Part shown: positions 1 to 64,000 of the stretch, one piece after another
Layout of the letters: the number at the start of each line of letters is the position of its first letter
Position numbering within the stretch: position 1 is the stretch's first letter
Assembly (NCBI GenBank): GCA_017415515.1
Contig: JAFQGI010000038.1
Location: forward strand, 945-64,944
Source of the DNA: Clostridia bacterium
Lineage (GTDB): Bacteria; Bacillota; Clostridia; Oscillospirales; Acutalibacteraceae
Length of the DNA stretch: 64,000 nt
Direction: 5' to 3'
Notes under the pieces: generated by a model
What the model was told of the DNA's origin: nothing
The model's database searches: none
Seen by the model: only the letters and a program-made list of their open reading frames with translations
Program-made: the position numbers and the translations under genes

Positions 1-1387
1 CCGACGTGTAGATATTACCGATATTGTTGCCGTTGACGGCATCGTAAGCCGGTTGCTTAGCGTTCTGCAAAGTGTACGCCTTAAAAGGGGTAGGGTAACG
101 CGCGTCAACAACATAGTCGTCCACGCGCTGAATGTACTCTTGTGCCACATAACCACTCTTGCCGTTGTAGGTCACATGCGCCCAACTACCATTTGCTTTG
201 GAGACAGTAAACGTGGCATAGGCAGGGATGTAACCGACCACGTTACCGTTGGTGCTGTGGGCATCGCGGATGCGCAATTCGGAACTGACGTTTTTAGTAG
301 TATATGTGCCGGCATAGGAAGTGGAACATTTACAGGAATTGGTGTCGCAACTAGAACAGCTAGATACAACATTGGTTTCAGCGGTATTTTTCCAAACTTT
401 ACCACATGTGGAACATTTATAACACGAATAATGCGGATGCGCCGCTTCATAGTACATATATTGCCCTTTGTCGCAGATGTGCGTGTCATCATCATCAACA
501 ATAGTAAACAACGAAACTTTGCTGTAAACCGTTTTGGTGCCACCGGAATCTAACGGATACTCTACTAAACAACACCCATCCGTATACACTTCATAAATCG
601 TACATTTATCGGAAGTGCCGATCCAACAAGTCGAGTTGATGGAACGATGATTCGCATCGAAAATGTTTTCAGCGGTAATCTTCGCTTTCGGATAGGCAGT
701 CAATTTCTTACCGTAAGAGGTGTTAATCTTATGTGTGGTTACAACGCCACCTTTATTCCAAGCATTAGCGTACTGAACACCACTATAACTCTTAAAATAC
801 TCTGCCAACTGTTCCCAAGAATATGGTTTGAAACGGACTATGCAATAACCATCGTAATTACAGTCAGCAACATCTGCACCATAAGTACTAGTGTTGACGA
901 TAGAAACGGAATGTCCTCCTTTTAAACGGACATGCGTAGCGGGTGCACAACCCAACAACTTGGTTTTTAGTGTAGAAGCTGTACAGCTTTCCGCCGACAA
1001 AGCACCTGTAATATCAGTAAAATAACCCGGCGCACTTGCATCAAAGTAACCATATACTTTCCACTGACAATACCGAGCAAAACCAAAGCACTGCGATGCT
1101 AACAAGTCTACCTGACAAGTGCTGGGATTTCCCGTAGGCCAGTAACGCATACAATTGCACTGTGATGAAGTCGCGCTCACACAAACATCGTTCCAATGAC
1201 ATCTGCCATTAGCCCAGTAGCTGTTCGCACAAGATTTTCCGTTTTTTGTGAAATAACTACCATGAGCATAGCCGATATCAACGCCGTTAATGACGATATT
1301 GCTTGCCGCACTAACACTTACGGCTTGGAAAGGTATCGTAATTGCCAACAGGGCAATCACTAAAACAAGGGATAATACTTTTTTCAT
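1..1387 (-). CDS. Secreted Cys-rich protein with a putative papain-like (Cys/His) hydrolase domain plus SH3b-like modules; partial, 3' end runs off the left edge
   Basis: Absent from the supplied ORF track because it has no in-window stop. The reverse complement from 1387 reads ATGAAAAAAGTATTATCC..., giving MKKVLSLVLVIALLAITIPFQAVSVSA/ASNIVINGVDIGY (signal peptide). An AAGGAAAGAG RBS lies upstream and the frame stays open to position 1. It contains SQCFGFARYC and GGHSVSIV (candidate Cys/His pair) and an SH3b-like ELRIRDAHSTNGNVVGYIPAYATFTVSKANGSWAHVTYNGKSGYV. The module CTIYEVYTDGCCLVEYPLDSGGTKTVYSKVS is homologous to one in the neighbouring gene. Confidence 0.7.
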   Translation of the reverse strand, partial: MKKVLSLVLVIALLAITIPFQAVSVSAASNIVINGVDIGYAHGSYFTKNGKSCANSYWANGRCHWNDVCVSATSSQCNCMRYWPTGNPSTCQVDLLASQCFGFARYCQWKVYGYFDASAPGYFTDITGALSAESCTASTLKTKLLGCAPATHVRLKGGHSVSIVNTSTYGADVADCNYDGYCIVRFKPYSWEQLAEYFKSYSGVQYANAWNKGGVVTTHKINTSYGKKLTAYPKAKITAENIFDANHRSINSTCWIGTSDKCTIYEVYTDGCCLVEYPLDSGGTKTVYSKVSLFTIVDDDDTHICDKGQYMYYEAAHPHYSCYKCSTCGKVWKNTAETNVVSSCSSCDTNSCKCSTSYAGTYTTKNVSSELRIRDAHSTNGNVVGYIPAYATFTVSKANGSWAHVTYNGKSGYVAQEYIQRVDDYVVDARYPTPFKAYTLQNAKQPAYDAVNGNNIGNIYTS

Positions 1388-1434
1388 TCTCTTTCCTTCT
1401 TTCATAGTTCATTATTGGATAGATGCGAAGCCAC

Positions 1435-2814
1435 TCAGCCCAACTCCACCTCCCAACCATTAAGATATCGCTGCAACAGACCCAAGTCCTTGTTGTTGAC
1501 ACGGCCGTCGTCATTGACATCTGAAACACTTTCATTAACAACCACATCCCATCCGGTAAGATACTGTTGCAAGGCACTAATGTCTCTGTTATTTACATAA
1601 CCGTCACCATTAACATCACCACAAACACCCAACTCTTCCGGAACGTTTAATTCGTCGGTAGACACCCATCCCAACACGTAGTAATCCTTGCCCGTCATAG
1701 GCATAAATACCTGTGTCGCCCCATCGACCGATCCCACCAAATAGCACACATCGTCAGGATAAATACGGTAGGTTTTGTTGGATAAAGTGCTGGTTGAATA
1801 CAAATCTATGTATTCCTTAGCTACAAACGATACGAATTCCGCATTCGGATTGGAAACAAAATTCGATATCGGCGTATAGGCCGTCCTTGTTCCGCCTGAA
1901 TCCAACGGAAAGGTTACCTGACACCAGCCGTTGGTGTACACTTTATGGATGGTACAATAATCCGTTGTGTAAATCTCACCATAACGAGTCGTCAAGTCGC
2001 TTCTTTTTACCTCAAAATTGTTTGCCACACAAGGATACGCCTTAAATTCCGTAACAATATCATAGGCATCATCTTCGATCAAATTGGGATTCTCCGGCTC
2101 TCCGACATAAGCGTTGTTTCTTGTTACGATGCTGTATATTAAGTCACCATAAACCAAAAAGCCATCCGCATTGACGGATTCCTTGCTCACCGTCACCTTA
2201 CGTGCAACCGGCGGGGTCTGTTCGTAGATAACAAAGTGGGTCTCCGTCACCTCGCCCACCCAAACAATATGACTTCCCTTGGTGTTGCTTAAAGCGTCAC
2301 CCGCCTCAATATCGCACGCTTTCACGCCATAAGTAGTAGTTCCGTAAGGACTTCTTTGAATGGAGCCCACGTTGCAATAACGGGGGGCTTCCCCGTACAT
2401 AAAATCGCCTCCAAACACTTCGCTCACAAAATCTGCACAGCAAGAACCGTAAACAGGACCGGTCCGTACCGCATTGACCGAAGCACAGAAAGCAGTAGTT
2501 GAATAATTTGTTGTAGCTACCCTATCGTATTGAGCCAAAGAGCATAAACTCCAAGAAACAACCTCCGACGTGAACAGCGTATATGGAATACCCCTCACCG
2601 TCTCACCTTGAGGAAAGTACATTTTACCGTTGTAGGGATTTTCATTCCACACCGCAATATCTTGAGAGGGGATCCATTCATAATTGACCATCGCTTCAGC
2701 TCTTGCGCGCATTTCTTCCAGTGTCACCGTCGTCGCTGCAACATTCACAGCACTCATAGGCAACATCGTTGCCAATAAGAGCACGCTAAGCAAAGCAGCC
2801 AACACTTTTTTCAT
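1435..2814 (-). CDS. Secreted NlpC/P60-like (Cys/His) domain protein with SH3-like modules and a C-terminal dockerin-like double repeat
   Basis: Signal peptide MKKVLAALLSVLLLATMLPMSAVNVAA. YGSCCADFVSEVFG and KGSHIVWVGEV resemble NlpC/P60 Cys and His motifs. C-terminus is GDVNGDGYVNNRDISALQQYLTGWDV...DVNDDGRVNNKDLGLLQRYLNGWEV (two dockerin-type Ca-loop/helix segments). Lower G+C by eye than the rest of the window. Confidence 0.85.
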   Translation of the reverse strand: MKKVLAALLSVLLLATMLPMSAVNVAATTVTLEEMRARAEAMVNYEWIPSQDIAVWNENPYNGKMYFPQGETVRGIPYTLFTSEVVSWSLCSLAQYDRVATTNYSTTAFCASVNAVRTGPVYGSCCADFVSEVFGGDFMYGEAPRYCNVGSIQRSPYGTTTYGVKACDIEAGDALSNTKGSHIVWVGEVTETHFVIYEQTPPVARKVTVSKESVNADGFLVYGDLIYSIVTRNNAYVGEPENPNLIEDDAYDIVTEFKAYPCVANNFEVKRSDLTTRYGEIYTTDYCTIHKVYTNGWCQVTFPLDSGGTRTAYTPISNFVSNPNAEFVSFVAKEYIDLYSTSTLSNKTYRIYPDDVCYLVGSVDGATQVFMPMTGKDYYVLGWVSTDELNVPEELGVCGDVNGDGYVNNRDISALQQYLTGWDVVVNESVSDVNDDGRVNNKDLGLLQRYLNGWEVELG

Positions 2815-2849
2815 AAACTCCTACCTCTTTCAAAAAATATAGTTACATT

Positions 2850-2868
2850 TTAGCGAATTTTCCGCTAA
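2850..2868. promoter_or_regulatory. Candidate operator palindrome TTAGCG-N7-CGCTAA in the divergent intergenic region; a TATAAT follows at 2896-2901
   Basis: Inverted repeat read directly from the sequence, between the dockerin gene (-) and the XRE regulator (+). Protein binding is inferred only. Confidence 0.3.
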
Positions 2869-2931
2869 AAGTCAATAGCGAAAAACTTTCTAAGGTATAA
2901 TATACCCATCCTAACAAGAGGTGGTGTATCT

Positions 2932-3150
2932 ATGCCGTTATACCGACGCATCCGCGATCTGCGGGAGGACAAAGACCTGACCCAGACCCAAATGGGGGTC
3001 GTTCTCTCCTGCAGTCAGCGCGTTTACAGCAACTATGAGCGGGGCGACATCGACATCCCCACCACCACCCTCATCAAACTGGCCGATTACCACGGCGTAT
3101 CGGTGGATTACCTCCTTGAACGCACCGACAACCCAAAAACCAACGAATGA
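2932..3150 (+). CDS. XRE-family helix-turn-helix transcriptional regulator
   Basis: 72 aa: RDLREDKDLTQTQMGVVLSCSQRVYSNYERGDIDIPTTTLIKLADYHGVSVDYLLERTDNP, a typical Cro/C1 HTH. Paralogous to 58388..58603. Confidence 0.9.
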   Translation: MPLYRRIRDLREDKDLTQTQMGVVLSCSQRVYSNYERGDIDIPTTTLIKLADYHGVSVDYLLERTDNPKTNE

Positions 3151-3260
3151 ACAGCCTGCGGCACGCGCCACAGGCTGTTTTATTATGCCATTTGCCTTTT
3201 CATACCTATTTTTTCGTTTACTTTTTCTCCCATTCGTGCTATACTTGTCCCAAAGGAGTG

Positions 3261-3914
3261 ATGACTGTGTACACCAAACACCAATGGCATTGTGACCCCT
3301 GGCATTCTTTCAACTATGTGGTCAACCTGCCCAAGGATTACGACGAAACCAAGACCTACCCCCTGGTCTTTTTCCTCCACGGCGCCGGTGAGCGCGGCGA
3401 CGACCTGGAGGTGGCCTGCACCCACGGCTATATGCGCTATGTCCGTGAGCAGGGCGCGGAATACCCCTTCCTGTTCGTCGCCCCCCAGTGCGACGGCTGG
3501 AACTATTGGGGTTGCTACACCGAGAGCCTGTTCCATTTCATCGATTACATCTGCGACACCTACCCCGTGGATCGTGACCGGGTCATCCTGACCGGTCTGA
3601 GCATGGGCGGCACGGGTACGTGGATGCTGGCGATGGCGGACCCCGACCGCTTTTCCTGCATCGTCCCCGTTTGCGGTAGCGGCATCGTGTGGAACGCCAA
3701 GCGGCTGGCCAATCTCCCCATCCGTATGTACCACGGCGACGACGACCCCATCGTCCCCTTCGAGGAGAGCGTGGTGATGCTCCGCGAGCTGACCCGTGCC
3801 GGCGCGGACGTGAAGCTGACCATCTGCTACGGCGTCGGTCACAACGCGTGGGAGCAGGCCTACACCGACCCCGACCTCATCGACTGGATGCTGGCGCAAA
3901 AGCGGAAAGGGTAA
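3261..3914 (+). CDS. Alpha/beta-hydrolase carboxylesterase (phospholipase/carboxylesterase or PHB-depolymerase-like esterase family)
   Basis: Start moved to the ATG at 3261, preceded by AAAGGAG; the track ORF begins at 3147 inside the upstream gene tail. Motifs: LVFFLHGAGERGDD, nucleophile elbow GLSMGG, DDDPIV, GVGHN (Ser/Asp/His triad pattern). Confidence 0.85.
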   Translation: MTVYTKHQWHCDPWHSFNYVVNLPKDYDETKTYPLVFFLHGAGERGDDLEVACTHGYMRYVREQGAEYPFLFVAPQCDGWNYWGCYTESLFHFIDYICDTYPVDRDRVILTGLSMGGTGTWMLAMADPDRFSCIVPVCGSGIVWNAKRLANLPIRMYHGDDDPIVPFEESVVMLRELTRAGADVKLTICYGVGHNAWEQAYTDPDLIDWMLAQKRKG

Positions 3915-5209
3915 TGACTATGAAATTGGCTAATATTTTCACCGACCATATGGTGTTACAGCGCGGTTGCCCCATCGCCCTCTTCGGCGAGGGTTGCGGC
4001 CACGGCACCGCCACCATCGGCGGCACCGCCACCGCGTTTGACGCCGACGGCAAATTTCTCACCTACCTGCCCGCTATGGCGGCAGGCGGCCCCTACGACC
4101 TGACCGTCACTGTCGGTGACGAGTCGGTCACCTTCACCGACGTGCTGGTGGGTGACGTGTATCTGGCAGGCGGTCAATCCAATATGCAGTTCCGTGTGGA
4201 GGAGTCCACCGACATCCCCCGCATCGGCAACCCTCTGGTGCGCCACTTCCGCGAGGGCCACTACGCCAACGAGAATATGGACACATGGTACGACTACACC
4301 CCGTGGCAGGTGGCCGATACCGAGACGATTGAAAAATTCTCCGCCATCGGCTATGACGTAGGCCGTATGCTGTGCGAGGAGTTGAATATCCCCATCGGCA
4401 TTATCTCCTGCAACATCGGTGCCTCCCGCGTGGACGCTTGGACAGCTCCCGAAATCGTGGAGGCCCCCGACTACCAGCGGATGCTGGGCGAAAAGCACTG
4501 GGACTGGCACTGCTACAAGTTTAACCAAGGCTCTTGGTGCTATCTCAACAAGCTGCTCCCCATCGTCCCCTACACCATCCGCGGTGTGCTGTGGTATCAG
4601 GGTGAGAGCAACCGCCTCACCGAGGAAGCGGTTCACTACCACACCTTACTGGGCAAGCTAATCGCCAACTGGCGGGATCTGTGGCAGAAGGACCTGCCCT
4701 TCTACATCGTGCAGATTGCCCCTCACGCCGACGGCGACTGGAACGACTGGCCCCACATCCGTCAGGCCCAGGAGCGGGTCACCAAAGAGGTGGCAGGCAC
4801 CTATCTCTGCACCCTAACCCACACCGGTGAGGCGGACAACATCCACCCCACCAAAAAGCACCACCTGGCGGTGGAGCTAACCAACGCCGTCCTTGCCAAC
4901 GCTTTCGGCTATGACGTGGAATACTGCGGCCCTGTCTACGACAGGGTGGAAAAGGCCGAGAATGGCATCACCATCACCTTCACCCACGCCGACGGTCTGC
5001 ACTTTGACGGCGACCCCACCGACCTGATGGTGTACGATGCGGCGGCCAATCCCCTCCCCTACACCGCCGCCATCGAAGGCAACGCCCTCACCCTCACCGC
5101 CGCCGGCATTTCCCGCATCGAGCTGGGCTGGCGCAACGCCCCCACCCATAACCTCTACAACGCCGTAGGCTATTTAGCCTCTCCGTTCCAGATCACCTTG
5201 GGAGAATGA
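3914..5209 (+). CDS. Sialate O-acetylesterase-like carbohydrate esterase (SGNH/DUF303 type)
   Basis: The ATG at 3914 overlaps the upstream stop (TAATG); the upstream part of track ORF 3689.. lies in the previous gene. Motifs AGGQSNM and VLWYQGESN are typical of the sialic-acid 9-O-acetylesterase family. No signal peptide. Confidence 0.8.
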   Translation: MTMKLANIFTDHMVLQRGCPIALFGEGCGHGTATIGGTATAFDADGKFLTYLPAMAAGGPYDLTVTVGDESVTFTDVLVGDVYLAGGQSNMQFRVEESTDIPRIGNPLVRHFREGHYANENMDTWYDYTPWQVADTETIEKFSAIGYDVGRMLCEELNIPIGIISCNIGASRVDAWTAPEIVEAPDYQRMLGEKHWDWHCYKFNQGSWCYLNKLLPIVPYTIRGVLWYQGESNRLTEEAVHYHTLLGKLIANWRDLWQKDLPFYIVQIAPHADGDWNDWPHIRQAQERVTKEVAGTYLCTLTHTGEADNIHPTKKHHLAVELTNAVLANAFGYDVEYCGPVYDRVEKAENGITITFTHADGLHFDGDPTDLMVYDAAANPLPYTAAIEGNALTLTAAGISRIELGWRNAPTHNLYNAVGYLASPFQITLGE

Positions 5210-5263
5210 GCAAAGCTCATTCTCGAGGGGTGGCAACGCTGACAACAACACGCACCATCTAAC

Positions 5264-5296
5264 AAAAAACGGACGCCGTCACGGTGTCCGTTTTTC
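5264..5296 (+). terminator. Rho-independent terminator after the esterase pair
   Basis: ACGGAC...GTCCGT hairpin followed by TTTTT. Confidence 0.6.
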
Positions 5297-5304
5297 TTCT
5301 TTCC

Positions 5305-5333
5305 TTGCATTCCCTCCTAATCTGTGCTATACT
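5305..5333 (+). promoter_or_regulatory. Sigma-A-type promoter (TTGCAT-17 nt-TATACT) for the chromate transporter pair
   Basis: -35 at 5305-5310 and -10 at 5328-5333 with a 17-nt spacer, read directly from the sequence. Confidence 0.45.
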
Positions 5334-5360
5334 ACCTCACGTACGAAAGGAGTGGTGACA

Positions 5361-5924
5361 ATGGACAGCAAGGCAAAACGCATTCTCACGCTGTTTCTCA
5401 CCTTTTTCAAGATCGGTGCTTTCACCTTTGGCGGCGGCTACGCCATGATCCCCCTCATCCAGCGGGAGATCGTGGAAAAACACGGCTGGATGACCGACGA
5501 GGACATCCTGGACATCTTCGCCATCGCCGAATCCACCCCCGGCCCCATCGCCATCAATTCCGCCACCTTCGTGGGCTGGCGTGTGGCGGGCTTTTTCGGC
5601 GCGGCTCTTGCCACTTTCGGCGTGGTGCTGCCCTCCTTTGTCATCATCCTGCTGATCTCCTTCCTGCTGACCAATTTCGCCGACATCCCCACGGTGCAAT
5701 ACGCCTTTATGGGCATTCGTGCCGGTGTGCTGGCTCTGCTGGTCAAGGCACTGTGGACCATGTACAAAAAAGCCCCCAAGGGTCTCATCGCCTACGGCAT
5801 TATGGCGGCCGCCTTTATCGTCACCGCCTTCTGTAACGTGCCGGTGCTGGCTGTCATCGCCGGCTGTGCCCTGGTCGGCCTCGGCTCCTCCCTGTGGATG
5901 GCGCGGAAGGAGGGCAAGAAATGA
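5361..5924 (+). CDS. chrA: Chromate transporter family protein (first half of a split ChrA pair)
   Basis: FFKIGAFTFGGGYAMIPLIQREIVEKHGWMTDEDILDIFAIAESTPGPIAIN is the CHR-family signature. The ATG at 5361 lies 8 nt after GAAAGGAG; the track start at 5352 is a GTG overlapping the RBS. Confidence 0.85.
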   Translation: MDSKAKRILTLFLTFFKIGAFTFGGGYAMIPLIQREIVEKHGWMTDEDILDIFAIAESTPGPIAINSATFVGWRVAGFFGAALATFGVVLPSFVIILLISFLLTNFADIPTVQYAFMGIRAGVLALLVKALWTMYKKAPKGLIAYGIMAAAFIVTAFCNVPVLAVIAGCALVGLGSSLWMARKEGKK

Positions 5925-6523
5925 TCTCCTTTCTGACCCTGTTCCTCACCTTCTTCAAGATCGGCGCCTTCACCTTCGGCGGCGGCTACGCCATGCTCCC
6001 CCTCATTCAGGAGGAGGTGCTCCGCCACGGTTGGGTGGCGGAATCCGACCTGATCAACTTCATCGCCGTGTCCGAGTCCACCCCCGGCCCCTTCGCCATC
6101 AATATGGCCACCTACATCGGCTCTCAGGTAGGCGGCGAATACGGCGTCTGGGGCAGCATCTTCGGCTCTGCCTGCGCCACCCTGGGCGTGGTGCTCCCCT
6201 CCTTCATCGTCATCCTCATCGTAGCCCGCTTCTATGAGAAATACAAGCAAAGTCGCATCGTCAAGGGCTGTATGAGCGGCTTAAAGCCCGCCGTGGTGGG
6301 TCTCATTGGCGCCGCCGTGCTGTCGGTGGTGGCGGAGGTGCTGTTCCCCTTGGGGCTGTCCCTCTCCGCTTTTGCCAATCCCTCCATGTACGTCTCCTTG
6401 GGCATCTTCGCCCTGACGGTCACTCTTGCCTTCTGGAAAAAGGTGCATCCCATCTGGCTGATCCTCCTCTCCGCAGTCCTCGGTATCGGCTGGGGCTATC
6501 TGTCGCCGTTGATGATTCAATAA
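5921..6523 (+). CDS. chrA: Chromate transporter family protein (second half of the split ChrA pair)
   Basis: FFKIGAFTFGGGYAMLPLIQEEVLRHGWVAESDLINFIAVSESTPGPFAIN. An ATGA start/stop overlap with the upstream half suggests translational coupling. Confidence 0.85.
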   Translation: MISFLTLFLTFFKIGAFTFGGGYAMLPLIQEEVLRHGWVAESDLINFIAVSESTPGPFAINMATYIGSQVGGEYGVWGSIFGSACATLGVVLPSFIVILIVARFYEKYKQSRIVKGCMSGLKPAVVGLIGAAVLSVVAEVLFPLGLSLSAFANPSMYVSLGIFALTVTLAFWKKVHPIWLILLSAVLGIGWGYLSPLMIQ

Positions 6524-6532
6524 ACGGCAGGC

Positions 6533-6675
6533 AAGGCTTCCCCTTGAGGTAATTCCCCCGTCAAGCGGGGGAAATGTCACCGCAGGTGACAAAAGGGGGC
6601 CGCTTCGCGGCGAGCGAGAAGCTGTCAGCCGATAGGCTGACTGATGAGGTGTAGCCGTCCGCAGACGGCGTTACT
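6533..6675. repeat. Modular GC-rich multi-hairpin intergenic repeat (copy A)
   Basis: Shares its 5' module (CTTCCCCTTGAGG) and 3' module GATGAGGTGTAGCCG..CGGCGTTA with the copy at 16431-16503. Built of short perfect hairpins: CCCCC-gtcaagc-GGGGG, TGTCAC-cgcag-GTGACA, GTCAGCC-gata-GGCTGAC, GCCGTC-cgca-GACGGC. Confidence 0.6.
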
Positions 6676-6686
6676 CTTTTAAATGC

Positions 6687-6721
6687 AAAAAAGCAGACAC
6701 CCTCTCGGGTGTCTGCTTTTT
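6687..6721. terminator. Bidirectional rho-independent terminator between convergent genes
   Basis: AAAAAA-GCAGACACCC-tctc-GGGTGTCTGC-TTTTT. Confidence 0.7.
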
Positions 6722-6730
6722 CTCTTTTTC

Positions 6731-8095
6731 TTACTGCGTGATGCTCCGCGCCACGTGGACGCCGCTGGCGGAAGCGTGGGACAGCGAGTGGGTGATGCCG
6801 CTGCCGTCACCGATGATGTACAGGCCGGGATAGCAGCTTTCCAACTGCTCGTTGACCTCCACTTCCATGTTGTAGAATTTGACCTCCACGCCATACAGCA
6901 GGGTGTCGTCGTTGGCGGTGCCGGGCGCCACCTTGTCCAGTGCGTAGATCATCTCGATGATGCCGTCCAAAATGCGCTTGGGCAGCACCAGACTCAGGTC
7001 ACCGGGGGTAGCCTGCAAGGTGGGGGTGATAAACGCCTCCTCGATGCGGTTCTGGGTGGAGCGACGGCCGCGGATGAGATCACCGAACCGCTGGACGATG
7101 ACACCGCCGCCCAGCATATTGCTCAGTCTGGCGATGGACTCGCCGTAGCCGTTGGAATCCTCAAAAGGCGCGGTGAAATGCTTGGCCACCAGCAGGGCAA
7201 AGTTGGTATTCTCGGTCTGCAGGGCGGGATCCTCATAGCTGTGCCCGTTCACCGTGATGATGCCGTTGGTGTTTTCGGTCACCACCGCCCCCTTAGGGTT
7301 CATGCAGAAGGTACGCACCCGATCGCCGTATTTCTCGGTGCGATAGACGATCTTGCTTTCATACAGCTCATCCGTCAGATGGGCAAACACCGCCGCCGGC
7401 AGCTCCACCCGCACGCCGATGTCCACACGGTTGGACTTGGTGGGGATGTTCAGCTCCTCGCACACCTGCTCCATCCACTTGCTGCCGATACGGCCCACCG
7501 AGATGACGCACTGCTCGCAGGTGTATTCGCCATCGCCGCACACCACGGCATAGCCGCTTTCCAGCCGCTTCACCGTCTGCACGGGGGTATCAAAATAAAA
7601 ATCCACTTTTTCTTTCAGTTCGTTATACAGATTCTCCAACACCACGTAGTTCTTGTCGGTACCCAAGTGGCGCACCGAAGCGTCCAGCAGGTGTAGGTCG
7701 TTCTGAATGCACAGGGTCTTAAATCGGCTTCCGGCGGTGGTGTATAGCTTGGTGCCTTCGCCGCCGTATTGCAGGTTGATCTCGTCCACGTAGTGCATTA
7801 GCTCCAGCGCCTGCTTTTTGCCGATGTACTCAAACAACGTGCCGCCGAAATCGTTGGTGATGTTGTATTTGCCGTCAGAGAAAGCGCCCGCGCCGCCGAA
7901 GCCGCTCATGATGGAGCAACTCTTACAGCTCACACAACCCTTCACCTTTTCGCCGTCAATGGGGCAGTGCCGCTTATCCAGCGGATGCCCCGCCTCAAAC
8001 ACCGCCACTTTTAAGTTGGCGTTTTTCTGCATCAGCTCGTAGGCGGCAAAGATACCGCCGGGGCCTGCACCGATAATAATCACATCGTATTTCAT
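6731..8095 (-). CDS. FAD/NAD(P)-binding oxidoreductase (uncharacterised FAD-dependent dehydrogenase family)
   Basis: N-terminal Rossmann motif MKYDVIIIGAGPGGIFAAYEL. 454 aa. AAGGAGGA RBS 7 nt upstream. Confidence 0.85.
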   Translation of the reverse strand: MKYDVIIIGAGPGGIFAAYELMQKNANLKVAVFEAGHPLDKRHCPIDGEKVKGCVSCKSCSIMSGFGGAGAFSDGKYNITNDFGGTLFEYIGKKQALELMHYVDEINLQYGGEGTKLYTTAGSRFKTLCIQNDLHLLDASVRHLGTDKNYVVLENLYNELKEKVDFYFDTPVQTVKRLESGYAVVCGDGEYTCEQCVISVGRIGSKWMEQVCEELNIPTKSNRVDIGVRVELPAAVFAHLTDELYESKIVYRTEKYGDRVRTFCMNPKGAVVTENTNGIITVNGHSYEDPALQTENTNFALLVAKHFTAPFEDSNGYGESIARLSNMLGGGVIVQRFGDLIRGRRSTQNRIEEAFITPTLQATPGDLSLVLPKRILDGIIEMIYALDKVAPGTANDDTLLYGVEVKFYNMEVEVNEQLESCYPGLYIIGDGSGITHSLSHASASGVHVARSITQ

Positions 8096-8198
8096 CTATG
8101 TATCCTCCTTTTGGAGTTTTATTTCAGGTCAGCATGTTATTATACCACGTTTTCCGCAAAATGCAAACCCTTTTCCTTTTTGTTGCCTATTGACCTCA

Positions 8199-8290
8199 TT
8201 GTAGGGACAGGTGTCCCCACCTGTCCGCGCCGCCGCAGGCGGCGAAAGCGGGCGATTCGTGAATCGCCCCTACGATCCCGCCTCACTCCT
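8199..8290. repeat. Modular GC-rich multi-hairpin intergenic repeat (copy E)
   Basis: GTAGG-GACAGGTG-tccc-CACCTGTCC and GGGCGATTC-gt-GAATCGCCC-CTAC hairpins. The GTAGGG...CCCCTAC modules resemble those at 28260-28290 and 54890-54915. Confidence 0.5.
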
Positions 8291-8438
8291 CACTCCCCAT
8301 TTATCCGCCTCTCCGCAATTTATACTTGTTTTTTTTCTTTTTTATGGTACCATATAATCAAGGGGTATTATGCTCAGTTCCATCCACAAGATGGGACAAC
8401 CCTACCAAACCCATTTCATATACAGAAAGGATGAATGG

Positions 8439-11400
8439 ATGATGAAAACACGCAAACTATTGGCACTGCTTATGTCCCTATTATTGGTTCTGACGTTGAC
8501 CCCCTTCTCCGTAACGGCGGAGGACACCTCCCGTCTGCTGATCATTACCGATGACGACGCCGCCTCGGGCGAGGGTTGGACGTGGGAGAATAACGTCCTC
8601 ACCCTTTCTGCGGACGTGGCGGCGGATGCCGTCCGCATCGATAGCGGCGTCACCTCCGCTAAGGTGGTGCTGGAGGGTAACGTCACCCTCAACAGCGCCG
8701 CGCTGGACGGCGTTTCCGCGTTGCAGGCCGCCTGCGATCTGGAGATCGACGCCGGCGACTATACCCTGACCCTCTACTCCGGCAACGCCGTGGTGCTGGC
8801 GGCGGCGCAAGCCCTCATCCTCTCCGGCGGTCGGGTATACACCCGGTCGGGGAGCAACCATTACCGCGACGTATCCGTTGCCGACGGCAACCTGACCGTC
8901 ACCGACGCCACGCTGGTCTCACGCATCGGCGGCATCTACGCCCGCGGCTCTCTGGTGGCGACCAACGCCCACGTATCCGGCTCCTGCCTAAGCGAGGAGG
9001 ACGACGAGACGGCGGGCATCCGCATCCGCGGCGGCGTCACCGCCACCGATTCCACCCTATACGCCAATTCCTCGTGGTGCGGTATGGTGTGCGGCTCCTT
9101 CACCGTGGACAACTGCGAGATCAGCCTCTACGGCAGCGCCGAGCACGGCTCGCTGCGGGTCGATTACAGAGAAGGCCCGTATGTCAACACCTCCTGCATC
9201 TCTATCACCAATATGCATATGTATGACGAAAAGACCGAGGATAACCCCTACGGCTACGAGTATGCGGTGGAGGTCTTTAACGACGGCACCTATTATTGGG
9301 CCGAAATGACCCTGGACGGCGAGCAAGGCTGGTCCATCGAGGGCTTCCCCGCCAACCCCCTGATCCCCGCCGAGGGCAAGGTGAAGGAGCTGGTGGTGGG
9401 CGGCGTCAACGCCCTGAAATATCCTCAGGGTGAGGGCTGGAGCTTCAACGCCGAGAGCGGCGTTCTGACGCTGGATAACTGCACCATCACCGAGAACTAC
9501 GTATCCTGCTACGACAGCACCGATAAAGACGCGCTCATCTACTACCGCGGCGCTCTCACCATCGAGCTGGTGGGCGACAACTATCTGGAGCGGACGGTGG
9601 AGTACGAGCCCGCCTACGACAGCACCCAGTTTGCCGCCATCTACGGCGATTACTACTACGACGGCGAAGGGGACACCGACAGCCCCCTGACCATTCAGGG
9701 TACCGGCCATCTGACGGCGGGCGTCACCTTTGTAGAGGGCGCCGAGGAGTGGTGGCTGTCCTGCCAGCAGTTCGCCATCTGCGCCGTGGCTGACCTCAGC
9801 GGTCTCCGCGACGGCGGCTCCGCCTCCGTCTATTGCGGCGTTGCCAACGTCCCCCGCGCGGGGATGTTCCGCGCCTTCTGGTGCTCCCCCTCCTACGGCG
9901 ACGTGATGATGCTGGTCTTTAACGACATTGAGGGCGCCGATGAGAACCCCGACGGCTTCAACTGGAACAACAACGACGCCTGGCGCGCCGAGTTTATCAC
10001 CGGCGAGCACTATCTCACCGCCGGCGGCAAGCTGATCCTCAACGGCAATACGAACGCCTCCGGCAACGGCTGGGCGTGGGCGGACAACGTGCTGACCCTG
10101 GCCGCCGACACCCCTGTCACCTCCCTGGTGATCACCGACAAGGTGGACGAGGCCACCGTGGTGCTGGCCGGCGACCTGACCCTCAAGGCGGACGGCGGCG
10201 GCTACGGCTCCACCGCCATTCAGGCCGCCTGCGACCTGACCATCGACCTGAACGACTACAACTTGACCGTGACGGCGCTGGACGGCGCCTCCGCCTATAT
10301 CTTCGCCACCGAGCCGGGCGATATGACCATCCAAAACGGTCGCCTGACGGTGCATACCGCCCCCTACGATACGGAGTGGGCGGAGCAGATGGGCAGCGAG
10401 TATGAAATGGGCATTCGCCACATCGTCGCCGCCGGCAGTATGACCCTCAAGGACGTGAACATTCAGGCTCCCTACACCGGCTTTGTCGCCACCGATCTGG
10501 AGGTGGAGCTGGACTATGACGAGGAAACGGGCGAAACCACCTACGCCTACTACGACGGCGGCCCCCTGACCCTGGATAACGTCACCATCGTCAGCAGCGA
10601 TCTGTACGGCCAGACGGGCGTCTCCATCCACAACTCCAAGGTGAACGCGACGAGCAGCGAATACAGCGCCATCGGATGCAGCTACTCGGAGGAATCCTCC
10701 ACCATTTATATGGCGGACAGCACCGTTTGTGCCGCCTGCACCTCCGAGTGGGGATGGGTGCTGGAAGCCAACGCCGTGGTGATGGACAACTGTCAGGTGA
10801 TGTTCAGCGGCGCCACCATCTATCGGGGTGACACCGCCGACAGCGTGACCATGACCAATATGACCATCACCGACCCCGCCGAGTGCATCTTCGGCGAGAC
10901 GACCGACTACTACGGCGACGTCGTCTACGCCTTCTTAGACGCCTATGGTGAGCAGCTCACCTATCTGTCCAATATGAACTATTCTCTGCAGCAGAGCCGT
11001 CTGATCCTCAAGGATGACCGGCCCCTCAGCGGCAACGGCTGGAGCTGGAAGAATCACGTGCTGACCCTGGCCGAGGGCTCCGAGGTCAAGGCGGTGAAGT
11101 TCCCCGCCGAACTGGGTTATGCCAAGCTGGTGCTCATCGGCGACGTGACGCTGGACACCCGCGGTATGGAGCAGGAGAATTACAAGTACGTCCCCGCCAT
11201 CGAGGCACACTGCGACCTGGAGATCGACGCCGGTGACCGCACCCTGACCCTGCGGGGTTACGGCAACGGCATCACCATGCGCTTTGCCGACCTGACGATT
11301 ACCGGCGGCACGGTGGACATCGCCACCGAACAGAGCTACAATCCGCCTCTGGCCATCGAGAGCGTGGGCGGCGGCGTCACCATCGCGGACACCACCCTCA

Positions 11401-12422
11401 CCACCGACTGGGAGATCGCTCTCAACGTCGGCTGGGACGAGGCGGGGGTGGAGCACCTCTCCGGCGATCTGGTAATCCGCCACTCCGTGGTGGATACCCA
11501 CGAGGGCTTCTACGTATCGGACGGCGGTCTGACGGTGTCCAACACCACCCTGACCATGACGGTGAACTATACCGGCACAGGCGTGCACGGGGACATCCTG
11601 TTCACCGACAGCATCGTCACCGTGTCCTCCAACGAGGACAGCGCGGGCTATCTGTTTACCTCCGATCACGGCACGCTGACCTTTGATAACTGCGATCTGA
11701 CGCTGTCCTGCGGCGAGTCGCTGTTCCGCACCTGGTATTATTACGAGGACTCCACCCCCGGCTCCCACTCCGCCCCCAATATGGAGTCCATCCGCTTTGA
11801 AAATATGACCATCCTCACACCGGAGAGCTACACCATCGTGGACGTGCGCGGGACGGATCCTAACGGCTACTACTGCGGTCATACCGAGCTGGCCGGCGCC
11901 GACGGCACCTACGCCACCTACCTGACCGCCACGGCAAACGACACGCTCTGCCAGCACGTATACGACCACCACTACGACAGCGACTGCAACCTGTGCGGCA
12001 CCGTCCGCGAGGTCACCGATCCTCAGGAGGAGATCACCAATAACGGCGGCTCGCTGTCGGCGCAGGTCAACGGCGTGGCTTCCCTGTTCAATATGGAAGT
12101 TCAGGGCATGGAGGTGGAGAGTGGCACCGGTGTGGCGGATTATTCCTTCGCCACCCTGGATGGCTACAAGCTGCTGGAGATGGGTACCGTCGCCTCCAAC
12201 GGCGTGGCTTCCGTGACGGTTCCCATCCGCTATGTGTATCGTGTGGAGGACGATTTCGTGTATTACGCGGTGCGCGTGATCAACGTGCCCGAGGATCATT
12301 TCGACACGCCGATCCACTTCCTGCCGTATTTCGTCATCGAGGTCAACGGCGAGGCCGTCACCTTGTACGGCGAGGAGTACGTCACTTCGTATAACGAACT
12401 GCAGACTGTTGCATTCAAATAA
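8439..12422 (+). CDS. Very large secreted repeat protein (beta-helix/adhesin-like) with one HC3 knuckle and a conserved C-terminal domain
   Basis: Start at MMKTRKLLALLMSLLLVLTLTPFSVTAED (signal peptide; AGAAAGG RBS). Four internal modules are headed by SG(E/N)GW.W..NVLTL (about 8566, 9424, 10059, 11028). Then CQHVYDHHYDSDCNLCGTVREV, followed by about 130 aa homologous to the C-terminus of 40045..42594. Confidence 0.85.
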   Translation: MMKTRKLLALLMSLLLVLTLTPFSVTAEDTSRLLIITDDDAASGEGWTWENNVLTLSADVAADAVRIDSGVTSAKVVLEGNVTLNSAALDGVSALQAACDLEIDAGDYTLTLYSGNAVVLAAAQALILSGGRVYTRSGSNHYRDVSVADGNLTVTDATLVSRIGGIYARGSLVATNAHVSGSCLSEEDDETAGIRIRGGVTATDSTLYANSSWCGMVCGSFTVDNCEISLYGSAEHGSLRVDYREGPYVNTSCISITNMHMYDEKTEDNPYGYEYAVEVFNDGTYYWAEMTLDGEQGWSIEGFPANPLIPAEGKVKELVVGGVNALKYPQGEGWSFNAESGVLTLDNCTITENYVSCYDSTDKDALIYYRGALTIELVGDNYLERTVEYEPAYDSTQFAAIYGDYYYDGEGDTDSPLTIQGTGHLTAGVTFVEGAEEWWLSCQQFAICAVADLSGLRDGGSASVYCGVANVPRAGMFRAFWCSPSYGDVMMLVFNDIEGADENPDGFNWNNNDAWRAEFITGEHYLTAGGKLILNGNTNASGNGWAWADNVLTLAADTPVTSLVITDKVDEATVVLAGDLTLKADGGGYGSTAIQAACDLTIDLNDYNLTVTALDGASAYIFATEPGDMTIQNGRLTVHTAPYDTEWAEQMGSEYEMGIRHIVAAGSMTLKDVNIQAPYTGFVATDLEVELDYDEETGETTYAYYDGGPLTLDNVTIVSSDLYGQTGVSIHNSKVNATSSEYSAIGCSYSEESSTIYMADSTVCAACTSEWGWVLEANAVVMDNCQVMFSGATIYRGDTADSVTMTNMTITDPAECIFGETTDYYGDVVYAFLDAYGEQLTYLSNMNYSLQQSRLILKDDRPLSGNGWSWKNHVLTLAEGSEVKAVKFPAELGYAKLVLIGDVTLDTRGMEQENYKYVPAIEAHCDLEIDAGDRTLTLRGYGNGITMRFADLTITGGTVDIATEQSYNPPLAIESVGGGVTIADTTLTTDWEIALNVGWDEAGVEHLSGDLVIRHSVVDTHEGFYVSDGGLTVSNTTLTMTVNYTGTGVHGDILFTDSIVTVSSNEDSAGYLFTSDHGTLTFDNCDLTLSCGESLFRTWYYYEDSTPGSHSAPNMESIRFENMTILTPESYTIVDVRGTDPNGYYCGHTELAGADGTYATYLTATANDTLCQHVYDHHYDSDCNLCGTVREVTDPQEEITNNGGSLSAQVNGVASLFNMEVQGMEVESGTGVADYSFATLDGYKLLEMGTVASNGVASVTVPIRYVYRVEDDFVYYAVRVINVPEDHFDTPIHFLPYFVIEVNGEAVTLYGEEYVTSYNELQTVAFK

Positions 12423-12430
12423 GCATAAAT

Positions 12431-12476
12431 AAACCGCAGGCGGTTGATGACAAGCATCAACCGCCTGCGGTTTTAT
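12431..12476. terminator. Strong bidirectional terminator
   Basis: AACCGCAGGCGGTTGATG-acaag-CATCAACCGCCTGCGGTT, an 18-bp perfect stem, followed by TTTT. Confidence 0.75.
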
Positions 12477-12589
12477 ATCATCCCCATCACCCACAGCACG
12501 ATCCCATACACCACACTCGCCACCGTGCCATACGCAATCACCGGCCCGGCTATGGTAAACATTTTCGCACCTACGCCGGGAATGAATCC
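12473..12589 (-). pseudogene. Displaced native 3' end (last ~38 codons) of spoVAC; gene remnant
   Basis: The minus strand reads ..EGFIPGVGAKMFTIAGPVIAYGTVASVVYGIVLWVMGMI*. The intact SpoVAC C-terminus is ..EGFILGVGAKMFTIAGPVIVYGTVASVVYGLIYWVTTLF*. Codon usage is G+C-rich like the host. There is no start codon and no upstream part of the gene. Confidence 0.7.
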
Positions 12590-12632
12590 CTCTGCTGCTG
12601 TCAATATAGGACACACCATTTTTGCAAAAATA

Positions 12633-12661
12633 TTTACATTAAAACGGCGGTGTGGTATAAT
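12633..12661 (+). promoter_or_regulatory. Strong sigma-A-type promoter with extended -10 (TTTACA-17 nt-TGgTATAAT)
   Basis: -35 at 12633-12638, TG at 12653-12654, -10 at 12656-12661. It lies immediately upstream of the 161-aa ORF. Confidence 0.55.
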
Positions 12662-12683
12662 GAAATAAAGCGAGGTGTGGTAA

Positions 12684-13169
12684 ATGAAATATACTTCAAC
12701 AAATATCTTTTCGGATTTTGAGTTTCACGACGCTTATTTTAAATTAGAAAGCATCAAAGACAATACATTAACTATTTCTGTTCGATACTTGAATATCCAT
12801 AAAGGCACTGAACAAAACCCCTATAATACCGATATGGAAATTGAGATTGCACAAATCACTTTTAGCAATTTTAAATTTATTTCATTTGAACCCGGCAGAT
12901 CATGGAAACAAGATGCAAACGGAAAACTCTACACCGATGAACCACAGGTTGTTTTTGAAGGACAAGCAGCAGAAGACAAGTTGCTAAATGAACTTCGTAT
13001 TGGCTCAACTGTTTTCGAATTTGGAACACTCGAAAATGGTAACTATTATTTTGATGGTGCTGGTGATGAGCCTTGGTTCCAAGCGCAGTTCTTATTTGAT
13101 TCTGTTACAATTCAGTGGGATGCGTTTAGAAAACCAGCTTGGTATGAAGAAAGACCATTTAAAACATAG
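12684..13169 (+). CDS. Hypothetical cytoplasmic protein (161 aa) carried on the low-G+C cassette
   Basis: GAGGTG RBS 6 nt upstream, its own promoter and its own terminator. A/T-rich codons contrast with the flanks. No signal peptide or TM segment and no motif I recognise. Confidence 0.7.
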   Translation: MKYTSTNIFSDFEFHDAYFKLESIKDNTLTISVRYLNIHKGTEQNPYNTDMEIEIAQITFSNFKFISFEPGRSWKQDANGKLYTDEPQVVFEGQAAEDKLLNELRIGSTVFEFGTLENGNYYFDGAGDEPWFQAQFLFDSVTIQWDAFRKPAWYEERPFKT

Positions 13170-13204
13170 AAAAAATGCGGCACTAATTTAGTGCCGCATT
13201 TTTA
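13170..13204. terminator. Bidirectional terminator between the 161-aa ORF and spoVAC
   Basis: AAAAAATGCGGCAC-taattta-GTGCCGCATTTTT. Confidence 0.7.
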
Positions 13205-13206
13205 TA

Positions 13207-13650
13207 TTAGAACAATGTTGTAACCCAATAAATTAAGCCGTATACAACCGAAGCAACTGTACCATACACAATAACAGGTCCTGCGATGGTGAACATCTTC
13301 GCGCCGACGCCAAGGATGAATCCTTCGCTCTTAAACTCGATGGCGGGGCTGACCACCGCATTGGCGAATCCCGTGATGGGCACCAGCGTACCCGCCCCTG
13401 CGTGCTTGGCGATGTTGTCGAACACCTGCGCCACCGTCAGCACCGCCGCCAACAGGATCAGCGAGCAGGAGGTGAGTGTGCGCGCCATCTGCAGCTCCAT
13501 CCCTGCCATCACCAGCGCCTGACACTCCACCTCTGCGGCGGCACACAGCAGTCCTCCCACCATAAACGCCCACACGCAGTTTTTCATTTTTGGCGAGGGC
13601 GGCGACGCCTTCTGCGTCATCTCTTTATATTGTGCCTTGGTCGGTTTCAT
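13207..13650 (-). CDS. spoVAC: Stage V sporulation protein AC (SpoVAC); chimeric G+C profile
   Basis: MKPTKAQYKEMTQKASPPSPKMKNCVWAFMVGGLLCAAAE...ITGFANAVVSPAIEFKSEGFILGVGAKMFTIAGPVIVYGT is the SpoVAC family. The ATG at 13650 lies 8 nt after AAGGAG; the track start at 13659 is a GTG overlapping the RBS. The 3' ~115 nt are visibly A/T-richer than the 5' part. Confidence 0.9.
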   Translation of the reverse strand: MKPTKAQYKEMTQKASPPSPKMKNCVWAFMVGGLLCAAAEVECQALVMAGMELQMARTLTSCSLILLAAVLTVAQVFDNIAKHAGAGTLVPITGFANAVVSPAIEFKSEGFILGVGAKMFTIAGPVIVYGTVASVVYGLIYWVTTLF

Positions 13651-13692
13651 CCCCATCACTCCTTATCGGCGGTAGTGTACCCCAAAACCAAC

Positions 13693-13727
13693 AAAAAATG
13701 CCTGTGGCGATTGCCACAGGCATTTTT
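13693..13727 (-). terminator. Terminator after the GH38 gene, directly upstream of spoVAC
   Basis: ATGCCTGTGGC..GCCACAGGCAT hairpin flanked by A and T runs. Confidence 0.65.
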
Positions 13728-13733
13728 CATCTC

Positions 13734-16403
13734 TTACAGCTTCACATACACGGTGCGGATGGCCCAGGCAGGCATCTCCACCGCTACCGACTTGCCCTCT
13801 ACGGACAGCGCCATGGGATGACACTCTTCCAGATTGACCAGTGCCGCCTCCTGCGGCACACGGTCAAAGGTGAGGGTCGCCGTTTCCGCCGTATCGCTCA
13901 TATTGAACACACGCAGGCACAGTCCCTCGCCATCCTCCGCCACCTTGAGAGTGCTAAACACCGTATTTTCGGCATCGAGACGGTAAAAGCTGCGGTGTTC
14001 CACCGGCAAATCCTGCCAGGTGCGGTCGTCGCAATAGCGCACACCGGCTGTAAAGGCATCTGCCTTGCGTTGGATATCCGCGTCCTTATCGGTGGCAGTC
14101 AGCGGCAACAAACCGAGCTTAAATACCGACTCGCCCGGCATCTGTCCGTCCTCCGACACGTAGCCGTTGACGGCGGAGCCAAAGCAACGCAACAGCGTCA
14201 CCGCCAGCATACCCTCGGCGCCCTCAAAGGCGCCCACCTCGTGCAGACCGCCGCCACTGACAAAGGCGAGGCCACGGTTACCTTGCCGCTTATAGGCAAA
14301 GCCGCTCATGGGCTTTTCGTGCTTTTCCTTTTCCTCATAGGCATAGGTATCGAGATTCACCGCCACATTGCGCTCAGCCACATAGAAAGCCTGAGACGCC
14401 CGATAGGTGGGGGCGTCCACCCCTGTGGGCATCATCAGCCGCAGACGGTGGTCGCGGGCGGTGTTGTCCACCGTCATCTCCACCTCCACCATGGGGCTGG
14501 ACTTGGTCAAGCTCACATTTGCGGTAATTGTAAGCGCTTTCATCTCCGTATTTCTGCGCAGATCGTAGTTGCGCTCGTGATATTTCTGCATATCCGCCGG
14601 CACCCACATCTCGCTGACGATGGTAAAGGTGCATTTTGCCGCCGCATTGCAGGTGAGGGACACACTTTTGACCTGTGTCGACAGGCACACACGGTCTGCC
14701 GCAGGGCGGGCGTGCATATAGCCGTCCCCCAACTCGCCGTCATCGGCAAAGGACAACTGGCGGTCGTACACCTCGCCCGTGCGCTTGTCGGTGATGGAGA
14801 TGGTGCCATCGGCAGGGTTTACCTCCAACGCCACTAGCTCATTCTCGGCGGTATACATCCCCGTGCGCAGACTGCCCACGGGACGCACGTAGCCCTCACA
14901 GGGCACCACTCGGTATTCCGCCACACCGCCGGCAGGCAGGCTGGCCTCAAACACAATGCGGTGGCGGTCAAAGCTCTCCTGCTCACCGCAACGGATCATA
15001 CTCTTGCCCCGATTGACGCCGATGACCTGGTACGGCACTGCCTCGCCGTCCTTATCCATCAGTTTGAAGGCGTTGATCTGCTCATAGCCAAAGGGCTCTG
15101 CCCACTTTTGCTTCCAGCGGCGGTCGAAATACAGCTCTACCTCCACCGTCTCTTTCCGTGCAAAGGGCAAAGAGTTAAACACCGTCAGATAGAAATGCTC
15201 GCCACCCAACGTCCCCGAAAAGCGGCTGATGTTCTGCATGCCGTATTCCTGAATGTTGTGGCAGATCTGATCCACCTGATCGTAGCGATAGTGCATATCC
15301 CGGTGGGTGTGATCGGGAGAACACCCGCAGATGGAATCGTGAGGCTGATTCTGAATGAGATAGCGGTAGGCCAAATCGTAGAAGTTTTTCCGAATCGGCT
15401 TTTTCCCCGTCAGACGGCTCACCGCCGTGATGGGACCCGACCACTTCTCCATCTTCACCTGCCCCTCGTCGTTGCGCTTTTTCAGGTCATAGCGGCTGGA
15501 CAGCACGTTGGCGAGAATGCGGGAGAAATCCCCTCGCTTCGGATTGGGGCTGTACAGTTCCCCCTTCACCACCGGCATCTGCCCCCGATACTGCCGGAGC
15601 AGCGGCAACAGCTCGTCAGGCGAGGCGATAACCACCTCACACTCGGGATATAGCCGCTCCAAACGCTCCTTAGTGTCCAAAATGGTGCGAGCGTGCAGTT
15701 CCTTGTGGTCCTGTCCGTCCACAAACATCAGCACGGGGATGTCGGTACGCTTTCGCTCCCCCTCCACAAATTTGCGGAGGTTTTCGTCCCACTCCTCCTC
15801 CGTTGGCGGCTCCCGCCAACGGTCAAAGCAGTGGATCCGCACCCAAAACTCGCCGTAGCCGAACCAGTCGGGCAGCTTAAAGGTCACCACCTGCGACCCA
15901 TCCGGCGCCTCCCACACAAAGTGCATGGGCGCCTGTTCCTCGGTGATGCCACGCCCCAGCAGAGCGCCCTCGCAGTCAAAGCCCTTAAAGATCTGCGGCA
16001 TCTGCGCCGTGTGTCCGAAAATATCGCACACATAGCCGTAGCGCATCGGCTCCACGCCGTAGGATTTGGCGATGGAGGTGCCGATCTGCAGGTTGCGGAT
16101 GTGGCTCTCACCACTGGGTAGGAAGGCGTCGGGCATCACGTACCAAGGACCTACCTTAATCCGCCCCTCCTGCATCAGCTTCACCAGGCGCTCCTTTTGG
16201 TCGGGCGCGGCTTCCAGGAAATCCTCCAGCACGATGGTCTGCCCGTCAAAGGTGAAGGCATCAAACTCGGGATGCGCCTCCAATTTATCCATGGCATCCT
16301 CGGTCACCTTCACCAGGCGATAGCGAAATCCCTGAAAAGGCTCATACCACTCCCGATCCCAGTGGGTGGAGGACATAATGAGCACGGTAAATTTTTCACT
16401 CAT
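13734..16403 (-). CDS. GH38 alpha-mannosidase, MngB (mannosylglycerate hydrolase)-like subgroup
   Basis: The N-terminus MSEKFTVLIMSSTHWDREWYEPFQGFRYRLV...FDGQTIVLEDFLEAAPDQKERLVKLMQEGRIKVGPWYVMPD closely parallels the MngB-type GH38 N-domain. 889 aa, no signal peptide. Confidence 0.88.
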   Translation of the reverse strand: MSEKFTVLIMSSTHWDREWYEPFQGFRYRLVKVTEDAMDKLEAHPEFDAFTFDGQTIVLEDFLEAAPDQKERLVKLMQEGRIKVGPWYVMPDAFLPSGESHIRNLQIGTSIAKSYGVEPMRYGYVCDIFGHTAQMPQIFKGFDCEGALLGRGITEEQAPMHFVWEAPDGSQVVTFKLPDWFGYGEFWVRIHCFDRWREPPTEEEWDENLRKFVEGERKRTDIPVLMFVDGQDHKELHARTILDTKERLERLYPECEVVIASPDELLPLLRQYRGQMPVVKGELYSPNPKRGDFSRILANVLSSRYDLKKRNDEGQVKMEKWSGPITAVSRLTGKKPIRKNFYDLAYRYLIQNQPHDSICGCSPDHTHRDMHYRYDQVDQICHNIQEYGMQNISRFSGTLGGEHFYLTVFNSLPFARKETVEVELYFDRRWKQKWAEPFGYEQINAFKLMDKDGEAVPYQVIGVNRGKSMIRCGEQESFDRHRIVFEASLPAGGVAEYRVVPCEGYVRPVGSLRTGMYTAENELVALEVNPADGTISITDKRTGEVYDRQLSFADDGELGDGYMHARPAADRVCLSTQVKSVSLTCNAAAKCTFTIVSEMWVPADMQKYHERNYDLRRNTEMKALTITANVSLTKSSPMVEVEMTVDNTARDHRLRLMMPTGVDAPTYRASQAFYVAERNVAVNLDTYAYEEKEKHEKPMSGFAYKRQGNRGLAFVSGGGLHEVGAFEGAEGMLAVTLLRCFGSAVNGYVSEDGQMPGESVFKLGLLPLTATDKDADIQRKADAFTAGVRYCDDRTWQDLPVEHRSFYRLDAENTVFSTLKVAEDGEGLCLRVFNMSDTAETATLTFDRVPQEAALVNLEECHPMALSVEGKSVAVEMPAWAIRTVYVKL

Positions 16404-16430
16404 ATATACACCTTCTTACTATGGCTTTAA

Positions 16431-16503
16431 AAAGCCTTCCCCTTGAGGGGAAGGTGTCTGCGAAGCAGACGGATGAGGTGTAGCCGCACAGCGGCGTTAT
16501 CCT
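16431..16503. repeat. Modular GC-rich multi-hairpin intergenic repeat (copy B)
   Basis: CCTTCCCC-ttga-GGGGAAGG, GTCTGC-gaa-GCAGAC, GATGAGGTGTAGCCG-cacag-CGGCGTTA. Its reverse complement matches 54721-54767 almost exactly. Confidence 0.65.
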
Positions 16504-16507
16504 TGAC

Positions 16508-16545
16508 AAAAAGGCGGCAAATCCCAATGGGACTTGCCGCCTTTT
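16508..16545 (-). terminator. Terminator after the GH94-like gene
   Basis: AAAAGGCGGCAA..TTGCCGCCTTTT hairpin. Confidence 0.6.
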
Positions 16546-16577
16546 GCGTATCAAATCTTAGCGGCTATACTCCGCAA

Positions 16578-18917
16578 TTAGATGGTCACGACAATCTCGT
16601 GGTTCAGACCATCCTCATAGGCGGGCAGAACGTTGCCCTCGATGGCCACGCCATCGGCGACAATACCCTTGTTCTCGCCCTGCTGGACGGTGATGTTGTA
16701 CTTAGCCTGACGCCAGATGCGCTCCACCTTGTAGGTGCCGAAGTTATCCGGCAGGCAGGGCTCCACGTGCAGACCGTCGTACTCGGGACGGACACCCAGC
16801 ATCCACTCCTCAATGGCCAGACGGACCCAAGCCACAGAGCCGGTGATCCAGCTGTACTCCATCTGATAGGCGTTGTTGCGATGCTCAGGACCAAAGAAGC
16901 AGTTGGCAAACTGGAAGGGCAGTGCGTTCTTCTTCAGCTCGTAGTTGTCCTCCTCGTAATAGCCGGGAGCCACACGGCGGAACAGCTCGTAAGCCTCGTT
17001 GGGCTTGCCGCTGCGCAGCATACCCAGCACCAGCCACATATTGGGATGGGTGTAGATGGTGCCGTTCTCGGCGATACCGGGCTCCATAGCGGACAGACGG
17101 CCCACACGGTCGTCAAACTCCTGATAGGCAGGGCTGAGCAGCAGATAGCCGAGAGGCGTATAAGACTCACGCTTCAGGCTCTCCAGGATGATCTCACGGC
17201 GCTCGGGACTGGCGATGCCGGTCATCAGCGCAAAGGACTGAGTCTCCAGGAACAGCTTCGCATACTTATTGGTGGCAGAGCCGATCTTACCGCCGTTGTC
17301 GTCAAAGCAACGGACAAAGCGGTCGCCCTCCCAAGCGTTGTTGCGAATGGCCTCGGTCATGGCCTCGCTGCGCGCCTGCAGGTTGGCGGCCTTCTCGTCC
17401 TCACCGACAAAGCGGCACAGCTCCGCAATCTGGCTCAGGGCATAGGCATAGGCCATGGACAGCCATACGCTCTCGCCGCGGCCTTCCTTACCGGCGCCGG
17501 TCAGAGAGTCGTTCCAGTCGCCGAACTTAATCAGCAGCAGGTCGTGGATGCCCTTGTTGTTCTCCAGGAAGTCCAGAGCGCGGATGACGTGACCCAGCAC
17601 GGTATCCTTCACCTCGGGATTGTTCAAGAAAGGAATCTCCTGATACAGGAACTTGGTGTCACCGGTCTCCTTGATGTAGGCAGCCAGCGTGTAGGCAGAC
17701 CACAGAGCGGAGTCGGAGTAGGGACGGTCGTCGATGGGGTTCCAGCCACGCACCGCCATACCAAAATCATGCTGATAGGACAGAGCCTCCTGCAGGATGG
17801 CCTTGGTGCGCTTGGGGTTGACGTTGACCACGCCCAGACCGTGCTGGACGATGTCGCGGTAGCCGTTGTAGCCCCAACGGCACCAGGTAGCGCCGTACAT
17901 ACAGGCCAGCTTGGTCCAGTTGTTCAGCAGACGGTTCAGGTGCTCGTCACCGGTCTTGATGACGGTCTTTTCCAGATCGCCCTGGCGATACAGCTGAGCC
18001 AGCGCGGTATAGGCGGGGATGTTGTGCAGATAGGTCTTCTTCAGCTCGATGCAACGCTCGCGGCTGTCGCCGGCACCCAGAACAAACTGGATGTCCTGTA
18101 CGTTGCCATTGAGCTTAATGTCCCACTGCAACACACAAATAGTATCCTCGGCGGAGCCGTCGGAATCGGTGCAGGCGCCGTTCTTGACGCAGACGGGGTT
18201 AGCCACAGAGCCGTACTGACCCATAAACAGACGGCGGGAGCCGTCGTAGTGGCTGACGGGATAGCTGGAGGTGAAGAAAGCGGTCAAATTGTTGTGGGGC
18301 TTCACGTAGGGGTGCTTCTCCGCCAGGAACATATTGTTCTCCTTGTCGAAGGAGGTGGTGCGATAGATCATATCGCCGTAGCTGTCAAAGCCCCACTTAT
18401 ACTTAAACTGCAGCTGGAAATAGGGGAACACGGACAGGTCACGAGCGCGACCGTTCACGTCCTCCAGCTTGATCTGCCACATCTCCACGGCGTCCTTTCC
18501 GGGGGGGATGGAGATAATGAGAGTGGCCTTCACGTCCTCAGTGACGTTGACGATGGTGGTGTAGCCCAGATCGTGGGTGCAGGAGAACTCCTGCACGTCG
18601 GCGCACACAGGCTCCCAGTTGACCGTCCAGAACTTGCCGGTCTCGTTGTCGCGCACATAGATGATGCGGCTGTACAGATGCTCCTTACCGAAGATATCGT
18701 AGTCACAGATACGACCCACGCCGGTAAACAGCTGGATGCCCTCCTCACCGGGATACTGGTAGTCGAAGCAACCGATACCGGTGTGGTGGACGTTGGCGTA
18801 GCACACGTCGTTGAACAGCATCACGTCAAAGGGACGGGGTGCGTCGGGAGAAGTGACCACGAATTTTTTGCCGTCTTCAGAGAAATGTCCGTAGTTCATG
18901 TTGTTACCGCCTTTCAT
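16578..18917 (-). CDS. GH94-like glycoside phosphorylase (cellobiose/chitobiose phosphorylase family)
   Basis: N-terminus MNYGHFSEDGKKFVVTSPDAPRPF resembles GH94 N-termini (an alternative start at 18899 gives exactly this). FGDWNDSL..GESVWL matches the catalytic DWND region of the (alpha/alpha)6 phosphorylases. Size 773-779 aa. Substrate not assignable. Confidence 0.7.
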   Translation of the reverse strand: MKGGNNMNYGHFSEDGKKFVVTSPDAPRPFDVMLFNDVCYANVHHTGIGCFDYQYPGEEGIQLFTGVGRICDYDIFGKEHLYSRIIYVRDNETGKFWTVNWEPVCADVQEFSCTHDLGYTTIVNVTEDVKATLIISIPPGKDAVEMWQIKLEDVNGRARDLSVFPYFQLQFKYKWGFDSYGDMIYRTTSFDKENNMFLAEKHPYVKPHNNLTAFFTSSYPVSHYDGSRRLFMGQYGSVANPVCVKNGACTDSDGSAEDTICVLQWDIKLNGNVQDIQFVLGAGDSRERCIELKKTYLHNIPAYTALAQLYRQGDLEKTVIKTGDEHLNRLLNNWTKLACMYGATWCRWGYNGYRDIVQHGLGVVNVNPKRTKAILQEALSYQHDFGMAVRGWNPIDDRPYSDSALWSAYTLAAYIKETGDTKFLYQEIPFLNNPEVKDTVLGHVIRALDFLENNKGIHDLLLIKFGDWNDSLTGAGKEGRGESVWLSMAYAYALSQIAELCRFVGEDEKAANLQARSEAMTEAIRNNAWEGDRFVRCFDDNGGKIGSATNKYAKLFLETQSFALMTGIASPERREIILESLKRESYTPLGYLLLSPAYQEFDDRVGRLSAMEPGIAENGTIYTHPNMWLVLGMLRSGKPNEAYELFRRVAPGYYEEDNYELKKNALPFQFANCFFGPEHRNNAYQMEYSWITGSVAWVRLAIEEWMLGVRPEYDGLHVEPCLPDNFGTYKVERIWRQAKYNITVQQGENKGIVADGVAIEGNVLPAYEDGLNHEIVVTI

Positions 18918-21900
18918 TTATCGATAGCAGATAAAGGTCTTGATCTCAAAGGGCTTGAAGGTGACGTCCGCCACGCCGTCGGTTAGGGCGACGTCGGCAA
19001 AGGCCTCTTCCAGCATATTGGCTTCCTTGACGCACTTGACGTCAGCGGGGAAGGTCAGCTGAGTGACGGTGCGGGCACGCTCCGCCTCGTACAGACGCAC
19101 CACATAGGCGTTCTCGATGTCCTCGGCAGGCTTCACCGCCTCCACGATGACGTTGTCCGCATCCACCAGCACGGGGGCCGCCAACGCCTTGCCCAGCTTA
19201 CCGGGTGCCACGATGACGGGGGTGTTCAGTTCATAGGCGGGATACACCACGTTGGCCACGCAGAAGTCGCCGCAGTGGGGCAGGATGCTGTAAGTCATCT
19301 CGTGCACGCCGAAGTCGCCGGCAGGATCGGGGTGGGTACCGCCGCGATGCAGGGACAGGCGCATATCCGAGCCACGGACAGAAATGCCGTACTTGCAATC
19401 GTTGAGCATCGCCACACCGAAGCGGCTCTCGGAGATGTCGGTCCACTTCAGGTTGCACACCTCGAAGCGGGCGGTCTCCACGCAATCGTTCTCGGTGGTG
19501 GGACGCTCGATGTGACCAAACTGGATCTCGTGCTTCGCCTTGGTGGCCAGCACGTCCACGTCAAAGCTGACCTTGAGCAGCTGGTGCTTATCCTTCCAGT
19601 CCACCTTGGCGTGGAAGTCCACGCGGGGGCTGTCGGCGTAGAAGATGGTGTCCACAGCGATGGTGGAGTAGTTGCCGATCTTATAGGTGGAGCGCACACG
19701 CCACTCCACACAGCCATCGGACACGACCTTGCGGTCGATGAGCTGGGTCTGGGGACGCATCTTAAACTTCTGGTCGTACTCCACGTCCCAGTTGTCCCAA
19801 TATTCGGGGATATCCTCGCCCATATAGAAGGTGCCCAAGGGAGCGGCACCCTCGCGGCGGAGCTGACGCCCGCTCTGCTTGTCGATGAAGGAGGCAATGT
19901 AGCCGTTCTCGTCAAAGTCCACAGAAGCAAAGGGAGTCTCCAAATGCTTGCCGTCATAAGCAAAGACGGAAGCGCTATCGTCACACTTGTCGGTCAGCGC
20001 CACGCTCTTGGCCTCAAAGGCGCCCAGCGCTACGCCGCCCACCGCGATCTTCTTGCGGCCGAACAGGTCCTCATAGGGCTGGTTCTTGGCATCGGCAACG
20101 TACTTGCCGTTGTCGTCGATATGGATGACGTCCTCACGGTCGAAGGACAGGGGATTCACCAAAGTGATAGCGTTGTCACCCTCGGCCACGGTGGCGGCCA
20201 GGCGCTGGGTCTCGCCGTCCACGGTGACGATCAGCTCGCCCACGATCTTCTCGGAGCGATCGTGGACACACTGGATGCAGGTGCCGGGCAGAATGTCGTG
20301 GAACTGATTTTCCAGCAGCTCCTTCACCCACACGTCATAGTCGTGGGCGTCATACTCCGCACCGGTCATCACCGCCATCAGCTCCATGTTGCGCAGGGCA
20401 TTCTCGCACAGGCGGTTGTTGCGCTTGGTCTGGTGACGCTGGGTCAGGGTGCCGCGATGCAGCTCCAAATAGAGCTCGCCGTTATAGACCGGCATCTTGT
20501 CGTAGTTCTTCTCCATCTCCTGACCGAACTCGCTGATGGTCTGGTATTCCACCTTGGGCATACCGTTGATCTGCATCACACGGGTGGCTTCCTCCACCAT
20601 CACGTCGGTGGGGCCGCCGCCGCCGTCGCCGTAGCCAAAGGCCACCAGGCGGCTCTCGTCAGAGGTCTTATCCTGCAAGGCGGACACGTGGTTCATCAGC
20701 AGATGGGGTGCCGGCTCACAGTGGGTGATGTTAAAGTGGGTGATGACCTCGCTGCCATCGATACCCACCCAACGGAAGGTCTCAAAGGGGAATTTGTTAT
20801 GCTCGTTCCAGCTCAGCTTGGTGGTGTAGAAATACTTCATACCGCAACCGCGCATGATCTGGGGAATGGCGGCGTTATAGCCGAAAGTGTCTGGCAGCCA
20901 GAAGGAGTCGTTGGTGATGCCGAATTTCTCCTGCAGGTATTTCTGACCCTTCAGGAACTGGCGCACCATAAACTCACCGCCGGTGATGTTGCAGTCGCAC
21001 TCCACCCAAGCGCCGCCGTTGACCTCAAAGCGGCCCTCAGCCTGACGCTTCTTGATATCCTCAAAGATAGCGGGATAATGCTCCTCCATCCAGTAGGTGT
21101 GCAGGACGGAAGACTGGATAAACTTATAATCCGCATACTGATCCATCAGCACCAGCGCATTGGCAAAAGTACGGGCGCACTTGCGGATGGTCTCGGCGAT
21201 GGGCCACAGCCAAGCGGTGTCCATGTGGGAGTGACCCACGATGCCTACCTTGCCATAGGCGTCGCCGCAGGTCTGGCCGGTGAACATCTCGCTCATGATG
21301 GCGTTGCAGCGGCGCACGCCGGCGATCACCGTCTCGTAGTCCACCATGGTGGGGTGCAGCACCGCCTCAGCGAACACACGCTCCAGCATATTGATGGCGC
21401 GAGCCTTCAGGAACGGATTCTGATTAATCTGCGCCATAGACAGGAGGATACGCAGGTCGCGAATGAAATTCTTGATCTCCCAGTTGCAGGTCGCCACGTA
21501 CACGTTGTGGAAGGTGTGACGATAGTAGGAATCGGGCATAGCGTGCTCGCGGGCATAGGGGTGCACCTCACGCTCGTCGTGCCAGGCATAGCACTCCAAA
21601 TCGATGTGATAGGTCTTGCCGGCCTCGGCAGACTGGGTCAGCAGGATGTTGTGCTGCAAACCGTCATACTCCTTGATGATGGTGCCGTACATACCCATGG
21701 GTTTGCCGTCCACAAACAAGAGTCCTTCCCGCAATTCGGTGTTCTGCAGCACGAACAGCTCCTTGCCCTCCAGCTCGGCAGGGACGGTATAATCAAACTT
21801 CACCCATAGGTTGCCGTACTCGCCACCCCAGACGTAGCCGTCCTTGATGGTCTGATATTCGGCATCGGGAGCTTGACGGAAATGCTCCTTGGTCTCATAG

Positions 21901-22010
21901 CCCAGCACCTCGCTGAAAGTCTGCTCGGCGTGATAGACGTAGCCGGCATACTGCCAGGTCAGGTTCTGCAACTTTTTGAGCATACGATCGTTAAAGCTTT
22001 GATAATGCAT
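18918..22010 (-). CDS. GH38 alpha-mannosidase (large cytosolic class)
   Basis: GIVGHSHMDTAWLWP metal-binding motif. 1030 aa, no signal peptide. AAAGGAGGAG RBS. The stop abuts the start of the next gene. Confidence 0.9.
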   Translation of the reverse strand: MHYQSFNDRMLKKLQNLTWQYAGYVYHAEQTFSEVLGYETKEHFRQAPDAEYQTIKDGYVWGGEYGNLWVKFDYTVPAELEGKELFVLQNTELREGLLFVDGKPMGMYGTIIKEYDGLQHNILLTQSAEAGKTYHIDLECYAWHDEREVHPYAREHAMPDSYYRHTFHNVYVATCNWEIKNFIRDLRILLSMAQINQNPFLKARAINMLERVFAEAVLHPTMVDYETVIAGVRRCNAIMSEMFTGQTCGDAYGKVGIVGHSHMDTAWLWPIAETIRKCARTFANALVLMDQYADYKFIQSSVLHTYWMEEHYPAIFEDIKKRQAEGRFEVNGGAWVECDCNITGGEFMVRQFLKGQKYLQEKFGITNDSFWLPDTFGYNAAIPQIMRGCGMKYFYTTKLSWNEHNKFPFETFRWVGIDGSEVITHFNITHCEPAPHLLMNHVSALQDKTSDESRLVAFGYGDGGGGPTDVMVEEATRVMQINGMPKVEYQTISEFGQEMEKNYDKMPVYNGELYLELHRGTLTQRHQTKRNNRLCENALRNMELMAVMTGAEYDAHDYDVWVKELLENQFHDILPGTCIQCVHDRSEKIVGELIVTVDGETQRLAATVAEGDNAITLVNPLSFDREDVIHIDDNGKYVADAKNQPYEDLFGRKKIAVGGVALGAFEAKSVALTDKCDDSASVFAYDGKHLETPFASVDFDENGYIASFIDKQSGRQLRREGAAPLGTFYMGEDIPEYWDNWDVEYDQKFKMRPQTQLIDRKVVSDGCVEWRVRSTYKIGNYSTIAVDTIFYADSPRVDFHAKVDWKDKHQLLKVSFDVDVLATKAKHEIQFGHIERPTTENDCVETARFEVCNLKWTDISESRFGVAMLNDCKYGISVRGSDMRLSLHRGGTHPDPAGDFGVHEMTYSILPHCGDFCVANVVYPAYELNTPVIVAPGKLGKALAAPVLVDADNVIVEAVKPAEDIENAYVVRLYEAERARTVTQLTFPADVKCVKEANMLEEAFADVALTDGVADVTFKPFEIKTFICYR

Positions 22011-22080
22011 ACGGTTTTCTCCTCCTTTGGTAACAAAAGCGGTGAATTTCGGGTCCTACTACCCGATTTTTCCATTTTTC

Positions 22081-22109
22081 ATTATAACACTATATATAGT
22101 GTAGCGCAA
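22081..22109 (-). promoter_or_regulatory. Promoter of the GH38/GH94 operon (TTGCGC-17 nt-TATAAT) whose spacer is a perfect 16-bp palindrome ACACTATATATAGTGT (22087-22102)
   Basis: Read directly from the sequence on the minus strand. The palindrome fills the -35/-10 spacer, the classic position for a repressor operator. Confidence 0.45.
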
Positions 22110-22212
22110 CAACAACTTACACAACTCACCCATTTTCCTTGAATACTTACATCCCCATCATTAAATCTCTACACATAGCGGTTGCTCCCCCTTACCTCTT
22201 CCGGGAATTTCC

Positions 22213-22241
22213 TTGCAAACCCAATTTTTATGTGCTATACT
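22213..22241 (+). promoter_or_regulatory. Sigma-A-type promoter (TTGCAA-17 nt-TGcTATACT) for the LRR/dockerin gene
   Basis: -35 at 22213-22218 and -10 at 22236-22241, with an extended -10 TG. Confidence 0.45.
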
Positions 22242-22288
22242 TGCTTCGCGACCCTCTTACCAATTTTGATAACCGGGAGGAAATGTAA

Positions 22289-25150
22289 ATGAAAAGATTT
22301 TTCGCCATCTTAACGAGCATACTGCTGCTGTGCTCCGCCATTCCCCTCACCGCCCTCTCCGTCGCCGCCACCTCTGGCACCACCGGTGATTGCACCTGGA
22401 CGCTGGATGACAACGGCGTGCTCACGATCAGCGGTCAAGGAAAAATGGAGTCCTACAACACCTTCGGCACGCCCTGGGGCAAGGAAATCACCTCCGTTAT
22501 CGTTGAAGAAGGCGTTTCCTTTGTGGGCAAATACGCTTTTTACGATTGTCTCAACCTAACCTCCGTTTCGTTGCCCTCCACGCTTTCCGAGTTGGGCGAA
22601 GGCGCCTTTTACGGGTGCACCGGATTAACCGAGATCACGCTTCCCGACGGCTTACAAAGCAGCGGTTATTTTGCTTTCGCCAACTGCGCCAATCTCACCA
22701 CCGTCACCTTTGGCCAAGGTCTCCTTCGGGTGGAGGACAGCTCCTTCCGCGACTGTTCTTCTTTGACCACCGTCATTCTTCCCGACACCGTTTATTACAT
22801 AGAAAGCAACGCGTTTTCCGGCTGCGGCAAGCTGACCGAATTTCACGTCCCCGCCGGCCTGACCAATATCGGTTCCTTCGCGTTTAACAACTGCTCGTCA
22901 CTGAAACAATTCTCCATTCCGGACGGCGTGACTGCCATCCCCACCGCCGCCTTTGCCGGTTGTCGGTCTTTGGCGTCCGTCACGCTGCCGCAACAGCTGT
23001 CCACCATTGACACCCAAGCGTTTTACAACTGTTCAGCCTTAACCTCCATCGCCTTTCCTCCCACGCTGACCACAATAAACGGCGCTGCCTTTCAGAATTG
23101 TTCTTCTTTGACAGAGGTGGTCATACCCGGTTCCGTCACCGTTCTTTCCGGCGAGGTCTTTTCCGGTTGTTCCTCTGTGCAACGTGTAGTGTTCGAGCCT
23201 TATAGTGGCACCGACGAGGACCCCGGTCTGTATCTCGATCAAGGCATTTTCAGCTCTTGTTACGCATTACAAGAAGTGGTATGGGATCGACCAATAACCA
23301 GCATTCCCAATCGTCTGTTCAACGAATGCTCCTCCCTCTCCTCTATCGTGATTCCGGAGGGGGTCACCTCCATTGGCGAAAATGCTTTTGCTTATTGCAA
23401 CTCCCTGAACACCATACACATCCCCTCTTCCCTAACCATCATTAAGCGAGATGCCTTTCTCTTCGCAAATTCTCTGAACGACGTAAGCATCACCGATCTT
23501 TCCGCTTGGTGTTCCATCCGGTTTGAGAACAGCTCCTCTCAGCCCATGAGCGGAGGCAGTCTCTATCTCAACGGCGAAAAAGTCACCTGCATGGAAATTC
23601 CCGAAGACATCACCGCCATCCCCGCCTATTGCTTCTCTGACTGCAACGGTCTGCAGAAGGTGATCATGCACGACGGCATCACCTCTGTCGGTGCCTACGC
23701 TTTCGCATGGAATCAGCAATTGGAGGAGGTCGTGCTCTCTCGTCAATTATCGGTCATCGAAAGTCATACGTTCTACTTGTGTAACAAATTGGCCAAAGCA
23801 GATCTTCCCGAAGGCCTGTTGGAAATCCACGACTGCGCATTCACCGACTGTGCGTTCCCCTTCGTCATCATTCCTCACGGCGTTACTGCGATAGAAGAAG
23901 AGGCTTTTTCAAGTTGCGACAATGTGCGCTATCTGGTGTTGCCCAACACGGTGACTTCCATCGGTTACGATATGTTCGGCTATATCAACCACTTTAACGA
24001 CGTGTACTATCGCGGCACCGAAACAGATCGGGACGCGATTTCCATCAACACGCTCTCCAACGAGCGCCTGCTGGAAGCCACCTGGCATTATTCCACCTGC
24101 GCTATGAACGAGCACCTCTATTCCTCCGATTGCGATGCCTATTGCAACGCTTGCGATTGGGTGCGCGAGAGCGGCGACCACACCTACGATCACGCCTGTG
24201 ATCCCGACTGCAACCTCTGCGGCACCGTCCGCGAGGTGGAGCCCCACGCCTACGTGGACACCGTCACCACCCCCGCCACCTGCGTCACAGATGGTGTGAC
24301 GTCCTATGTTTGCTCCGTTTGCGGAGATACCTACACCACGGTTATCCCCGCCACCGGCGACCACGCCTACGATCACGCCTGTGATCCCGACTGCAACCTC
24401 TGCGGCACCGTCCGCGAGGTGGAGCCCCACGCCTACGTGGACACCGTCACCACCCCCGCCACCTGCGTCACGGATGGTGTGACGTCCTATGTTTGCTCCG
24501 TTTGCGGAGATACCTACACCACGGTTATCCCCGCCACCGGCGACCACGCCTACGACAGCGACCAAGATCCCTCTTGTAACGTCTGCGGCACCCTCCGTCA
24601 GATAACGTGCCCCGACACCGGTATCGTTATCGGCGGTGCCACCTTCCCCGCCGGCACCACCGTATCTGTAAAGAGAGTGGAGCCTATCGATCTCATTCCC
24701 CTTTTCGGCGAACTGATCGTGGTCTATGACATCTCTCTGAGCCTGGACAGCGTAAGCATTCAGCCCAGCGGTATGGTCTCCGTCACCTTGCCTATGCCGG
24801 AAAGCGCCGCACAATATACCGACCTGCACATCGTATATATTGACGAAAACGGTCATATGACCCTCTGCGAAACCACCGTCAACCCCGACGGAACACTCAC
24901 CTTCTTTACCGATCACTTCAGCCATTACGGTATCGTCGGCACTCCCCAGCCTTCCATCGTCTTTGGTGACGTGACCGGTGACGGCAAGATCAACAACAAA
25001 GACCTGGCTATGTTGCAGCAACATCTCAGCGATTGGGACGTGCCTATTGATGAACAGGCCGCCGATGTGACCGGTGACAACAAGATCAATAACAAAGACC
25101 TGGCCAAATTGCAGCAATATCTCAGCGATTGGGACGTTATCCTTGGCTAA
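22289..25150 (+). CDS. Secreted BspA-type leucine-rich-repeat protein with HC3 knuckle repeats and a C-terminal dockerin-like double repeat
   Basis: Signal peptide MKRFFAILTSILLLCSAIPLTALSVAA. About 20 LRR_5-type repeats (F..C..L..I.IP..V..IG..AF..C). Knuckles such as HTYDHACDPDCNLCGTVREV and PATCVTDGVTSYVCSVCGDTY. C-terminus GDVTGDGKINNKDLAMLQQHLSDWDV...DVTGDNKINNKDLAKLQQYLSDWDV. Confidence 0.9.
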   Translation: MKRFFAILTSILLLCSAIPLTALSVAATSGTTGDCTWTLDDNGVLTISGQGKMESYNTFGTPWGKEITSVIVEEGVSFVGKYAFYDCLNLTSVSLPSTLSELGEGAFYGCTGLTEITLPDGLQSSGYFAFANCANLTTVTFGQGLLRVEDSSFRDCSSLTTVILPDTVYYIESNAFSGCGKLTEFHVPAGLTNIGSFAFNNCSSLKQFSIPDGVTAIPTAAFAGCRSLASVTLPQQLSTIDTQAFYNCSALTSIAFPPTLTTINGAAFQNCSSLTEVVIPGSVTVLSGEVFSGCSSVQRVVFEPYSGTDEDPGLYLDQGIFSSCYALQEVVWDRPITSIPNRLFNECSSLSSIVIPEGVTSIGENAFAYCNSLNTIHIPSSLTIIKRDAFLFANSLNDVSITDLSAWCSIRFENSSSQPMSGGSLYLNGEKVTCMEIPEDITAIPAYCFSDCNGLQKVIMHDGITSVGAYAFAWNQQLEEVVLSRQLSVIESHTFYLCNKLAKADLPEGLLEIHDCAFTDCAFPFVIIPHGVTAIEEEAFSSCDNVRYLVLPNTVTSIGYDMFGYINHFNDVYYRGTETDRDAISINTLSNERLLEATWHYSTCAMNEHLYSSDCDAYCNACDWVRESGDHTYDHACDPDCNLCGTVREVEPHAYVDTVTTPATCVTDGVTSYVCSVCGDTYTTVIPATGDHAYDHACDPDCNLCGTVREVEPHAYVDTVTTPATCVTDGVTSYVCSVCGDTYTTVIPATGDHAYDSDQDPSCNVCGTLRQITCPDTGIVIGGATFPAGTTVSVKRVEPIDLIPLFGELIVVYDISLSLDSVSIQPSGMVSVTLPMPESAAQYTDLHIVYIDENGHMTLCETTVNPDGTLTFFTDHFSHYGIVGTPQPSIVFGDVTGDGKINNKDLAMLQQHLSDWDVPIDEQAADVTGDNKINNKDLAKLQQYLSDWDVILG
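24174..24558 (+). repeat. In-frame tandem duplication, 183-bp unit (2 near-identical copies plus the start of a third)
   Basis: TACGATCACGCCTGTGATCCCGAC starts at 24185 and again at 24368; the related TACGACAGCGAC starts at 24551. The two full copies differ at only a couple of positions, for example CACAGATGG versus CACGGATGG. Confidence 0.9.
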
Positions 25151-25159
25151 CATCTATCT

Positions 25160-25195
25160 AAAAGGAGTCTCGGCGGTGTGCCGAGGCTCCTTTTT
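25160..25195 (+). terminator. Rho-independent terminator
   Basis: GGAGTCTCGG..CCGAGGCTCC hairpin followed by TTTTT. Confidence 0.6.
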
Positions 25196-25285
25196 CCTTC
25201 CCTCTGCCTTTCTCTGAAAAAACTGGCCAAAAACCTATGTGGTTTCTCAATCATTTCGGGTGAACAGCAGTTGCTCGCTGCTCTC

Positions 25286-25314
25286 TTGCCCTTTTTGGCT
25301 GCGTATGCTACAAT
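25286..25314 (+). promoter_or_regulatory. Sigma-A-type promoter (TTGCCC-17 nt-TGcTACAAT) for sfsA
   Basis: Read directly from the sequence. Confidence 0.4.
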
Positions 25315-25335
25315 ACAACAAAAGGAGGCGATTTG

Positions 25336-26007
25336 ATGACCTATCCATCCGTGCGCACGGGCGTTTTCCGTTCCCGCCCCAACCGCTTTATCGCCATCGT
25401 GGACATCGATGGTGTCGATACCGTCTGCCACGTGAAGAACACCGGCCGTTGCAAGGAATTGCTCACCCCCGGTTGCACCGTCATCCTTGAAAAGGCGGCA
25501 AATCCCGCCCGCAAGACCCCCTACGACCTCATCGCCGTCTACAAAGGCGACCGCTTAATCAATATGGACAGCCAAGCCCCCAACGCCGTCGCCGCCGATT
25601 TTCTCTCGGCTCGATTCCCCCACGCTACGATACGCCGTGAGGTCACCTACGGCGACTCCCGCCTGGATTTCGCCGTTCAAAACGGCGATGACACGTGGCT
25701 CATCGAGGTCAAGGGATGTACTCTGGAAATCGACAACATCGGCTACTTCCCCGACGCTCCGACCGAGCGCGGAGTGAAGCATCTGCGCCACCTCATCCGC
25801 GCCGTGGAAGAGGGATTTCACGCCGCCGTCTTGTTCATCATTCAGATGGAGGGGGTTTCCGCCATCCGCCCCAACGACACCACTCACCCCGCCTTCGGCG
25901 ACGCCCTCCGCGATGCGGCAAAAGCCGGCGTGGAGATCTGGGCCGTTGACTGCACCGTCACCCCCTCCACCCTCACTCACCGCCACCCCGTCCCCGTCCA
26001 ACTTTAA
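25336..26007 (+). CDS. sfsA: Sugar fermentation stimulation protein A (SfsA family, nuclease-fold DNA-binding protein)
   Basis: GVFRSRPNRFIAIVDIDGVDTVCHVKNTGRCKELLTPG...LIEVKGCTL...FPDAPTERGVKHL is the SfsA signature. The ATG at 25336 lies 7 nt after AAAGGAGG. Confidence 0.9.
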   Translation: MTYPSVRTGVFRSRPNRFIAIVDIDGVDTVCHVKNTGRCKELLTPGCTVILEKAANPARKTPYDLIAVYKGDRLINMDSQAPNAVAADFLSARFPHATIRREVTYGDSRLDFAVQNGDDTWLIEVKGCTLEIDNIGYFPDAPTERGVKHLRHLIRAVEEGFHAAVLFIIQMEGVSAIRPNDTTHPAFGDALRDAAKAGVEIWAVDCTVTPSTLTHRHPVPVQL

Positions 26008-26101
26008 TCCCCAAAATCCCCCTATTTTCGTCATTCTGTCCATTGTTATTCGGTGACTTGTGTGATATAATCTCCCCATCACAATGAAAGAGGGCTGTTT
26101 T

Positions 26102-27979
26102 ATGAAAAAAGTGCTTTCTCTGCTCCTGTGTCTTCTGCTGCTGACCGCAATGCTGACCGCCTGCGGCGACGATGGCAAAAAAGCGGACAAAAAGGACAGC
26201 GGCAAGTCCACCGTAACCACTACCATTAAGAACGACGGCATCACGACTACCACCGTGACCGTCACCCCCGACAGCACTGACGCCGACTTCACCACCACTA
26301 CCGTGGAGGGGGAAACCAGCGGCACCTCCGCTTCCACCTCTACCTCTGCCACCCAGAGCACTCAGGGCACCAAGCCCACGCAAGGCACCGATAAGCCCGA
26401 CCCCAACGACGTGATGACCATCGCCAAAGCCCGCGCTGCCAAGGCCGGCTCCCTTGTCAAGGTTAGCGGCGTGGTGGCTCGCATCACCTACTCCTTCGGC
26501 ATGAAACCAGCCGGTCTGATGCTGATCGACGACACCGGCTCCATCTATGTTTACGATGCCAATATCGCCTCTCAGGTGAAGGTGGGCAACACCATCACGA
26601 TCAGCGGCACCAAGGCCTTCTGGGTTCTGGACACCGAGGCCTCCAACGCCGCCAAATTCGGCTACAAGGGTTGCAACCAGATTGACAGCGCCACCCTGCA
26701 CGCCAAGAGCGACAACACCTCCGCTTTCAGCACCAAAGGTATCCCCTCCGCCACCGTTAAGGAAATCATGGACACCCCCGTCACCGAGGACATCACCGCT
26801 AAGGTGTTCAAGGTCACCGCTCTGGTGAAGAAGGCTCCCGGCCAGGGCTTCACCAACTACTACATCAACGACCTGGACGGCACCACCGGCACCTACGTCT
26901 ACACTCAGTGCAACGGCTCCGATTTCTCTTGGCTGGACAAGTTTGACGGCAAGATCTGCACCGTCTATCTGACCCCCCTCAACGCCAAATCCTCCTCTGC
27001 TGGTTGCGTATGGCGTTTCCTGCCCATCGACGTAAAGGACGAAGGCTTCAAGCCCTCCTCCGTCAACATCGCCGAGCACGTGGTCAAGTACTACGGCATT
27101 CCCCAGTTCCTGACCTCCTACACCGGCGACCCCGCTATGGACCTGCTGTCCACCGTCAGCGGCGACCTGCTGCAATTTAAGGACGCCAAGCTGACCTATT
27201 CTTCCGGTGACACCAAGGTGGCCACCGTCAGCGACAACGTGCTGCACTGCCTGTCCACCGGCAAGGTGACCATCACCGTCACCGGCTCCTACGGCGGCAA
27301 GACCTATTCCGAGAAGATCACCCTCAATGTCACCGTGTCCAAGCCCACCGAGCAGTTCCCCACCGTGGCCGAGGCCATCGCCGCCAAGGTTGGCGACGCT
27401 GTCACCGTCAAGGGCATCGTGGGTCCCTCTCTGGTCAACAAAGTGGGCTTCTATCTGATTGACAAGAGCGGCGTCATCGCCGTGGAGACCACCAAGGCCG
27501 TGATGGAAACCATCGAGATCGGTCACGAGGTGGTCATCGAGGCTAAACGCGGCATCAACACCTCCGGCGGCAAAACCTTCGGTCAGACCTGCCTGAAAGA
27601 GGCCACCATCAAGGTAAACTACTTCGGCAAACACGCCTATCCCACCGACGCCTTCAAGGGTGAGATCACCGTAGCCGACTTCTATGCTCTCAATGTGAAT
27701 ACAGACTACACCACCCACGTCTACACCATGAAGGCCACCGTCAGCCTGCAGGAGACCGCCTACTATACCAACCTGAAACTGACCGACGGCACCAACACCA
27801 TCACCCTGTACAGCAGCTCTGCCAACCAGTACAGCTGGCTGAAGGCCTATGCCGGTCAGGAAATCACTGTGGAAATTGCTCCCTGCAACTGGAACAGCAA
27901 AAACTACTACGCCGGTTGCGTGCTGGCGGTCATCAACGCCGACGGCTCCAAGACCTACAACGAGCTGAATTTCCAATAA
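26102..27979 (+). CDS. Lipoprotein with a Thr-rich linker, duplicated OB-fold-like modules and a Big_2-like Ig domain
   Basis: Lipobox LLLTAMLTA-C. The ATG at 26102 follows GAAAGAGGG. Two internally homologous halves begin MTIAKARAAKAGSLVKVSGVVARI.. and FPTVAEAIAAKVGDAVTVKGIVGPS... Between them lies LTYSSGDTKVATVSDNVLHCLSTGKVTITVTG (Big_2-like). Confidence 0.8.
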   Translation: MKKVLSLLLCLLLLTAMLTACGDDGKKADKKDSGKSTVTTTIKNDGITTTTVTVTPDSTDADFTTTTVEGETSGTSASTSTSATQSTQGTKPTQGTDKPDPNDVMTIAKARAAKAGSLVKVSGVVARITYSFGMKPAGLMLIDDTGSIYVYDANIASQVKVGNTITISGTKAFWVLDTEASNAAKFGYKGCNQIDSATLHAKSDNTSAFSTKGIPSATVKEIMDTPVTEDITAKVFKVTALVKKAPGQGFTNYYINDLDGTTGTYVYTQCNGSDFSWLDKFDGKICTVYLTPLNAKSSSAGCVWRFLPIDVKDEGFKPSSVNIAEHVVKYYGIPQFLTSYTGDPAMDLLSTVSGDLLQFKDAKLTYSSGDTKVATVSDNVLHCLSTGKVTITVTGSYGGKTYSEKITLNVTVSKPTEQFPTVAEAIAAKVGDAVTVKGIVGPSLVNKVGFYLIDKSGVIAVETTKAVMETIEIGHEVVIEAKRGINTSGGKTFGQTCLKEATIKVNYFGKHAYPTDAFKGEITVADFYALNVNTDYTTHVYTMKATVSLQETAYYTNLKLTDGTNTITLYSSSANQYSWLKAYAGQEITVEIAPCNWNSKNYYAGCVLAVINADGSKTYNELNFQ

Positions 27980-27993
27980 TCCCCTCACCACTC

Positions 27994-28028
27994 AAAAGAG
28001 CCTGCGGCACATCGCCGCAGGCTCTTTT
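27994..28028 (+). terminator. Rho-independent terminator
   Basis: AAAAGAGCCTGCGGC-acatc-GCCGCAGGCTCTTTT. Confidence 0.7.
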
Positions 28029-28030
28029 GC

Positions 28031-28335
28031 GTTGCCGGCACTGCCGTCCTCAAGCCTCCCTCCCCGAGGGAGGTGGCATTTGCGGAGCAAATGACGGAGG
28101 GAGTTTTCTTCGCACCAACCTTGTGTTTTTTCGGGCGGTCGAGGGTCTCGCTGCGGCTCGGTCCACTCGCGGTTCTGACAGTCCACTGGACTGTCATTCA
28201 TTGCCGCTCGTGCCGCTTCGCTACGCCCGCCCCTACAACACCGCACCAACCTTGGATAGACACCGTAGGGGACGGCGCCCACGACGTCCCGCATCGCCGC
28301 TGGCGATGATAAACGGACGACCACCGCCCGCTTTC
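28031..28335. repeat. Modular GC-rich multi-hairpin intergenic repeat block (copy D, about 300 bp)
   Basis: CCTCCCTC-ccc-GAGGGAGG, CATTTGC-gga-GCAAATG, GACAGTCC-act-GGACTGTC. TTCGCACCAACC is the reverse complement of the GGTTGGTGCGAA module of the 54.6-kb array. GTAGGGGACGGCGCCCACGACGTCCC is related to GTAGGGGGCGACGTCCGCGACGCCCC. Confidence 0.55.
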
Positions 28336-28457
28336 TCTCCCCTCATTTTCACTTTTTTCGCCCAAATACTGGACAATGTTATAAAAAGCGTGTAAAATAG
28401 AAATGTCATGACTATGGGAAAGCCGGTCTTTCCCACATCGAGAAAGGGGGAAACACG

Positions 28458-29789
28458 ATGGAAAAATGGGATCTGCTGGACGCCGACGGCAACCTCACAG
28501 GGCGCACGATCGTGCGCGGTGAGCCTCTGCTGCCCGGTATGTATCATCTGGTGGAGCACATCTGGATCGTGGACTCCAAGGGTCGCCTGCTGATTCAGCA
28601 GCGCAACCCCGATTTAAAGCTGATGCCCGGCGTGTGGGCGGCCAACAGCGGCAGCGCCCAAGCCGGAGAGGACAGCGAAGACGCCGCCAGACGAGAACTG
28701 TTTGAGGAGCTGAGCATCCGCACCACCCCCGGTGAATTGGTATACGGCGGTCGTATGCGCCGCCGCAACTCCTTCACGGATTTTTGGATTCTTTACCGCG
28801 ACATCGACGCTTCCTCCCTGCGCTTACAGCAGGAGGAGGTGGCGCAGGTCAAATGGGTCACCACGGAGGAGCTGATCGCCATGCTGGGCGACCGTTCTTT
28901 CCACCACTACGGCACCGCCTATTTTCAGTTTGTGTTCCGCGCCATTGAGCGGGGACGCCGCACCCTCTACGTCACCGACCTGGACGGCACCTTACTGCAA
29001 AACGACCAGACCCTTTCCGACCACACGGTGGAAACGGTCAACCGCCTCATCAACCGCGGCATGATGATCTCCGCCGCCACCGCTCGGGGCACCATCGGGG
29101 TGCAATGCGTCCAACTGGGCCGCATTCGTTTCCAAACCCCCATCATTATGCTGGGTGGCGTGCTGCTCTACGACCTCTATCGCCGCCGCATCCTCCACAG
29201 CTGTAACCTCTCTGCCGCCACCGTGGACGCGGTGTTGCAGGTGTTTTCCTCTATGGGACGGCACCCCCAGCTCTATCGTCGCCGCGGCAACGAGGTGCAT
29301 ATTTATTACACCCACCTCACCCCCGAAGAGGAGAGGTTCATTCACCGCACCGACCCCAACGGTCGTACCTTTGACCATTTCTATCATCGCGTATCGTATT
29401 TGCGCAGCACCCCCGCCATCTTCTTCAGTTGTCAGGGCCCTCACGCCGTTCAGTCCGAATTGGCGGCTCGTTTAGAGCACATCCCCGGCATCCGCGTGGT
29501 GCTGTACGCCGACACCTACGCCGAGGACAACTGGTTCTTAGAGATCTGCCGCGACGATGCGGACAAGGGCAGTGCCGTGCGCCGTCTGTGTCAGCGTGTG
29601 GGCGCCGACCGTCTGGTGGTGTTCGGTGACAACCGCAACGACATCCCCCTCTTCCGCGAGGCGGATCTGGCTCTGTGCGTCGCCAACGGCTCCGCCGAGG
29701 CCAAGGCGGCGGCGGACCGCATCATCGACGCCAACACCGACGAGGGCGTCCCCAATTTCCTCTACGCCATTTATAACAGAAAGGTGTGA
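28458..29789 (+). CDS. Fusion protein: N-terminal NUDIX hydrolase plus C-terminal HAD-superfamily Cof-type phosphatase
   Basis: Nudix box GEDSEDAARRELFEELSI. HAD motif I VTDLDGTLL and motif III/IV VVFGDNRNDIPLF. Confidence 0.85.
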   Translation: MEKWDLLDADGNLTGRTIVRGEPLLPGMYHLVEHIWIVDSKGRLLIQQRNPDLKLMPGVWAANSGSAQAGEDSEDAARRELFEELSIRTTPGELVYGGRMRRRNSFTDFWILYRDIDASSLRLQQEEVAQVKWVTTEELIAMLGDRSFHHYGTAYFQFVFRAIERGRRTLYVTDLDGTLLQNDQTLSDHTVETVNRLINRGMMISAATARGTIGVQCVQLGRIRFQTPIIMLGGVLLYDLYRRRILHSCNLSAATVDAVLQVFSSMGRHPQLYRRRGNEVHIYYTHLTPEEERFIHRTDPNGRTFDHFYHRVSYLRSTPAIFFSCQGPHAVQSELAARLEHIPGIRVVLYADTYAEDNWFLEICRDDADKGSAVRRLCQRVGADRLVVFGDNRNDIPLFREADLALCVANGSAEAKAAADRIIDANTDEGVPNFLYAIYNRKV

Positions 29790-29794
29790 CCTGT

Positions 29795-30964
29795 ATGCTC
29801 AGCGACGCCTTGTGTCGCCGCTTTGTTCCCAATAACGACCGCACCGACGATCCCAAGGTGCGTCTGGCTTACGGCCGCTTGGCGGGGATTGTCGGCATTG
29901 TCTGCAACCTGCTTTTGTGCGGCTTAAAGCTGCTGGCGGGTGTTCTTGCGGGCAGTCTGGCGATGGTGGCCGACGCCTTCAACAACCTGTCGGACGCCGG
30001 CTCCTCGGTGGTCACCCTCATCGGATTTAAGATGGCCGGCGCCCCCGCCGACGACGACCATCCCTTCGGTCACGGACGGATGGAATACCTTTCGGCGATG
30101 GGCGTGGCGGTGCTGATCATCATCGCCGGCTTCGAGCTGGCCACCGAAGCGGTCAACAAAATGCTTCATCCCGGCACCGCCTCCACCTTCAATCTGATTG
30201 CCACCCTCATTTTGGCCGTTTCCATCGCCGCCAAGCTGTGGATGGCGGTGTTCAACCGCCGCATCGGCAAAAAGATTCGCTCCGACGCCCTCTGTGCCGC
30301 CGCATTGGACAGCCGCAACGACGTCATCTGCACCGGCGTGGTGCTGGTGTCCTCCCTGCTGAATCTGATGCTGGATTTCTCCATCGACGGCTATGTGGGT
30401 ATGGCGGTGGCGCTGTTCGTCATCTGGTCGGGCTTCACGGTGATCAAAGATACCGTTTCTCCCCTGCTGGGCCAAGCCCCCGACCCCGCATTGGTGCAGG
30501 GCATCCAGCAGACCGTCCTCTCCTACGAGGGGGTCGTGGGCATCCACGACCTCATCGTCCACGATTACGGTCCCGGCCGCATCTTCGTGTCTCTCCACGC
30601 GGAGGTTCCCGAGGATCAGCCCATCAGCAAAAGCCACGACGTCATCGACAACATCGAAATGGAATTGCAGGAGAAGTTTAACATCCTCGCCTGCATCCAC
30701 ATGGACCCCGTGGACACCGACAATCCCGAAACCCTGCGGCTCAAAGCGGTGGTCATCCGCCTGATGAACGAGGTGGACGAGAGCCTGACCCTCCACGATT
30801 TTCGTGTGGTGTCCGGCGACACCCACACCAATCTGCTGTTCGATCTGGTGATCCCTCACAGCTGTCAAAACGGGCAGGAGTTGGCTTCCCGCCTGCGAGA
30901 GGCTGTTCACACCTATGACCCCAAGCTGTTTGCCGTCATCAAGGTGGAATGTAGTTATACATAA
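29795..30964 (+). CDS. Cation diffusion facilitator (CDF) family metal efflux transporter
   Basis: LAMVADAFNNLSDAGSSVVTLIG in TM2 and a C-terminal cytoplasmic domain HDLIVHDYGPGRIFVSLHAEV. The ATG at 29795 lies 10 nt after AGAAAGG. An alternative GTG at 29786 overlaps the upstream stop. Confidence 0.85.
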   Translation: MLSDALCRRFVPNNDRTDDPKVRLAYGRLAGIVGIVCNLLLCGLKLLAGVLAGSLAMVADAFNNLSDAGSSVVTLIGFKMAGAPADDDHPFGHGRMEYLSAMGVAVLIIIAGFELATEAVNKMLHPGTASTFNLIATLILAVSIAAKLWMAVFNRRIGKKIRSDALCAAALDSRNDVICTGVVLVSSLLNLMLDFSIDGYVGMAVALFVIWSGFTVIKDTVSPLLGQAPDPALVQGIQQTVLSYEGVVGIHDLIVHDYGPGRIFVSLHAEVPEDQPISKSHDVIDNIEMELQEKFNILACIHMDPVDTDNPETLRLKAVVIRLMNEVDESLTLHDFRVVSGDTHTNLLFDLVIPHSCQNGQELASRLREAVHTYDPKLFAVIKVECSYT

Positions 30965-30967
30965 AAC

Positions 30968-31001
30968 AAACTGCCGACCCCATCGTGGGGTCGGCAGTTT
31001 T
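30968..31001. terminator. Bidirectional terminator between convergent genes
   Basis: AAACTGCCGACCCC-atcg-TGGGGTCGGCAGTTTT. Confidence 0.7.
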
Positions 31002-31011
31002 CCGTTTCTTC

Positions 31012-31833
31012 TTATTTCAGCAAGGCTTCCACCGCATCCGCAGCAGGAGCCAACTCGTCGCACACCACCCGCTCGATCTCACCGGCATCGCACAAAGCGG
31101 CGATGTTGGCATCCATGGGCAGCTTTGCCAGCACCGGCAGGTCCATCTCAGCGGCGGCGGCTTCCAAACCCTGTCCGTCACCGAACAGAGGGATCAGCTT
31201 GCCGCAATCGGGGCATTTCACGCTGCTCATATTCTCCACAAAACCCAGCACGGGGATATTCAGCATATCCGCCATCTTGTGGGCCTTGCCCACCACCATC
31301 TGCACCAGGGACTGAGGGGTGGTGACGATGACGTTGCCATCCAACGGGATGCTCTGATAGACGGTCAGGGGCACGTCACCGGTTCCGGGGGGCATATCGA
31401 TGAACAGCACGTCCAGGTCGCCCCACACCACGTCGGTCCAGAACTGACCCACGGCGCCTGCCACCACGGGACCTCGCCACACCACCGGCTGGCTGGCATC
31501 TTCCAACAGCAGGTTGATGGACATCACCTTGATATTCATGTGGGTCTCCTCGGGAAGGATGCCCAGCTCGTTCGCCATAGCGTGACGGGTGATGCCGAAG
31601 GCCTTGGGGATGGAGGGACCGGTGATGTCCGCATCCAGCACGCCCACCTTATAGCCACGGCGAGCCATCAGCACCGCCAGCATGGCGGTGACGGAGGATT
31701 TGCCTACGCCGCCCTTACCGCTGGAAACGGCCACCACCTTTTTGATGGTGCTGTACTGGTTGAGGGGCTTGTGCAGATCCTGCTCGCTGCATTTCTGACT
31801 GCAGGAACTGCAATCGTGATTACATTCTGCCAT
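31012..31833 (-). CDS. Mrp/NBP35 (ApbC) family ATP-binding Fe-S cluster carrier protein
   Basis: Deviant Walker A SSGKGGVGKSSV. ...VENMS...CPDCG. Cys-rich N-terminus CNHDCSSCSQKC. Confidence 0.9.
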   Translation of the reverse strand: MAECNHDCSSCSQKCSEQDLHKPLNQYSTIKKVVAVSSGKGGVGKSSVTAMLAVLMARRGYKVGVLDADITGPSIPKAFGITRHAMANELGILPEETHMNIKVMSINLLLEDASQPVVWRGPVVAGAVGQFWTDVVWGDLDVLFIDMPPGTGDVPLTVYQSIPLDGNVIVTTPQSLVQMVVGKAHKMADMLNIPVLGFVENMSSVKCPDCGKLIPLFGDGQGLEAAAAEMDLPVLAKLPMDANIAALCDAGEIERVVCDELAPAADAVEALLK

Positions 31834-31861
31834 AATACATTCAACTCCTTATGGAAATAGT

Positions 31862-32413
31862 TTACATTTTGGTTTCGTCATACACGGCGCGACAGCCGCC
31901 GATGAACTTGGGGCGGGTGCGGGCACAGAGAATGGGCGCTGCGCCGATCTGCTTGACGCTCAGGCGAACAGGCACCGCCACCTCCTTGAGGTGCATGCCG
32001 ATGAGGGTGCCGCCGATGTCTATCCCTGCGTGGGCACGGATGTGCTCCACCGCCACGGGGTTCTCTAAGCGCGCCCACACGGCGGTGGCAAAGGAGCCGC
32101 CCGCCTTGGGCTGGGGCACCACGTTCACCGCTTCATAGCCGTATTGTTCCGCCACGGCAGCCTCCAAAATCAGCGCACGGTTGAGATGCTCACAACACTG
32201 CACCGCCACCGCGATGCCACGCTCATTCAGTAGGGGCAACACCGCATCCGCCAAAGCATTGGCGGCGTCTACGCTGCTGTGGGTGCCGATCTTCTCCCCC
32301 ACCATCTCGCTGGAGGAACAGCCGATCACCAAAATATCGCCTGCCTGCAATTTTGCCGCGTCCAACAATTCATTAACCGCCGCTATGGCGTCGTTTTTGA
32401 TTCTCTCTAACAT
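31862..32413 (-). CDS. TIGR01440/DUF436 family protein
   Basis: GDILVIGCSSSEMVGEKIGTHSSVDAANALADAVLPLLNERGIAVAVQCCEHLNRAL matches this conserved Firmicute family. Confidence 0.75.
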   Translation of the reverse strand: MLERIKNDAIAAVNELLDAAKLQAGDILVIGCSSSEMVGEKIGTHSSVDAANALADAVLPLLNERGIAVAVQCCEHLNRALILEAAVAEQYGYEAVNVVPQPKAGGSFATAVWARLENPVAVEHIRAHAGIDIGGTLIGMHLKEVAVPVRLSVKQIGAAPILCARTRPKFIGGCRAVYDETKM

Positions 32414-32417
32414 CGTA

Positions 32418-33098
32418 TCACACCTCTCTCATACCGATGGCTTCTTCTACCGCCTCCATCAGGAGAGCGTATACGGGAGCCAGCGCTTGAAAACCCGCCA
32501 ACAGGCGGTGCGGCAGATCGCTGTCTGCCACAAAATTGCCCTGCTCGGTGCGGTTAAAGTCCACACTTTTGCAATCGTAGATAAAGCGGAGCAGTTCGGG
32601 GGTTTCCTCCGTACTCCGCGGCTTGGCATAAGGGCGACCACAGGGAATGAATCCGGCATCCACCGCCGCTTTCACCGCCGCCAACGCACGGGGAACATCC
32701 GCCTCCACACGGCGGCGAAGCGCCCGCATAATCGCAGGCGTTGCGGAGTAAAAGCCCAAGCCCCACTCGGCTCTGGCCACCGAAAAATCCAGATAGAACG
32801 CGGGCAGGCACCAATCGTAGGCCCGCTTGTCCCGCATAAAAACGATCCACATATTCTCGCGGTACATCGACTTGTCGTGGGTGAAGCGGTTATCCCTCCG
32901 CACACGGCTCACCGAGCCACCCATCAACGGGTCAATGGCCAGCATAGCAGGGGTCATCTCCGCCACCAACTGTTTGAGCGGATGCACTACGGTTTTGTTG
33001 ATTTCCTTTTTATGCTCCTCATAAAACGCCTTGCTGTCCTGAAAGCGGTTTTCCGCCAGCAGGAACAGGCTCTCGGCAGGAATACCGGGAAAGTTCAT
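32418..33098 (-). CDS. DUF2461 (TIGR02453) family protein
   Basis: FLLAENRFQDSKAFYEEHKKEINKTVVHPLKQLV...VSRVRRDNRFTHDKSMYRENMW is typical of DUF2461. Confidence 0.75.
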   Translation of the reverse strand: MNFPGIPAESLFLLAENRFQDSKAFYEEHKKEINKTVVHPLKQLVAEMTPAMLAIDPLMGGSVSRVRRDNRFTHDKSMYRENMWIVFMRDKRAYDWCLPAFYLDFSVARAEWGLGFYSATPAIMRALRRRVEADVPRALAAVKAAVDAGFIPCGRPYAKPRSTEETPELLRFIYDCKSVDFNRTEQGNFVADSDLPHRLLAGFQALAPVYALLMEAVEEAIGMREV

Positions 33099-33102
33099 GG
33101 GA

Positions 33103-34029
33103 TTACGCTCCTTTCTTGCGCGGTGCGGGCAGCTGCGCCAGTATCACCGCGGCGAACATCAGACCGCACCCCAGCAGCTCCGCCGTGGACAAATCCTCCT
33201 GCAGGATCACCCAACCGGCCAACACCGCAAACACCGACTCAAAGCTCATCAGCAGCGAGGCGGTGGTGGGATGGGTATCCCTTTGTGCCACGATCTGCAG
33301 GGTATAGGCCACACCGCTGGACAGCACACCGGCATAGAGGATGGGGAGCCAGTTGACCGCCAAAGCCGACAAAGACGGTTGCTCAAATACAAACAGCAGC
33401 GGCATATTCAGTATGCCCACGGTAAAAAACTGAATACACGACAGGCACACACCGTCTGCCTTGGTGACAAAATGATCCACCAGCAGAATCTGCACCGAGA
33501 ACATGAGGGCACAGCCCAGCAACAGCCAATCGCCGATGTGAACTCCCCGTTCCCCCTGCACACACAAGAGGTACAGACCGCACACCGCCAGCATCACCCC
33601 CAGCCAGTTAAACAGGGTGGTACGCTTGCGCAAAAAGATACCCAAAACGGGAACCAACACGATGTACAGGGCGGTGATAAAGCCGCTCTTTCCCACCGTG
33701 GTATAGGAAATGCCGATCTGTTGCAGATTGGTGGCAAGGAACAGCGCACAACCGCACAGCACGCCACCCACCAGCGTGGTTTTCCACTCCCCTCTGTCAG
33801 CAGGCAGCTTCACAAAACCAAACTTGCTCAAAACAGGGATGGCGACCAACAACACCGTGCCGCCGATGACGGAACGCACGCCGTTAAAGGTGAGATCCCC
33901 CACCTCGGCGCCGCCCTCCTTTTGTGCCACAAAGGCCACGCCCCAAATAAAAGCGGTCAAAAGCAGCAACAGATTGCCACGCAAAGAAGCATTGCCCCGC
34001 TTGATGGGGGGCGGCAAGCGCTTATCCAC
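33103..34029 (-). CDS. EamA/DMT-superfamily transporter
   Basis: Ten hydrophobic segments forming a duplicated EamA pattern. Start set to the GTG at 34029, 7 nt after GAGAGGAGTG. The track ORF extends to an ATG at 34155 through non-membrane, promoter-like sequence. Confidence 0.75.
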   Translation of the reverse strand: MDKRLPPPIKRGNASLRGNLLLLLTAFIWGVAFVAQKEGGAEVGDLTFNGVRSVIGGTVLLVAIPVLSKFGFVKLPADRGEWKTTLVGGVLCGCALFLATNLQQIGISYTTVGKSGFITALYIVLVPVLGIFLRKRTTLFNWLGVMLAVCGLYLLCVQGERGVHIGDWLLLGCALMFSVQILLVDHFVTKADGVCLSCIQFFTVGILNMPLLFVFEQPSLSALAVNWLPILYAGVLSSGVAYTLQIVAQRDTHPTTASLLMSFESVFAVLAGWVILQEDLSTAELLGCGLMFAAVILAQLPAPRKKGA

Positions 34030-34120
34030 TGGGCAACACTCCTCTCGTAATATCCTGTCTATTATAATCCGCGCAAACGAAAAAAGCAAGTGCGTCCCGA
34101 TACCCTGTAACAAATTTCTC

Positions 34121-34169
34121 TTGCATTTTCCGAAAAAGTAGGGTATACTCGGCATTGTAAGCGGTTACA
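34121..34169 (+). promoter_or_regulatory. lacI-family gene promoter (TTGCAT-17 nt-TATACT) followed by the LacI-type operator TGTAAGCGGTTACA (34156-34169)
   Basis: -35 at 34121-34126 and -10 at 34144-34149. The 14-bp near-palindrome fits the TGTAAnCGnTTACA pattern of LacI/GalR operators. Confidence 0.5.
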
Positions 34170-34185
34170 GAAAGGAGAACGCGGT

Positions 34186-35172
34186 ATGAATATCTACGAC
34201 ATCGCCGAAAAATGCGGCGTATCCATCGCCACCGTGTCCCGTGTGCTCAACAACAATCCAAACGTCAGCGCCGCCACCCGCGAGCGGATTCTGGCTGTCA
34301 TAAACGAGGCAAACTACACCCCCAGTGCCATCGCCCGCAATTTGGGCAACGGCTCCGCCGTGTCTGTGGGTGGCTCCGCCACCCCCCTCCCCGCCGTGGG
34401 GGTGCTGTGCACCGACCTGACCGACCCCCGCAACGCCGCCGTGGTGGCCGCCGTGGAGACGCATCTGCGAAACAAGGGCAAATCCGTCTTGCTCAGCGGC
34501 GACCCCTGTGAGGAAAAAGCGTTGTCTGCTTTGGCAGGCCACGTCGAGGCCATCGTGTACATCGACCCACCCGCTCGCCCCAAAGCGGACGACCCCGTCA
34601 TCGCCGTTGCGACCGCCACCCCTCTGTTGTTGGTGGAGGGCTATGTCAACGCGCCGGGCGTGTCCTGTGTGCGTGCCGACGTTCGCGGCGCGGTGATCGA
34701 ACTGATCCAGCAGATCCTCCGCCGTCAGCGCCGCCGCATTCTGATGCTGGTGGGCGGAAAAACTTGTGCCTGCTCCGAGATGGTGGGCGGCTATGAGGAC
34801 GCCTACGCCGCCGCCGGGCTGACGGTGGACCCCGAATTGGTCATCGCGGTGGAAAACACCCCCGAGCAGGTCAACACCTGCCTCAAACGGTTGCTGATCA
34901 ACCGCGTCACCTTCGACGCGGTGTTGTGCACCGACTCGGTGCTGGCCCTCAGCGCCCAAAAGGCGTTGCAACGCACCGGTCTGAATCTGCCCATCATCGG
35001 TTTGACCGATTCTCTGGCCGCCCGTTGCTCCTCCCCCGCCCTCACCTGTGCGGATTGCGACATCGACGCGCTGTGCCGCGCCGTCTGCCAGCGGTTGGAT
35101 ACCCTTTCCCAAGCCGAAGACACCCTTATCCCCACCCATCTGAATGAACGGGACACCTTCCGCCATGCGTAA
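34186..35172 (+). CDS. LacI/GalR-family transcriptional regulator
   Basis: N-terminal HTH MNIYDIAEKCGVSIATVSRVLNNNPNVSAATRERILAVINEANYTPSAIARNL followed by a periplasmic-binding-like sugar domain. Confidence 0.9.
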   Translation: MNIYDIAEKCGVSIATVSRVLNNNPNVSAATRERILAVINEANYTPSAIARNLGNGSAVSVGGSATPLPAVGVLCTDLTDPRNAAVVAAVETHLRNKGKSVLLSGDPCEEKALSALAGHVEAIVYIDPPARPKADDPVIAVATATPLLLVEGYVNAPGVSCVRADVRGAVIELIQQILRRQRRRILMLVGGKTCACSEMVGGYEDAYAAAGLTVDPELVIAVENTPEQVNTCLKRLLINRVTFDAVLCTDSVLALSAQKALQRTGLNLPIIGLTDSLAARCSSPALTCADCDIDALCRAVCQRLDTLSQAEDTLIPTHLNERDTFRHA

Positions 35173-35176
35173 ACCC

Positions 35177-35206
35177 AAAAGCCGACCCGAACGGGTCGGC
35201 TTTTTT
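35177..35206 (+). terminator. Rho-independent terminator
   Basis: AAAAGCCGACCCG-aac-GGGTCGGCTTTTTT. Confidence 0.7.
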
Positions 35207-35235
35207 GAATATTTTATAAACATTTTTTCTCCGTC

Positions 35236-35264
35236 TTGACTTGAAAAATCTGCTATATTATAAT
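35236..35264 (+). promoter_or_regulatory. Consensus-like sigma-A promoter (TTGACT-17 nt-TATAAT) for the ABC exporter pair
   Basis: Read directly from the sequence. Confidence 0.5.
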
Positions 35265-35302
35265 AATAGGGTTAGTAATAAACGCGTAAAAAAGAAAGAA
35301 GA

Positions 35303-37051
35303 ATGCCTATGTACAAACGATTGTTGAGGTGTGTGCGGGAGTATAAGCTGCCCACCTTCCTCACCCTCCTGTTCATCAGCCTGGAGGCGGTCATCGAGTG
35401 CTTCATCCCCTTCACCGCTGCCCAGCTGATCAACGACGTACGCGACGGTGCCGGCATGGATATGGTGGTGCGCAACGGCCTCATCCTGATTGCCATGGCT
35501 CTGGCTTCCCTGTGCTGCGGCGGTATCGCCGGCTACACCTGCGCCAAGGCCTCCTGCGGCTTCGCCAAGAATCTGCGTCACGATGTGTTCCAGCGCATCC
35601 AAACCTTCTCTTTTGAGAATATGGATAAGTTCTCCTCCGCCTCGCTGGTGACGCGTATGACCACCGACATCAACAACGCCCAGATGTCCTATATGATGCT
35701 CATCCGCATCGCGGTGCGTGCCCCTCTGTTGCTGATCTTCTCCACCGTGATGGCCTTTGTGATGGGCGGCAAGCTGGCCTTCGCTTTCGTGGTCATCATC
35801 CCCCTGCTGGCAGGTGGCCTGCTGACGGTGGCACGCCACGCCATGCCCGCCTTCCGTCGCGTATTTAAAAAATACGACCGTCTCAACGAGTCCATCGAGG
35901 AGAACGTCCGCGGCATGCGTGTGGTGAAGGGCTTCTCCCGTGAGGAATACGAACGGCAAAAGTTTGACACCGCGTCCGACGACATCCGCAAGGATTTCAC
36001 CAGGGCGGAACGGCTGGTGTCCCTTAACGACCCCCTGATGCGTTTTTGCAGCTATTTCAATATGGTGTTCGTGCTGTTGGTGGGAGCCTTCCTGATCATC
36101 ACCACCAAGGGCGCCGCCATTGACGTGGGCGAGATCTCCGCCATGCTTACCTACGGTATGCAGGTGCTGATGCAGCTGATGATGCTGTCCATGATCTACG
36201 TCACCCTCACCATCTCCGCCGAAGCCATCAAGCGTATCGCCGAGGTGCTGGGCGAGGAATCCACCCTCCACAACCCCGACGAGCCCGTGTATGAAGTCAA
36301 GGACGGCTCCATCCTTTTCCGCAACGTCAGCTTCAAATACTCTGCCACGGCAGAAAATTATGCCCTCTCCGACATCGATTTGGACATTCGATCGGGTATG
36401 ACGGTGGGCATTCTGGGCGGCACCGGTTCCAGCAAATCCACCCTGGTGCAGCTCATCCCCCGCCTCTACGACGTCACCGAGGGTGCCGTTTTGGTGGGCG
36501 GCGTGGACGTGCGGCAGTATGACCTGGACACCCTGCGCGGTGCCGTGGCCATGGTGTTGCAGAAAAACCTGCTGTTCGCCGGCACCATCAAGGATAACCT
36601 GCGCTGGGGCAACCCCAACGCCACCGACGAAGAGCTGATCGAGGCCTGCAAGCTGGCGCAGGCCCACGACTTTGTTTCCTCCTTCCCCGATGGATACGAC
36701 ACCCACATCGAGCAGGGCGGCAGCAACGTCTCCGGCGGTCAAAAGCAGCGCCTGTGCATCGCCCGTGCCCTGCTGAAAAAGCCGAAGATCCTCATTCTGG
36801 ACGACTCCACCAGCGCGGTGGATATGCGCACGGATGCCTTTATCCGTGCCGGCTTCAAGAGCTATATCCCCGAAACCACCAAGATCATCATCGCCCAGCG
36901 TGTGGCGTCCGTGATGGATGCCGACCTGATTCTGATGATGGAGGGCGGTCGCATCGCCGCCGCCGGCAACCACGAGCAGTTGCTTAGCTCCTGCGAGATG
37001 TATCGTGAGATCTATGAGCAGCAGACGAGAGGGGGTGACCGCGATGAGTAA
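35303..37051 (+). CDS. ABC transporter permease/ATP-binding protein (type 1 exporter, heterodimer partner 1)
   Basis: Six-TM domain followed by Walker A GGTGSSKST, signature VSGGQKQRLCIARAL and Walker B ILILDDSTSAVD. Confidence 0.9.
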   Translation: MPMYKRLLRCVREYKLPTFLTLLFISLEAVIECFIPFTAAQLINDVRDGAGMDMVVRNGLILIAMALASLCCGGIAGYTCAKASCGFAKNLRHDVFQRIQTFSFENMDKFSSASLVTRMTTDINNAQMSYMMLIRIAVRAPLLLIFSTVMAFVMGGKLAFAFVVIIPLLAGGLLTVARHAMPAFRRVFKKYDRLNESIEENVRGMRVVKGFSREEYERQKFDTASDDIRKDFTRAERLVSLNDPLMRFCSYFNMVFVLLVGAFLIITTKGAAIDVGEISAMLTYGMQVLMQLMMLSMIYVTLTISAEAIKRIAEVLGEESTLHNPDEPVYEVKDGSILFRNVSFKYSATAENYALSDIDLDIRSGMTVGILGGTGSSKSTLVQLIPRLYDVTEGAVLVGGVDVRQYDLDTLRGAVAMVLQKNLLFAGTIKDNLRWGNPNATDEELIEACKLAQAHDFVSSFPDGYDTHIEQGGSNVSGGQKQRLCIARALLKKPKILILDDSTSAVDMRTDAFIRAGFKSYIPETTKIIIAQRVASVMDADLILMMEGGRIAAAGNHEQLLSSCEMYREIYEQQTRGGDRDE

Positions 37052-38984
37052 ACCTCCTGTGAAAGGTCCCGGTGGACGTGGCCCCATGGGGCCCCGCCCC
37101 AAGGTAAAGAAGGAAACCCTCCCCCGTGTGCTGAAGCTGTTGTATCAGTTTTATCCCAGGCTGATTCCCGTCGTGGTCTTCTGCATCGTCTTTGCCGCCG
37201 TTGTCAACGCCATCCCCTCCATCTTCACCCAAAAGGTGTTGGCGGTCATCGTGGAAAGTCTGGATAACGGCGCCACCTGGGCCGAGGCCTTCCCCAAGAT
37301 CATGCCGCTCATCGGCATTCTCATCGGCCTCTATGTGCTGACCATTATTCTCATCACCGTGCAGACTCAGCTGATGGCCTATATCACCCAGGGCTTCCTC
37401 AGCAAGATGCGGTGCAAGATGTTTGACGGTATGCAAAACCTGCCTATCAAATATTTCGACACCCATAAGCACGGCGATATTATGAGCCATTACACCAACG
37501 ACATCGACACCCTGCGCCAGCTCATTTCCCAATCTCTGCCCAGCCTGTTGCAAGCAGGCATTGTGGTGGTGACGGTGCTGTTCATTATGCTGTATTACAG
37601 CGTGCTGATGACCTTGGTGGTGCTGCTGGGCGTGGTGGCCATGTTCTTTGTTTCCAAAAAGATCGGCGGCGGCTCCGCCAAGTATTTCGTCCGTCAGCAG
37701 CAGGCGGTGGGCCGCACCGAGGGCTTCATCCAAGAGATGATGAACGGCCAGCGTGTGGTCAAGGTGTTCTGCCACGAGGATGAGGCGCAGGAGGACTTTG
37801 ACGCCCTCAACGATCAGTTGTTCCACGACAGCTTCCGCGCCAACGCCTTCGCCAACAGCTTAGGCCCCATCATCATGAACATCGGCAACGTGCTGTACGT
37901 GGCCTGCGCCATGATCGGCGGTCTGTTCTTGGTGGCCAACGTGCCCAACATCAGCTTGTCGGGCCTGAAATTCTCCATCGACATCGTGGTACCTTTCCTC
38001 AATATGACCAAGCAGTTCACCGGTAACGTCAACCAGGTTTCTCAGCAGATCAACCACATCGCCATGGGTCTGGCGGGTGCCGAGCGCCTGTTCGAGCTGA
38101 TGGACGCCGAGCCGGAAGTGGATGACGGCTACGTGACGTTGGTCAACGCCACCGTGGCAGAGGACGGCACCATCACCGAGTGCGCCGAACACACCGGCAC
38201 CTGGGCGTGGAAGCACCCCCACGAGGACGGCACCCTCACCTACACCCTGCTGAAAGGCGACGTGCGCCTCACCGAGGTGGACTTTGCTTACGAAGAGGGC
38301 AAGCCGGTGCTTCACGACGTGTCGGTTTACGCCGAACCGGGCCAAAAGGTGGCCTTTGTCGGCTCCACCGGTGCCGGTAAGACCACCATCACCAACCTGA
38401 TCAACCGCTTCTACGACATCGCAGACGGTAAGGTGCGGTACGACGGCATCAACATCAACAAGATCAAAAAAGCGGATCTGCGCCGCTCTTTGGGCATCGT
38501 GCTGCAGGATACCAATCTGTTCACCGGCACGGTGATGGACAACATCCGCTACGGCAATCTGGACGCCACCGATGAGCAGTGCCGTCAAGCCGCCAAACTG
38601 GCGGGCGCGGACGATTTCATCACCCGTCTGCCAAAGGGCTACGACACCCTGCTGACAAACAACGGCGCCAACCTCTCCCAAGGCCAGCGCCAGCTCATTG
38701 CCATCGCCCGCGCAGCGGTGGCCGACCCGCCCTGTCTCATTCTGGACGAGGCCACCTCCTCCATCGACACCCGCACCGAGGCCATCGTGCAGCGGGGTAT
38801 GGATAAGCTGATGGAGGGTCGCACGGTGTTCGTCATCGCCCACCGCCTGTCCACCATTATGGATTCGGACGTGATTATGGTGCTGGAAAAAGGCCGCATC
38901 ATCGAGCGCGGCAGCCACGAAAGCCTGCTGGCTGAAAAGGGCACCTATTATCAGCTCTACACCGGCGCATTTGAGTTGGAATAA
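37044..38984 (+). CDS. ABC transporter permease/ATP-binding protein (type 1 exporter, heterodimer partner 2)
   Basis: The ATG at 37044 overlaps the upstream gene by 8 nt and follows GAGAGGGGG. Walker A GSTGAGKTT, signature LSQGQRQLIAIARA, Walker B LILDEATSSID. Confidence 0.9.
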   Translation: MSKPPVKGPGGRGPMGPRPKVKKETLPRVLKLLYQFYPRLIPVVVFCIVFAAVVNAIPSIFTQKVLAVIVESLDNGATWAEAFPKIMPLIGILIGLYVLTIILITVQTQLMAYITQGFLSKMRCKMFDGMQNLPIKYFDTHKHGDIMSHYTNDIDTLRQLISQSLPSLLQAGIVVVTVLFIMLYYSVLMTLVVLLGVVAMFFVSKKIGGGSAKYFVRQQQAVGRTEGFIQEMMNGQRVVKVFCHEDEAQEDFDALNDQLFHDSFRANAFANSLGPIIMNIGNVLYVACAMIGGLFLVANVPNISLSGLKFSIDIVVPFLNMTKQFTGNVNQVSQQINHIAMGLAGAERLFELMDAEPEVDDGYVTLVNATVAEDGTITECAEHTGTWAWKHPHEDGTLTYTLLKGDVRLTEVDFAYEEGKPVLHDVSVYAEPGQKVAFVGSTGAGKTTITNLINRFYDIADGKVRYDGININKIKKADLRRSLGIVLQDTNLFTGTVMDNIRYGNLDATDEQCRQAAKLAGADDFITRLPKGYDTLLTNNGANLSQGQRQLIAIARAAVADPPCLILDEATSSIDTRTEAIVQRGMDKLMEGRTVFVIAHRLSTIMDSDVIMVLEKGRIIERGSHESLLAEKGTYYQLYTGAFELE

Positions 38985-38990
38985 CCACAT

Positions 38991-39026
38991 AAAAAAGGAG
39001 CAGCCCTCACGGGTTGCTCCTTTTCT
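38991..39026. terminator. Bidirectional terminator
   Basis: AAAAAAGGAGCAGCCC-tcac-GGGTTGCTCCTTTT. Confidence 0.65.
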
Positions 39027-39031
39027 TTTAT

Positions 39032-39661
39032 TTAGGGTTTGCAGATACCACAGGGAGAATATCCCATATTGATAATTTCCTCCCGACTCATCGTAACATC
39101 TTCGCGATTTTTGGTCGGTAATTTTCTACAGGTAATATAATGAAATTTCTTAGAATCCGTATTTAGCACATATTTTGTTTTTTGTTCTGTAGTTGTAATT
39201 TTCTTCGTTGTTGTAGTCTTTGTCGTAGTGATAATCCTCGTAGTCGTTATCGTCGGAGTTTTCGTGATGGTTGCCCCTTTTGTCGTTGTCACCTTTTGCG
39301 TCGTTATCTTTTTAGTGGTAGAGGTCACATCTTCCGTAACGGACGCTGTGGTGTTTTCAGCCTCCGTAAAGGCAGTCGATACTGTCGTCGTACTGCCCGA
39401 AACAGGAGTCTCCTCCGTCTCTGAAGACTCCGTCATCGGGAATGTGCACAATGTAGCAACCGCCAAAACCAAAGCAAGAATCGGTTTGAGCTTCCCTTTT
39501 ATCCACTTTTTAATCAGGGTTTGCCACTGTTCAATCGGCATCAGTAGTGCAATCGTCAATAAACCAAGCACGGCGGAAAAATGAGGCAAAGAAGCCAACG
39601 CTATCACACCTAAAAACACTACAGCAACCCAAAGCAAGACCTTTTTCATAATTTTCATCAT
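39032..39661 (-). CDS. Membrane-anchored Thr-rich protein with a C-terminal Cys3 (Ada-like) putative zinc-binding motif
   Basis: Two N-terminal TM segments, then a long T-rich spacer (TTTKKITTQKVTTTKGATITKTPTITTTRIITTTKTTTTKKITTTEQK). C-terminus KFHYITCRKLPTKNREDVTMSREEIINMGYSPCGICKP. Low G+C by eye. Confidence 0.7.
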   Translation of the reverse strand: MMKIMKKVLLWVAVVFLGVIALASLPHFSAVLGLLTIALLMPIEQWQTLIKKWIKGKLKPILALVLAVATLCTFPMTESSETEETPVSGSTTTVSTAFTEAENTTASVTEDVTSTTKKITTQKVTTTKGATITKTPTITTTRIITTTKTTTTKKITTTEQKTKYVLNTDSKKFHYITCRKLPTKNREDVTMSREEIINMGYSPCGICKP

Positions 39662-39678
39662 TTTATCGCTCCTAATTC

Positions 39679-39694
39679 GTCCTACTGATAGGAC
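39679..39694. promoter_or_regulatory. Candidate operator palindrome GTCCTA-ctga-TAGGAC in the divergent intergenic region
   Basis: Read directly from the sequence. A second, weaker inverted repeat TTGTC..GACAA lies at about 39726-39744. Confidence 0.3.
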
Positions 39695-39756
39695 ATAATT
39701 TTGTTGATCCTAGTATACACTATTTTTGTCCTAAATCAAGACAAAATGGTGATTTT

Positions 39757-40005
39757 ATGAAAAGAATTTTAGACAATGCTGAACAAGTCAATATGATTGG
39801 CGCTCGCGTGCGTGAGGCACGTATCGCCGCCGGATACAGCCAACAGCAACTCTCTGCCAAATTGGAGTTGATGGCCGTTTATGTGTGCCGCGGCTCTTTG
39901 TCGCGCATCGAGACCGGTGATAGAGCCATCACGGATATAGAAATCGACGCCATTTCCAAGGTGTTGAACGTATCGTTGGATTATTTATTTGGTCGCGAAT
40001 CATAA
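39757..40005 (+). CDS. XRE-family helix-turn-helix transcriptional regulator
   Basis: IGARVREARIAAGYSQQQLSAKLE...SLSRIETGDRAITDIEIDAISKVLNVSLDYLFG. Confidence 0.85.
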   Translation: MKRILDNAEQVNMIGARVREARIAAGYSQQQLSAKLELMAVYVCRGSLSRIETGDRAITDIEIDAISKVLNVSLDYLFGRES

Positions 40006-40036
40006 AAAATCCCCTCCGCATAGGAGGGGATTTTTT
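40005..40036. terminator. Bidirectional terminator
   Basis: AAAAAATCCCCTCC-gcat-AGGAGGGGATTTTTT. Confidence 0.75.
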
Positions 40037-40044
40037 ATTCGTTC

Positions 40045-42594
40045 TTATTTACCGGCTGTGTTATAGCTCTTGCTGACGGAGTCGCCGTAGACCACAACTT
40101 CCTCACCGTCTACCTCAATCACGTAGTAGGGACGGGCAGTAACAACGGTATCCTTGCCTTTCTCAGGGATATCGATGATACGGATGGCAAAGGATACGAC
40201 ATCCGACCTCCATCCCCACAGATGCTTCGCTTCAATATTGATCACAGAAGCGTTGTCCACATTGTCCAGCTCCAACACCGCATCGGCTTGGTTGGACACC
40301 ACGGCGCCCATACGCACCACCTTGTAGCTCTCGCCACTGGCATAAGGCACCACGGAAGCCGAGTTCATCACGTACACGTTGCCGTTCTCCACCTGGCTGC
40401 CACTCACTTTCGCGTTAAAGAGGAAAGCCAGGCCATTCACATCCTCCGAGATGCTGGAGCCGGCATAGGCCATCACCTGCGCAATCTGACGGATGGCGTC
40501 GCAGTCATTGCAATCGGTATCGTTGCCGTTATCGTAGGTGTGATTACCCGTAGCGGCGACCGCCTCGGTATAGCTATTGCCACACACCGCACAGGTGTAG
40601 GTGCGCACGCCCTCCTTGACACAGGTGGGGGCGGTGGTAATCTGAGAGGTATATGCGTGATCCGCAGGCACACGGGTGGCACCGCACAGGTTGCATTCGG
40701 CATCGCAAGCGTTGTCGTACGCATGGGTACAGGGAGCCTTGGTGGCGGTGAAATAGTACAGCGTACCGCTGGCCCGCTTATACAGCGTCAAAGAGCCACC
40801 GGTGGTGGTGGAATAGCAAGCATAGCCATAGGTGCCGTTGCGGCGCAGATTGGCGTTGACACCGTCAGCCTTGTTGCCCACGTTGACAAATTCATAGGCG
40901 CCGTCGCCGGTGACCGTCCACTTACCATAGTCGGTGAGGGTGGTCAGCAAAGCCGCCTTGTTCTTGGTGCCGTTGCCGCCGGCATACGCATCGGCAGAGG
41001 CGTTGTACAGCGTCCAGTAGCTGCCGTTCTTGCCGATATGCCACACCGCGTTGGCGGCAGGATCTTGAATGGTGGCGGAGGTGGTGTCCACATCCACATA
41101 ATTGAAACGGGTGCCGGAGTTAATCTCCGCAATCAGCGCACCACCGTTGTGCACGATGAGATAATCGCCCTCGGTGATCGTACCACTGTAAGGCTCATAG
41201 GTGTTGTTATTCACCACGCCACCCTCTTCGCTACGGGCGTAGAGAGCGTAGAGAGTGACACCTGCAGATACGGTCCACGAGGCACCCGCCGCATAATAGG
41301 TGGGCTCGGTGGTGGTCTCGGTCACCTCGTAGGAGCACCAGCCCAGGAAGGTCTGACCCGCAGGAACAGAGCCGCTGTGGGCAGGCAGCGTGATGGCATC
41401 ACCGACATAGGCCGTTTGCGTGGAGCTGCTGCCCGTCTGCACAAACTGGACAGCCACCTGCTCCCGCTTACCAAAGTTGATGCGCACCGACACGTCGGAG
41501 GAAGGCGCCACGGTAAACTTGTTGCCGTTGCGGGTGACGGTGGCGGTACCGGACAGGATGGTATAACCGGTGGCTTCATAGCCGGTCTTGGGGCTGGCGG
41601 TGATGACGTTGCCGCTCACCGATACGGTGCCGTAATCGGAATTGCTGGTGGAGGCGGTGACGGTATAGCCCGCCGTAGCGCCCTCACCGGAGGGGGAATC
41701 GTAGCCCGCAGGCACCTCCTCGTCAAACAGCAGGAAGGCCAGCTCGGGATAGTCCACGAATACGTTGCGGGTGCCGGTGATGGACTCCACCGAGTCGTTA
41801 CGACCCAGCTCCCAGGTATCCACGGGGTCTTCCTCCATCCATTTGAGCAGGATTTCCTTACTCTCGATGACACCGGAGGAGCCCCACATATAATCCAAAG
41901 CGCCGTCAGCGTAGGAACTACCACCCCAGCAAACGTAGACGTACAGCACCACACGTGCCACGTCGCCGCGCACGCTCTGCCCCAGTTGGTCGGGGTCATA
42001 ATATTTACTGCCTTCACCGTAGGCGGTGTTGCTGCGGCCGGAGTTTTCGCTGACAGAGGCAGGGCGGAGCATCATAATATCGGTCTCACGCTGGGTGTTG
42101 CTGTCGCTGCCGCCGTTACTCTTACTGTTGGGCCAGGTGTGCTCGCGGTTCCAAGTCTTGCCGCTGTCCCAAGAGGGGCCAATGGCGTTGCCGGAATAGA
42201 ACGAGGAAATGGAGCCGCCATTGTTTTCGCAATCGGTATATTGGAACAAACTTCTGGTGGCGTCATAAGACGTGGGGTTATCCAAATTCCCATACATCAG
42301 GCTATGCAGCTCCTCATACAGCGAGCTATACGGGACGCTGCTGGTGGTGGACGAGCCGGACAGGGACGCCAACGCGGCGTATTCCACGCCATTGGTGTCA
42401 TAAAAATCCTCCGCCATGGGCGACAGGAAGGTGGCAAGCTCGTCACGCTCGCCCCAGTTGTAGACGTAGTTGCCGGAATACACGTAGTTGACCGTAGCCG
42501 CCCGAACGGGCACCACGATCAAGCTGGCAAAGACGCTGACCAACAGCATCAGGCTCGCCAACCACGCCAAAGAACGCTTAGTAAACCGTTTCAT
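40045..42594 (-). CDS. Secreted endonuclease I (EndA/Vvn family) fused to Listeria-Bacteroides-type repeats, HC3 knuckles and a conserved C-terminal domain
   Basis: Signal peptide MKRFTKRSLAWLASLMLLVSVFASLIVVPVRAA. Endonuclease I motifs NREHTWPNSKSNGG, DIMMLRPASVSENSGRSN, RGDVARVVLYVYV. FLGWCSYE repeat. CTHAYDNACDAECNLCG / PTCVKEGVRTYTCAVCGNSY / NHTYDNGNDTDCNDCDAIRQI. The last ~145 aa are homologous to the C-terminus of 8439..12422. Confidence 0.85.
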   Translation of the reverse strand: MKRFTKRSLAWLASLMLLVSVFASLIVVPVRAATVNYVYSGNYVYNWGERDELATFLSPMAEDFYDTNGVEYAALASLSGSSTTSSVPYSSLYEELHSLMYGNLDNPTSYDATRSLFQYTDCENNGGSISSFYSGNAIGPSWDSGKTWNREHTWPNSKSNGGSDSNTQRETDIMMLRPASVSENSGRSNTAYGEGSKYYDPDQLGQSVRGDVARVVLYVYVCWGGSSYADGALDYMWGSSGVIESKEILLKWMEEDPVDTWELGRNDSVESITGTRNVFVDYPELAFLLFDEEVPAGYDSPSGEGATAGYTVTASTSNSDYGTVSVSGNVITASPKTGYEATGYTILSGTATVTRNGNKFTVAPSSDVSVRINFGKREQVAVQFVQTGSSSTQTAYVGDAITLPAHSGSVPAGQTFLGWCSYEVTETTTEPTYYAAGASWTVSAGVTLYALYARSEEGGVVNNNTYEPYSGTITEGDYLIVHNGGALIAEINSGTRFNYVDVDTTSATIQDPAANAVWHIGKNGSYWTLYNASADAYAGGNGTKNKAALLTTLTDYGKWTVTGDGAYEFVNVGNKADGVNANLRRNGTYGYACYSTTTGGSLTLYKRASGTLYYFTATKAPCTHAYDNACDAECNLCGATRVPADHAYTSQITTAPTCVKEGVRTYTCAVCGNSYTEAVAATGNHTYDNGNDTDCNDCDAIRQIAQVMAYAGSSISEDVNGLAFLFNAKVSGSQVENGNVYVMNSASVVPYASGESYKVVRMGAVVSNQADAVLELDNVDNASVINIEAKHLWGWRSDVVSFAIRIIDIPEKGKDTVVTARPYYVIEVDGEEVVVYGDSVSKSYNTAGK

Positions 42595-42731
42595 ATAAAT
42601 CTCCTCCGCTTTTATGAATAGAGTAGATATTCCTCTTTACTATCATACACCTCTCGGTGACGATTTACAAGATTTTTTTACAAAAAAGGAAAGCCCGAGG
42701 TCGCCCCCGGACTTTCCCATAGGATACGCCG

Positions 42732-44387
42732 TTATTTCAGCACAACGTCCCAATCAGCCAAATACTGCTGCAAGAGGGCCAGATCCTTGTTGTTGACCTT
42801 GCCGTCATCGTTGACGTCTGCCACGTGGGTGTCGATCGCCACGTCCCAGTCAGACAGATACTGCTGCAAGAGGGCCAAATCCTTGTTGTTCACCTTGCCG
42901 TCACCATTGGCGTCGCCGGGTATGACGACCTCACGCACCGCACCGCAGGTGTTGCAGTCCGCGTCCAAATCGTCGTCATAGCTGTGCCCGATAGCGGGAA
43001 TTGCCACCTGAGCGATCAGGATTTTGCCGCACACGGAACACTGCTCGCCGTCGGTGAGACCGTCCTCTTCACAGGTGGCGGCATAACCCTCCACCACCAC
43101 AGAGGAGTGCCCCAACGCTTCGGTGCGGTCCGACACGTAGCTGTCACCGCACACCGAGCAGGTGTGGGTGGTGTAGCCGCCATTCTCGCAATCGGGGGCG
43201 GTCACCACCGCGTTGTAGCTGTGGGTGATCTCGCGCTCCTCACCGCAAACGTTACAGGCGGCATCGCAAGCGTTGTCATACTTGTGCCCCAAGGCACTCG
43301 CCAATTCTTTGCCGCACACCACACAGGTCTGTGCGTTTTCGCAATCCGCCGCATCCCCGGCGGTGTGACCCAGAGCGGGCACGCGATTGTCCACGCAGCT
43401 ATAACCGCAGGTCAAGCAGGTGTGGGTGGTATAACCGCCGTTTTCGCAATCGGGGGCGGTGACTACAATATCGTACTCATGGCCCGGTGCGGTATCGATA
43501 TCCGTATAGCTGTCGCCGCAGCCGGAGCAAGTGTAGGTACGCGTGCCATCCGTCACGCAGGTGGGATCCACCTTGTCGATCAGGATATAATTGTGGGGTT
43601 CCACAGGTTCGCGGACGAGCCCGCATTTGTTACAATCGGCATCGCACACGCCGCTGTACGTATGATTACCGGTGGCAGGGATGATAACGTACTTGACCTT
43701 GCCGCAATCCCAGCATTTATAGCCATCCGAGCCATCCTCACCGCAGGTGGGCTCCACCGTGCCCATGAAGATATAATTGTGAGCATCCTCACGGATATAG
43801 CCGCAAACGTTGCAATCCTCATCGCAACCATACTCATAGGTATGCGTGCCGGTGGCGGGAAGCGGCTCGGTATAGCTGTCGCCGCAGGCGGAACAGACGT
43901 ACACCTTTTTGCCGTCTGCAATGCAGGTAGGGGCCACGTCTTCGGTCAGCTTATAATCGTGTCCCAGTGCATCCACGCGATTGTCCACATAGCTGTCGCC
44001 GCAGACCGTGCAGGTGTGGATGATATAGCCGCTGTTTTCACAATCGGGGACGATCTCGGTATCTTGGTAATTGTGGGCGGTCTCCCGCACATCGCCGCAG
44101 ACGTTGCAATCGGCGTCACAGGCGTTGTCATAGGTGTGGTCAGCCAAGGGCAACCGGGCATCAGAGCCCGCCACCACCAGACCGCACGCAACGCAGCGCT
44201 CATACGCACCGCATCCGGGAGTGGTGCAGGTGGATTCCACCGCCGCCACCGATTTGGTGGTGCTGTGGGTGCAGGCGTATTCTCCCCAGTTAAACTCATC
44301 GTCGTTGTAGCTCCCCGATGCGCTGACCATCGGCGCCGAGGTCATCAGCAACAACACAGACAAAACGATTGCCAAATACCGTTTCAT
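42732..44387 (-). CDS. Secreted protein made almost entirely of about 14 HC3 (HxY..C..CxxCG) knuckle units, with a C-terminal dockerin-like double repeat
   Basis: Signal peptide MKRYLAIVLSVLLLMTSAPMVSASG. Short units (HTYDNACDADCNVCGDVRE) alternate with long units (HDYKLTEDVAPTCIADGKKVYVCSACGDSY). C-terminus GDANGDGKVNNKDLALLQQYLSDWDV..DVNDDGKVNNKDLALLQQYLADWDV. Confidence 0.85.
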   Translation of the reverse strand: MKRYLAIVLSVLLLMTSAPMVSASGSYNDDEFNWGEYACTHSTTKSVAAVESTCTTPGCGAYERCVACGLVVAGSDARLPLADHTYDNACDADCNVCGDVRETAHNYQDTEIVPDCENSGYIIHTCTVCGDSYVDNRVDALGHDYKLTEDVAPTCIADGKKVYVCSACGDSYTEPLPATGTHTYEYGCDEDCNVCGYIREDAHNYIFMGTVEPTCGEDGSDGYKCWDCGKVKYVIIPATGNHTYSGVCDADCNKCGLVREPVEPHNYILIDKVDPTCVTDGTRTYTCSGCGDSYTDIDTAPGHEYDIVVTAPDCENGGYTTHTCLTCGYSCVDNRVPALGHTAGDAADCENAQTCVVCGKELASALGHKYDNACDAACNVCGEEREITHSYNAVVTAPDCENGGYTTHTCSVCGDSYVSDRTEALGHSSVVVEGYAATCEEDGLTDGEQCSVCGKILIAQVAIPAIGHSYDDDLDADCNTCGAVREVVIPGDANGDGKVNNKDLALLQQYLSDWDVAIDTHVADVNDDGKVNNKDLALLQQYLADWDVVLK

Positions 44388-44471
44388 AGATACTCTCCTT
44401 TAAAGACTGCATCTTAACGCCTAAATTGTACCGCAGTTCGTGAAAATTGTCAACCACAACCCCTCTATAAG

Positions 44472-44502
44472 ACAAGCCCGAGGGCGAAACCCTCGGGCTT
44501 GT
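44472..44502 (-). terminator. Rho-independent terminator
   Basis: ACAAGCCCGAGGG-cgaaa-CCCTCGGGCTTGT. Confidence 0.7.
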
Positions 44503-44517
44503 TGGAAACAGAAAGAA

Positions 44518-47500
44518 TTAAGCCAATTCCACGTCCCAATCGGCCAGATACTGCTGCAGGAGAGCCAGGTCTTTGTTGTTGACCTTGCCGTCGCCATTGG
44601 CGTCGCCTGCCGCAGCGGTCTTATCGACGATCGTCACGCCGCCGTTCACAGCGTAGAACCATACGGTATCATCGGCAGCATTGAAAATGTCATTCACGCA
44701 GTCGAACTCGGGAACGATGTCGTACATCTCGCCCACCTGCGCACTTTCCAAAACCTCAAAGGTCAAAGTGGCCAGCATCTGCGCCGTCGAATTGGGCTGC
44801 GTAGCGTCACACCAGTTGACGATGAAATAGCCCTTCTCGTTGGCGGCGGCCACATCGCCCCAGGAATAGCCACCGGCGGAGAAGTTACCCGCCTCATAGC
44901 TCACCAACTTCAGCACCGTGTTGTCGAAGTGTACCTTCACCTTGACAGAGACGATACCGGGATTGTTATCCACCTGAATCTGGACTTTGACATTCTCGCC
45001 GACGGCACCCGTGTTGGTGGATGCCGCGATGCCGCCCACATACACAGGCTTCTCAGGCACTTCGCGGATGGCGCCGCACTCGTTACAGTCGGCGTCGTAC
45101 TCGTCGTCATAGACGTGGTCGCCCACCTCACGCAGCTCACCGCACAGGTTGCACTCGTCGTCGCAAGCGTTGTCATACTCGTGCTCGCAAGGCTCGACAG
45201 GGGGCTCCTCCTCGAAATAGTAGAACTCGCAGTAGAAGCCTTCATACTCCACCTTGCAGGGACCCACGGTGGTGTAGTTCTTATCGTTGCGGGTACCAAA
45301 CCAATAATCCGCACCGTTCACCTCGGCAATCAGAGTGCCGTACTCGGCATCGTAGCGATACACGGTAGAGGCGGTGTATTCATAGGCACCGTTGACGTGC
45401 TTACCGTCCTCGCTGACCACCATGTTGATGTACACCTTGTTATCTTCCACATCGTAGGTGTAGAAATAGTAGCCACCCTCGGTAGCCTCCACGTACACCA
45501 CGATGGCCTCATCGGGGTCGGTGGTGGTGTCCATATAGAAGCCGTTCATCTCGCCGTTGAGGAAGTAGACGTCCTCTTCGCTGACGTTGTACTGGGTCAT
45601 ACCGAACAGGAAGGGATAGTCGGTCTCGATCTCGTCAGAGACGGGAGGCTCCACGGGAGGATCCACGGGGGTCTCACCGCCACCCTCACCGGGGATGTGC
45701 GCCACGATCCAGCCGTTCTTGATCTGAGGGTTGCCGTTGTACTGACCCACCATACCGTAGATGGTGACGGTGTCACCGGCCACAGGCTTCACGTCCATGG
45801 CGTCGTAACGCTGCTCACCATCGGCACTGTAAGAGCCGTAGATGGTCAGGGTGTTACCCTCACCGTCAGTGATGTACATATTACCCCACTGGGTGTTGTA
45901 CACCTCGGTGATCACACCGGTCACATAGTACCAACCCGCGGTATACACATTGTGCTCCTTGGAAGCACCCAAAGCGATGGCCTCGGCGATGGTCAGCTCG
46001 GTGTCGGGCTCGGGATCCTCATTGGGCACGTCAGGATCCACGGGGTTCTCACCGCCGCCCTCACCGGTGTAGACGGTGATGGAATCCACACGCACCTGGG
46101 CTGCCAGCTCAGCGATCACAAACGTGTCGGCGGGAGCGGCCAAAATCACCGTCACCACGGTACCGTCCACAGAGACGGAGGCGTCGATGATCGAATCTGC
46201 CAGATCGGTGGCATAGGTATCCTTGTAGTCGTCGCAGTTGAACACGATCTGCGTCATACCGGGATACTCCACGGTAACCGTAGAGGACTTGTAGAAACGA
46301 ACGGGATAGCCGTCGCCGCCGTAGTCGCCCACGTTGCTGGTGGAAGCTCCCTTGTCATTGGTCACGGTGACGCCGTTCTGTGCCCACACCTGCTGAGAGG
46401 TGCTGTAGGACACACGGTTAGCCTTGTCACCAAAATCGATGGTAGCAGAGGAAGCAGGCTCCACGGGATCGACAGGCACCTCAGGATCCACGGGAGGCTC
46501 CTCAGGCTCCACGGGGGGCTCTTCGGGGTCAACGGGAGGCACCACAGAGCCGCCGCCCTCACCGTACACGGTGATGGAATCCACACGAACCTGGGCGGCC
46601 AGCTCGGCGATCACGAACGTATCGGCAGGAGCAACCAAAGTGACGGTCACCACGGTGCCGTCCACAGAGACGGAGCCCTCGGTGATGGAAGCCGCCAGAT
46701 CGGTGGCATAGGTATCCTTGTAGTCGTCGCAGTTGAACACGATCTGTGTCATGCCCTTGTAGTCCACGGTAACCGTAGAGGACTTGTAGAAACGAACGGG
46801 ATAGCCGTCGCCTCCGTAGTCACCCACGTTGCTGGTGGAAGCGCCCTTGTCGTTGGTCACGGTGACGCCGTTCTGTGCCCACACCTGCTGAGAGGTGCTG
46901 TAAGACACACGATTGGCCTTATCGGTGAAATCGAGGGTGGCAGAGCCGGTGGGCTCCGCAGGAACATCGGGCACCTCAGGGTCAACGGGAGGCTCCTCGG
47001 GATCCACGGGAGGTTCCTCGGGATCCACGGGAGGCACCACAGAGCCACCACCCTCACCATACACGGTGATGGAATCCACGCGCACCTGGGCTGCCAGCTC
47101 GACGATCACAAACGTGTCGGCGGGAGCAGCCAAAGTGACGGTCACCACGGTGCCGTCCACAGAGACGGAGCCATCGGTGATGGAAGCCGCCAGATCGGTG
47201 GCATAGGTATCCTTGTAGTCGTCGCAGTTGAACACGATCTGCGTCATGCCCTTGTAGTCCACGGTAACGGCAGAGCTCTTATAAAAGCGGACAGGATAGC
47301 CCTCGCCGCCATAGTCACCCACGTTAGAGGTGGATGCCGCTTTGTCGTTGGTCACAGTAATACCGTTCTGTGCCCACACCTGCTGAGAGGTGCTGTAAGA
47401 CACGCGGTTAGCCTTGTCACCAAAATCGATGGTGGCAGAATTGCCTTCGGCCGTTGCAGAGAAGGGGATGATGCTGCACAGCAGCAAAACCGCCAACAAC

Positions 47501-47526
47501 GCAGCGACCAGTTTGCGCATTTTCAT
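44518..47526 (-). CDS. Secreted multidomain protein: 3 tandem 165-aa domains, an OB-fold-like module, HC3 knuckles, a cohesin-like domain and a single dockerin-type segment
   Basis: Signal peptide MKMRKLVAALLAVLLLCSIIPFSATAEG. Triplicated DFGDKANRVSYSTSQQVWAQNG...VDSITVY units are joined by PVDPEEPP linkers. Then CEHEYDNACDDECNLCGELREVGDHVYDDEYDADCNECGAIREV. The cohesin-like stretch is GAVGENVKVQIQVDNNPGIVSVKVKVHFDNTVLKLVSYEAGNF...NGGVTIV. It ends with one copy of GDANGDGKVNNKDLALLQQYLADWDV. Confidence 0.85.
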   Translation of the reverse strand: MKMRKLVAALLAVLLLCSIIPFSATAEGNSATIDFGDKANRVSYSTSQQVWAQNGITVTNDKAASTSNVGDYGGEGYPVRFYKSSAVTVDYKGMTQIVFNCDDYKDTYATDLAASITDGSVSVDGTVVTVTLAAPADTFVIVELAAQVRVDSITVYGEGGGSVVPPVDPEEPPVDPEEPPVDPEVPDVPAEPTGSATLDFTDKANRVSYSTSQQVWAQNGVTVTNDKGASTSNVGDYGGDGYPVRFYKSSTVTVDYKGMTQIVFNCDDYKDTYATDLAASITEGSVSVDGTVVTVTLVAPADTFVIAELAAQVRVDSITVYGEGGGSVVPPVDPEEPPVEPEEPPVDPEVPVDPVEPASSATIDFGDKANRVSYSTSQQVWAQNGVTVTNDKGASTSNVGDYGGDGYPVRFYKSSTVTVEYPGMTQIVFNCDDYKDTYATDLADSIIDASVSVDGTVVTVILAAPADTFVIAELAAQVRVDSITVYTGEGGGENPVDPDVPNEDPEPDTELTIAEAIALGASKEHNVYTAGWYYVTGVITEVYNTQWGNMYITDGEGNTLTIYGSYSADGEQRYDAMDVKPVAGDTVTIYGMVGQYNGNPQIKNGWIVAHIPGEGGGETPVDPPVEPPVSDEIETDYPFLFGMTQYNVSEEDVYFLNGEMNGFYMDTTTDPDEAIVVYVEATEGGYYFYTYDVEDNKVYINMVVSEDGKHVNGAYEYTASTVYRYDAEYGTLIAEVNGADYWFGTRNDKNYTTVGPCKVEYEGFYCEFYYFEEEPPVEPCEHEYDNACDDECNLCGELREVGDHVYDDEYDADCNECGAIREVPEKPVYVGGIAASTNTGAVGENVKVQIQVDNNPGIVSVKVKVHFDNTVLKLVSYEAGNFSAGGYSWGDVAAANEKGYFIVNWCDATQPNSTAQMLATLTFEVLESAQVGEMYDIVPEFDCVNDIFNAADDTVWFYAVNGGVTIVDKTAAAGDANGDGKVNNKDLALLQQYLADWDVELA
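46069..47439 (-). repeat. In-frame tandem triplication, 495-bp period
   Basis: Equivalent codons (I/L-D-F of the DFGDKANRV motif) start at 47430, 46935 and 46440. VDSITVY ends at 47059 and 46069. The copies are highly similar at the DNA level over hundreds of bp. Confidence 0.9.
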
Positions 47527-47629
47527 TGGTTTGTTCCTCCTAAAACTGATATTCGGTGAGAATCAACCTCATCCTTTCCATCATAACACACACCTATCGA
47601 AAAAGCAAGAATATGGTAAGCAAAAAAAC

Positions 47630-47661
47630 AAAAAAGGGCGGAGAAAATCTCCGCCTTTTTT
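47630..47661 (-). terminator. Rho-independent terminator
   Basis: AAAAAAGGGCGGAGA-aaa-TCTCCGCCTTTTTT. Confidence 0.75.
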
Positions 47662-47662
47662 G

Positions 47663-48727
47663 TCAACTGTTTAGTAATCTTTGCAAAGCGCTCAAATCCC
47701 GGTTGTTCAGCTTGCCGTCACTGTTGACGTCGGCACCCGCCTCATTCACCGTCACCGGCCATTCATTGAGATATTTCTGCAAAAGTGCCAAATCCCGGTT
47801 GTTCAACTTGCCGTCGCCGTTAACGTCGCCGGCGGCTACGGGAGGCGCTACGTAGTAGGTGTTCACCAACCACGCCGATTCCTCCACGAAAGCTCCCTGC
47901 TGAATCGCCTCAAAAGGAGAATAGCGGGGAATGTACCAGCCCTGATCGGCGCCGTAGTATTGCATACACTTCGCCAGATCCACCGTCAGGTAATAATAAT
48001 TGCCATCCAGCGCATCGGCATAGTCTGCCATGGCGGTGACAAAGTCATAGCCTCTGGTCTCGGAATAGCGTCCGCGCATCACGTCAATGGGCGGCCACTC
48101 CTCCCCTTCCACGTCGTCGGGGTAGAACAGCTTATACAGATCGGTCCACACGCTGGCCCGCAGATCCACGTAGACGATGGGGCCGCCCACGTGACCGTAG
48201 TGATAGATGCCGTCGGCATCCGCCACCACCGTTTGGGGCTTGGTGATGTCGATGGCGGTGAGCTTCTCACTCGTCATACAGAAGGCATAGTCGATCTCAT
48301 GGCGGTTGTGATAGGTGATATAGGTCACCTTGGTGGGTGCCACGTAATCGTTCTGCTTTTCAATGGTGATGGTGGCGGAGGAGACCCCCGACAGACCGAT
48401 CAGCAGGCTCTGTCCCACAGCGTGACAGGTGACGGTGATCGCACCGTCCACCGCGTCATAGGCGGGCACAGACACGTATTGGGAAGACCCGTACCAAAAA
48501 TTGAGCACGGCATCGGGATCCTCCACCGCCACGCGATAGTTGCCCACCGCCGTGGGCTTAAACTTGAAAATGGTGGTGGTATCCGCATCGGCGGTCACCC
48601 GATTGGTGCCCACCTGCAGGCGGATGTCGGAAACGGTATACTCCGCGGCGGCGGTCACCGTCATTCCGGTGCACAGCAACACCAGCGACAGCACAACACA
48701 CAGCAGAGAACGAACGGACTTGCTCAT
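47663..48727 (-). CDS. Secreted protein of unknown function with a C-terminal dockerin-like double repeat
   Basis: The ATG at 48727 lies 6 nt after GAGG and gives MSKSVRSLLCVVLSLVLLCTGMTVTAAAE (signal peptide). C-terminus GDVNGDGKLNNRDLALLQKYLNEWPV..DVNSDGKLNNRDLSALQRLL. It starts 33 nt after the ddl stop with no terminator between. Confidence 0.8.
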   Translation of the reverse strand: MSKSVRSLLCVVLSLVLLCTGMTVTAAAEYTVSDIRLQVGTNRVTADADTTTIFKFKPTAVGNYRVAVEDPDAVLNFWYGSSQYVSVPAYDAVDGAITVTCHAVGQSLLIGLSGVSSATITIEKQNDYVAPTKVTYITYHNRHEIDYAFCMTSEKLTAIDITKPQTVVADADGIYHYGHVGGPIVYVDLRASVWTDLYKLFYPDDVEGEEWPPIDVMRGRYSETRGYDFVTAMADYADALDGNYYYLTVDLAKCMQYYGADQGWYIPRYSPFEAIQQGAFVEESAWLVNTYYVAPPVAAGDVNGDGKLNNRDLALLQKYLNEWPVTVNEAGADVNSDGKLNNRDLSALQRLLNS

Positions 48728-48760
48728 ACACATCCTCTTTTCTTTATCCGGTATCGTCAT

Positions 48761-49954
48761 TTAGGCCTTGCCCTTGCTGCCTTTGGCACCAAAGGTGGTG
48801 CCGGAGAGAATGTTGCTCTCGTAGGTGAAGGTCAGCGCCTCCCGCTCACGCTGGCGCTTGAAGGCGAGGGTCACCAGCTCATCCATCAATTCAGAGAAGC
48901 TGACACCCACCTCCTGCCACAGATAGAAGGAGAGAGAGCCGGGGATGGTGTTGATCTCATTGACCCACAGTTCACCGGTCTCCTTATCGTTGAGGAAGTC
49001 GATGCGGGCCACGCCCAAGCAGCCCAGTGCCTTAAAGGTGGCCACCGCCAGCTCCTGCACCCGCTGGGTCATGCCCTCGGGCAGTTCGGCGGGGCAACGG
49101 CGCTTCAAGTCGGTCATGCCCTTGGAGCCACCGGATTTGCCGCCGTTTCCGGACAAGTATTTATCGCCAAAGGTCAAAATGTCCTCGGCGTTCAGCGGCT
49201 CCTCACACGCAGAGGGGCGGGCGGTCTCATAGTCGCCCAGCACCGAGCAGTTGATCTCCCGCAGATTGGGCACGGCACGCTCCACCAGCACACGGGCGGC
49301 AAAGCTCACCGCCAAGTCCATGGCGTCGGTAAGTTCGGCACGTTTTTTCGCCTTGGAGATGCCCACAGAGGAGCCCAGGTTGACCGGCTTCACGATGACG
49401 GGATAGCCGATGGCGGCCTCGATCTCGTCCAGCACCGCCTCGCTGTTCACCGCATACTGCTTACCGGTGTACTGGCGGGCCTCCAACACGGGGATGCCCG
49501 CCTGACGCAGAGCTCCCTTCATGGCAAATTTATCCATACCCAAGGCGGAGGAGGTGACGTCGCAGGAGGCATAAGGCACTCCCAGCATCTCCAGATAACC
49601 CATGAGGGTGCCGTCCTCCACGTTGGTGCCGTGCACCACGGGAATCGCCACGTCAAAGGCGGCCACCACGTTGTTGCCAAATTTCTTCATGGGATAGCGC
49701 ACCAGCTCCACACCCTGCTCACCGGGAACGGGCAGCACACGGGTGGCATTGGACAGGCAGGTGGGCATATCGCGGTAGGAGGCGATTTCGTGGAGATTTT
49801 CGCCTACGTAAAAGCGATTATCTTTGGAAATATACAGCACAAACGCCTCGTATTTGTCTTTATTCAGGGCGTTCAGCGCCTGTAAGCCGGAGATGATGGA
49901 CACCTCGTGCTCCACGCTGTGTCCACCGAAGATAATTGCTACTCTAGTTTTCAT
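48761..49954 (-). CDS. ddl: D-alanine--D-alanine ligase
   Basis: MKTRVAIIFGGHSVEHEVSIISG...GYPVIVKPVNLGSSVGISKA...ARIDFL...LWVNEINTIPGS are ATP-grasp Ddl motifs. Confidence 0.92.
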   Translation of the reverse strand: MKTRVAIIFGGHSVEHEVSIISGLQALNALNKDKYEAFVLYISKDNRFYVGENLHEIASYRDMPTCLSNATRVLPVPGEQGVELVRYPMKKFGNNVVAAFDVAIPVVHGTNVEDGTLMGYLEMLGVPYASCDVTSSALGMDKFAMKGALRQAGIPVLEARQYTGKQYAVNSEAVLDEIEAAIGYPVIVKPVNLGSSVGISKAKKRAELTDAMDLAVSFAARVLVERAVPNLREINCSVLGDYETARPSACEEPLNAEDILTFGDKYLSGNGGKSGGSKGMTDLKRRCPAELPEGMTQRVQELAVATFKALGCLGVARIDFLNDKETGELWVNEINTIPGSLSFYLWQEVGVSFSELMDELVTLAFKRQREREALTFTYESNILSGTTFGAKGSKGKA

Positions 49955-49967
49955 AATGATGCCTCCA

Positions 49968-50129
49968 GTAACCGCTGATAAAATCGTGGCGCGATTATCA
50001 GCGAGATAATTTTTCGCCTACAAGAGGCGAAAAGCGCAGGCAATACTGGATGTATTGCCGAGTATTTTTGACCTTTTAGGCGGAAAAGTAGCCGCTGAGA
50101 ATGGTGCCTAAGATTGCATCAGTGGTTAC
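49968..50129. repeat. 162-nt multi-hairpin element closed by 12-bp terminal inverted repeats; fills the murF-like/ddl intercistronic spacer
   Basis: GTAACCGCTGAT (49968-49979) pairs with ATCAGTGGTTAC (50118-50129), 11/12 complementary. Internal hairpins: ATTATC-agcga-GATAAT, TTTTCGCCT-acaag-AGGCGAAAA, GGCAATAC-tggat-GTATTGCC. An alternative pairing is CGCTGATAA (49973) with TTATCAGCG (49995). Confidence 0.6.
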
Positions 50130-51683
50130 TTAAAAGTTATCGGGTAGGTCGTTCTCCAACAGAACGATGCGCTCCCCCTCACGGGGAAGCGTATTCACGA
50201 AGTGCAATCCGTCTTTCAACGTAGTGGCTACGTAGATGCGCTCCTCGGGGAAGCCTCCTGCCAGCAGACCCTCTTTGAGGGGTGGGGCTTGCTTCTCCCC
50301 TACCAACACCGCCCAATCACAGCGGGTGGCGGCGTATTCGCCTAAGTCGCGGTTGAGGGTGTCCTGACGCTCGCCCAATTCCACCATACCGGGGGTGACG
50401 AGAATACGCTGGGCGGAGAAGCCCGCCAGGGTATCCAGCGCGCTGCGGAAGCCCGCAGGGTTGGAGTTGTAGGCGTCGTCGATGTAGCCGTTGGGGAGCA
50501 GTTGCAGGCGATGCTCCACCGGCTTTAACAGCCGGATGGGATATACCATCTCCTGCAAAGAGATGCCCAGATGATGGGCCAGCGCCATACAACCGGCCAG
50601 ATTTTGAATGTTATGCGCACCCAGCAGACGGGTGGTGTAGCGGCAGGATTCGCCATTGGGGGCGGTCAGGGTGAACTGACAGCCGTGGACGTCCACCACA
50701 ATGTCGCTGTAGCGATAAGCCGCACCGCTGTCGGCGTTGCCGTAGGTGAGGTGAGGCACCGTCACTTCGCGGTTGCGGATGTAGTCGTTGTCGTAATTGA
50801 GGAAGGCCATACCATTCTCAGGGATGGCGTCCACCAACTCGAACTTGGTGGCGACAATGTTCTCCACCGAGCCGAAGGTTTCCAAATGCTGCTCACCCAC
50901 AGAGGTGAGGATGCCGTAGGTGGGATGTACCAGATCGCAGATTTCCTTGATATCGTTTTGCTGTTTGGCGCCCATCTCGGCGATAAACACCTGATGGGAG
51001 GGGCGCAGCATTTCCCGCACGGTGCGTACCACACCCATGGTGGTGTTGTAGCTGCCGGGGGTCATCAGCACGTTATACTTCACCGCCAGTAAAGCGGAAA
51101 GAAAATTCTTCACACTGGTCTTGCCATAGCTGCCGGTGATACCCACCACCGTCAGATCGGGGCGCTCTTCCAAGCGGCGCTGTGCATCCTTGACAAAACC
51201 TTTGGCGATCTTGTTTTCAATGGGGGTGTTGATGCGGTTGGCCAGGCCCACGAACAGCCAGATCACCACGTGGCACAGCCCCAACAGGGCAGAGCCACGC
51301 AAAGGCAGGAACCAGAACATCGCCAACAGGGCGGCACAGAGGATGCCCTCGGTGACAAGCAGGCGTTTCACGCGGGCGGTGACCACCAGCGGCTTTTTCG
51401 CCTTAGCCGGCCAGTTGATGAGGGCGGTGAGCAGCAGAACACCACCGCAGACCGCAAAGGCGACCCAACTGCTCACCTTGGCCTCTATCCAAATGCACAG
51501 CACGCACAGCGCCGGCAGCATACGGGACAGGGTGACCAGCTTTTTCTCGTTATCGTGACACCATTTTTTGTAGCGTTCGGGGCGATAAGAGTTGAGCTGC
51601 AACATGTGGGTAAAATACCAGCCCTGCACCGCAAAGTTGAGGATGGCGGCTTCGGTCACAAACAGCTTCATCCACAGATCCAT
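50130..51683 (-). CDS. MurF-like Mur ligase (UDP-MurNAc-tripeptide--D-Ala-D-Ala ligase family) with an N-terminal multi-pass membrane domain
   Basis: Residues about 1-150 form 4-5 hydrophobic helices (LFVTEAAILNFAVQGWYF, LPALCVLCIWI, WVAFAVCGGVLLLTALI, GILCAALLAMFWFL, ALLGLCHVVIWLFVGLA). MurF-type motifs follow: VVGITGSYGKTS, TPGSYNTTMG, FIAEMGAKQQNDIKEI, SVGEQHLETFGS. Confidence 0.8.
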   Translation of the reverse strand: MDLWMKLFVTEAAILNFAVQGWYFTHMLQLNSYRPERYKKWCHDNEKKLVTLSRMLPALCVLCIWIEAKVSSWVAFAVCGGVLLLTALINWPAKAKKPLVVTARVKRLLVTEGILCAALLAMFWFLPLRGSALLGLCHVVIWLFVGLANRINTPIENKIAKGFVKDAQRRLEERPDLTVVGITGSYGKTSVKNFLSALLAVKYNVLMTPGSYNTTMGVVRTVREMLRPSHQVFIAEMGAKQQNDIKEICDLVHPTYGILTSVGEQHLETFGSVENIVATKFELVDAIPENGMAFLNYDNDYIRNREVTVPHLTYGNADSGAAYRYSDIVVDVHGCQFTLTAPNGESCRYTTRLLGAHNIQNLAGCMALAHHLGISLQEMVYPIRLLKPVEHRLQLLPNGYIDDAYNSNPAGFRSALDTLAGFSAQRILVTPGMVELGERQDTLNRDLGEYAATRCDWAVLVGEKQAPPLKEGLLAGGFPEERIYVATTLKDGLHFVNTLPREGERIVLLENDLPDNF

Positions 51684-51684
51684 C

Positions 51685-52446
51685 TTATTTCGCCCCTTTC
51701 AAAAAAGAATCCAGCACGCGACTGCACAGCCCCCACTGCTGGGCAAAGGCAAAGTGTCCTGCCCCCTCCAGCACCACCAATCCCGCATCGGGGATCAGCT
51801 TTTCCATCTTCTGTCCGTCGGACAGAGGGGTGGCGGTGTCCGCCGAGCCCCAAATGAGCAGGGTGGACACGGGGTTGTCGCCCAGCAGGTGGGTGAGATC
51901 CTCATTGATACACTTGACCATGGTCTGCCGCATCAGGGGGGATGCGTTGCGGTAATCGGAGGAGCCCACCTTCCCCTGCCGCTTGGCGGCAACCTTGGGG
52001 AACAGTTTTTTCATGGTCTTATAGCTATACACCTTGGCGTAGTATTTCAGCCCACGCTTGGGCAGAATACCGGCGGCATCCATAAACACCGCCTTTTTCA
52101 CCGCAAACGGCAGAGGCTTTTGCGCCAAGAGTTTGATGCTGACACGCCCACCGAAAGAGTGATTCATCAGAATCACGTCGGTGAGATTTAGAGTGGCGGC
52201 AAAATCCACCGTCCACTTTACATAGTCGTCCACGCACCACGGCGTCTCCGGTTCGGCACTGCCGCCGAAGCCGGGCAGGTCGGGTGCCACCACCCGACAA
52301 TAGGTTGCCAGGTGGTCCAACATCAGCCGATAGGTTTCGGCGGGGGCGCCCCAGCCGTGAAGGAACAACACCGTGGGCTTCTCTGCTTCATGTTTGGGGT
52401 CAGTGTCGATATAGGCGACGGTGCGCCCTTGTACAGTCACAGTCAC
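51685..52446 (-). CDS. Alpha/beta-fold hydrolase
   Basis: GTG start 7 nt after AAGGAGG. VLFLHGWGAPAETY and nucleophile elbow NHSFGG. A C-terminal His lies in GAGHFAF. The stop is 1 nt from the murF-like start. Confidence 0.85.
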   Translation of the reverse strand: MTVTVQGRTVAYIDTDPKHEAEKPTVLFLHGWGAPAETYRLMLDHLATYCRVVAPDLPGFGGSAEPETPWCVDDYVKWTVDFAATLNLTDVILMNHSFGGRVSIKLLAQKPLPFAVKKAVFMDAAGILPKRGLKYYAKVYSYKTMKKLFPKVAAKRQGKVGSSDYRNASPLMRQTMVKCINEDLTHLLGDNPVSTLLIWGSADTATPLSDGQKMEKLIPDAGLVVLEGAGHFAFAQQWGLCSRVLDSFLKGAK

Positions 52447-52523
52447 GGTGATGCCTCCTTTCGGTCGAAGTTGGGTACAGATTGTGTGCAGGTTAGGTAT
52501 AGGTTTGCAAGCAATTTTCGGGA

Positions 52524-53456
52524 TTATTCCTCTTCGTCACCCGTATACTCGACAATTTCAATGCTCTCAATGATCACCGAAGCCGTAGGCTTTTTATCGC
52601 CGTCCACTTCCACCTTTGCGATGGCATCCACCACGTCCATGCCCTCATACACCTGACCAAAGACAGTGTGGCCGCCGCTGGTACGCCAAGCGCCGTCCAA
52701 GTGGATGCTGCCGCCGTGCTGAGCGTACAGCTCCCACACCTCATCGGGCACCAAACGGCTGTCGGGGGAGATGCCGCCCTGGCTCTCGATGAAAGCATCC
52801 AGGGTGTACATCGCGGTGAACTGCTCGCCATAGTACTGTGCGTACTGGTTGTAGAGGTTCACCATCCGATTGTAAAGGGTGGTGTAATCGTAGGACTTTT
52901 TCAGATCTTCGGCAGTCTGACCGTCAGGGCCGGCCTGATTGATGAAGAACTGGCTGCCGTTGGTGTTGACGCCGGAGTTGGCCATCGCCAAGGAGCCGCG
53001 CAGATTCATCAGCTTTTTGTTGAACTCGTCCTCAAAATCAGCACCCCAGCAACTGTCGCCGCCGGTGCCGTCACCCTTGGGGTCACCGCCCTGAATCATA
53101 AAATCGTTCCAAACGCGGTGGAAGGTGAGGCCGTTGTAATAGCCATTTTTGGCGTGGGTGATGAAATTCTCCACCGCCTTGGGGGCTCCCTCGGGGAAGA
53201 AACGGATGGAAATATCACCCATCGAGGTGTGCATAATCGCCACGGTATCGCCCTTTTCAGGGCCCTCCAACTGGAAGCCGTAATCCTCGTCGGCGTAGGC
53301 GTCGTTGACGCTGGCCTGATAGGTCACATCACCGGAAGAACCCTCCGGTTTCTTGGTTTCCTCTTCTTTTTTCTTGCTATCATTTCCGCAGGCGGTCAGA
53401 CAGCCGCACAGCAGAACGAGGGACATCAGCAGAGCAAACATTTTCGTGATTTTCAT
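52524..53456 (-). CDS. Cyclophilin-type peptidyl-prolyl cis-trans isomerase, lipoprotein
   Basis: Lipobox LLCGCLTA-C. Cyclophilin core [25 protein letters not shown]...[17 protein letters not shown]. Confidence 0.9.
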
Positions 53457-53470
53457 AGAAAAACACTCCT

Positions 53471-53984
53471 TTATCTTATCTTTCGACGGGCAATGGGAGG
53501 ACGCTCCTCCTCTAATTTCAGCAAACGATTCAATTCCGCGATCTCCTCGCTCTGCAACCGCAAAAAGGCGGCACAGGCAGGATCGGTGGTGAGAACACGT
53601 CCGGCACGGCGTACCGCGCGGACGAAATCGCGGTTAAGGGGTACGTGCGCACACTCCCGCACCAAGGGGCACATCCGATAGCCGCGAGGGTCATACACCG
53701 CCTTCACTCTCCCCTCCTCTGTGAGAACAGGGAACAGAGGGAACATACGGCAGGCCAACGGCCGCTTTCGGCGGTCGCAGCCGCCGCCGCAGGTGAGAAG
53801 CAATCCGCCATCAGCAGGGCGAATGGTGAAATCCGTGCCTGCCAGCAAGGCTTCCTCACCGGGGAACAAAAGCATCCCCTCGCTGTCGGCACTCTCGCGG
53901 CAACAACGACCGTCGCACACCGCGCCGCAATCGGTGGTGAGAGGGGTGATATCCTCTAACAGAGCGTAGGCACGCTCTAATGCA

Positions 53985-53992
<8 letters not shown>
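53471..53992 (-). CDS. YkgJ/UPF0153-like cysteine-cluster (putative Zn/Fe-chelating) protein
   Basis: [11 protein letters not shown] cluster plus CGGGCD and later Cys residues. Start set to the ATG at 53992, within ATGAGTAA, an 8-nt overlap with the upstream PPIase stop. The track start at 54013 would overlap by 29 nt. Confidence 0.7.
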
Positions 53993-54587
<595 letters not shown>

Positions 54588-54624
54588 AATTGTTACCTCG
54601 CTTTTATTAGTTAGGAGTTGACTA

Positions 54625-54918
54625 CCCCTCCGACCACGCTATCGCTCGTCCACCACCCCTGACAAGGGGAGGCAAGACAGGGTTGGTGCGAAATCGTGGG
54701 GGCGATGTCCGCAACGGCTCCACCTCATCCGTCTGCTTCGCAGACACCTTCCCCTCAAGGGGAAGGCAAGACGGGGTTGGTGCGAAATCGCAGGGGGCGA
54801 CGTCCGCGACGGCACCACCTCATCCACCGCCGTTCGGCGGTCCCCCTTCCCCTCAAGGGGAAGGCAAGACGGGGTTGGTGCGCAAGCGTAGGGGGCGACG
54901 TCCGCGACGCCCCGCCCA
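54625..54918. repeat. Tandem array (about 3 units of 92-98 bp) of the modular multi-hairpin repeat
   Basis: GGGGA(A)GGCAAGAC(A/G)GGGTTGGTGCG starts at 54667, 54759 and 54857. Each unit carries CCTTCCCC-tcaa-GGGGAAGG. Region 54721-54767 is the near-exact reverse complement of 16438-16484. Confidence 0.75.
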
Positions 54919-54920
54919 CA

Positions 54921-56360
54921 TTAGTAAGCCTTGCCCCAGTAGACCAGCTGGTGGGCGGGCTTGCCGCAGCAGACGCAGGTATCGGCAATCTGCTCCTGCT
55001 TCAAGGGCAGGCAACGGGAGCCAACACCGGTGGTCTCCTTGACCTTATCCTCGCAGGCCTCGTCGCCGCACCACATCGCCTTGATGAAGCCGTCGCCGTT
55101 CTGCTCCAAAGCGGTGATGATCTCGTCCATAGTCTTGCAGGCGTAGGTCTTCTTCTCGCGGTTGGCCAAAGCCTTGTTGTAGATGCCGTCACGCACAGCG
55201 GTCAGCAACTCGGGAATCTTAGTCTCCAACTCATCCAAAGACACCACGATCTTCTCACGGGTGTCGCGGCGGACGATGACACACTGGTTCTGCTCCATAT
55301 CGCGGGGGCCGATCTCCAAGCGCAGGGGCACGCCCTTCATCTCGTACTCGGCAAACTTCCAACCGGGGGACTGGTCGCTGTCGTCCAGCTTGACGCGGGC
55401 GACCTTAGAAATGCGATCCTTGATCTCGGCGGCCTTTTCCAACACACCGGGCTTGTGAGCAGCGATGGGCAAGACAACCACCTGGATGGGAGCCACAGCG
55501 GGAGGCAACACCAGACCGTTGTCGTCGCCGTGGGTCATAATGATGGCGCCGATGAGACGGGTGGTGACGCCCCAAGAGGTCTCGTGGACGTACTGCTGCT
55601 TATTGTTCTTATCGGTGAACTGGATGTCAAACGCCTTGGCGAAGCCGTCACCGAAGTAGTGGGAGGTACCGGCCTGCAACGCCTTGCCGTCGTGCATCAG
55701 CGCCTCGATGCAATAGGTGGCTTCGGCGCCGGCAAACTTATCGCTGTCGGTCTTGCGGCCCCGGATGACCGGCATAGCCAAATACTCCTCGCAGAACTTG
55801 GTGTAGATGTTCAGCATCTGCTCGGTCTCGGCGATGGCCTCCTCGGCGGTGGCGTGGATGGTGTGACCCTCCTGCCACAGGAACTCACGGGAGCGCAGGA
55901 AAGGACGGGTGGTCTTCTCCCAGCGCACCACGCTGACCCACTGGTTATACAGCTTAGGCAGGTCACGGTAGGAATGGACGATGTTGGCGAAATGCTCGCA
56001 GAACAGGGTCTCGGAGGTGGGGCGCACGCACAGGCGCTCCTCTAACTGCTCGCTGCCGCCGAAGGTGACCCAAGCCACCTCGGGGGCGAAGCCCTCCACG
56101 TGATCCTTCTCCTTCTGCAGCAGGCTTTCGGGGATGAACATAGGCATATTCACATTCTCGTGACCGGTGGCCTTAAACATACCGTCCAGAATGCGCTGGA
56201 TATTCTCCCAGATGGCATAGCCATAAGGACGGATGACCATACAGCCCTTAACGCTGGTGTATTCGATCAGCTCCGCCTTCTTCACGATATCGGTGTACCA
56301 TTTGGCGAAATCCTCTTCCATGGAGGTGATGGCCTCCACCATTTTCTTGTTATCTGCCAT
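54921..56360 (-). CDS. proS: Proline--tRNA ligase (archaeal/eukaryote-like short type)
   Basis: The ATG at 56360 lies 8 nt after AGAGAGG and gives [52 protein letters not shown], typical of this ProRS class, with a C-terminal Zn-binding CxxC..CxxC. Confidence 0.92.
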
Positions 56361-56413
56361 TTCGATGACCTCTCTTTCTGCGGCAACATGACCGCACAAT
56401 TAGACAGTATAAT

Positions 56414-56442
56414 ATTATATAGTATTCTTATGAAAATTTCAA
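56414..56442 (-). promoter_or_regulatory. proS promoter (TTGAAA-17 nt-TATAAT)
   Basis: On the minus strand, -35 at 56442-56437 and -10 at 56419-56414. This leaves only about a 45-nt leader. Confidence 0.5.
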
Positions 56443-56463
56443 CCTTTATCGCAAAGTTCTGCC

Positions 56464-56733
56464 TGTGAAAATGTAAATTTTTTGTGCGCTTTCGGTGGTG
56501 TAAGGGCGCATAAACTGTTTGTATTCTTTTTGCGTCCGCATTTCGACAAAAAGCCAAAATTTTCACACCCTAAATTTTGGAAAAAGCCTTGCCAAATAGC
56601 GGGTTTTTCACATTTTCCACCGAGTTTTCCACCACTTTTGGGGGAGAAATCCAAAGTTTTCCACCAAGAAAATGTTTACAAACTGTAATATCGTATATTT
56701 TTCACACAGACGACCAAACTATCGGGTGAAAAA
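56464..56733. promoter_or_regulatory. Cluster of eight DnaA-box-like 9-mers (TTWTNCACA, at most 1 mismatch) in an A/T-rich spacer
   Basis: TTTTTCACA at 56604 and 56698 are exact to the relaxed consensus. TTTTCCACC occurs at 56613, 56625 and 56657. ATTTTCACA occurs at 56559 (+) and 56464-56472 (-). TTTTTCACC occurs at 56725-56733 (-). There is one Spo0A-box-like TTCGACA at 56542. Confidence 0.4.
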
Positions 56734-56753
56734 GCAAATGGAGGAAAATGGGT

Positions 56754-57020
56754 ATGATCAAAGGCGTGCATCGACAAATGATCGAGGTCACACACACCGG
56801 AAGCCCCTATTTTGAGCGGGCTTTTTTGGTGGTGCGGGGAGGGCAAGCCCCCGAGGAGGAAAAGCTGCACCGCATGGCACAAAAGGTGGTGGAACAGGCC
56901 GGCACCTATGCCGGCCTGCGGCGGCAAAAGCGGTGGCAAGCCCTGCGGCAGGGGCTGTTTGCCCTGCTGTGCGGCGGCGTGGGAGCGACGGCGATGTGGA
57001 TAGCGGAAAAGATGTGGTAA
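56754..57020 (+). CDS. Small hypothetical protein with a C-terminal transmembrane segment
   Basis: The ATG at 56754 lies 8 nt after GGAGGA. MIKGVHRQMIEVTHTGSPYFERAFLVV... ends in LFALLCGGVGATAMWIA. Followed by a strong terminator. Confidence 0.6.
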   Translation: MIKGVHRQMIEVTHTGSPYFERAFLVVRGGQAPEEEKLHRMAQKVVEQAGTYAGLRRQKRWQALRQGLFALLCGGVGATAMWIAEKMW

Positions 57021-57027
57021 GGCGCAG

Positions 57028-57064
57028 GAAAGCCCGTGTGTTCGGTGAACACACGGGCTTTTTG
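57028..57064. terminator. Bidirectional terminator
   Basis: GAAAGCCCGTGTGTTC-ggt-GAACACACGGGCTTTTT. Confidence 0.75.
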
Positions 57065-57068
57065 GCGG

Positions 57069-57764
57069 TTATTTCTTGGGTTTTTCGTCGGCGACCAGCG
57101 CCTCTAACAAGGCAAAACTATCCTTGTGCAGTTGCTTGCTTTCCTCGGATTTTCCGGCGTAGCGCACGCCGAAATACAGATCCGGCCACCGCTCACACAG
57201 TGCCTCGCTGCGGCGGTCGTCCTCCGACCAACTCCACACCGTGCCGTCTTCGATCAGACCGGCATCCTGCACCGTGAGGGCGGTGAGATAGCTATCCCCC
57301 TCGTACTGGTCGATAAAGTTTTCCTTGAAATAGTCGTAGCCCTTGGGATCCCAAATGAAAAACATTCGATCGCCGGTGGCCACGTGAGCCTGGATCTGTT
57401 GGATGCTGCTGTTGCGGTTTTGGTCGGCGGTGAAGCAACAGTTTTCGATCTCCACCTCCACCTTGCCGTCGCCGTCCAAGTCCTTGCCGTACTTCTCCAA
57501 ATAGGCGGCCAACTCATCCAGCTCTTTGTCAAGATAGGGCTTTTCGGTGATGAGCATCACCCGATAATCCGGGTCGTCACGGGTGGCGAATTGGACGATC
57601 ACCACCACCAGCACCACCACCGCGAACAAGATGAGCCAAAATTTCAATTTGTGATGATACCAAAAATTCTCCCATCGACTGCGGGGGGTCTGCGGCCCTT
57701 CGTCCTTGGGGGTTGGCTTCAATTCTTCCGGGTCCACGCCGCGGAGCAACCATTCACGTGCCAT
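57069..57764 (-). CDS. Single-pass (type II) membrane protein of unknown function
   Basis: Cytoplasmic N-tail, TM FWLILFAVVVLVVVIVQF, and an extracytoplasmic domain of about 165 aa. AAAGGA RBS. Confidence 0.75.
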   Translation of the reverse strand: MAREWLLRGVDPEELKPTPKDEGPQTPRSRWENFWYHHKLKFWLILFAVVVLVVVIVQFATRDDPDYRVMLITEKPYLDKELDELAAYLEKYGKDLDGDGKVEVEIENCCFTADQNRNSSIQQIQAHVATGDRMFFIWDPKGYDYFKENFIDQYEGDSYLTALTVQDAGLIEDGTVWSWSEDDRRSEALCERWPDLYFGVRYAGKSEESKQLHKDSFALLEALVADEKPKK

Positions 57765-57844
57765 AACGCTATCCTTTCGGTTGATGTGATGGCAGTATTA
57801 TACCACGCACGGCAAGGGGTTGCAAGGGGGAGATTGTGAACAAA

Positions 57845-58291
57845 TTATATCTCCGGTCTTATGTCGGGTATATTAAACTCTGCCGTGGTGGAGATGCTGT
57901 ACTCATGAGGAGCAGGCGAGGCGTATTTTTCCGACCGGGTAACAGCTTGAACCCGAGAAAATAAAACTGCCGTGATTAAAGTAAGCACCAATACAAACAC
58001 GATAACAACAATCAACGGCCCGAAAAAACCCCACAAGGCTCCTTTGCCGGCGGAGGCCGCCTTTTTCGGCTTGGTATCGTGATAGACTAAGTACAAAATC
58101 AGCCCCACCAACGGGAAAAAGAAGCTGAGCCACGCGATCCCTTTGCTGGGAGCGTCAGGGGTCATAGGCTTGATAATATACTGCACCGGTGGCTGAGCAT
58201 AGGCGGGCGGTTGCCCATTAATGGAATAGCCACAATGGGGGCAAAAGACGCTCTCCCCCACATTGGCTCCGCAGGATTGACAAAAGCTCAT
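57845..58291 (-). CDS. Zinc-ribbon domain membrane protein
   Basis: N-terminal MSFCQSCGANVGESVFCPHCG (CxxC..CxxC), a Pro-rich linker and two TM segments. GGAGGTG RBS. Confidence 0.8.
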   Translation of the reverse strand: MSFCQSCGANVGESVFCPHCGYSINGQPPAYAQPPVQYIIKPMTPDAPSKGIAWLSFFFPLVGLILYLVYHDTKPKKAASAGKGALWGFFGPLIVVIVFVLVLTLITAVLFSRVQAVTRSEKYASPAPHEYSISTTAEFNIPDIRPEI

Positions 58292-58318
58292 GATTACACC
58301 TCCGTTTTGCTAATATTA

Positions 58319-58335
58319 TATCTGCATTACAGATA
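58319..58335. promoter_or_regulatory. Candidate operator palindrome TATCTG-catta-CAGATA
   Basis: Read directly from the sequence in the divergent region between the zinc-ribbon membrane gene and the XRE gene. A half-site, AACAGATAT, recurs at about 58353. Confidence 0.3.
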
Positions 58336-58387
58336 AATGTCAATATCTTGATAACAGATATTGCATAATACAAACGAGGTGAACAAT

Positions 58388-58603
58388 ATGCCGTATAAGC
58401 ATTTACGAGACATCCGCGAGGACAGAGATATTCGCCAAAAAGACATCGCCGCCGTTCTTAACGTATCGCAAAACACTTACTCCCAGTATGAAACCGGTGT
58501 GATCTCCTTAACCGCTGAGGTACTGGTTAAATTAGCCGACTATTACGGCGTCAGCATCGACTATCTGTTGGATCGCACCAATAATCCGTATATACAAAAA
58601 TGA
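58388..58603 (+). CDS. XRE-family helix-turn-helix transcriptional regulator
   Basis: The ATG at 58388 lies 6 nt after GAGGTG. MPYKHLRDIREDRDIRQKDIAAVLNVSQNTYSQYETGVISLTAEVLVKLADYYGVSIDYLLDRTNNP. Paralogue of 2932..3150. Confidence 0.85.
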   Translation: MPYKHLRDIREDRDIRQKDIAAVLNVSQNTYSQYETGVISLTAEVLVKLADYYGVSIDYLLDRTNNPYIQK

Positions 58604-58781
58604 TTGTATCCACAAACCGCGTACCACCATTTCATAACCACCTCATCCGTCACGCTATATCACTAAATGTGGGAGAATGGAGCAAAGCGACATTCTCAAG
58701 GAGTGGCAAACGATACTACGAAAAGCACAAACTACGAGCCACTCCGCCCCTCGAGGGGAAGGCTTTTTTGCCCGCACATAC

Positions 58782-58815
58782 AAAAAATGACCGAGTCGTA
58801 TCGACTCGGTCATTT
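58782..58815. terminator. Bidirectional terminator
   Basis: AAAAAATGACCGAGTCG-tatc-GACTCGGTCATTTT. Confidence 0.75.
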
Positions 58816-58822
58816 TGTTTTG

Positions 58823-61306
58823 TTATTTTACGCTTTTGGCGTGCCAGATGCGGTCGTTATAGTCGCGGATGGAGCGGTCGGAGGCGAAGATGCCGCTGAG
58901 GGCGGTGTTGAGCAACGCCTTCTTAGCCCAGGCCTCCTTGTCCAGATACAGGCGAGCGGACTCCGCCTGCGCACGGGCATAATCCTCGTAGTCGGCCAGC
59001 ACCATATAAGGATCCTTGGTCAACAGGGAGGTGGCAATCTCGCTGTAATTGCGGCCGCCGAAGCCCTCGAACATAAAGTCGATGGCACGGCGAATATCGG
59101 CATTGTTCTCATAATGCCAGCGGGGGTTGTAGTGGGGCTTGCGCTGCTCCACCTCGGGGGTGCGCATACCAAACAGGAACATATTCTCCTCACCCACAGA
59201 CTGGCAGATCTCCACGTTGGCGCCGTCCAGGGTGCCCAAAGTCAGAGCACCGTTCATCATCAGCTTCATGTTACCGGTGCCGGATGCCTCGGTGCCGGCC
59301 AGAGAAATCTGCTCGGAGATGTCGGCGGCGGGCATCAACAGCTCAGCCAAGGTGACGCGGTAATCCTCGATATAGACCACCTTCAGCTTGCCGCGGACGG
59401 CGGGATCGCTGTCGATGAGCTTGCTCAAATTGCAGATGAACTGGATGATCTCCTTAGCCAAGCGATAGCCGGGGGCCGCCTTGGCGCCGAAGATGTAGGT
59501 GCGGGGGGTGAACTCCATATCGGGGTTCTCTTTCAGCTTGAGATAGGTGATGAGGATGTGCAGAGCGTTCAGGTGCTGACGCTTGTACTCGTGCAAACGC
59601 TTCACCTGCACGTCGAAGAGAGAATCCACGTTCAGCTCCTCGCCGGTCTGCTTTTTGACGTAAGCGGCGAGACGCTCCTTATTCTTACGCTTGATGTCCA
59701 TAAACTCCGCCAAGGAAGCGGCGTCGTCGGCATAAGGAGCCAGTTTGGACAGCTCGGAGGCGTCCAGCACAAAGCCCTTGCCGATACGCTGTTCAATAAA
59801 CTTGGTCAAATCGGGGTTGGACTGGCACAGCCAACGACGGTGAGCGATACCGTTGGTGACGTTGGTGAACTTCTCAGGGTGGATGCTGTACGCCTCGGGA
59901 AACACGGTCTCCTTAATGATCTCGCTGTGGAGCTGGGACACGCCGTTGACCGAGTGGCAAGCGGCCACGCAGAGATTGGCCATCTTGATGACGCCGTAGC
60001 TGATGATGGCCATACGGCTCACCTTTTCGCGGTCACCCATGGTGGCGGCCATCATCTCGTCGCTGTAACGGCGGTTGATCTCCTGCACGATCTGATAGAT
60101 ACGGGGCAGGCGCTGGGCGAACAGATCCTCCGGCCAGCACTCCAACGCCTCCGCCATAACCGTATGGTTGGTGTAGGCAAAGGTGCGGTGGACGATGTCC
60201 CAAGCGGCCTCCCAGCCGTAGCCGCACTCATCCAGCAGGATGCGCATCAGCTCGGGGATGGCGAGGGTGGGATGGGTGTCGTTGATGTGGACAGCCGCCA
60301 TCTCGGGCAGGTTGTCCATGGTGCCGTATTTCTCCAGATGGCGCTGGACGATGTCCTGCACAGAGGCAGACACCAGGAAATACTGCTGGGACAGGCGCAG
60401 GCTCTTGCCCTCGCGGTGGTTGTCGGCGGGGTACAGCACCTGGGTGATGACCTCGGCCATCGCCTTGCGCTCCATGGCGCGCATATACTCGCCCTGATTG
60501 AACAGGGTCATATCCATACCGGGGGCGGTGGACTTCCACAGACGCAGGGTGGAGACACCTTTGCCGTCCTTGCCCGCCACCATCAAGTCGTAGGGCTGGG
60601 CGATGACCACAGCGGGGTCACGGTGCTCGATGTGATGGAAGCCGTTGTCGTCCCACCACTCGTCGATGTGACCGTCAAACCACACCTCTTTTGCCAGCTC
60701 GGGGCGGGGCAACAGCCAGCACTCGCCGCCGGGGAGCCAGAAATCCGGCATCTCGGTCTGCCAGCCGTTCTCTAACTTCTGGCGGAAGATGCCCAGCTCG
60801 TACAGCAGGGAATAGCCGATGGCGGGGATGCCGTTGGCAGCCAGACCGTCCAAGAAGCAGGCGGCCAAACGACCGAGGCCACCGTTGCCCAGACCGGCAT
60901 CCGGCTCCAGCTCAAACAAATGGTCCAGCTTAGCGCCGTAACCCTTGAGAATGGCGGCGGCATCGTCGGTCAGATTCAAATTGTACAAGGTGTTCTTGAG
61001 GGAGCGACCCATCAGGAACTCCATACTCATATAATAGACCTGCTTGGCGTTCTGCTTGTGGGCCTTGTGAATGTAATTCACGCGGCTGCGACGCATACGG
61101 TCGCGCAGCACCAGCACCAAAGCGTTATACAGGTTTTCGTCGGTGGCGTCCTTGCCGTTCACGGAAAACTGCTGCTCCAGCTTTTCTTCCAGCTCTTTTT
61201 TCAGCAGTTGACGCTGATTCAGCTTGGGCGCCGCGGTCTTAGTCTCCGCCGTTTTGGTGGCAGCCTTTTTGGTTGCGGGCTTTTTGGCGGTGGTTTCTTT
61301 GCTCAT
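58823..61306 (-). CDS. glgP: Glycogen/maltodextrin phosphorylase (GT35) with a Lys/Ala/Thr-rich N-terminal tail
   Basis: EASGTGNMKLMMNGALTLGTLDGANVE (PLP-lysine region), 827 aa. Strong AAGGAGG RBS 9 nt before the ATG that opens MSKETTAKKPATKKAATKTAETKTAAPK. Confidence 0.92.
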   Translation of the reverse strand: MSKETTAKKPATKKAATKTAETKTAAPKLNQRQLLKKELEEKLEQQFSVNGKDATDENLYNALVLVLRDRMRRSRVNYIHKAHKQNAKQVYYMSMEFLMGRSLKNTLYNLNLTDDAAAILKGYGAKLDHLFELEPDAGLGNGGLGRLAACFLDGLAANGIPAIGYSLLYELGIFRQKLENGWQTEMPDFWLPGGECWLLPRPELAKEVWFDGHIDEWWDDNGFHHIEHRDPAVVIAQPYDLMVAGKDGKGVSTLRLWKSTAPGMDMTLFNQGEYMRAMERKAMAEVITQVLYPADNHREGKSLRLSQQYFLVSASVQDIVQRHLEKYGTMDNLPEMAAVHINDTHPTLAIPELMRILLDECGYGWEAAWDIVHRTFAYTNHTVMAEALECWPEDLFAQRLPRIYQIVQEINRRYSDEMMAATMGDREKVSRMAIISYGVIKMANLCVAACHSVNGVSQLHSEIIKETVFPEAYSIHPEKFTNVTNGIAHRRWLCQSNPDLTKFIEQRIGKGFVLDASELSKLAPYADDAASLAEFMDIKRKNKERLAAYVKKQTGEELNVDSLFDVQVKRLHEYKRQHLNALHILITYLKLKENPDMEFTPRTYIFGAKAAPGYRLAKEIIQFICNLSKLIDSDPAVRGKLKVVYIEDYRVTLAELLMPAADISEQISLAGTEASGTGNMKLMMNGALTLGTLDGANVEICQSVGEENMFLFGMRTPEVEQRKPHYNPRWHYENNADIRRAIDFMFEGFGGRNYSEIATSLLTKDPYMVLADYEDYARAQAESARLYLDKEAWAKKALLNTALSGIFASDRSIRDYNDRIWHAKSVK

Positions 61307-61370
61307 GACGAGATTCCTCCTTGGGACTGTACGAATATAGTATATGGTGACATAGTCCCACTATTCCAGT

Positions 61371-61399
61371 AGTATACACTATATCAACAAATAATGCAA
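61371..61399 (-). promoter_or_regulatory. glgP promoter (TTGCAT-17 nt-TATACT)
   Basis: On the minus strand, -35 at 61399-61394 and -10 at 61376-61371. Confidence 0.45.
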
Positions 61400-61559
61400 T
61401 ACTTATTTGAAAATGACGAAAATTTTTGATTTTTACACTTTTTTTGACACTTCATTTGTACAAAACGCACAAAAAACAGAGGAAACAACACACAAAGAAG
61501 AGGCTGTCATCGCCTATGTGTCGATCATGGCTCCCGTTTTCGGTGTTTTTGGTCGCATT

Positions 61560-62444
61560 TTAGTGAATTAAGGTAATGGCATCTCGCAAATTGCGGATGT
61601 GGATGGTGTCAGAGCCGCTTCCCCATTCGCCATCCAACGACCACTCCATGGTGGCGTCTGCCGTTATGGTAAATTCCGAGCCGTTGATAAAGGTGATGGC
61701 GTCGGAATCGTATCGCCTTTTGGACAAAGCGAGGATGCACTCGCTCAACTCGCCGGCGTTGCGAGGCATTTTAACCAACAACAGCTCCAACAGGCCGTCG
61801 TTCATATCCACCATCTGAGGGTCCAAGGTCAGCACCCCGCCCACCGACGTGGCGTTGCTCACCGCACCAAAGATATAATCCCCCTCCACGGTGTTGCCGT
61901 CCACCTCAAACTTGACCCGCCACGAGCGGATATGCGACAGCTCCTTGACCCCCTCCAGTACATAGGCTAAATGGCCCAAGGCGTTTTTGACATTCTGAGG
62001 CGTGGCGTAGGAGGCGCGGGAGAAGATGCCGAAGGATGCCACATAAGAAAAATAGCGATCCCCAAACACACCCACGTCGTAGGTGTGGGGTTTCCCCTTC
62101 AAGATGGCAGAAGTGGCGGCAGAAACGGTCTTTTTGAGACCGATGCTGGCGGCGAAATCGTTGGTGCTTCCGCAGGGTATATACCCCATGGGGGTGGTGT
62201 GGCCGCCATCCAGCAGACCGCCCACCACCTCGTTAAAGGTGCCGTCACCGCCCAGACACACCACCAGATCCGCTTCGCCGCCATGGGCATAGGCAATGTC
62301 CCGCGCGTTACCGCGGGCGGTGGTCACAAACACGGTGGGAATATAATCAGCGCGGCAAAACGCCTCCACCACATCCGACAGATAGCGTTTTCCCGCTTTC
62401 TTGCCGGAGATGGGATTGAGAATCAAAAGCAAACGCTTGCTCAT
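61560..62444 (-). CDS. Diacylglycerol/lipid kinase (DagK/YegS family)
   Basis: LLLILNPISGKKAGKR, LVVCLGGDGTFNEVVGGL (GGDGT motif). The ATG at 62444 lies 9 nt after GGAGG. ATG 62450 and the track start at 62504 are less well placed. Confidence 0.85.
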   Translation of the reverse strand: MSKRLLLILNPISGKKAGKRYLSDVVEAFCRADYIPTVFVTTARGNARDIAYAHGGEADLVVCLGGDGTFNEVVGGLLDGGHTTPMGYIPCGSTNDFAASIGLKKTVSAATSAILKGKPHTYDVGVFGDRYFSYVASFGIFSRASYATPQNVKNALGHLAYVLEGVKELSHIRSWRVKFEVDGNTVEGDYIFGAVSNATSVGGVLTLDPQMVDMNDGLLELLLVKMPRNAGELSECILALSKRRYDSDAITFINGSEFTITADATMEWSLDGEWGSGSDTIHIRNLRDAITLIH

Positions 62445-62525
62445 ACCCATACACCTCCCTACTATCAATTTCGTTGTCAATCGTATGCAACCATATATAC
62501 TCAAACGTCACCATCAAAGGCATAA

Positions 62526-62560
62526 AACCAGACCCCAAGTGCGTGCACACTTGGGGTCGG
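62526..62560 (-). terminator. Terminator after prs
   Basis: GACCCCAAGTG..CACTTGGGGTC hairpin. Confidence 0.6.
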
Positions 62561-62567
62561 AGAAAAA

Positions 62568-63713
62568 TCAACCGCGATGCTTCTCCAACAAAGCTTGAAT
62601 CTTGGAGTGGGAATCGATGAGCTGACTGATGGAAATATTGTGGTTGAGAGCGGCGATATAATACGCCACGTACTTGGAGCAATCCACCTCGTGGAACCAC
62701 TCGCGCTGCAGGAGCTCGGGGGTGCGGTAGGTCAGATTGGTGCCGAAGACGCCGTCCAGGATACCGTCCTTCACCGCCTTGTCAAACTTGTCCAAGCCGG
62801 CGGTAAAGATGGCATAGGTGGCGTAAGCAAAAATGCGGTTGGCCTTACGCTTTTTCAGTTCGTAAGCGATGTCCAGCATAGACTCGCCGGAGGCGATGAT
62901 GTCGTCGGCAATGAAGATATCCTTGCCCTCCACGGAGGTGCCCAAATACTCGTGTGCCACAATGGGGTTGCGGCCGTTGACCACACGGGAATAGTCACGG
63001 CGCTTGTAGAACATACCCATCTCGACGCCCATATTCACCGCATAGTACATATTGCGGTTGAGGGCGCCCTCATCCGGGCTGACCACCATCAGGTGGTCAC
63101 GGTCAGCCTGCAAGTCAGGGATGTGCTTAAACATCGCTTTCATCACCTGATAGGAAGGCATCATATTATCAAAACCCATCATGGGGACGGCGTTGCACAC
63201 ACGGGGATCGTGGGCGTCAAAGGTGACGATGTTGTCCACGCCCATAGCCTGCAACTCCTGCAAGGCAACGGCGCAGTCCAAACTCTCACGATAGCTGCGG
63301 CGATGCTGACGGCCGCCGTAGAGGTTAGGCATGATCACGTTGATGCGGTGCGCCTTGCCGCTGGTGGCCTGGATGATGCGGCGCAGGTCTTGGTAATGGT
63401 CGTCGGGAGACATGGCGTTTTCGAAGCCGTACATATTATACTTGCAACTGTAGTTGCCCACATCCACCAGAATGTACAGATCCGTACCGCGAATAGAGGA
63501 TTTGATCAAGCCTTTACCGTCGCCGGAGGAAAAACGAGGACAATCCACCTCAATGGAGAGATTTTCCTCCTCTTTGCCGCACTTGTGCGCCCAGCGCAGC
63601 AAGTGCTGCTCGATCTTGGCACCCAATTCCTGTGCACCGTTCATCGAGATGATCCGCAGAGGCGCCACGTTGGCCTCCAAGTTAAAGACGTTTTCACTGG
63701 TGATCTTTTCCAT
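62568..63713 (-). CDS. prs: Ribose-phosphate diphosphokinase (PRPP synthetase), long ~380-aa form
   Basis: NLYGGRQHRR, VTFDAHDP, and the PRPP-binding loop IFIADDIIASGESMLD. Confidence 0.88.
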   Translation of the reverse strand: MEKITSENVFNLEANVAPLRIISMNGAQELGAKIEQHLLRWAHKCGKEEENLSIEVDCPRFSSGDGKGLIKSSIRGTDLYILVDVGNYSCKYNMYGFENAMSPDDHYQDLRRIIQATSGKAHRINVIMPNLYGGRQHRRSYRESLDCAVALQELQAMGVDNIVTFDAHDPRVCNAVPMMGFDNMMPSYQVMKAMFKHIPDLQADRDHLMVVSPDEGALNRNMYYAVNMGVEMGMFYKRRDYSRVVNGRNPIVAHEYLGTSVEGKDIFIADDIIASGESMLDIAYELKKRKANRIFAYATYAIFTAGLDKFDKAVKDGILDGVFGTNLTYRTPELLQREWFHEVDCSKYVAYYIAALNHNISISQLIDSHSKIQALLEKHRG

Positions 63714-63942
63714 TTTCGTTGTCCCCTCTCCCGCGCATTTCTGCCTTTTTGTTAATTATATCACAACTTGTTCGCTATTTCTACCTCATAACATAAATTT
63801 TTGCGCTTTTTTGCGCCAAAAATTTTGCCATTTTTCTGCCTGTTTACTGGAAATTTGCACAAGTGTTTGGCAAATGTGGATTTTTCCTTGCTCCACAAAG
63901 AAAAATGTGATAAGATAACGAGGATACAAAGGAGGTGGGAAG

Positions 63943-64000
63943 ATGGAGCTGCACGAAATCCGGCAAGAGACACCGGAACGGGTGCTGTTGGTGTCGGTGG
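63943..64000 (+). CDS. 5' end of an ORF running off the right edge; possibly GTPase HflX
   Basis: AAAGGAGGTG RBS 5 nt before ATG. MELHEIRQETPERVLLVSV resembles HflX N-termini (..ERAILVGV). Only 19 codons are visible, and the ORF is not in the supplied track. Confidence 0.35.
   Translation, partial: MELHEIRQETPERVLLVSV

Follow-up and report, generated by a model that had tools for sequence, protein, structure and literature searches.

In the 64-kb window analyzed here (the whole stretch of DNA under study), spoVAC carries an inserted 734-bp segment of low G+C content at its 3' end and is nevertheless complete. We favor, with moderate confidence, the explanation that this segment is a small non-autonomous integrative cassette, which uses an attachment site in the last 40 codons of spoVAC and is moved in trans by triplet-type serine recombinases. 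Because the cassette brings a substitute 3' end with it, spoVAC is kept whole, while the old end of the gene and its terminator are shifted 734 bp downstream. The original prediction had interpreted this locus as an element that enters spoVAC at its 3' end and restores the gene with its own copy, an interpretation that is now supported by empty sites in three related loci (L087, L088 and L089). The features of the locus are listed in Table 1.

Table 1. Features of the spoVAC locus and of the inserted cassette (window coordinates)
Feature	Position	Strand	Evidence
Intact spoVAC, 147 aa	13207..13650	-	ORF list; PF03862 E = 1e-37; TIGR02838 161.5 bits
Inserted cassette, 734 bp counting one repeat copy	12593..13326	.	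Missing from syntenic L087, L088, L089
Replacement spoVAC 3' end from the cassette (EGFILGVG...IYWVTTLF*)	13207..13326	-	GC3; L004 cassette identity
Bidirectional intrinsic terminator, part of the cassette, common to spoVAC and ORF161	13171..13203	.	15-bp stem between A run and T run
Cargo gene ORF161, 161 aa, convergent with spoVAC	12684..13169	+	ORF list
Cassette promoter and conserved 5' UTR with ribosome-binding site (GAAATAAAGCGAGGTG)	12633..12683	+	Promoter scan
Conserved non-coding cassette end ("junction"), in spoVAC sense GGTGTGTCCTATATTGACAGCAGCA then GAGGG	12593..12617	-	23-mer search
Displaced native spoVAC 3' end (remnant), 39 codons and stop, without 5' part	12473..12592(-12619)	-	Identity to empty-site alleles
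Original spoVAC terminator, now downstream of the remnant	12431..12473	-	19-bp stem; identical in L087 and L088

The two copies of the spoVAC 3' end were found where they had been predicted. The intact gene matches PF03862 over its full length with the cassette in place; it is native up to about 13327, and its last 39 codons fall within the repeat. The second copy is the expected G+C-rich remnant about 734 bp away, with its own stop codon and a strong terminator. It encodes EGFIPGVGAKMFTIAGPVIAYGTVASVVYGIVLWVMGMI*, matches positions 83-117 of PF03862 (E = 3e-7) and contains the unusual residues P and A. Over 41 codons including the stop, remnant and intact copy agree at 31/41 positions of the protein and at 79/123 nucleotides (64%, close to the two-thirds DNA identity estimated originally), with 12/41 third codon positions alike. 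The longest in-register identical run between the two is the 8-mer ATGAATCC, which occurs exactly as claimed at 12582-12589 and 13316-13323 with a spacing of 734 bp. The duplicated homology ends, also as claimed, at GARGG (13322-13326 and 12588-12592 in the two copies), and the edge of this homology was used to set the cassette limits at 12593 and 13326. Between the copies we found each of the predicted parts: an extended -10 promoter, an A/T-rich ORF of 161 aa (ORF161) and a bidirectional terminator. The promoter of ORF161 reads TTTACA-17-TATAAT with an upstream TG (12633-12661; 11/12 match in the promoter scan), and the terminator is conserved along with the ORF161 cassette in L001-L005.

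The composition of the cassette is foreign. A profile of G+C content and codon usage confirmed the proposed break, with a G+C content of 35% over 12593-13326 versus 56% for the window, and a GC3 of 0.28 in ORF161 versus about 0.8 (0.75-0.85) in the flanking genes. The segment 12596-13275 is the lowest-G+C 680-bp stretch of the window (35%). An abrupt change within spoVAC itself, as originally proposed, is real as well, the last 25 codons having a GC3 of 0.28 when compared to 0.74-0.80 upstream. Its position had to be corrected from 13325-13335 to about 13280, which is some 45 nt further downstream in the sense of the gene, since GC3 is still 0.75 through EGF..AGP and falls to 0.28 only from there on. 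Within the replacement end, the A/T-rich part (13207-13280) is clearly foreign, and the G+C-rich part (13281-13326) is of uncertain origin. Identity between the replacement end and the L004 cassette is 94-100% from GCA GGA CCT to the stop codon and only 78% in the part before GCA GGA CCT. A tail of the form ...YW[IV]TTLF is found in about 45/120 SpoVAC relatives (about 40%).

Comparison with related genomes, one of the checks that had been suggested, revealed empty sites in which the remnant tail is joined to the 5' part of spoVAC. Three loci (L087, L088 and L089) are syntenic with the window, with GH94, GH38, spoVAC and a 1350-aa gene, and have 50 bp between the spoVAC stop codon and the 1350-aa gene; no ORF161 is present at these sites. 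In the syntenic relatives, the remnant tail and the terminator follow straight on the spoVAC body. The spoVAC body of the window is 87-90% identical in DNA to L087 and L088, and SpoVAC relatives with the C-terminus ...GIVLWVMGMI are 93-95% identical to the reconstructed preinsertion protein. When the remnant was compared to the 3' end of L087/L088, identity was 100% over the last 24 nt and the terminator, 87% over +45..+99 and only 73% over the first 45 nt. We conclude that 12593-13326 is an insertion relative to the empty site. The cassette is present in 12 contigs of the window's own species, and the window's strain occurs, for example, in samples ERZ28019037, ERZ28019354 and ERZ27256748. 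An assembly artefact was considered and rejected, as the window copies have no word longer than 8 nt in common and the structure recurs in 12 independent contigs. The locus does not hold two full spoVAC paralogues, a compositional break is present, and ORF161 did not turn out to be part of the ancestral locus.

A search for ORF161 in other genomes yielded 129 homologues, none of them named. The cassette as a whole is about 90% identical at the DNA level in L001-L005, where SpoVAC is only 57-62% identical to that of the window, and it has spread horizontally between MAGs. It also belongs to a family of cassettes that have the same ends, usually the same promoter and interchangeable cargo, and that are stacked in arrays. 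The conserved cassette end (TGTCCTATATTGACAGCAGCAGA) and a spoVAC 3' copy bound at least 24 cargo families (32 cargo ORFs at 37 cassette ends, falling into 24 families), and in most of the 37 cassette ends the same promoter and 5' UTR precede unrelated coding sequences. Different cargo was observed between the same flanks in strains or close relatives of one lineage (L117 versus L131). Across the family, cassettes measure about 0.5-4 kb and mostly carry one gene, with a duplicated segment of about 120-145 nt. In Oscillospiraceae and Acutalibacteraceae, the region downstream of spoVAC contains tandem arrays of up to four or more cassettes; two were counted in L002 and three in L003, and several spoVAC 3' fragments apiece were detected in L102, L099, L121 and L134.

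The non-coding end of about 25 nt is more strictly conserved than the cargo, and conservation stops where the homology to spoVAC begins. The window junction gave one exact 23-mer match in the window and 0 in 100 shuffles, and exact copies are located at each cassette boundary of L001-L005 and in 27 metagenome contigs. The junction is a candidate for a recombinase-binding arm. A Xer/dif-like site was also considered: the TTAATGTAAAT motif, compared by eye to the XerD arm of dif, is the complement of the -35 box, and there is no 11-6-11 site, so this candidate was rejected. The same applies to a phage or plasmid origin, ORF161 being missing from 50,697 phage and 72,556 plasmid records and the window-type junction from IMG/VR, and to a prophage or ICE with its own integrase, given an insert of only 734 bp with one small ORF.

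As had been stated in the original prediction, the cassette is tiny and lacks a recombinase. ORF161 is the only ORF of note in its 734 bp, tblastn detected no relative of the three large L120 serine recombinases in the 64-kb window, and the 6-10 kb around each small-cassette locus searched were likewise free of large serine recombinases. In L120, ATGGGTCCTAACTTGACACAAGCAGAGGGG and a spoVAC 3' fragment come within about 130 nt after these three tandem recombinases, which have Resolvase, Recombinase and Zn_ribbon domains. Homologues at 79% (L121-124), 74% (L129) and 69% (L125-128) identity show the same association with the junction, the L129 contig stopping at the junction, ahead of any spoVAC fragment. 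The recombinase element of L121 stands at the head of a small-cassette array, and in L125 a few genes lie between the recombinase triplet and the element end. Four lineages of triplet-recombinase elements were found in spoVAC arrays, with an end homologous to the cassette junction (alignment A4); cassettes and recombinase elements occur together in sample ERZ27256818. This end is a variant of the window junction with a 3-nt gap and 4-5 substitutions, and the window's exact end subtype (GTGTGTCCTATATTGACAGCAGCAGA) was never directly beside a recombinase among the loci examined. Judged by this alignment, cassettes and recombinase-bearing elements have an end sequence in common, as a close variant; the elements are known here from their junction-side end only.

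Searches of Pfam, NCBIfam, PHROGs and PADLOC gave no match for ORF161. Its AlphaFold model (pLDDT 94) confidently predicts a fold without known relative, no fold match being found in the PDB or BFVD libraries. We also considered ORF161 as a mobility protein and rejected this role, since it has no family match, its model matches no recombinase or nuclease fold and the gene is missing from most cassettes of the family. Other cargo in the pool includes a TPR-NucS fusion and a NERD protein (both nuclease-like), DMP19-like proteins, lipoproteins and glycosidases.

Read in the sense of spoVAC, the cassette consists of a substitute 3' end, a bidirectional terminator, an antisense ORF161 with a standard sigma-70 extended -10 promoter, and a conserved end of about 25 nt abutting the displaced native end. 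From the related ends we infer that site-specific integration, and possibly excision, would most likely be catalyzed in trans by the triplet recombinases. By analogy, the cassette may stand to the recombinase element as pseudo-SCC stands to SCC in staphylococci or as, in streptococci, a CIME (an integrase-less derivative) stands to the ICE from which it derives. The copies of about 120 nt would then have become mosaic through gene conversion or recombination with one another once the cassette was in place. Recombination of the RecA type is disfavored because the stretches of identity are too short, with at most 8 nt between the window copies and at most 14 nt between the replacement end and the native allele. 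When occupied ends, remnants and the empty site were compared, the apparent exchange points lay at about +45 in the window and L004 and near the stop codon in L001, and L117 and L131 were found to differ in a hypervariable J..+38 patch and in the tail. Such variable and patchy exchange points count against the proposed mechanism, since a serine recombinase that cuts at one dinucleotide does not alone predict them. A long target-site duplication was suggested by L002, whose three copies do not differ in the first 50 nt past the junction; this was rejected for the window, where the copies differ at 27% of positions over J..+45. The position of strand exchange, any present-day mobility and any benefit from the cargo are likewise inferred.

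Some of the same observations could be accounted for if cassettes spread and swap by ordinary homologous recombination with no dedicated recombinase involved; once DNA has been taken up or transferred from other array-bearing strains, the spoVAC 3' copies, the promoter and the junction would provide the homology arms. We regard this as unlikely, with the following points in its favor: the exchange points are mosaic and vary within the unit of about 120 nt, the flanks around the different cargo of L117 and L131 are near-identical within one lineage, cargo and tail have been replaced without duplication between L010 and L011, the copies are partly homogenized per genome (the three in L002, and the first 60 nt or so, which are alike, in L121), and no recombinase lies in or near the small-cassette arrays. 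A first insertion into a naive site is hard to explain in this way, however, with window copies that are only 64% identical and continuous for no more than 8 nt, as is the same cassette in genomes where SpoVAC is only about 60% identical. The non-coding end, stricter than the cargo and also common to the serine-recombinase elements, is a further argument against it. The large recombinase-bearing elements, which use the same site with a related end, could alternatively suggest that the cassette is the in-place deletion remnant of such an element and not itself a moving unit. This is improbable, considering that at least five other genomes, in which spoVAC is divergent, have the 734-bp unit with identical limits at about 90% identity, that it is found in the 12 contigs of the window's own species, that there are dozens of tandem single-gene cassettes with the same standard promoter and ends, and that cassette and recombinase elements have no sequence in common outside the att region.

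We give next to no weight to a local duplication of spoVAC with decay of one copy, or to ORF161 as an ancestral neighbor of spoVAC in the lineage, despite three low-G+C MAGs (L009, L011 and L014) that have an ORF161 homologue beside spoVAC and no detectable remnant. The syntenic relatives have no ORF161, their spoVAC continues directly into the remnant tail, the break in composition is sharp, only 12/41 third codon positions match between the copies, and a second full spoVAC is missing. Tandem single-gene cassettes with a conserved repeat between them and very diverse cargo, mostly of unknown function, are reminiscent of an integron proper, in which attC cassettes are captured by a tyrosine integron integrase. 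This too is very improbable here: no integrase gene was found beside spoVAC or the arrays in more than 10 loci with gene or Pfam lists, the 148-nt repeat unit formed no hairpin when both strands were folded as single-stranded DNA (z-scores -0.3 to -1.2), each cassette has its own promoter with the cargo antisense to the platform gene spoVAC, and the recombinases linked to the site are serine recombinases.

Several known systems resemble the cassettes in part. SCC elements enter a conserved gene at its 3' end and leave it functional, use large serine recombinases, the Ccr proteins, and are flanked by direct repeats from the target 3' end of about 15-30 nt. The CIMEs associated with the ICESt1/ICESt3 family at the 3' end of fda lack an integrase, are bounded by att sites, lie in tandem with an autonomous element and can be moved by its recombinase; the latter is a tyrosine integrase, and CIMEs are held to be decay products of ICEs. 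SCC integration at rlmH (10.64898/2026.03.31.715619) and SCC composite islands with a pseudo-SCC element (bioRxiv 10.1101/336396) have been described. Like SCC and pseudo-SCC at rlmH/orfX, the spoVAC cassettes sit at the 3' end of a conserved gene that stays active, and recombinase-less units occur in tandem with recombinase-bearing ones, separated by target-derived direct repeats. In contrast to SCC, the cassettes target spoVAC and not rlmH and occur in uncultured Oscillospirales; at about 0.5-4 kb, mostly with one gene, they are far smaller, most have a standard promoter, they duplicate about 120-145 nt instead of about 15-30 nt, and the associated recombinases are a triplet. Like CIMEs, the cassettes carry no integrase and supply the target gene with a restored 3' end; unlike CIMEs, they are associated with serine-type recombinases and appear as a diversified family built to one plan, with cargo that can be exchanged.

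In streptococci, ICEs that carry a triplet of serine integrases have been described; their targets are mutT, traG or hsdM, which are disrupted by the insertion, and the repeats measure 2-8 bp (PMC4701971). The elements described here likewise have three tandem large serine recombinase genes at one element end next to the att site, oriented alike with respect to the target and sometimes with a few genes before the end (here L125). Unlike in these ICEs, spoVAC is kept intact via a substitute end of about 120 nt, and small cassettes are found at the same site. The published triplet behavior, with gene disruption and repeats of 2-8 bp, counts against our preferred explanation. Integron cassettes are similar with regard to the mostly single-gene arrays, the diverse cargo, the conserved repeat in between and the lack of a recombinase in the cassettes, but the spoVAC cassettes have no IntI or attI and no folded attC, possess their own promoters and are separated by a repeat that is a copy of the end of a protein-coding gene. 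Serine-recombinase elements in sporulation genes are also known, namely skin in sigK, SPbeta in spsM and gin in gerE, the last being an example of a small element unrelated to prophages; the host gene is split by these elements, and only excision at a set stage of development restores a working copy (PMC5025042, PMC5499854, PMC5595907). Here too, a sporulation gene of endospore formers is the target, but spoVAC is a complete ORF of 147 aa while the cassette is present, so that excision is not needed for sporulation.

We found no paper that describes such spoVAC cassettes and none that links spoVAC with gene cassettes or serine recombinases; a literature search for spoVAC as an integration site gave a single match, unrelated judging by its title, and one for integron-like arrays in Clostridia gave nothing relevant. 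To our knowledge, no such gene-flow site is on record for Firmicutes, a phylum in which integrons are considered absent. Tentatively, we propose that gut Oscillospirales may run an integron-like gene-capture platform on serine recombinases, with standard single-gene cassettes, successive harmless insertion in spoVAC (perhaps also in a reverse rubrerythrin gene, for which arrays are found in L026, L036 and L080), exchange between genera and mobilization by triplet elements.

The recombinase triplets, a defined site of about 150 bp, tiny substrates and natural empty sites constitute a testable system, which could reveal how triplet serine recombinases work and whether passengers are mobilized in trans. 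If the proposal is true, genes annotated as short "SpoVAC fragments" and SpoVAC proteins with a hybrid C-terminus would have to be read as traces left by the moving cassettes, not as sequencing errors or paralogues, and the cargo pool would represent a ready list of accessory genes that are kept moving by selection. In that case, small standardized cassettes with at least two dozen cargo families, most of them of unknown function, would be stacked at spoVAC and traded across genera, making this gene a dedicated landing pad in a large group of uncultured gut Clostridia.

The complete spoVAC gene of the window gives full-length matches to the SpoVAC/SpoVAEB family (PF03862, E = 1e-37; TIGR02838, 161.5 bits), and a second copy of its 3' end, the remnant, was found with its own stop and a terminator behind it, as the original prediction had claimed. 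The promoter, ORF and bidirectional terminator expected between the copies were all recovered.

Features of the spoVAC locus in the window
Feature	Position	Strand	Description
spoVAC	13207..13650	-	complete ORF, 147 aa
remnant	12473..12592	-	second copy of the last 39 spoVAC codons and stop, 734 bp left of the intact copy
terminator	12431-12473		directly after the remnant; 19-bp stem
promoter	12633-12661		between the two copies; extended -10, near-consensus TTTACA-17-TG-TATAAT
ORF161	12684..13169	+	between the two copies; 161 aa
hairpin	13171-13203		flanked by A run and T run; could terminate both convergent genes (spoVAC, ORF161)

The intact and remnant ends agree at 31 of 41 residues, at 79 of 123 nucleotides (64%, against a predicted two-thirds) and at only 12 of 41 third codon positions. 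Their longest in-register identity is the 8-mer ATGAATCC, present at both predicted positions. The insert has 35% G+C compared to 56% for the window, the lowest 680-bp value within it, and GC3 is 0.28 in ORF161 versus 0.75-0.85 in neighboring genes. The abrupt compositional switch proposed for spoVAC is real but lies about 45 nt further along the gene than proposed: GC3 is 0.75 over the first 16 repeat codons and falls to 0.28 only from ~13280. The gene is solitary, with a GH38 mannosidase gene on one side, a 1350-aa gene of unknown family on the other, and neither spoVAD nor spoVAE adjoining; its TIGR02838 score is slightly below the curated cut-off of 164.

As search query we used a reconstructed pre-insertion SpoVAC, made up of the spoVAC body and the remnant tail. 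The nearest relatives were 93-95% identical and ended in ...GIVLWVMGMI, the tail of the remnant. Their contigs (L087, L088 and L089) share the gene order of the window (GH94, GH38, spoVAC, 1350-aa gene, DAO-family oxidoreductase and chromate transporter genes), with 50 bp from the spoVAC stop to the end of the 1350-aa gene. These are the predicted empty sites: spoVAC carries the native tail, which speaks against two full paralogues, and ORF161 is absent from all three loci, which speaks against an ancestral gene. Aligned with the empty-site loci, the remnant was identical in its final part, as were its terminator and the downstream DNA, and the flank on this side was ~97% identical overall. 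These comparisons show that the cassette is an insertion which keeps spoVAC whole by supplying a substitute end. An assembly artefact was ruled out: the copies have no long common word, and the arrangement recurs in 12 independent same-species metagenome contigs, one of which shows 100% identity to 20 kb of the window. On the 5' side of spoVAC, identity to the empty-site relatives is only ~88-91%, versus ~97% on the 3' side, a difference that makes the site a recombination boundary. Upstream of spoVAC, L088 and L089 have a pair of 82-aa ORFs after the GH38 gene (5231-5760 in each) that is missing from the window counterpart (13651-13733).

ORF161 has 129 homologues, all unnamed, which a scan of species-representative genomes placed in Oscillospiraceae, Acutalibacteraceae, Faecousia and related MAGs. 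ORF161 occurs with its flanks at other spoVAC loci: the entire cassette is ~90% identical at the DNA level in five further genomes (L001-L005), whose SpoVAC is just 57-62% identical to that of the window. The cassette is horizontally mobile, has spread across genera, and is one of a standardized family that accumulates in tandem. Two cassettes follow each other in L001, two in L002 and three in L003, each bounded by a spoVAC 3' copy; their further cargo includes a 135-aa lipoprotein, 165-aa and 475-aa proteins, and a 498-aa protein with TPR repeats and a NucS-type nuclease domain. At every L001-L005 cassette boundary, the non-coding sequence TGTCCTATATTGACAGCAGCAGA-GGG (spoVAC sense) adjoins the spoVAC copy. 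A metagenome search added 27 contigs with this junction motif. Across 37 cassette ends compared, variation in the spoVAC copy falls at wobble positions, while the ~25-nt end is invariant, partly by construction, as the majority of these ends were retrieved with that motif. In most cassettes, one common promoter and 5' UTR follow the end, and then unrelated coding sequences: the 32 cargo ORFs represent 24 families, lipoproteins and membrane proteins among them, and some look by eye, from their N-terminal sequences, like beta-galactosidase, alpha-L-fucosidase or a MerR regulator. Some arrays have four or more units, and some cassettes span ~4 kb with small operons. Two loci of one lineage, from strains or close relatives (L117 and L131), have the same flanks and different cargo. 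Among the 120 nearest SpoVAC relatives, ~45 end in the cassette-type tail ...YW[IV]TTLF, and occupied sites therefore appear common.

Displaced spoVAC ends decay, with in-frame stops in the remnants of L131 (11440-11565) and L003 (5791-5910); in L121 (14345-14438, 15347-15575), the third copy lacks part of its 5' side, and the fourth has internal deletions. The window remnant has two residues (P, A) uncommon among intact relatives. Assembly breaks off a few hundred bases or less from the junction or remnant in contigs L084, L085, L086 and L129 and in many of L090-L116, as strain-level variation at the site would be expected to cause. The majority of contigs with ORF161 homologues are only ~1 kb.

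The AlphaFold model of ORF161 (pLDDT 94), largely beta strands plus one long helix, had no significant match among solved structures or among structure predictions for viral proteins, and the sequence matched no family library searched. We treat ORF161 as cargo with no assigned function; cassettes can move without it, because the majority of them lack the gene. Homologues with 40-50% identity occur in a second array type (L036:4213-6546, L026:4826-7450, L080:5414-6552), whose repeat unit is the final ~45-55 nt of a reverse rubrerythrin gene (..HGKAFEGLLKRYFGK*), present four or five times and interspersed with terminators and single small genes. In these arrays the cargo lies on the target gene's own strand, and no recombinase was found within 6 kb. 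At five loci (L044, L071, L045, L061, L075), homologues lie between near-identical direct repeats of local sequence: a 207-bp non-coding repeat (L044:4025-4231 and 5641-5847, 99.5% identical), a 103-bp repeat that is tRNA-like by eye (L071:196-298 and 1538-1640, 99%), and duplicated terminator hairpins of 36-56 bp. The ORF itself has a G+C well under the local level in the majority of repeat-flanked loci. Members of this family seem to move about within small insertions, at many sites. Two closely related MAGs, ~96% identical (L010:3706-5650, L011:6001-6764), have the homologue fused to an extra C-terminal domain of ~75 aa, which also ends a 223-aa cargo protein in L099. L010 has, in place of 63 bp and without duplication, a 1244-bp segment made up of one additional gene, the terminator and 16 nt from the very end of spoVAC. 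Two further window stretches have less than 42% G+C (39032-39661 and ~250-1080), with no flanking direct repeats found; the former encodes a 209-aa membrane-anchored Thr-rich protein with a Cys-rich end motif (..KFHYITCRKL..CGICKP) and adjoins a small HTH gene.

Small-cassette arrays with gene lists contained no recombinase gene. The single contig returned by a SpoVAC search of viral contigs, L120, encodes a triplet of large serine recombinases in tandem, of 549, 567 and 535 aa, in which Resolvase, Recombinase and Zn_ribbon domains were identified. About 130 nt past them lies ATGGGTCCTAACTTGACACAAGCAGAGGGG, then a spoVAC 3' fragment with terminator, one more cassette and a second fragment. The whole window holds no relative of these recombinases, in line with the prediction of a recombinase-less cassette. 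In L121-L124, the end-proximal recombinase is 79% identical to that of L120 and the element heads a cassette array (fragment, 352-aa cargo, fragment, DMP19-like cargo, truncated fragment, 287-aa cargo); a 74% identical one is found in L129, whose contig stops exactly at the junction, and 69% identical ones in L125-L128, with a few genes between triplet and fragment. Cargo of recombinase-linked arrays includes a NERD nuclease-like protein and DMP19-like proteins. When compared at the junction end, away from the spoVAC body, the ends of these elements and of small cassettes align as versions of one sequence (TG[GT]GTCCTAnnTTGACAnnAGCAGARGG, alignment A4), with conservation stopping where spoVAC homology starts. 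One small cassette in L121 has the recombinase-type end plus 20 nt upstream of it. The alignment indicates a cassette end common to recombinase-bearing elements occupying the same arrays; among the matches found, the exact end subtype of the window was never seen beside a recombinase. In streptococcal ICEs, serine integrase triplets lie at the element end, targets are disrupted and 2-8 bp repeats are left (PMC4701971).

The window cassette would, in the reading we moderately favor, be a non-autonomous element integrated in trans by such serine recombinases. A site-specific step is argued for by the strict conservation of the non-coding end, by movement between hosts with far-apart spoVAC genes, and by continuous identity too short for RecA at a naive site (at most 8 nt between the window copies, at most 14 nt between replacement end and native allele). 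This short identity also tells against a purely homologous mechanism, a serious rival that we nevertheless consider unlikely and that draws on the main difficulty for integration in trans: exchange points vary, which is not the pattern predicted if a serine recombinase cuts at one dinucleotide. Counted from the junction into the repeat, cassette-level identity begins at about +45 (GCA GGA CCT) in the window and L004, and cassette-like sequence is restricted to the last spoVAC codons in L001. L117 and L131 differ by a hypervariable patch from the junction to +38, with near-identical DNA on both sides. The three spoVAC copies of L002 are identical over their first 50 nt, and the remnant is only 73% identical to the empty-site allele over the first 45 nt and 87-100% over the rest. 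Given this patchy pattern, the many ~120-nt spoVAC copies would have to undergo gene conversion or homologous exchange with one another, in addition to integration in trans.

By analogy, the closest parallel would be staphylococcal SCC with its pseudo-SCC companions and composite islands, which shares serine recombinases, insertion at a conserved gene's 3' end that leaves the gene intact, recombinase-less members and tandem arrays; CIME-ICE accretion in streptococci would come next. Unlike both, the spoVAC cassettes have a different target and different hosts, are very small, standardized single-gene units with a promoter, bring a long substitute end, and are linked to recombinase triplets. 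An integron was ruled out (IntI is absent, attC is not folded, and each cassette has its own promoter), as was a skin- or SPbeta-type intervening element, as spoVAC remains whole with the cassette present. In our literature search, no link emerged between spoVAC and serine recombinases, integration sites or cassettes. It is a realistic possibility that the spoVAC cassettes are the serine-recombinase equivalent of a capture platform like the integron.

Follow-up and report, generated by a model that had tools for sequence, protein, structure and literature searches.

The closest described system is the M64 IgA protease of Thomasclavelia ramosa (IgAse, IgAP or ThomasA). Two papers of 2025 (PMC12237041, PMC12415215) treat its ZBD1 and ZBD2 domains (also CTD2 and CTD4) as putative "periscope" domains of zinc-linked beta-sheets. 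Their zinc sites are AlphaFold-based predictions, "pending experimental validation", and the ZBD1 model is ~110 Å long with three subdomains; a distant likeness to the TFIIS C-terminal domain was also noted (PMC12237041). SAXS data for CTD2 fit a rod in full extension, and the domain was proposed to act as a stalk, or "periscope" (PMC12415215). Periscope proteins and G5-E stalks of Gram-positive cocci, such as SasG and Aap, project a functional domain on a coreless single-layer beta-sheet rod (PMC9704523; PMC12415215). Zinc ribbons (TFIIS C-terminal domain, RPA12/Rpb9, NrdR N-terminus) also have three antiparallel strands in one sheet and a beta-turn that carries a CxxC(G) knuckle, and take four ligands from two CxxC knuckles at the same end of one domain. 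Rubredoxins bind iron through four Cys of two knuckles in a compact cytoplasmic domain.

The locus compared with these systems lies in a 64-kb window, by which we mean the whole stretch of DNA that was analysed. An ORF at 42732..44387 on the minus strand encodes a 551-aa product with a signal peptide, 14 His/Cys modules and a type I dockerin (Table 1). The signal peptide is kept in 17 orthologs and is a helix in the AF2 model. The N-terminal tip that follows it has a pLDDT below 50 in that model, and six of its residues (N28, D29, D30, F32, W34 and G35) show at least 90% conservation among orthologs; tblastn found the tip together with unit 1 in related loci. The dockerin passes Pfam PF00404 (51.4 bits against a cut-off of 22.9, E 1.2e-13), shows the duplicated Ca-binding loop-helix motif of the type, and is matched by PDB dockerins at E 7.6e-10. 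Apart from the modules, which Pfam does not cover, a Pfam scan placed no domain between the signal peptide and the dockerin. The protein carries no payload, and a spacer role alone would leave its own job unstated. The gene order of dockerin protein, cohesin protein, 551-aa gene and endonuclease fusion is kept in related Acutalibacteraceae MAGs.

Table 1. Coordinates of the features of the 551-aa protein, of the module copies elsewhere in the window and of the proposed ligand sets. Residue numbers refer to the host protein; "first Cys" is the lone Cys of a module and "cap Cys" a Cys before the first His.
Feature	Residues	Window position	Strand	Remarks
Signal peptide	1-23	44319..44387	-	MKRYLAIVLSVLLLMTSAPMVSA; Sec-type, with basic N-terminus, hydrophobic core and VSA cleavage motif
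N-terminal tip	24-38	44274..44318	-	SGSYNDDEFNWGEYA; short, conserved
Array of 14 His/Cys modules	39-487	42927..44273	-	Motif positions, shuffle test, orthologs, AF2 model
Two long modules modelled alone	101-178	43854..44087	-	AF2, 24-sequence alignment
Type I dockerin	490-543	42759..42920	-	Pfam PF00404, PDB dockerin matches
Short form, H-x5-C-x3-C-x2-C	H84, H182, H242, H368			551-aa protein
Short form without first Cys	H468			551-aa protein
Long form, H-x10/11-C-x9-C-x2-C	H105, H143, H203, H265, H303, H389			551-aa protein
Longer variant	H41, H427			551-aa protein
Intermediate form, H-x7-C-x5-C-x2-C	H341			551-aa protein
Proposed sites 1-4, junction register	C39/H41/C65/C68; C54/H84/C94/C97; C90/H105/C126/C129; C116/H143/C165/C168			
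Proposed sites 5-8, junction register	C155/H182/C192/C195; C188/H203/C225/C228; C215/H242/C252/C255; C248/H265/C287/C290			
Proposed sites 9-12, junction register	C277/H303/C324/C327; C314/H341/C355/C358; C349/H368/C378/C381; C374/H389/C410/C413			
Proposed sites 13-14, junction register	C400/H427/C450/C453; C439/H468/C478/C481			
Single short module without first Cys, with cap Cys (C-Q-H)		11949..12014	+	CQHVYDHHYDSDCNLCGTVREV, three Cys and one His; in the 1350-aa protein 8370-12422
Six modules (short, short, long, short, long, short without first Cys)	Cap Cys C604	24098..24610	+	In the BspA-type LRR and dockerin protein 22289-25150
Three modules (short, long, short without first Cys)	Cap Cys C622-x-H624	40480..40731	-	In the endonuclease I fusion protein 40045-42594
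Two short modules (second without first Cys)	Cap Cys C780-x-H782	45052..45189	-	In the cohesin and dockerin protein 44518-47526

The first-pass annotation had described the product as a secreted string of ~14 His/Cys units, and this held up well. Fourteen modules follow the signal peptide, and full H...C...CxxC matches number 13, far above the mean of 0.7 and maximum of 4 in 2000 composition-preserving shuffles; CxxC motifs number 14 against a shuffle mean of 4.1. In the array 9.8% of the residues are Cys, versus 1-2% in the enzymes of the window. One His plus three Cys is indeed the composition of the repeat, and in units 2-9 these four residues are invariant across the 17 orthologs while the number of units varies between them. 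The finer description needed changes. "Exactly three Cys" is true of most units, but unit 1 has C39 and C59 in addition, unit 9 has an additional C331, and unit 14 has two Cys. The HxY start is present in 11 of the 14 units, with the remaining three reading HST, HTA and HSS. Unit length was found to be 20-45 aa rather than 20-32 aa, and there are more than the two spacings first described: short, long, a longer variant and an intermediate form.

The same modules had been reported at four other places in the window. All four were confirmed, and scanning the 64 kb in six frames revealed no others. In the LRR protein six sites are filled by 18 Cys (C604 to C766), and an extra C774 follows the last module; in its gene a 183-bp short-plus-long pair is duplicated (x2.1, 99% DNA identity, 24172-24555, by TRF). 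The endonuclease I fusion has an Endonuclease_1 domain at residues 93-284 (Pfam), and its modules hold nine Cys for three sites. The fourth protein combines a cohesin (PF00963, E 4e-10) with a dockerin (PF00404), and its modules hold six Cys for two sites. These layouts support the earlier observation that the modules have a payload on one side and, on the other, a C-terminal module such as a dockerin or cohesin. As in periscope proteins, repeat number varies between relatives. The near-identical DNA repeat of the LRR gene has no counterpart in the 551-aa gene: TRF found no DNA-level tandem repeats in 42732-44387, unlike in canonical periscope proteins. SasG and Aap are also unrelated to the modules in sequence and fold. 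In Aap, zinc bridges two chains via His/Asp/Glu sites (PMC9704523), whereas the Cys/His sites of the modules would have all their ligands in one chain.

AF2 was used to predict the structure of the full-length protein and of a fragment with two long modules. Both models show long modules as three-stranded sheets stacked end to end. The array is predicted to be rod-like, as had been proposed. The fragment (mean pLDDT 95.4, pTM 0.65) is predicted as two up-down three-stranded sheets. In a long unit the beta1-beta2 turn carries the lone Cys and the beta2-beta3 turn the CxxC, at opposite ends of a 7-residue strand, and the His is at the CxxC end. Units 1, 10 and 13 have only short, partial strands in the full-length model. 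Foldseek found no significant PDB fold match for the fragment (E of at least 0.3, TM of at most 0.35), and its search with the full-length model was meaningless, with TM below 0.1.

The predicted models agree with the IgA-protease domains in their tandem three-stranded antiparallel sheets, set end to end with no hydrophobic core, in a secreted protein of an anaerobic gut Firmicute. For both, structural zinc and a stalk role are proposed, and there is no PDB fold relative. The Cys/His sites lie at sheet interfaces in the AlphaFold models of the protease; here a similar position is suggested by topology, Cys bookkeeping and statistics. A profile of the long units, searched against the PDB, had the protease as its top match (9qa6_A, E 1.6e-4), with 24 bits summed over three individually non-significant stretches, which weakly supports sequence homology to domains that are themselves known from AlphaFold models and SAXS only. 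The two also have the motifs ...AATC..G....Y.C..C... and AAHDYGSDNVCDTCGY in common, the latter being a short unit without its first Cys. Both motifs were seen in protease fragments P0121 and P0125, and again in L080, a related M64 peptidase locus. L080 has in-frame stops. There are differences as well. The protease has 3+2 subdomains, a beta-barrel interruption and a sortase anchor, while the 551-aa protein has 14 uninterrupted modules, a dockerin and no enzyme. Four of the five protease sites are His2Cys2 and one is Cys3His (PMC12237041), whereas all 14 sites proposed here are Cys3His. The 20-residue short knuckles are present here and are not described in the IgA-protease papers. Besides the long (A and B), intermediate, short and first-Cys-less short subtypes, W-type and HWH-type units are seen in the IgA protease.

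The zinc-ribbon proteins NrdR and RPA12 gave the best, yet non-significant, Foldseek probabilities, and zinc-ribbon knuckles were also among the HMM matches. A classical zinc ribbon was rejected: each unit has one CxxC, and the Pfam zinc-ribbon models match at most a few of 84 isolated units, at E above 0.003. In place of two knuckles in one domain, the modules have one CxxC, a lone Cys and a His, probably shared between two modules, and they are extracellular and in tandem.

The earlier note had treated the four ligands as one knuckle within a unit. They probably straddle the junction of two units instead. Model topology and statistics suggest a Cys3His site to which unit i gives its His and CxxC and unit i-1 its lone Cys, with the cap Cys taking that place at the first His. 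This junction register uses 42 of the 44 Cys of the 551-aa protein and gives a full ligand set at each of the 14 sites. The five window proteins all have a Cys 2 residues (5 in one case) upstream of the first His and a last unit from which the first Cys is missing, and each array has three Cys per proposed site, with C59 and C331 of the 551-aa protein as the exceptions. Array ends were also compared in 150 relatives with at most 50% identity to each other and in a 275-protein set. In the 150 relatives, the first Cys is missing from 39.6% of last units versus 4.7% of internal units (OR 13), and a cap Cys lies upstream of 31% of first units versus 3.4% of internal ones (OR 13). A unit i+1 that follows a unit i without its Cys has an upstream cap Cys in 46.8% of cases versus 1.1% (OR 78). 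The larger set gave the same picture, with odds ratios of 13-98 over both sets; the sequences are related, so p-values overstate their independence. The Cys is retained in about half of the last units, and in most first units there is no cap among the 8 residues before the His.

Each site could instead lie within one unit, formed by its His, first Cys and CxxC, which would make the protein a set of independent metal-binding knuckles on flexible links. Internal units do each hold one His and three Cys, and in the short form all ligands fall within 14 residues, which is sterically conceivable; moreover, hhalign (which aligned the long and short profiles over the CxxCG knuckle only) and Pfam detect only this generic knuckle. 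That arrangement would, however, give no role to C39 and the equivalent cap Cys of the other four proteins, leave every last unit with three ligands, and give no account of the first-Cys loss in last units or its compensation before the next His. A four-ligand site within a long unit is also geometrically unlikely, because in the AF2 models its first Cys is at one end of the sheet and its CxxC at the other. We consider the single-unit arrangement unlikely and continue with the junction register.

The sequences favour a metal site over disulfides, because each site has an odd number of Cys and an invariant His, and the CxxCG knuckle resembles those of zinc ribbons and rubredoxins. An extracellular, Cys-rich protein might be expected to form metal-free, disulfide-stabilised cysteine knots like EGF-like or other extracellular Cys-rich repeats, and a few homologs have weak Pfam matches to laminin-type EGF. 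These matches are below threshold and cover 8 of the 84 units, and laminin-type EGF was rejected as an assignment. Pairing cannot use up three Cys per site, the His is no less invariant than the Cys, and the hosts are strict anaerobes of the gut or rumen. No disulfides were seen in the IgA protease, which needed reducing agents for monodispersity (PMC12237041). The disulfide reading therefore seems very unlikely. Even less credit is given to rubredoxin-like redox or iron sites serving as an extracellular electron conduit, or to a bulk metal store or buffer. The profile does match rubredoxin CxxCG knuckles, and a single chain has 14 sites, larger relatives many more. This similarity amounts to the local motif Y/T-x-C-x-x-C-G-x-x-Y (E 0.003-0.04), ~12 residues of a single knuckle, in place of the ~50-aa domain with two CxxCG knuckles that forms the Fe(Cys)4 site. 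The proposed ligand set is Cys3His and not Cys4, no redox partners are encoded nearby, and sites at successive long modules would be ~35 Å apart, as extrapolated from the ZBD1 model, too far for efficient electron transfer.

The module family, which belongs to anaerobic gut Clostridia, is very large. A total of 52,312 cluster representatives match it, with up to ~80 matched stretches per protein, and relatives' repeats adjoin dockerin, cohesin, SLH, choline-binding and LRR modules. The 14-unit array is modest for the family, in which arrays of dozens of units exist. The 551-aa protein and 84 isolated units gave no significant match to the module in Pfam 2025, NCBIfam 2026 or PHROGs; including homologs, there were only scattered sub-threshold matches to zinc fingers, zinc ribbons, EGF and DUF7479. 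DUF7479 (PF24292, gathering threshold 27 bits) was rejected: it has no match on the 551-aa protein, 2 of the 84 units match at E of at least 0.054, and in some homologs sub-threshold stretches sum to 27-32 bits with every single stretch below threshold. Membership in the NCBIfam "biosurfactant protein" MBSP1 was likewise rejected (20.9 bits against a cut-off of 320); MBSP1 comes from haloarchaea, and its rubredoxin-like prediction is of low confidence (PMC6987170). In searches of the PDB, phmmer with the 551-aa protein and its ortholog P0005 returned dockerins only, and the short-unit profile had no match. Literature searches on dockerins with cysteine-rich repeats or zinc ribbons, on DUF7479 and on periscopes with zinc found no description of the repeat besides the IgA-protease papers. 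The claim that no described family could be assigned is borne out by the Pfam, NCBIfam and PHROG scans, which gave no model covering the module. It does not extend to a full lack of precedent, since the long-unit profile leads to the T. ramosa protease with its ZBD1 and ZBD2. These predicted domains of a gut IgA protease appear to be the only published relatives.

We think it fairly probable that the modules form a metal-riveted, rigid stalk or spacer. The sequence pattern and its conservation, the family size, the predicted sheets and the trends at array ends and in compensation are what the analysis shows; metal binding, the metal (probably zinc), rigidity, stalk function and dockerin partner are what we infer. 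The 551-aa protein would be exported by Sec and then form an elongated rod of 14 small modules outside the cell. Nine longer modules would be three-stranded antiparallel sheets with almost no hydrophobic core, and five short ones would be ~20-residue knuckles. A tetrahedral Cys3His site, most likely holding Zn2+, would be built from two modules at every junction, and 14 such rivets would hold the modules end to end as a stiff stalk, ~35-40 nm long if extrapolated from the modelled length of the IgA-protease ZBD1. Through its C-terminal dockerin the stalk would plug into a cohesin, and a plausible candidate is the one (residues 836-936) in the conserved cohesin protein encoded next to it. In the other four window proteins, 1-6 modules may be a rigid spacer between the payload (endonuclease I, LRR or repeat domains) and the C-terminal module.

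The rod might itself be functional, as an adhesin or ligand-binding fibre or as a decoy or regulator that occupies cohesins, and not be a passive spacer. The lack of any other domain between signal peptide and dockerin points that way, as does the conservation of the N-terminal tip among orthologs, and the conserved cohesin/dockerin gene cluster suggests a defined role in an assembly. On the other hand, the four other window proteins and most relatives have the modules between unrelated functional domains, which fits a generic spacer, and the IgA-protease ZBDs are dispensable for catalysis (PMC12237041). A functional rod therefore has a small chance of being right, and the stalk or spacer is kept as the preferred reading.

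We give roughly even chances to a broader proposal: that the modules make up a family of extracellular stalk elements, very large and not yet curated, in anaerobic Clostridia. Each junction, whether of two minimal beta-sheets or of 20-residue knuckles, would be riveted by a Cys3His zinc site that neighbouring modules share, rod integrity would depend on zinc supply and anoxia, and the 551-aa protein would be a payload-free, dockerin-tipped version inside a conserved cohesin/dockerin gene cluster. No Pfam or InterPro model exists for the family, and as a result thousands of giant "hypothetical" proteins are annotated via their other domains only. The junction register names concrete residues to mutate, and the 78-residue fragment should suit structure determination. 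If the junction rivets are real, long rigid extracellular rods could be made from ~20-40-residue units with almost no hydrophobic core, a design that surface proteins of Clostridia from gut and rumen would use in their tens of thousands, including LRR adhesins, nucleases, glycosidases and cohesin/dockerin assemblies. Thiolate-zinc sites are usually regarded as intracellular. The modules would be a large class of extracellular ones, viable because the habitat is anoxic, and would give these bacteria an oxygen- and zinc-sensitive surface architecture, with consequences for zinc economy and for the oxygen sensitivity of the cell surface.

The open reading frame at 42732..44387 (-) encodes a 551-residue secreted protein, here called the rod, with the layout listed in the table below. 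Its His/Cys modules, noticed in the first-pass annotation, are real and non-random: there were 13 full matches to the module pattern, against a mean of 0.7 and a maximum of 4 in 2000 shuffles that kept the 9.8% Cys, so the pattern is no effect of composition. The annotation's reading was largely right, and its finer description held in part. The units span 20-45 aa rather than 20-32 aa, HxY is present in 11 of the 14 units, "exactly three Cys" fails for three of the 14, and more than two spacings were counted where two had been claimed. The number of units varies among rod orthologs. A six-frame scan and direct reading also bore out modules in four further proteins of the window (an endonuclease I fusion, a cohesin protein, an LRR protein and a 1350-aa big protein), and the scan of the whole 64 kb found no copies beyond these five places.

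Features of the rod protein, in residues of the 551-aa product
Feature	Position	Strand	Basis
Sec signal peptide	1-23	(-)	translation; typical, ends VSA
Short tip	24-38	(-)	translation
14 small His/Cys modules, uninterrupted series	39-487	(-)	translation
Type I dockerin	490-543	(-)	Pfam PF00404, E 1.2e-13; PDB dockerins, E 7.6e-10
Short modules, H-x5-C-x3-C-x2-C-G	H84, H182, H242, H368	(-)	spacing
Short module without first Cys	H468	(-)	spacing
Long modules, H-x10/11-C-x9-C-x2-C-G	H105, H143, H203, H265, H303, H389	(-)	spacing
Longer module variants	H41, H427	(-)	spacing
Intermediate module form	H341	(-)	spacing

Scans with Pfam (2025 copy), NCBIfam (June 2026) and PHROGs found nothing on the rod except the dockerin, in agreement with the annotation's statement that no described family could be assigned, as far as curated models go. 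For 84 isolated long units the best E was 0.0035, with hits spread over unrelated zinc-finger, zinc-ribbon and EGF models. Membership in DUF7479 was rejected, some homologs attaining the Pfam threshold solely via summed sub-threshold stretches, as was a weak NCBIfam match of the rod to MBSP1, a generic knuckle resemblance. A word-indexed search for relatives reached saturation, with at least 5043 matches among 8000 scored candidates. A long-unit profile, similar to a search that the annotation had proposed, was run against 1.84 billion cluster representatives and matched 52,312 of them at E <= 1e-3 and 10,156 at E <= 1e-30, with up to 83 matched stretches per protein and proteins of up to 7583 residues. 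Their public records are named via other domains or are hypothetical. Close relatives of the rod gene come from Acutalibacteraceae, Ruminococcaceae, Oscillospiraceae and Clostridia MAGs, many of them ruminant-gut. For this repeat family, which is very large and uncurated, the rod is of ordinary size.

Against all PDB sequences, the top match of the long-unit profile was the IgA protease of Thomasclavelia ramosa (9qa6_A, E 1.6e-4), with three matching stretches in which the His and the Cys of "ATC" are covered; the remaining matches (rubredoxins, RPA12, C2H2 fingers) cover the CxxCG knuckle alone. Neither phmmer nor a short-unit profile recovered the protease. Its ZBD1 and ZBD2 are known as AlphaFold3 models made up of subdomains, each subdomain a three-stranded antiparallel sheet (PMC12237041, 2025); the matched regions are called CTD2 and CTD4 in PMC12415215 (2025), and a third paper brings no further data on them. 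Rod orthologs, IgA-protease fragments and a related M64 locus have motif types in common, for example the short unit without first Cys, AAHDYGSDNVCDTCGY. Because the sequence link is weak, it is probable rather than proven that the modules belong with these predicted zinc-linked "periscope" domains, which are their only described relatives and which qualify the claim of a unit without described family. At the locus of the metagenomic M64 IgA-protease relative (L080), the ZBD-like region at 2400-3900 is broken by in-frame stops and called as separate small genes, the result of a pseudogene or of misassembly; its first ZBD subdomain is duplicated.

Structure prediction, also proposed in the annotation, yielded three-stranded sheets for the long modules. 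The full-length AF2 model of the rod, built from 18 aligned sequences, averages pLDDT 70.5 with a pTM of 0.23, as expected for a rod-like shape. In it six long modules form a clean sheet (block pLDDT 73-82); the seventh (H265) shows these strands too but begins where the array is modelled worst (residues 241-260, blocks at pLDDT 65-66), and short modules are almost without secondary structure. A fragment of two long modules (residues 101-178) was modelled from a 24-sequence alignment with pLDDT 95.4 and pTM 0.65. Foldseek found no significant PDB match for either model; the top probabilities went to zinc ribbons of NrdR and RPA12 (TM ~0.33, non-significant).

In the 101-178 model the His lies two residues ahead of strand 1, the lone Cys (the first of the unit) in the strand 1-2 turn and the CxxC in the strand 2-3 turn. 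In this up-down sheet a strand of seven residues separates the two turns, with the His on the CxxC side, so in the model the four residues of one unit could not meet. The lone Cys of one unit (i-1) could instead come together with the His and CxxC of the next (i). In all five window proteins the first His is preceded by a cap Cys at two residues (once five), and the last unit is without a lone Cys. With caps counted, array Cys come to three per site: 42 for 14 sites in the rod (plus non-conserved C59 and C331), 18 for 6 in the LRR protein (a nineteenth, C774, follows the last module), 9 for 3 in the endonuclease I fusion, 6 for 2 in the cohesin protein and 3 for 1 in the big protein. Among 150 relatives, pairwise <=50% identical, the lone Cys is absent from 39.6% of last units vs 4.7% of internal units, and 31% of first units vs 3.4% of internal units have a Cys no more than 8 residues ahead of the His; a 275-protein set gave agreeing array-end figures. 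Where an internal unit has no lone Cys, a C-x-H cap is present on the following unit in 46.8% of cases vs 1.1% otherwise (odds ratio 78, and 98 in the 275-protein set). These effect sizes are large; the sequences are related, which inflates p-values. The window counts, the array-end loss and the cap compensation support a putative Cys3His metal site that probably sits at the junction of two modules, with ligands from both. The His+3Cys composition given in the annotation stands; its single-unit "knuckle" register probably does not. Sites in the IgA protease are described as ones that "link the sheets", with which the junction register agrees.

Disulfide knots in place of metal sites are unlikely given the odd Cys count per site, the invariant His and the anaerobic hosts, and the IgA protease showed no disulfides. 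Also unlikely is a conduit of redox or iron sites: the ligands are Cys3His, rubredoxin similarity is confined to one knuckle, and the sites would be far apart.

The rod gene lies among four genes for secreted proteins in succession, 40045-48760 (-), in the order dockerin protein, cohesin protein, rod, endonuclease fusion. In related Acutalibacteraceae MAGs, tblastn found adjacent parts of this order: the 365-aa dockerin protein, cohesin protein and rod in L023, cohesin protein and rod in L003, and rod and endonuclease fusion in L001 and L002; no one locus showed all four. The arrangement of these sequences suggests a functional cohesin/dockerin gene cluster, and because the order is conserved, the neighbouring cohesin is the obvious candidate partner of the rod dockerin.

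The 365-aa secreted protein (47663-48760 (-)) carries a type I dockerin (E 2.2e-14), and its N-terminal ~300 aa had no family match; in L023 a 79% identical copy lies upstream of the cohesin gene. At the start of the cohesin+dockerin protein, Pro/Glu-rich linkers separate 2.8 copies of a 495-bp (165-aa) repeat (46052-47439 (-), 87% DNA identity), which had no significant protein-family match. Long ORFs antisense to the rod gene (42825-44417 (+), 530 aa) and the cohesin gene (44440-47559 (+), 1039 aa) have low-complexity, Gly/His/Arg/Val-rich translations and resemble shadow ORFs of a GC-rich coding region rather than genes. Upstream of the cluster, three ORFs (614, 376 and 209 aa; 35258-39661 (-)) had no Pfam match at E <= 1e-4. 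Two GH38 alpha-mannosidase-like genes flanking a GH94 phosphorylase-like gene (13734-22010 (-)) and a glycogen/starch phosphorylase (58823-61306) are ordinary carbohydrate metabolism and chromosomal context.

Right after the modules, the endonuclease I fusion (40048-40485 (-)) and the 1350-aa protein (12012-12419 (+)) have homologous C-terminal domains of ~135 aa (34% identity, BLASTP E 1e-25) without Pfam or NCBIfam match, which may form an uncharacterised module for anchoring or binding.

The modules lie between a payload and a part that serves in anchoring or assembly. Their neighbours in the window proteins are endonuclease I, BspA-type LRR, repeat domains, cohesin and dockerin, and in relatives they include cohesin, dockerin, SLH, choline-binding, metallo-beta-lactamase fold and phosphodiester glycosidase. 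In the LRR/dockerin gene (24172-24555 (+)) a 183-bp short+long module pair is tandemly duplicated at 99% DNA identity, a recent change in spacer length. The unrelated payload contexts, the variable unit number and this duplication fit a generic rigid spacer or stalk. ZBD1 was modelled at ~110 A for 129 residues (PMC12237041); by extrapolation, the 449-residue rod array would be ~35-40 nm long. The rod protein has no payload domain; it might serve simply as a stalk, bind through its tip or occupy a cohesin, and it may also itself be adhesive or regulatory. New here are the all-Cys3His chemistry of the predicted sites, the short 20-residue modules, their dockerin context and the evidence for ligands common to two modules across junctions.

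Follow-up and report, generated by a model that had tools for sequence, protein, structure and literature searches.

The 64-kb stretch of DNA analyzed here, referred to in its entirety as the window, includes a gene (44518..47526) for a large secreted protein in which a predicted cohesin is followed by a single dockerin segment. Two questions are raised by this locus, namely, what kind of protein carries both a cohesin and a dockerin, and whether the single segment is a module that evolved in this form, the product of a recent deletion, or an artifact of genome assembly.

Domain architecture of the cohesin-bearing protein

The modules of the protein and the genes around it that encode dockerins or Cys/His knuckles are listed in Table 1. 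The cohesin-like domain that the first-pass annotation placed upstream of the dockerin segment is confirmed by several lines of evidence. The Pfam profile PF00963 (Cohesin) is found at residues 836-936, where it scores 40.5 bits (E 4e-10), above the cutoff of 24.1, and the AlphaFold single-chain model of the module (pLDDT 92.1, pTM 0.79) is predicted to adopt the nine-stranded beta-sandwich (jelly-roll) fold of cohesins. The top 50 Foldseek matches of this model are cohesins without exception (E down to 5e-11, target-normalized TM 0.76-0.83), the best being ScaC of R. flavefaciens (5lxv), and the profile matches in the PDB are type-I-like cohesins. The dN/dS of the cohesin is 0.04-0.21, with no decay. 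Altogether, besides its signal peptide the protein contains a single cohesin and a single, halved dockerin located 7 residues after the cohesin, which is the layout of a monovalent adaptor scaffoldin.

Table 1. Modules of the cohesin-bearing protein, adjacent sequence features, and related genes of the window
Feature	Position	Strand	Basis and remarks
Whole gene	44518..47526	-	Intact 1002-aa ORF; secreted modular protein; exact match to NCBI MBQ3203307.1 (MAG, Clostridia bacterium)
Signal peptide, residues 1-26, MKMRKLVAALLAVLLLCSIIPFSATA	47449..47526	-	Read from sequence; kept in all alleles
~135-aa beta-rich domain, three tandem copies, residues 27-165, 195-335, 360-487	46066..47448	-	Internal repeats; PVDPEEPP linkers between copies
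OB-fold module, nucleic-acid-binding type, residues 505-612	45691..46014	-	PF01336 in close homologs; Foldseek
~150-aa beta-rich module without assigned function, residues 630-775	45202..45639	-	Conserved across homologs; modeled pLDDT 84-95
Two Cys/His knuckle mini-modules, H-x-Y-D-x3-D-x2-C-x2-C-G, residues 780-822	45061..45189	-	Motif scan
Cohesin module, residues ~831-966	44629..45036	-	PF00963; AlphaFold; Foldseek; PDB profile matches
Single dockerin repeat, residues 974-1002, GDANGDGKVNNKDLALLQQYLADWDVELA	44521..44607	-	PF00404 profile positions 28-56 only; DNA alignment
65-nt deletion/collapse junction	44544..44608	-	Same sequence present twice, period 96 nt, in the otherwise identical L011 and L012; blastn HSP overlap and exact-repeat measurement
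GC-rich hairpin, 14-bp stem, directly 3' of the stop codon	44474..44502	-	Folding; U-tail weak
Signal peptide, at least 5 knuckles, full two-repeat dockerin (89% identical to the 44518..47526 repeat)	42732..44387	-	Pfam, motif scan
~300-aa domain without assigned family, full dockerin	47663..48727	-	Pfam
BspA-type LRR protein, 4 knuckles, full dockerin	22289..25150	+	Pfam, motif scan
~370-aa N-terminal region without assigned family, full dockerin	1435..2814	-	Pfam
Secreted Endonuclease I protein, 2 knuckles, no dockerin	40045..42594	-	Pfam; synteny with the adaptor gene in every strain

The payload contains the triplicated domain and the OB-like module that had been discerned at the first pass, the former recognizable from internal repeats and the latter from its fold and from Pfam matches of relatives. 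The OB profile PF01336 is matched by the homologs P0053 (E 1e-19) and P0015 (E 3e-11), with an E value of 0.17 in the protein itself, and Foldseek relates the module to the anticodon-binding OB domains of LysRS and to RPA32 with a probability of 1.0. Copy 3 of the triplicated domain is modeled by AlphaFold at pLDDT >90; neither this copy nor the ~150-aa module has a meaningful PDB match in the Foldseek search, and the matches to BoNT/NTNHA and lysenin, which are high-rmsd and multi-domain, were judged meaningless. A nuclease catalytic domain was not found in the protein by Pfam, Endonuclease I being encoded in a neighboring gene, whereas in P0101 a domain of the triplicated type, Endonuclease I and a dockerin are fused in one protein. 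Considering the folds along with the gene and domain associations, the three beta domains, the OB fold and the ~150-aa module together probably form a ligand-binding arm. The ligand is possibly extracellular DNA, as suggested by the fusion of the payload to Endonuclease I in relatives and by the synteny of the Endonuclease I gene. The nucleic-acid-type OB fold is a feature in common with YhcR-like OB-fold extracellular nucleases; unlike in those proteins, the catalytic nuclease domain is not part of the same polypeptide.

Dockerin-bearing proteins and cohesins in the window

The initial inventory of five dockerin-bearing genes, four of them with a duplicated segment, holds: the full Dockerin_1 profile is present in 1435..2814, 22289..25150, 42732..44387 and 47663..48727 (E 2e-14 to 9e-13). 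The same applies to the BspA-type LRRs of 22289..25150 (LRR_5, E 6e-144) and to the HC3 knuckles, which were recovered by a scan for the motif H-x-Y-D-x3-D-x2-C-x2-C and which the cohesin-bearing protein shares with four more secreted proteins encoded in the window. The NlpC/P60-like hydrolase proposed for 1435..2814 is not supported, there being no match to this family in Pfam even at E<=10 and none among PDB sequences. The dockerins of the tagged neighbors have N-K/N-R recognition residues in common. As originally stated, a recognizable CAZyme payload is absent from all five dockerin proteins, and no dockerin-bearing CAZyme was found within the 64-kb window. The window also encodes enzymes for host glycans, namely, two GH38 family proteins and a SASA esterase.

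No further cohesins were detected in the window, either with the HMM of this cohesin family in six frames or by searching the ten largest remaining ORFs with Pfam, and both a partner cohesin and a multi-cohesin scaffoldin are absent from these 64 kb. In the LRR protein, a segment of ~110 aa that separates the knuckles from the dockerin was considered as a candidate cohesin and was found to lie outside this cohesin family.

The single dockerin repeat and the missing 96-nt block

In this contig the protein has a single dockerin segment, as described from the start. The profile PF00404 (Dockerin_1) aligns to it over positions 28-56 of 57 only (residues 966-994), with a score (23.0 bits) that barely clears the cutoff of 22.9, and the matches obtained with NCBIfam are partial, dockerin-driven CelK matches that are uninformative. 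Of the two tandem Ca-binding repeats of ~22 residues that characterize a type I dockerin, only one is present here, whereas both are found in L011 and L012, the twin contigs with 100% identity. The single repeat keeps the Ca-ligand positions 1, 3, 5 and 12 (D-A-N-G-D-G-K-V-N-N-K-D, followed by LALLQQYLADW), and the dockerin helix is predicted by AlphaFold at residues 984-994 (pLDDT 84-94). Only 7 residues (DWDVELA) follow this helix, and the loop is not preceded by a Phe.

The first-pass annotation had allowed for a frameshift or an assembly artifact, and these two possibilities fared differently. Three-frame translation reveals no second dockerin repeat past the stop codon in any frame, and the gap downstream is occupied by a hairpin (-27.6 kcal/mol, z -7.6) and by the near-consensus promoter of the next gene, so that a frameshift or a hidden second repeat is ruled out. 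The consensus scan did not call a canonical intrinsic terminator after the gene, owing to the weak T-tail of the hairpin. An assembly artifact, by contrast, is plausible in view of the 100%-identical contigs that contain an additional 96-nt block.

Alignment of the one-repeat and two-repeat alleles at the DNA level shows an exact, in-frame 96-nt gap. It lies between perfect direct repeats of 65 nt, and these are none other than the two repeats of the dockerin. The two-repeat form carries a 31-nt inter-repeat block, CGATCGACGAGGATGTCGTTGACGTGAACAA, and a one-repeat junction would join GCAGGCGACGCCAATGGCGAC directly to GTGGAATTGGCTTAA inside one repeat. The single repeat is a hybrid in which the start of repeat 1 is fused to the end of repeat 2. 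The parent two-repeat dockerin is symmetric, with repeats identical at positions 5-25, and the hybrid keeps all the Ca ligands and the whole recognition helix of this parent. What looks like a half dockerin corresponds to a 96-nt gap between perfect direct repeats and is most unlikely to have evolved as a separate module.

The cohesin-dockerin cassette in relatives

The cassette is very common, being matched by 2,090 cluster representatives at E<=1e-30. Two dockerin repeats directly follow the cohesin in 44 of the 46 cohesin-bearing homologs, and ~90 further two-repeat cassettes were identified among 150 diverse representatives. The nine 'singles' returned by a regular expression among these 150 representatives turned out to be either two-repeat or non-dockerin sequences, and P0029 and P0048, two other candidate one-repeat cassettes, both have two repeats. 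None of the other cassettes, of which more than 130 were examined, is single-repeat, and no ortholog conserves the single repeat. The linker between cohesin and dockerin consists of 5-12 residues in the cassettes of the relatives. The cassette is located at either the C-terminus or the N-terminus, or is swapped, on the same payload, for a sortase tail (SPxTGD-TM-KKRA), and sortase-anchored cohesins also exist within the family of the present cohesin (P0164 and P0185). A cohesin immediately followed by a dockerin is a widespread cassette.

One-repeat and two-repeat alleles in metagenomic assemblies

The two-repeat contigs L011 and L012 are 100.000% identical to the haplotype of the window over ~11 kb (blastn), with the exception of the 96-nt block. 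A second haplotype yields the same kind of one-repeat/two-repeat pair in L006 and L013, which are likewise 100.000% identical over ~11 kb apart from this block. The two one-repeat alleles differ from each other by ~2-3%, and an old, shared deletion was dropped from consideration because each of them is 100% identical to its two-repeat twin. The exact direct repeat is 65 nt long in the haplotype of the window, 60 nt in the second haplotype, and 30-34 nt on the haplotypes that are always two-repeat; in other words, the one-repeat form occurs only where the exact repeat reaches 60 nt or more.

The alleles also differ in the provenance of the assemblies. The one-repeat form was found only in MEGAHIT-type assemblies, both one-repeat contigs with informative names being 'k141_' (MEGAHIT) contigs and the study behind the NCBI MAG that contains MBQ3203307.1 having used MEGAHIT 1.1.1, whereas 'scaffold_' and 'NODE_' contigs carry the two-repeat form. 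The one-repeat protein is encoded on two contigs of unlike size, an ENA contig of 87 kb and a contig of 110 kb from the NCBI MAG, compared to 7 contigs for P0273, the two-repeat version of the same haplotype; in the case of L003, MEGAHIT produced the correct two-repeat locus. A second in-frame deletion in the same gene removes the OB module via ~20-nt repeats, and this deletion is real because it is present in both twin assemblies. The three-repeat mini-protein P0005, from a Logan contig, is likely chimeric. Two pattern scans of JGI metagenomes recovered no contig of this species.

Comparison with known cohesin-dockerin systems

In the GTDB taxonomy, R. bromii (Ruminococcus_E) belongs to the Acutalibacteraceae, the family of the bacterium studied here. 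In Amy4/Sca1, a large secreted protein of the amylosome of R. bromii, itself non-cellulolytic, the payload is N-terminal and the cohesin sits at the C-terminus with a dockerin after it, the same arrangement as in the present protein; the Amy4 cohesin recognizes its own dockerin, which its authors interpreted as intermolecular multimerization, and the dockerin partners include LRR proteins, peptidases and unknown proteins (PMC4611034). The differences are that the payload here consists of an OB fold and beta domains without assigned function instead of a GH13 amylase, that in this contig the dockerin is single-repeat, and that the R. bromii dockerins (9qfa and 9qf9) are only weak PDB matches, the sequences not being close. 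Monovalent adaptor scaffoldins, with one cohesin, one dockerin and often an N-terminal payload, form a broader class, with 28 such adaptors in P. guangzhouensis (PMC11557425). ScaC, the closest structural match of the cohesin, is one of these adaptors; in contrast to them, the linker in the present family is just 5-12 residues long and the payload is not a CAZyme. By analogy with these proteins, we interpret the product of the gene, a secreted surface protein of an uncultured ruminant-gut bacterium of the Acutalibacteraceae, as a monovalent adaptor scaffoldin that carries a payload, like Amy4/Sca1 of R. bromii.

In the same family, the Limousia mucinolysome is a cohesin-dockerin system outside cellulolysis, acting on non-plant substrates, from the animal gut and with a sortase-anchored cohesin protein (PMC12997984). 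It resembles the present case in the occurrence of cohesin-dockerin genes in gut Acutalibacteraceae and of host-glycan genes in the window. Unlike the amylosome and the mucinolysome, the window lacks a dockerin-bearing CAZyme or peptidase and a multi-cohesin scaffoldin. The proposal of a non-cellulolytic assembly with a dockerin-tagged cohesin carrier and no CAZyme payload is therefore upheld with respect to its components but not as something unusual, since Amy4/Sca1, the monovalent adaptors, the amylosome and the mucinolysome all precede it.

The half dockerin was likewise considered structurally unusual at the first pass, a view that does not survive the comparison, given that the relatives and the same strain elsewhere have two repeats and that functional single-repeat dockerins have already been published (PMC12270676). 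The group-2 dockerins of R. flavefaciens occur naturally and are functional with a single repeat; one is located on a cohesin-bearing, adaptor-like protein and another on an LRR protein (PMC12270676; PMC2930009). They span ~40 aa, are stable features of the genome, and have two elements that stabilize a two-dockerin arrangement, namely, an extra helix 4 at the C-terminus and a Phe clasp at the N-terminus (PMC12270676). The present repeat is similar to these in that a single Ca-binding repeat is found at the extreme C-terminus, and differs in its length of 29 aa, in the absence of both helix 4 and the Phe clasp, and in not being stably inherited, with zero divergence from the two-repeat parent and with two-repeat orthologs. 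Among engineered half-dockerins, the N-terminal half from C. thermocellum and the C-terminal half from B. cellulosolvens keep wild-type affinity, whereas that from A. cellulolyticus loses 100-fold and the R. flavefaciens halves do not bind at all (PMC12270676). In common with these constructs, the present repeat descends from a symmetric two-repeat parent; however, they are clean N- or C-terminal halves, whereas here the loop start of repeat 1 is joined to the rest of repeat 2.

Possible origins of the single-repeat form

Taken as a whole, an ordinary adaptor combined with a genuine, recent, repeat-mediated deletion allele is the explanation that we favor, with roughly even chances of being correct. 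Under this scenario, the C-terminal dockerin would plug the adaptor into another cohesin, a candidate partner being a sortase-anchored cohesin or the cohesin of a second adaptor copy, while the adaptor's own cohesin would capture one dockerin-tagged neighbor. Replication slippage or recombination between the perfect direct repeats would drop 96 nt, yielding a very recent, recurrent allele of a subpopulation. The main competitor, to which we assign a somewhat less than even probability, is that the organism has only the two-repeat form and that MEGAHIT-type assemblies lost one 96-nt period of the perfect 60-65-nt repeat, which would leave the adaptor interpretation untouched. The identity of the twins on two separate haplotypes, the restriction to exact repeats of at least 60 nt, the excess of two-repeat contigs, the lack of another one-repeat cassette among the more than 130 examined, and the evidence from P0005 that these repeats confuse assemblers all fit such a collapse, and the confinement of the one-repeat form to one pipeline, with the twins from the other pipeline all two-repeat, is the pattern expected of a pipeline-specific error. 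The default k list of MEGAHIT includes a k=59 step, and the 60-nt threshold sits just above it. However, de Bruijn contigs at k=141 should, in principle, hold only junctions that are backed by reads, and a 65-nt repeat should be resolvable at k>=79 with 150-nt reads, although both points come from reasoning; furthermore, MEGAHIT assembled the two repeats in L003, the one-repeat form recurs on two contigs of different lengths, and the same gene has undergone a real repeat-mediated deletion of the OB module. On balance, a genuine deletion appears slightly more likely than a collapse.

Should the deletion be genuine, the hybrid repeat could still bind, more weakly or with two copies per cohesin, in the manner described for some half-dockerins, by virtue of the retained Ca ligands and recognition helix. 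A selected, stable, group-2-like dockerin with two copies per cohesin and a distinct mode of assembly would draw on the same retained elements, on the cohesin without decay and on the existence of natural group-2 dockerins. We nevertheless deem such a dockerin very improbable because the zero divergence from the two-repeat twins leaves no time for adaptation, the stabilizing elements of group 2 are missing, no ortholog or other cassette conserves the single repeat, and the halves of the closest full-length dockerin, that of R. flavefaciens, are non-binding when engineered. A different possibility is that the cohesin and the adjacent dockerin pair within one molecule as a structural or regulatory cap, such that the loss of a repeat would open the cohesin. 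The very short linker, conserved in every cassette, the confidently modeled dockerin helix in the single-chain prediction (pLDDT 84-94, pTM 0.79) and the self-recognition in Amy4 are compatible with capping; on the other hand, that self-recognition was read by its authors as intermolecular, and a linker of 5-8 residues may be too short for the dockerin to reach the binding face. We regard this possibility as improbable. Only slightly less doubtful is the boldest form of the deletion scenario, in which slippage repeatedly generates a genuine one-repeat allele whose dockerin still binds and would serve as a one-directional switch, changing valency or anchoring strength in a possibly DNA-binding surface adaptor.

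Implications

The result of this analysis is mainly a correction: a cohesin-dockerin adaptor is ordinary for Acutalibacteraceae, and the half dockerin should not be taken as a new structural module short of read-level proof. A real deletion would mean that dockerins with perfect symmetry are genetically unstable and turn into single-repeat forms in one step. This has a bearing on how truncated dockerins originate, a question left open by the 2025 paper on group-2 dockerins, and on efforts to design short ones. If, in addition, the allele is recurrent and binds, it would be the first direct natural example of single-repeat dockerins arising from symmetric two-repeat ones. Beyond the dockerin itself, the cohesin-dockerin cassette is found here, and in many uncultured Clostridia, on an OB-fold payload associated with Endonuclease I. 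This association hints that cohesin-dockerin assemblies may also serve to organize how extracellular nucleic acids are bound or degraded, a hitherto undescribed use of these systems.

A cohesin followed by one dockerin repeat

The first-pass annotation described the product of gene 44518..47526 as a cohesin-like domain followed by a single dockerin segment and assigned complete dockerins to four other genes of the window. This description is largely correct: the Pfam cohesin score is well above the cutoff, the dockerin profile is matched only in part, and the remaining four genes each match the whole dockerin profile. Three-frame translation around the stop codon yielded no second repeat, and a hairpin with a 14-bp stem (-27.6 kcal/mol, z = -7.6) lies just beyond the stop, ahead of a near-consensus promoter (11/12) of the next gene; a frameshift as the source of the single repeat is therefore excluded. 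The consensus scan did not call the hairpin as a terminator because its T-tail is weak.

Features of gene 44518..47526 and occurrences of the knuckle motif H-x-Y-D-x3-D-x2-C-x2-C-G
Feature	Location	Strand	Details
Gene 44518..47526	44518-47526	-	Intact ORF, 1002 codons
Cohesin PF00963	Residues 836-936 of the 44518..47526 product		Pfam E 4e-10; 40.5 bits, cutoff 24.1
Dockerin_1 PF00404	Residues 966-994 of the same product		Profile positions 28-56 of 57 only; 23.0 bits, cutoff 22.9
Knuckle motif	45061-45189		2 matches
Knuckle motif	42732-44387		5 matches
Knuckle motif	22289-25150		4 matches
Knuckle motif	40045-42594		2 matches
Knuckle motif	8370-12422		1 match

The cohesin is real. The AlphaFold model of residues 824-1002, for which an alignment of 32 homologous tails was used (mean pLDDT 92.1, pTM 0.79), consists of a beta-sandwich followed by one helix; every one of the best 50 PDB matches in Foldseek is a cohesin (target-normalised TM <=0.83), with Ruminococcus flavefaciens ScaC (5lxv) at the top, and a profile search of PDB sequences retrieved type-I-like cohesins and dockerins. 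The domain is free of decay, with a dN/dS of 0.04-0.21, based on small counts. No further cohesin was detected in the window with the family HMM in six frames or with Pfam in the ten largest other ORFs.

Origin of the one-repeat form

Both of the nearest orthologues (P0009, 96% identity; P0010, 89%) have a C-terminal pair of dockerin repeats, and one other sequence, P0011, has a single repeat. In the DNA alignment, exactly 96 nt are absent from the window, in frame, between two near-identical repeat-coding copies, and the surviving repeat is a hybrid, with the start of repeat 1 joined to the rest of repeat 2. For both one-repeat sequences, a two-repeat version of the same haplotype exists: P0273 (7 contigs) for the window protein, which is identical to NCBI MBQ3203307.1, and P0276 for P0011. 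Over ~11 kb, the window locus is 100.000% identical to contigs L011 and L012 from other assemblies, with zero mismatches outside the 96-nt block, and the same pattern is seen between L006 and L013, which are identical apart from the repeat block. Given this zero divergence, an evolved single-repeat module is rejected in favor of a deletion variant or an artefact; under both explanations, the two-repeat dockerin is ancestral and predominates.

The one-repeat form could be (i) a real, very recent, recurrent subpopulation allele, which we give an even chance or slightly better, or (ii) a product of assembly collapse, with the half dockerin an artefact, for which the probability is substantial but short of even. 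Both named one-repeat contigs come from 'k141_' assemblies, the source study of the one-repeat MAG used MEGAHIT 1.1.1, and the twins from another pipeline carry two repeats, all of which favors collapse. So does the confinement of the effect to exact repeats of at least 60 nt: the two haplotypes with the one-repeat form have exact direct repeats of 65 nt and 60 nt, against 34 nt and 30 nt in those that have two repeats in every assembly and 7-20 nt in the window's remaining four dockerin genes. However, the dependence on length speaks for neither explanation over the other because deletions between direct repeats also become more frequent with increasing exact repeat length. In favor of a real deletion, the one-repeat form is found on two contigs of different lengths, MEGAHIT gave L003 two repeats, and a k=141 contig should, by our reasoning, hold only read-backed junctions. 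Another point for a real deletion is that this gene has undergone a second, genuine in-frame deletion between repeats: the L006/L013 haplotype (P0011, P0276) lacks the whole OB module (126 aa; window 45640-46017), lost between two ~20-nt repeats encoding GEGGG linkers, and this deletion is real because it is present in both independent twin assemblies. Two scans of JGI metagenomes yielded no contigs of this species.

Protein P0005 (124 aa; 984-nt Logan contig) is a warning on assemblies at these dockerin repeats. It consists of a signal peptide and three dockerin repeats, of which the last two are identical to the C-terminus of the 42732..44387 product, and its N-terminus is that of P0007. The contig is probably a chimera whose parts were joined at a common repeat.

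The parent two-repeat dockerin is perfectly symmetric, with repeats identical at positions 5-25 and N-K at recognition positions 10/11, the signature of dual-binding-mode dockerins. The hybrid repeat retains the Ca ligands (positions 1, 3, 5, 12) and the entire helix. The group-2 dockerins of R. flavefaciens (originally described in PMC2930009) occur naturally as functional single repeats, two of which bind to each cohesin, and one such dockerin is on a cohesin-bearing protein (PMC12270676), but they possess an extra helix and a Phe clasp that are both absent here; when halves of symmetric dockerins are engineered, their binding varies from wild-type affinity to none (PMC12270676). On these grounds, the hybrid repeat may retain some binding.

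Codon 6 of the repeat 1 Ca loop (44587-44589) is GGC (Gly), GAC (Asp) or AGC (Ser) in strains otherwise 96-99% identical, and the equivalent repeat 2 position is always Gly. As this EF-hand Gly is normally invariant, the presence of three different residues suggests that selection on repeat 1 is relaxed or diversifying.

The cassette in related proteins

The cohesin-dockerin tandem is a common cassette. In the 46 cohesin-bearing homologues, the two domains are 5-12 residues apart, and two dockerin repeats follow the cohesin in all but P0011 and the three-cohesin P0066 (44/46). The cassette is mostly C-terminal, being N-terminal, right behind the signal peptide, in six homologues; in 24 cohesin-less payload relatives, its place is taken by a sortase-type tail (SPxTGD, TM, KKRA). 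When 1.84 billion cluster representatives were searched with a profile, 2,090 proteins scored E<=1e-30; the best 150 of these contain ~360 cohesins, of which ~90 have a two-repeat dockerin directly behind them and none a true single repeat. P0066 (1362 aa) contains three cohesins, the same payload domain, knuckles and a dockerin, and two representatives (P0164, P0185) combine an N-terminal cohesin with the SPxTGD sortase tail, i.e., are anchors; related organisms thus have both multi-cohesin scaffoldins and anchors with cohesins of this type. The genome relatives are Acutalibacteraceae MAGs, and the source is ruminant gut.

Payload domains and knuckles

Among the payloads proposed previously, the BspA-type LRRs (LRR_5, E 6e-144) were recovered, as was the OB module, through PF01336 in close homologues (1e-19, 3e-11) and fold matches to LysRS anticodon-binding domains and RPA32 (probability 1.0). 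The NlpC/P60-like label of 1435..2814 is unsupported, with no match in Pfam even at E<=10 or among PDB sequences. For the triplicated domain and the 150-aa module of 44518..47526, no related folds could be recognised.

The Cys/His knuckle motif is real: five secreted proteins encoded in the window contain it, always directly upstream of a C-terminal module (cohesin-dockerin, dockerin or another). This mini-module, for which there is no Pfam family, resembles a metal-binding spacer. Its copy number varies in the 42732-44387 protein (551 aa in the window haplotype vs 627 aa in L004, L006 and L013), consistently between twin assemblies. The C-termini encoded at 40045-40560 (Endonuclease I protein) and 12000-12422 have in common a ~150-aa beta-rich module (33% identity, E 1e-29), which the P0092 C-terminus resembles; located after the knuckles, at the dockerin position of other proteins, it may represent a third type of module for C-terminal attachment. 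The protein bearing the latter copy (ORF 8370-12422; 1350 aa) is large, uncharacterised and secreted, with an apparent signal peptide, and has no Pfam family at E<=0.001, only a weak Big_14 match. The glycan-processing cluster at 3689-22010, encoding a SASA-type sialate O-acetylesterase, two GH38 alpha-mannosidases and a GH94 phosphorylase, carries no dockerins and suggests host or N-glycan use.

Predicted function

The previously proposed non-cellulolytic, dockerin-tagged cohesin carrier holds as an identification and not as a novelty. Amy4/Sca1 of R. bromii likewise has a C-terminal cohesin followed by a dockerin, and this cohesin recognises both that dockerin and the dockerins of further proteins (PMC4611034); monovalent adaptor scaffoldins, with one cohesin, one dockerin and often a payload, are a recognised class (PMC11557425); and a mucin-directed cohesin-dockerin system is described in Limousia, also of the Acutalibacteraceae (PMC12997984). 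Given these precedents, both the architecture and the non-cellulolytic context are of known kinds.

By analogy with Amy4/Sca1, the 44518..47526 product would be an adaptor whose dockerin would attach to an anchored cohesin or to a second copy of the adaptor, and whose cohesin would recruit one neighbouring dockerin protein; the neighbouring dockerins carry the same recognition residues as that of the adaptor. The payload probably binds a ligand. P0101 (1505 aa, NCBI MAG), in which Endonuclease I is fused to several copies of the triplicated domain, the 150-aa module with knuckles and a dockerin, links the payload family to extracellular nucleases, and synteny with the Endonuclease I gene is conserved. 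Together with the nucleic-acid-type OB fold, these associations point to extracellular nucleic acid as a possible ligand.
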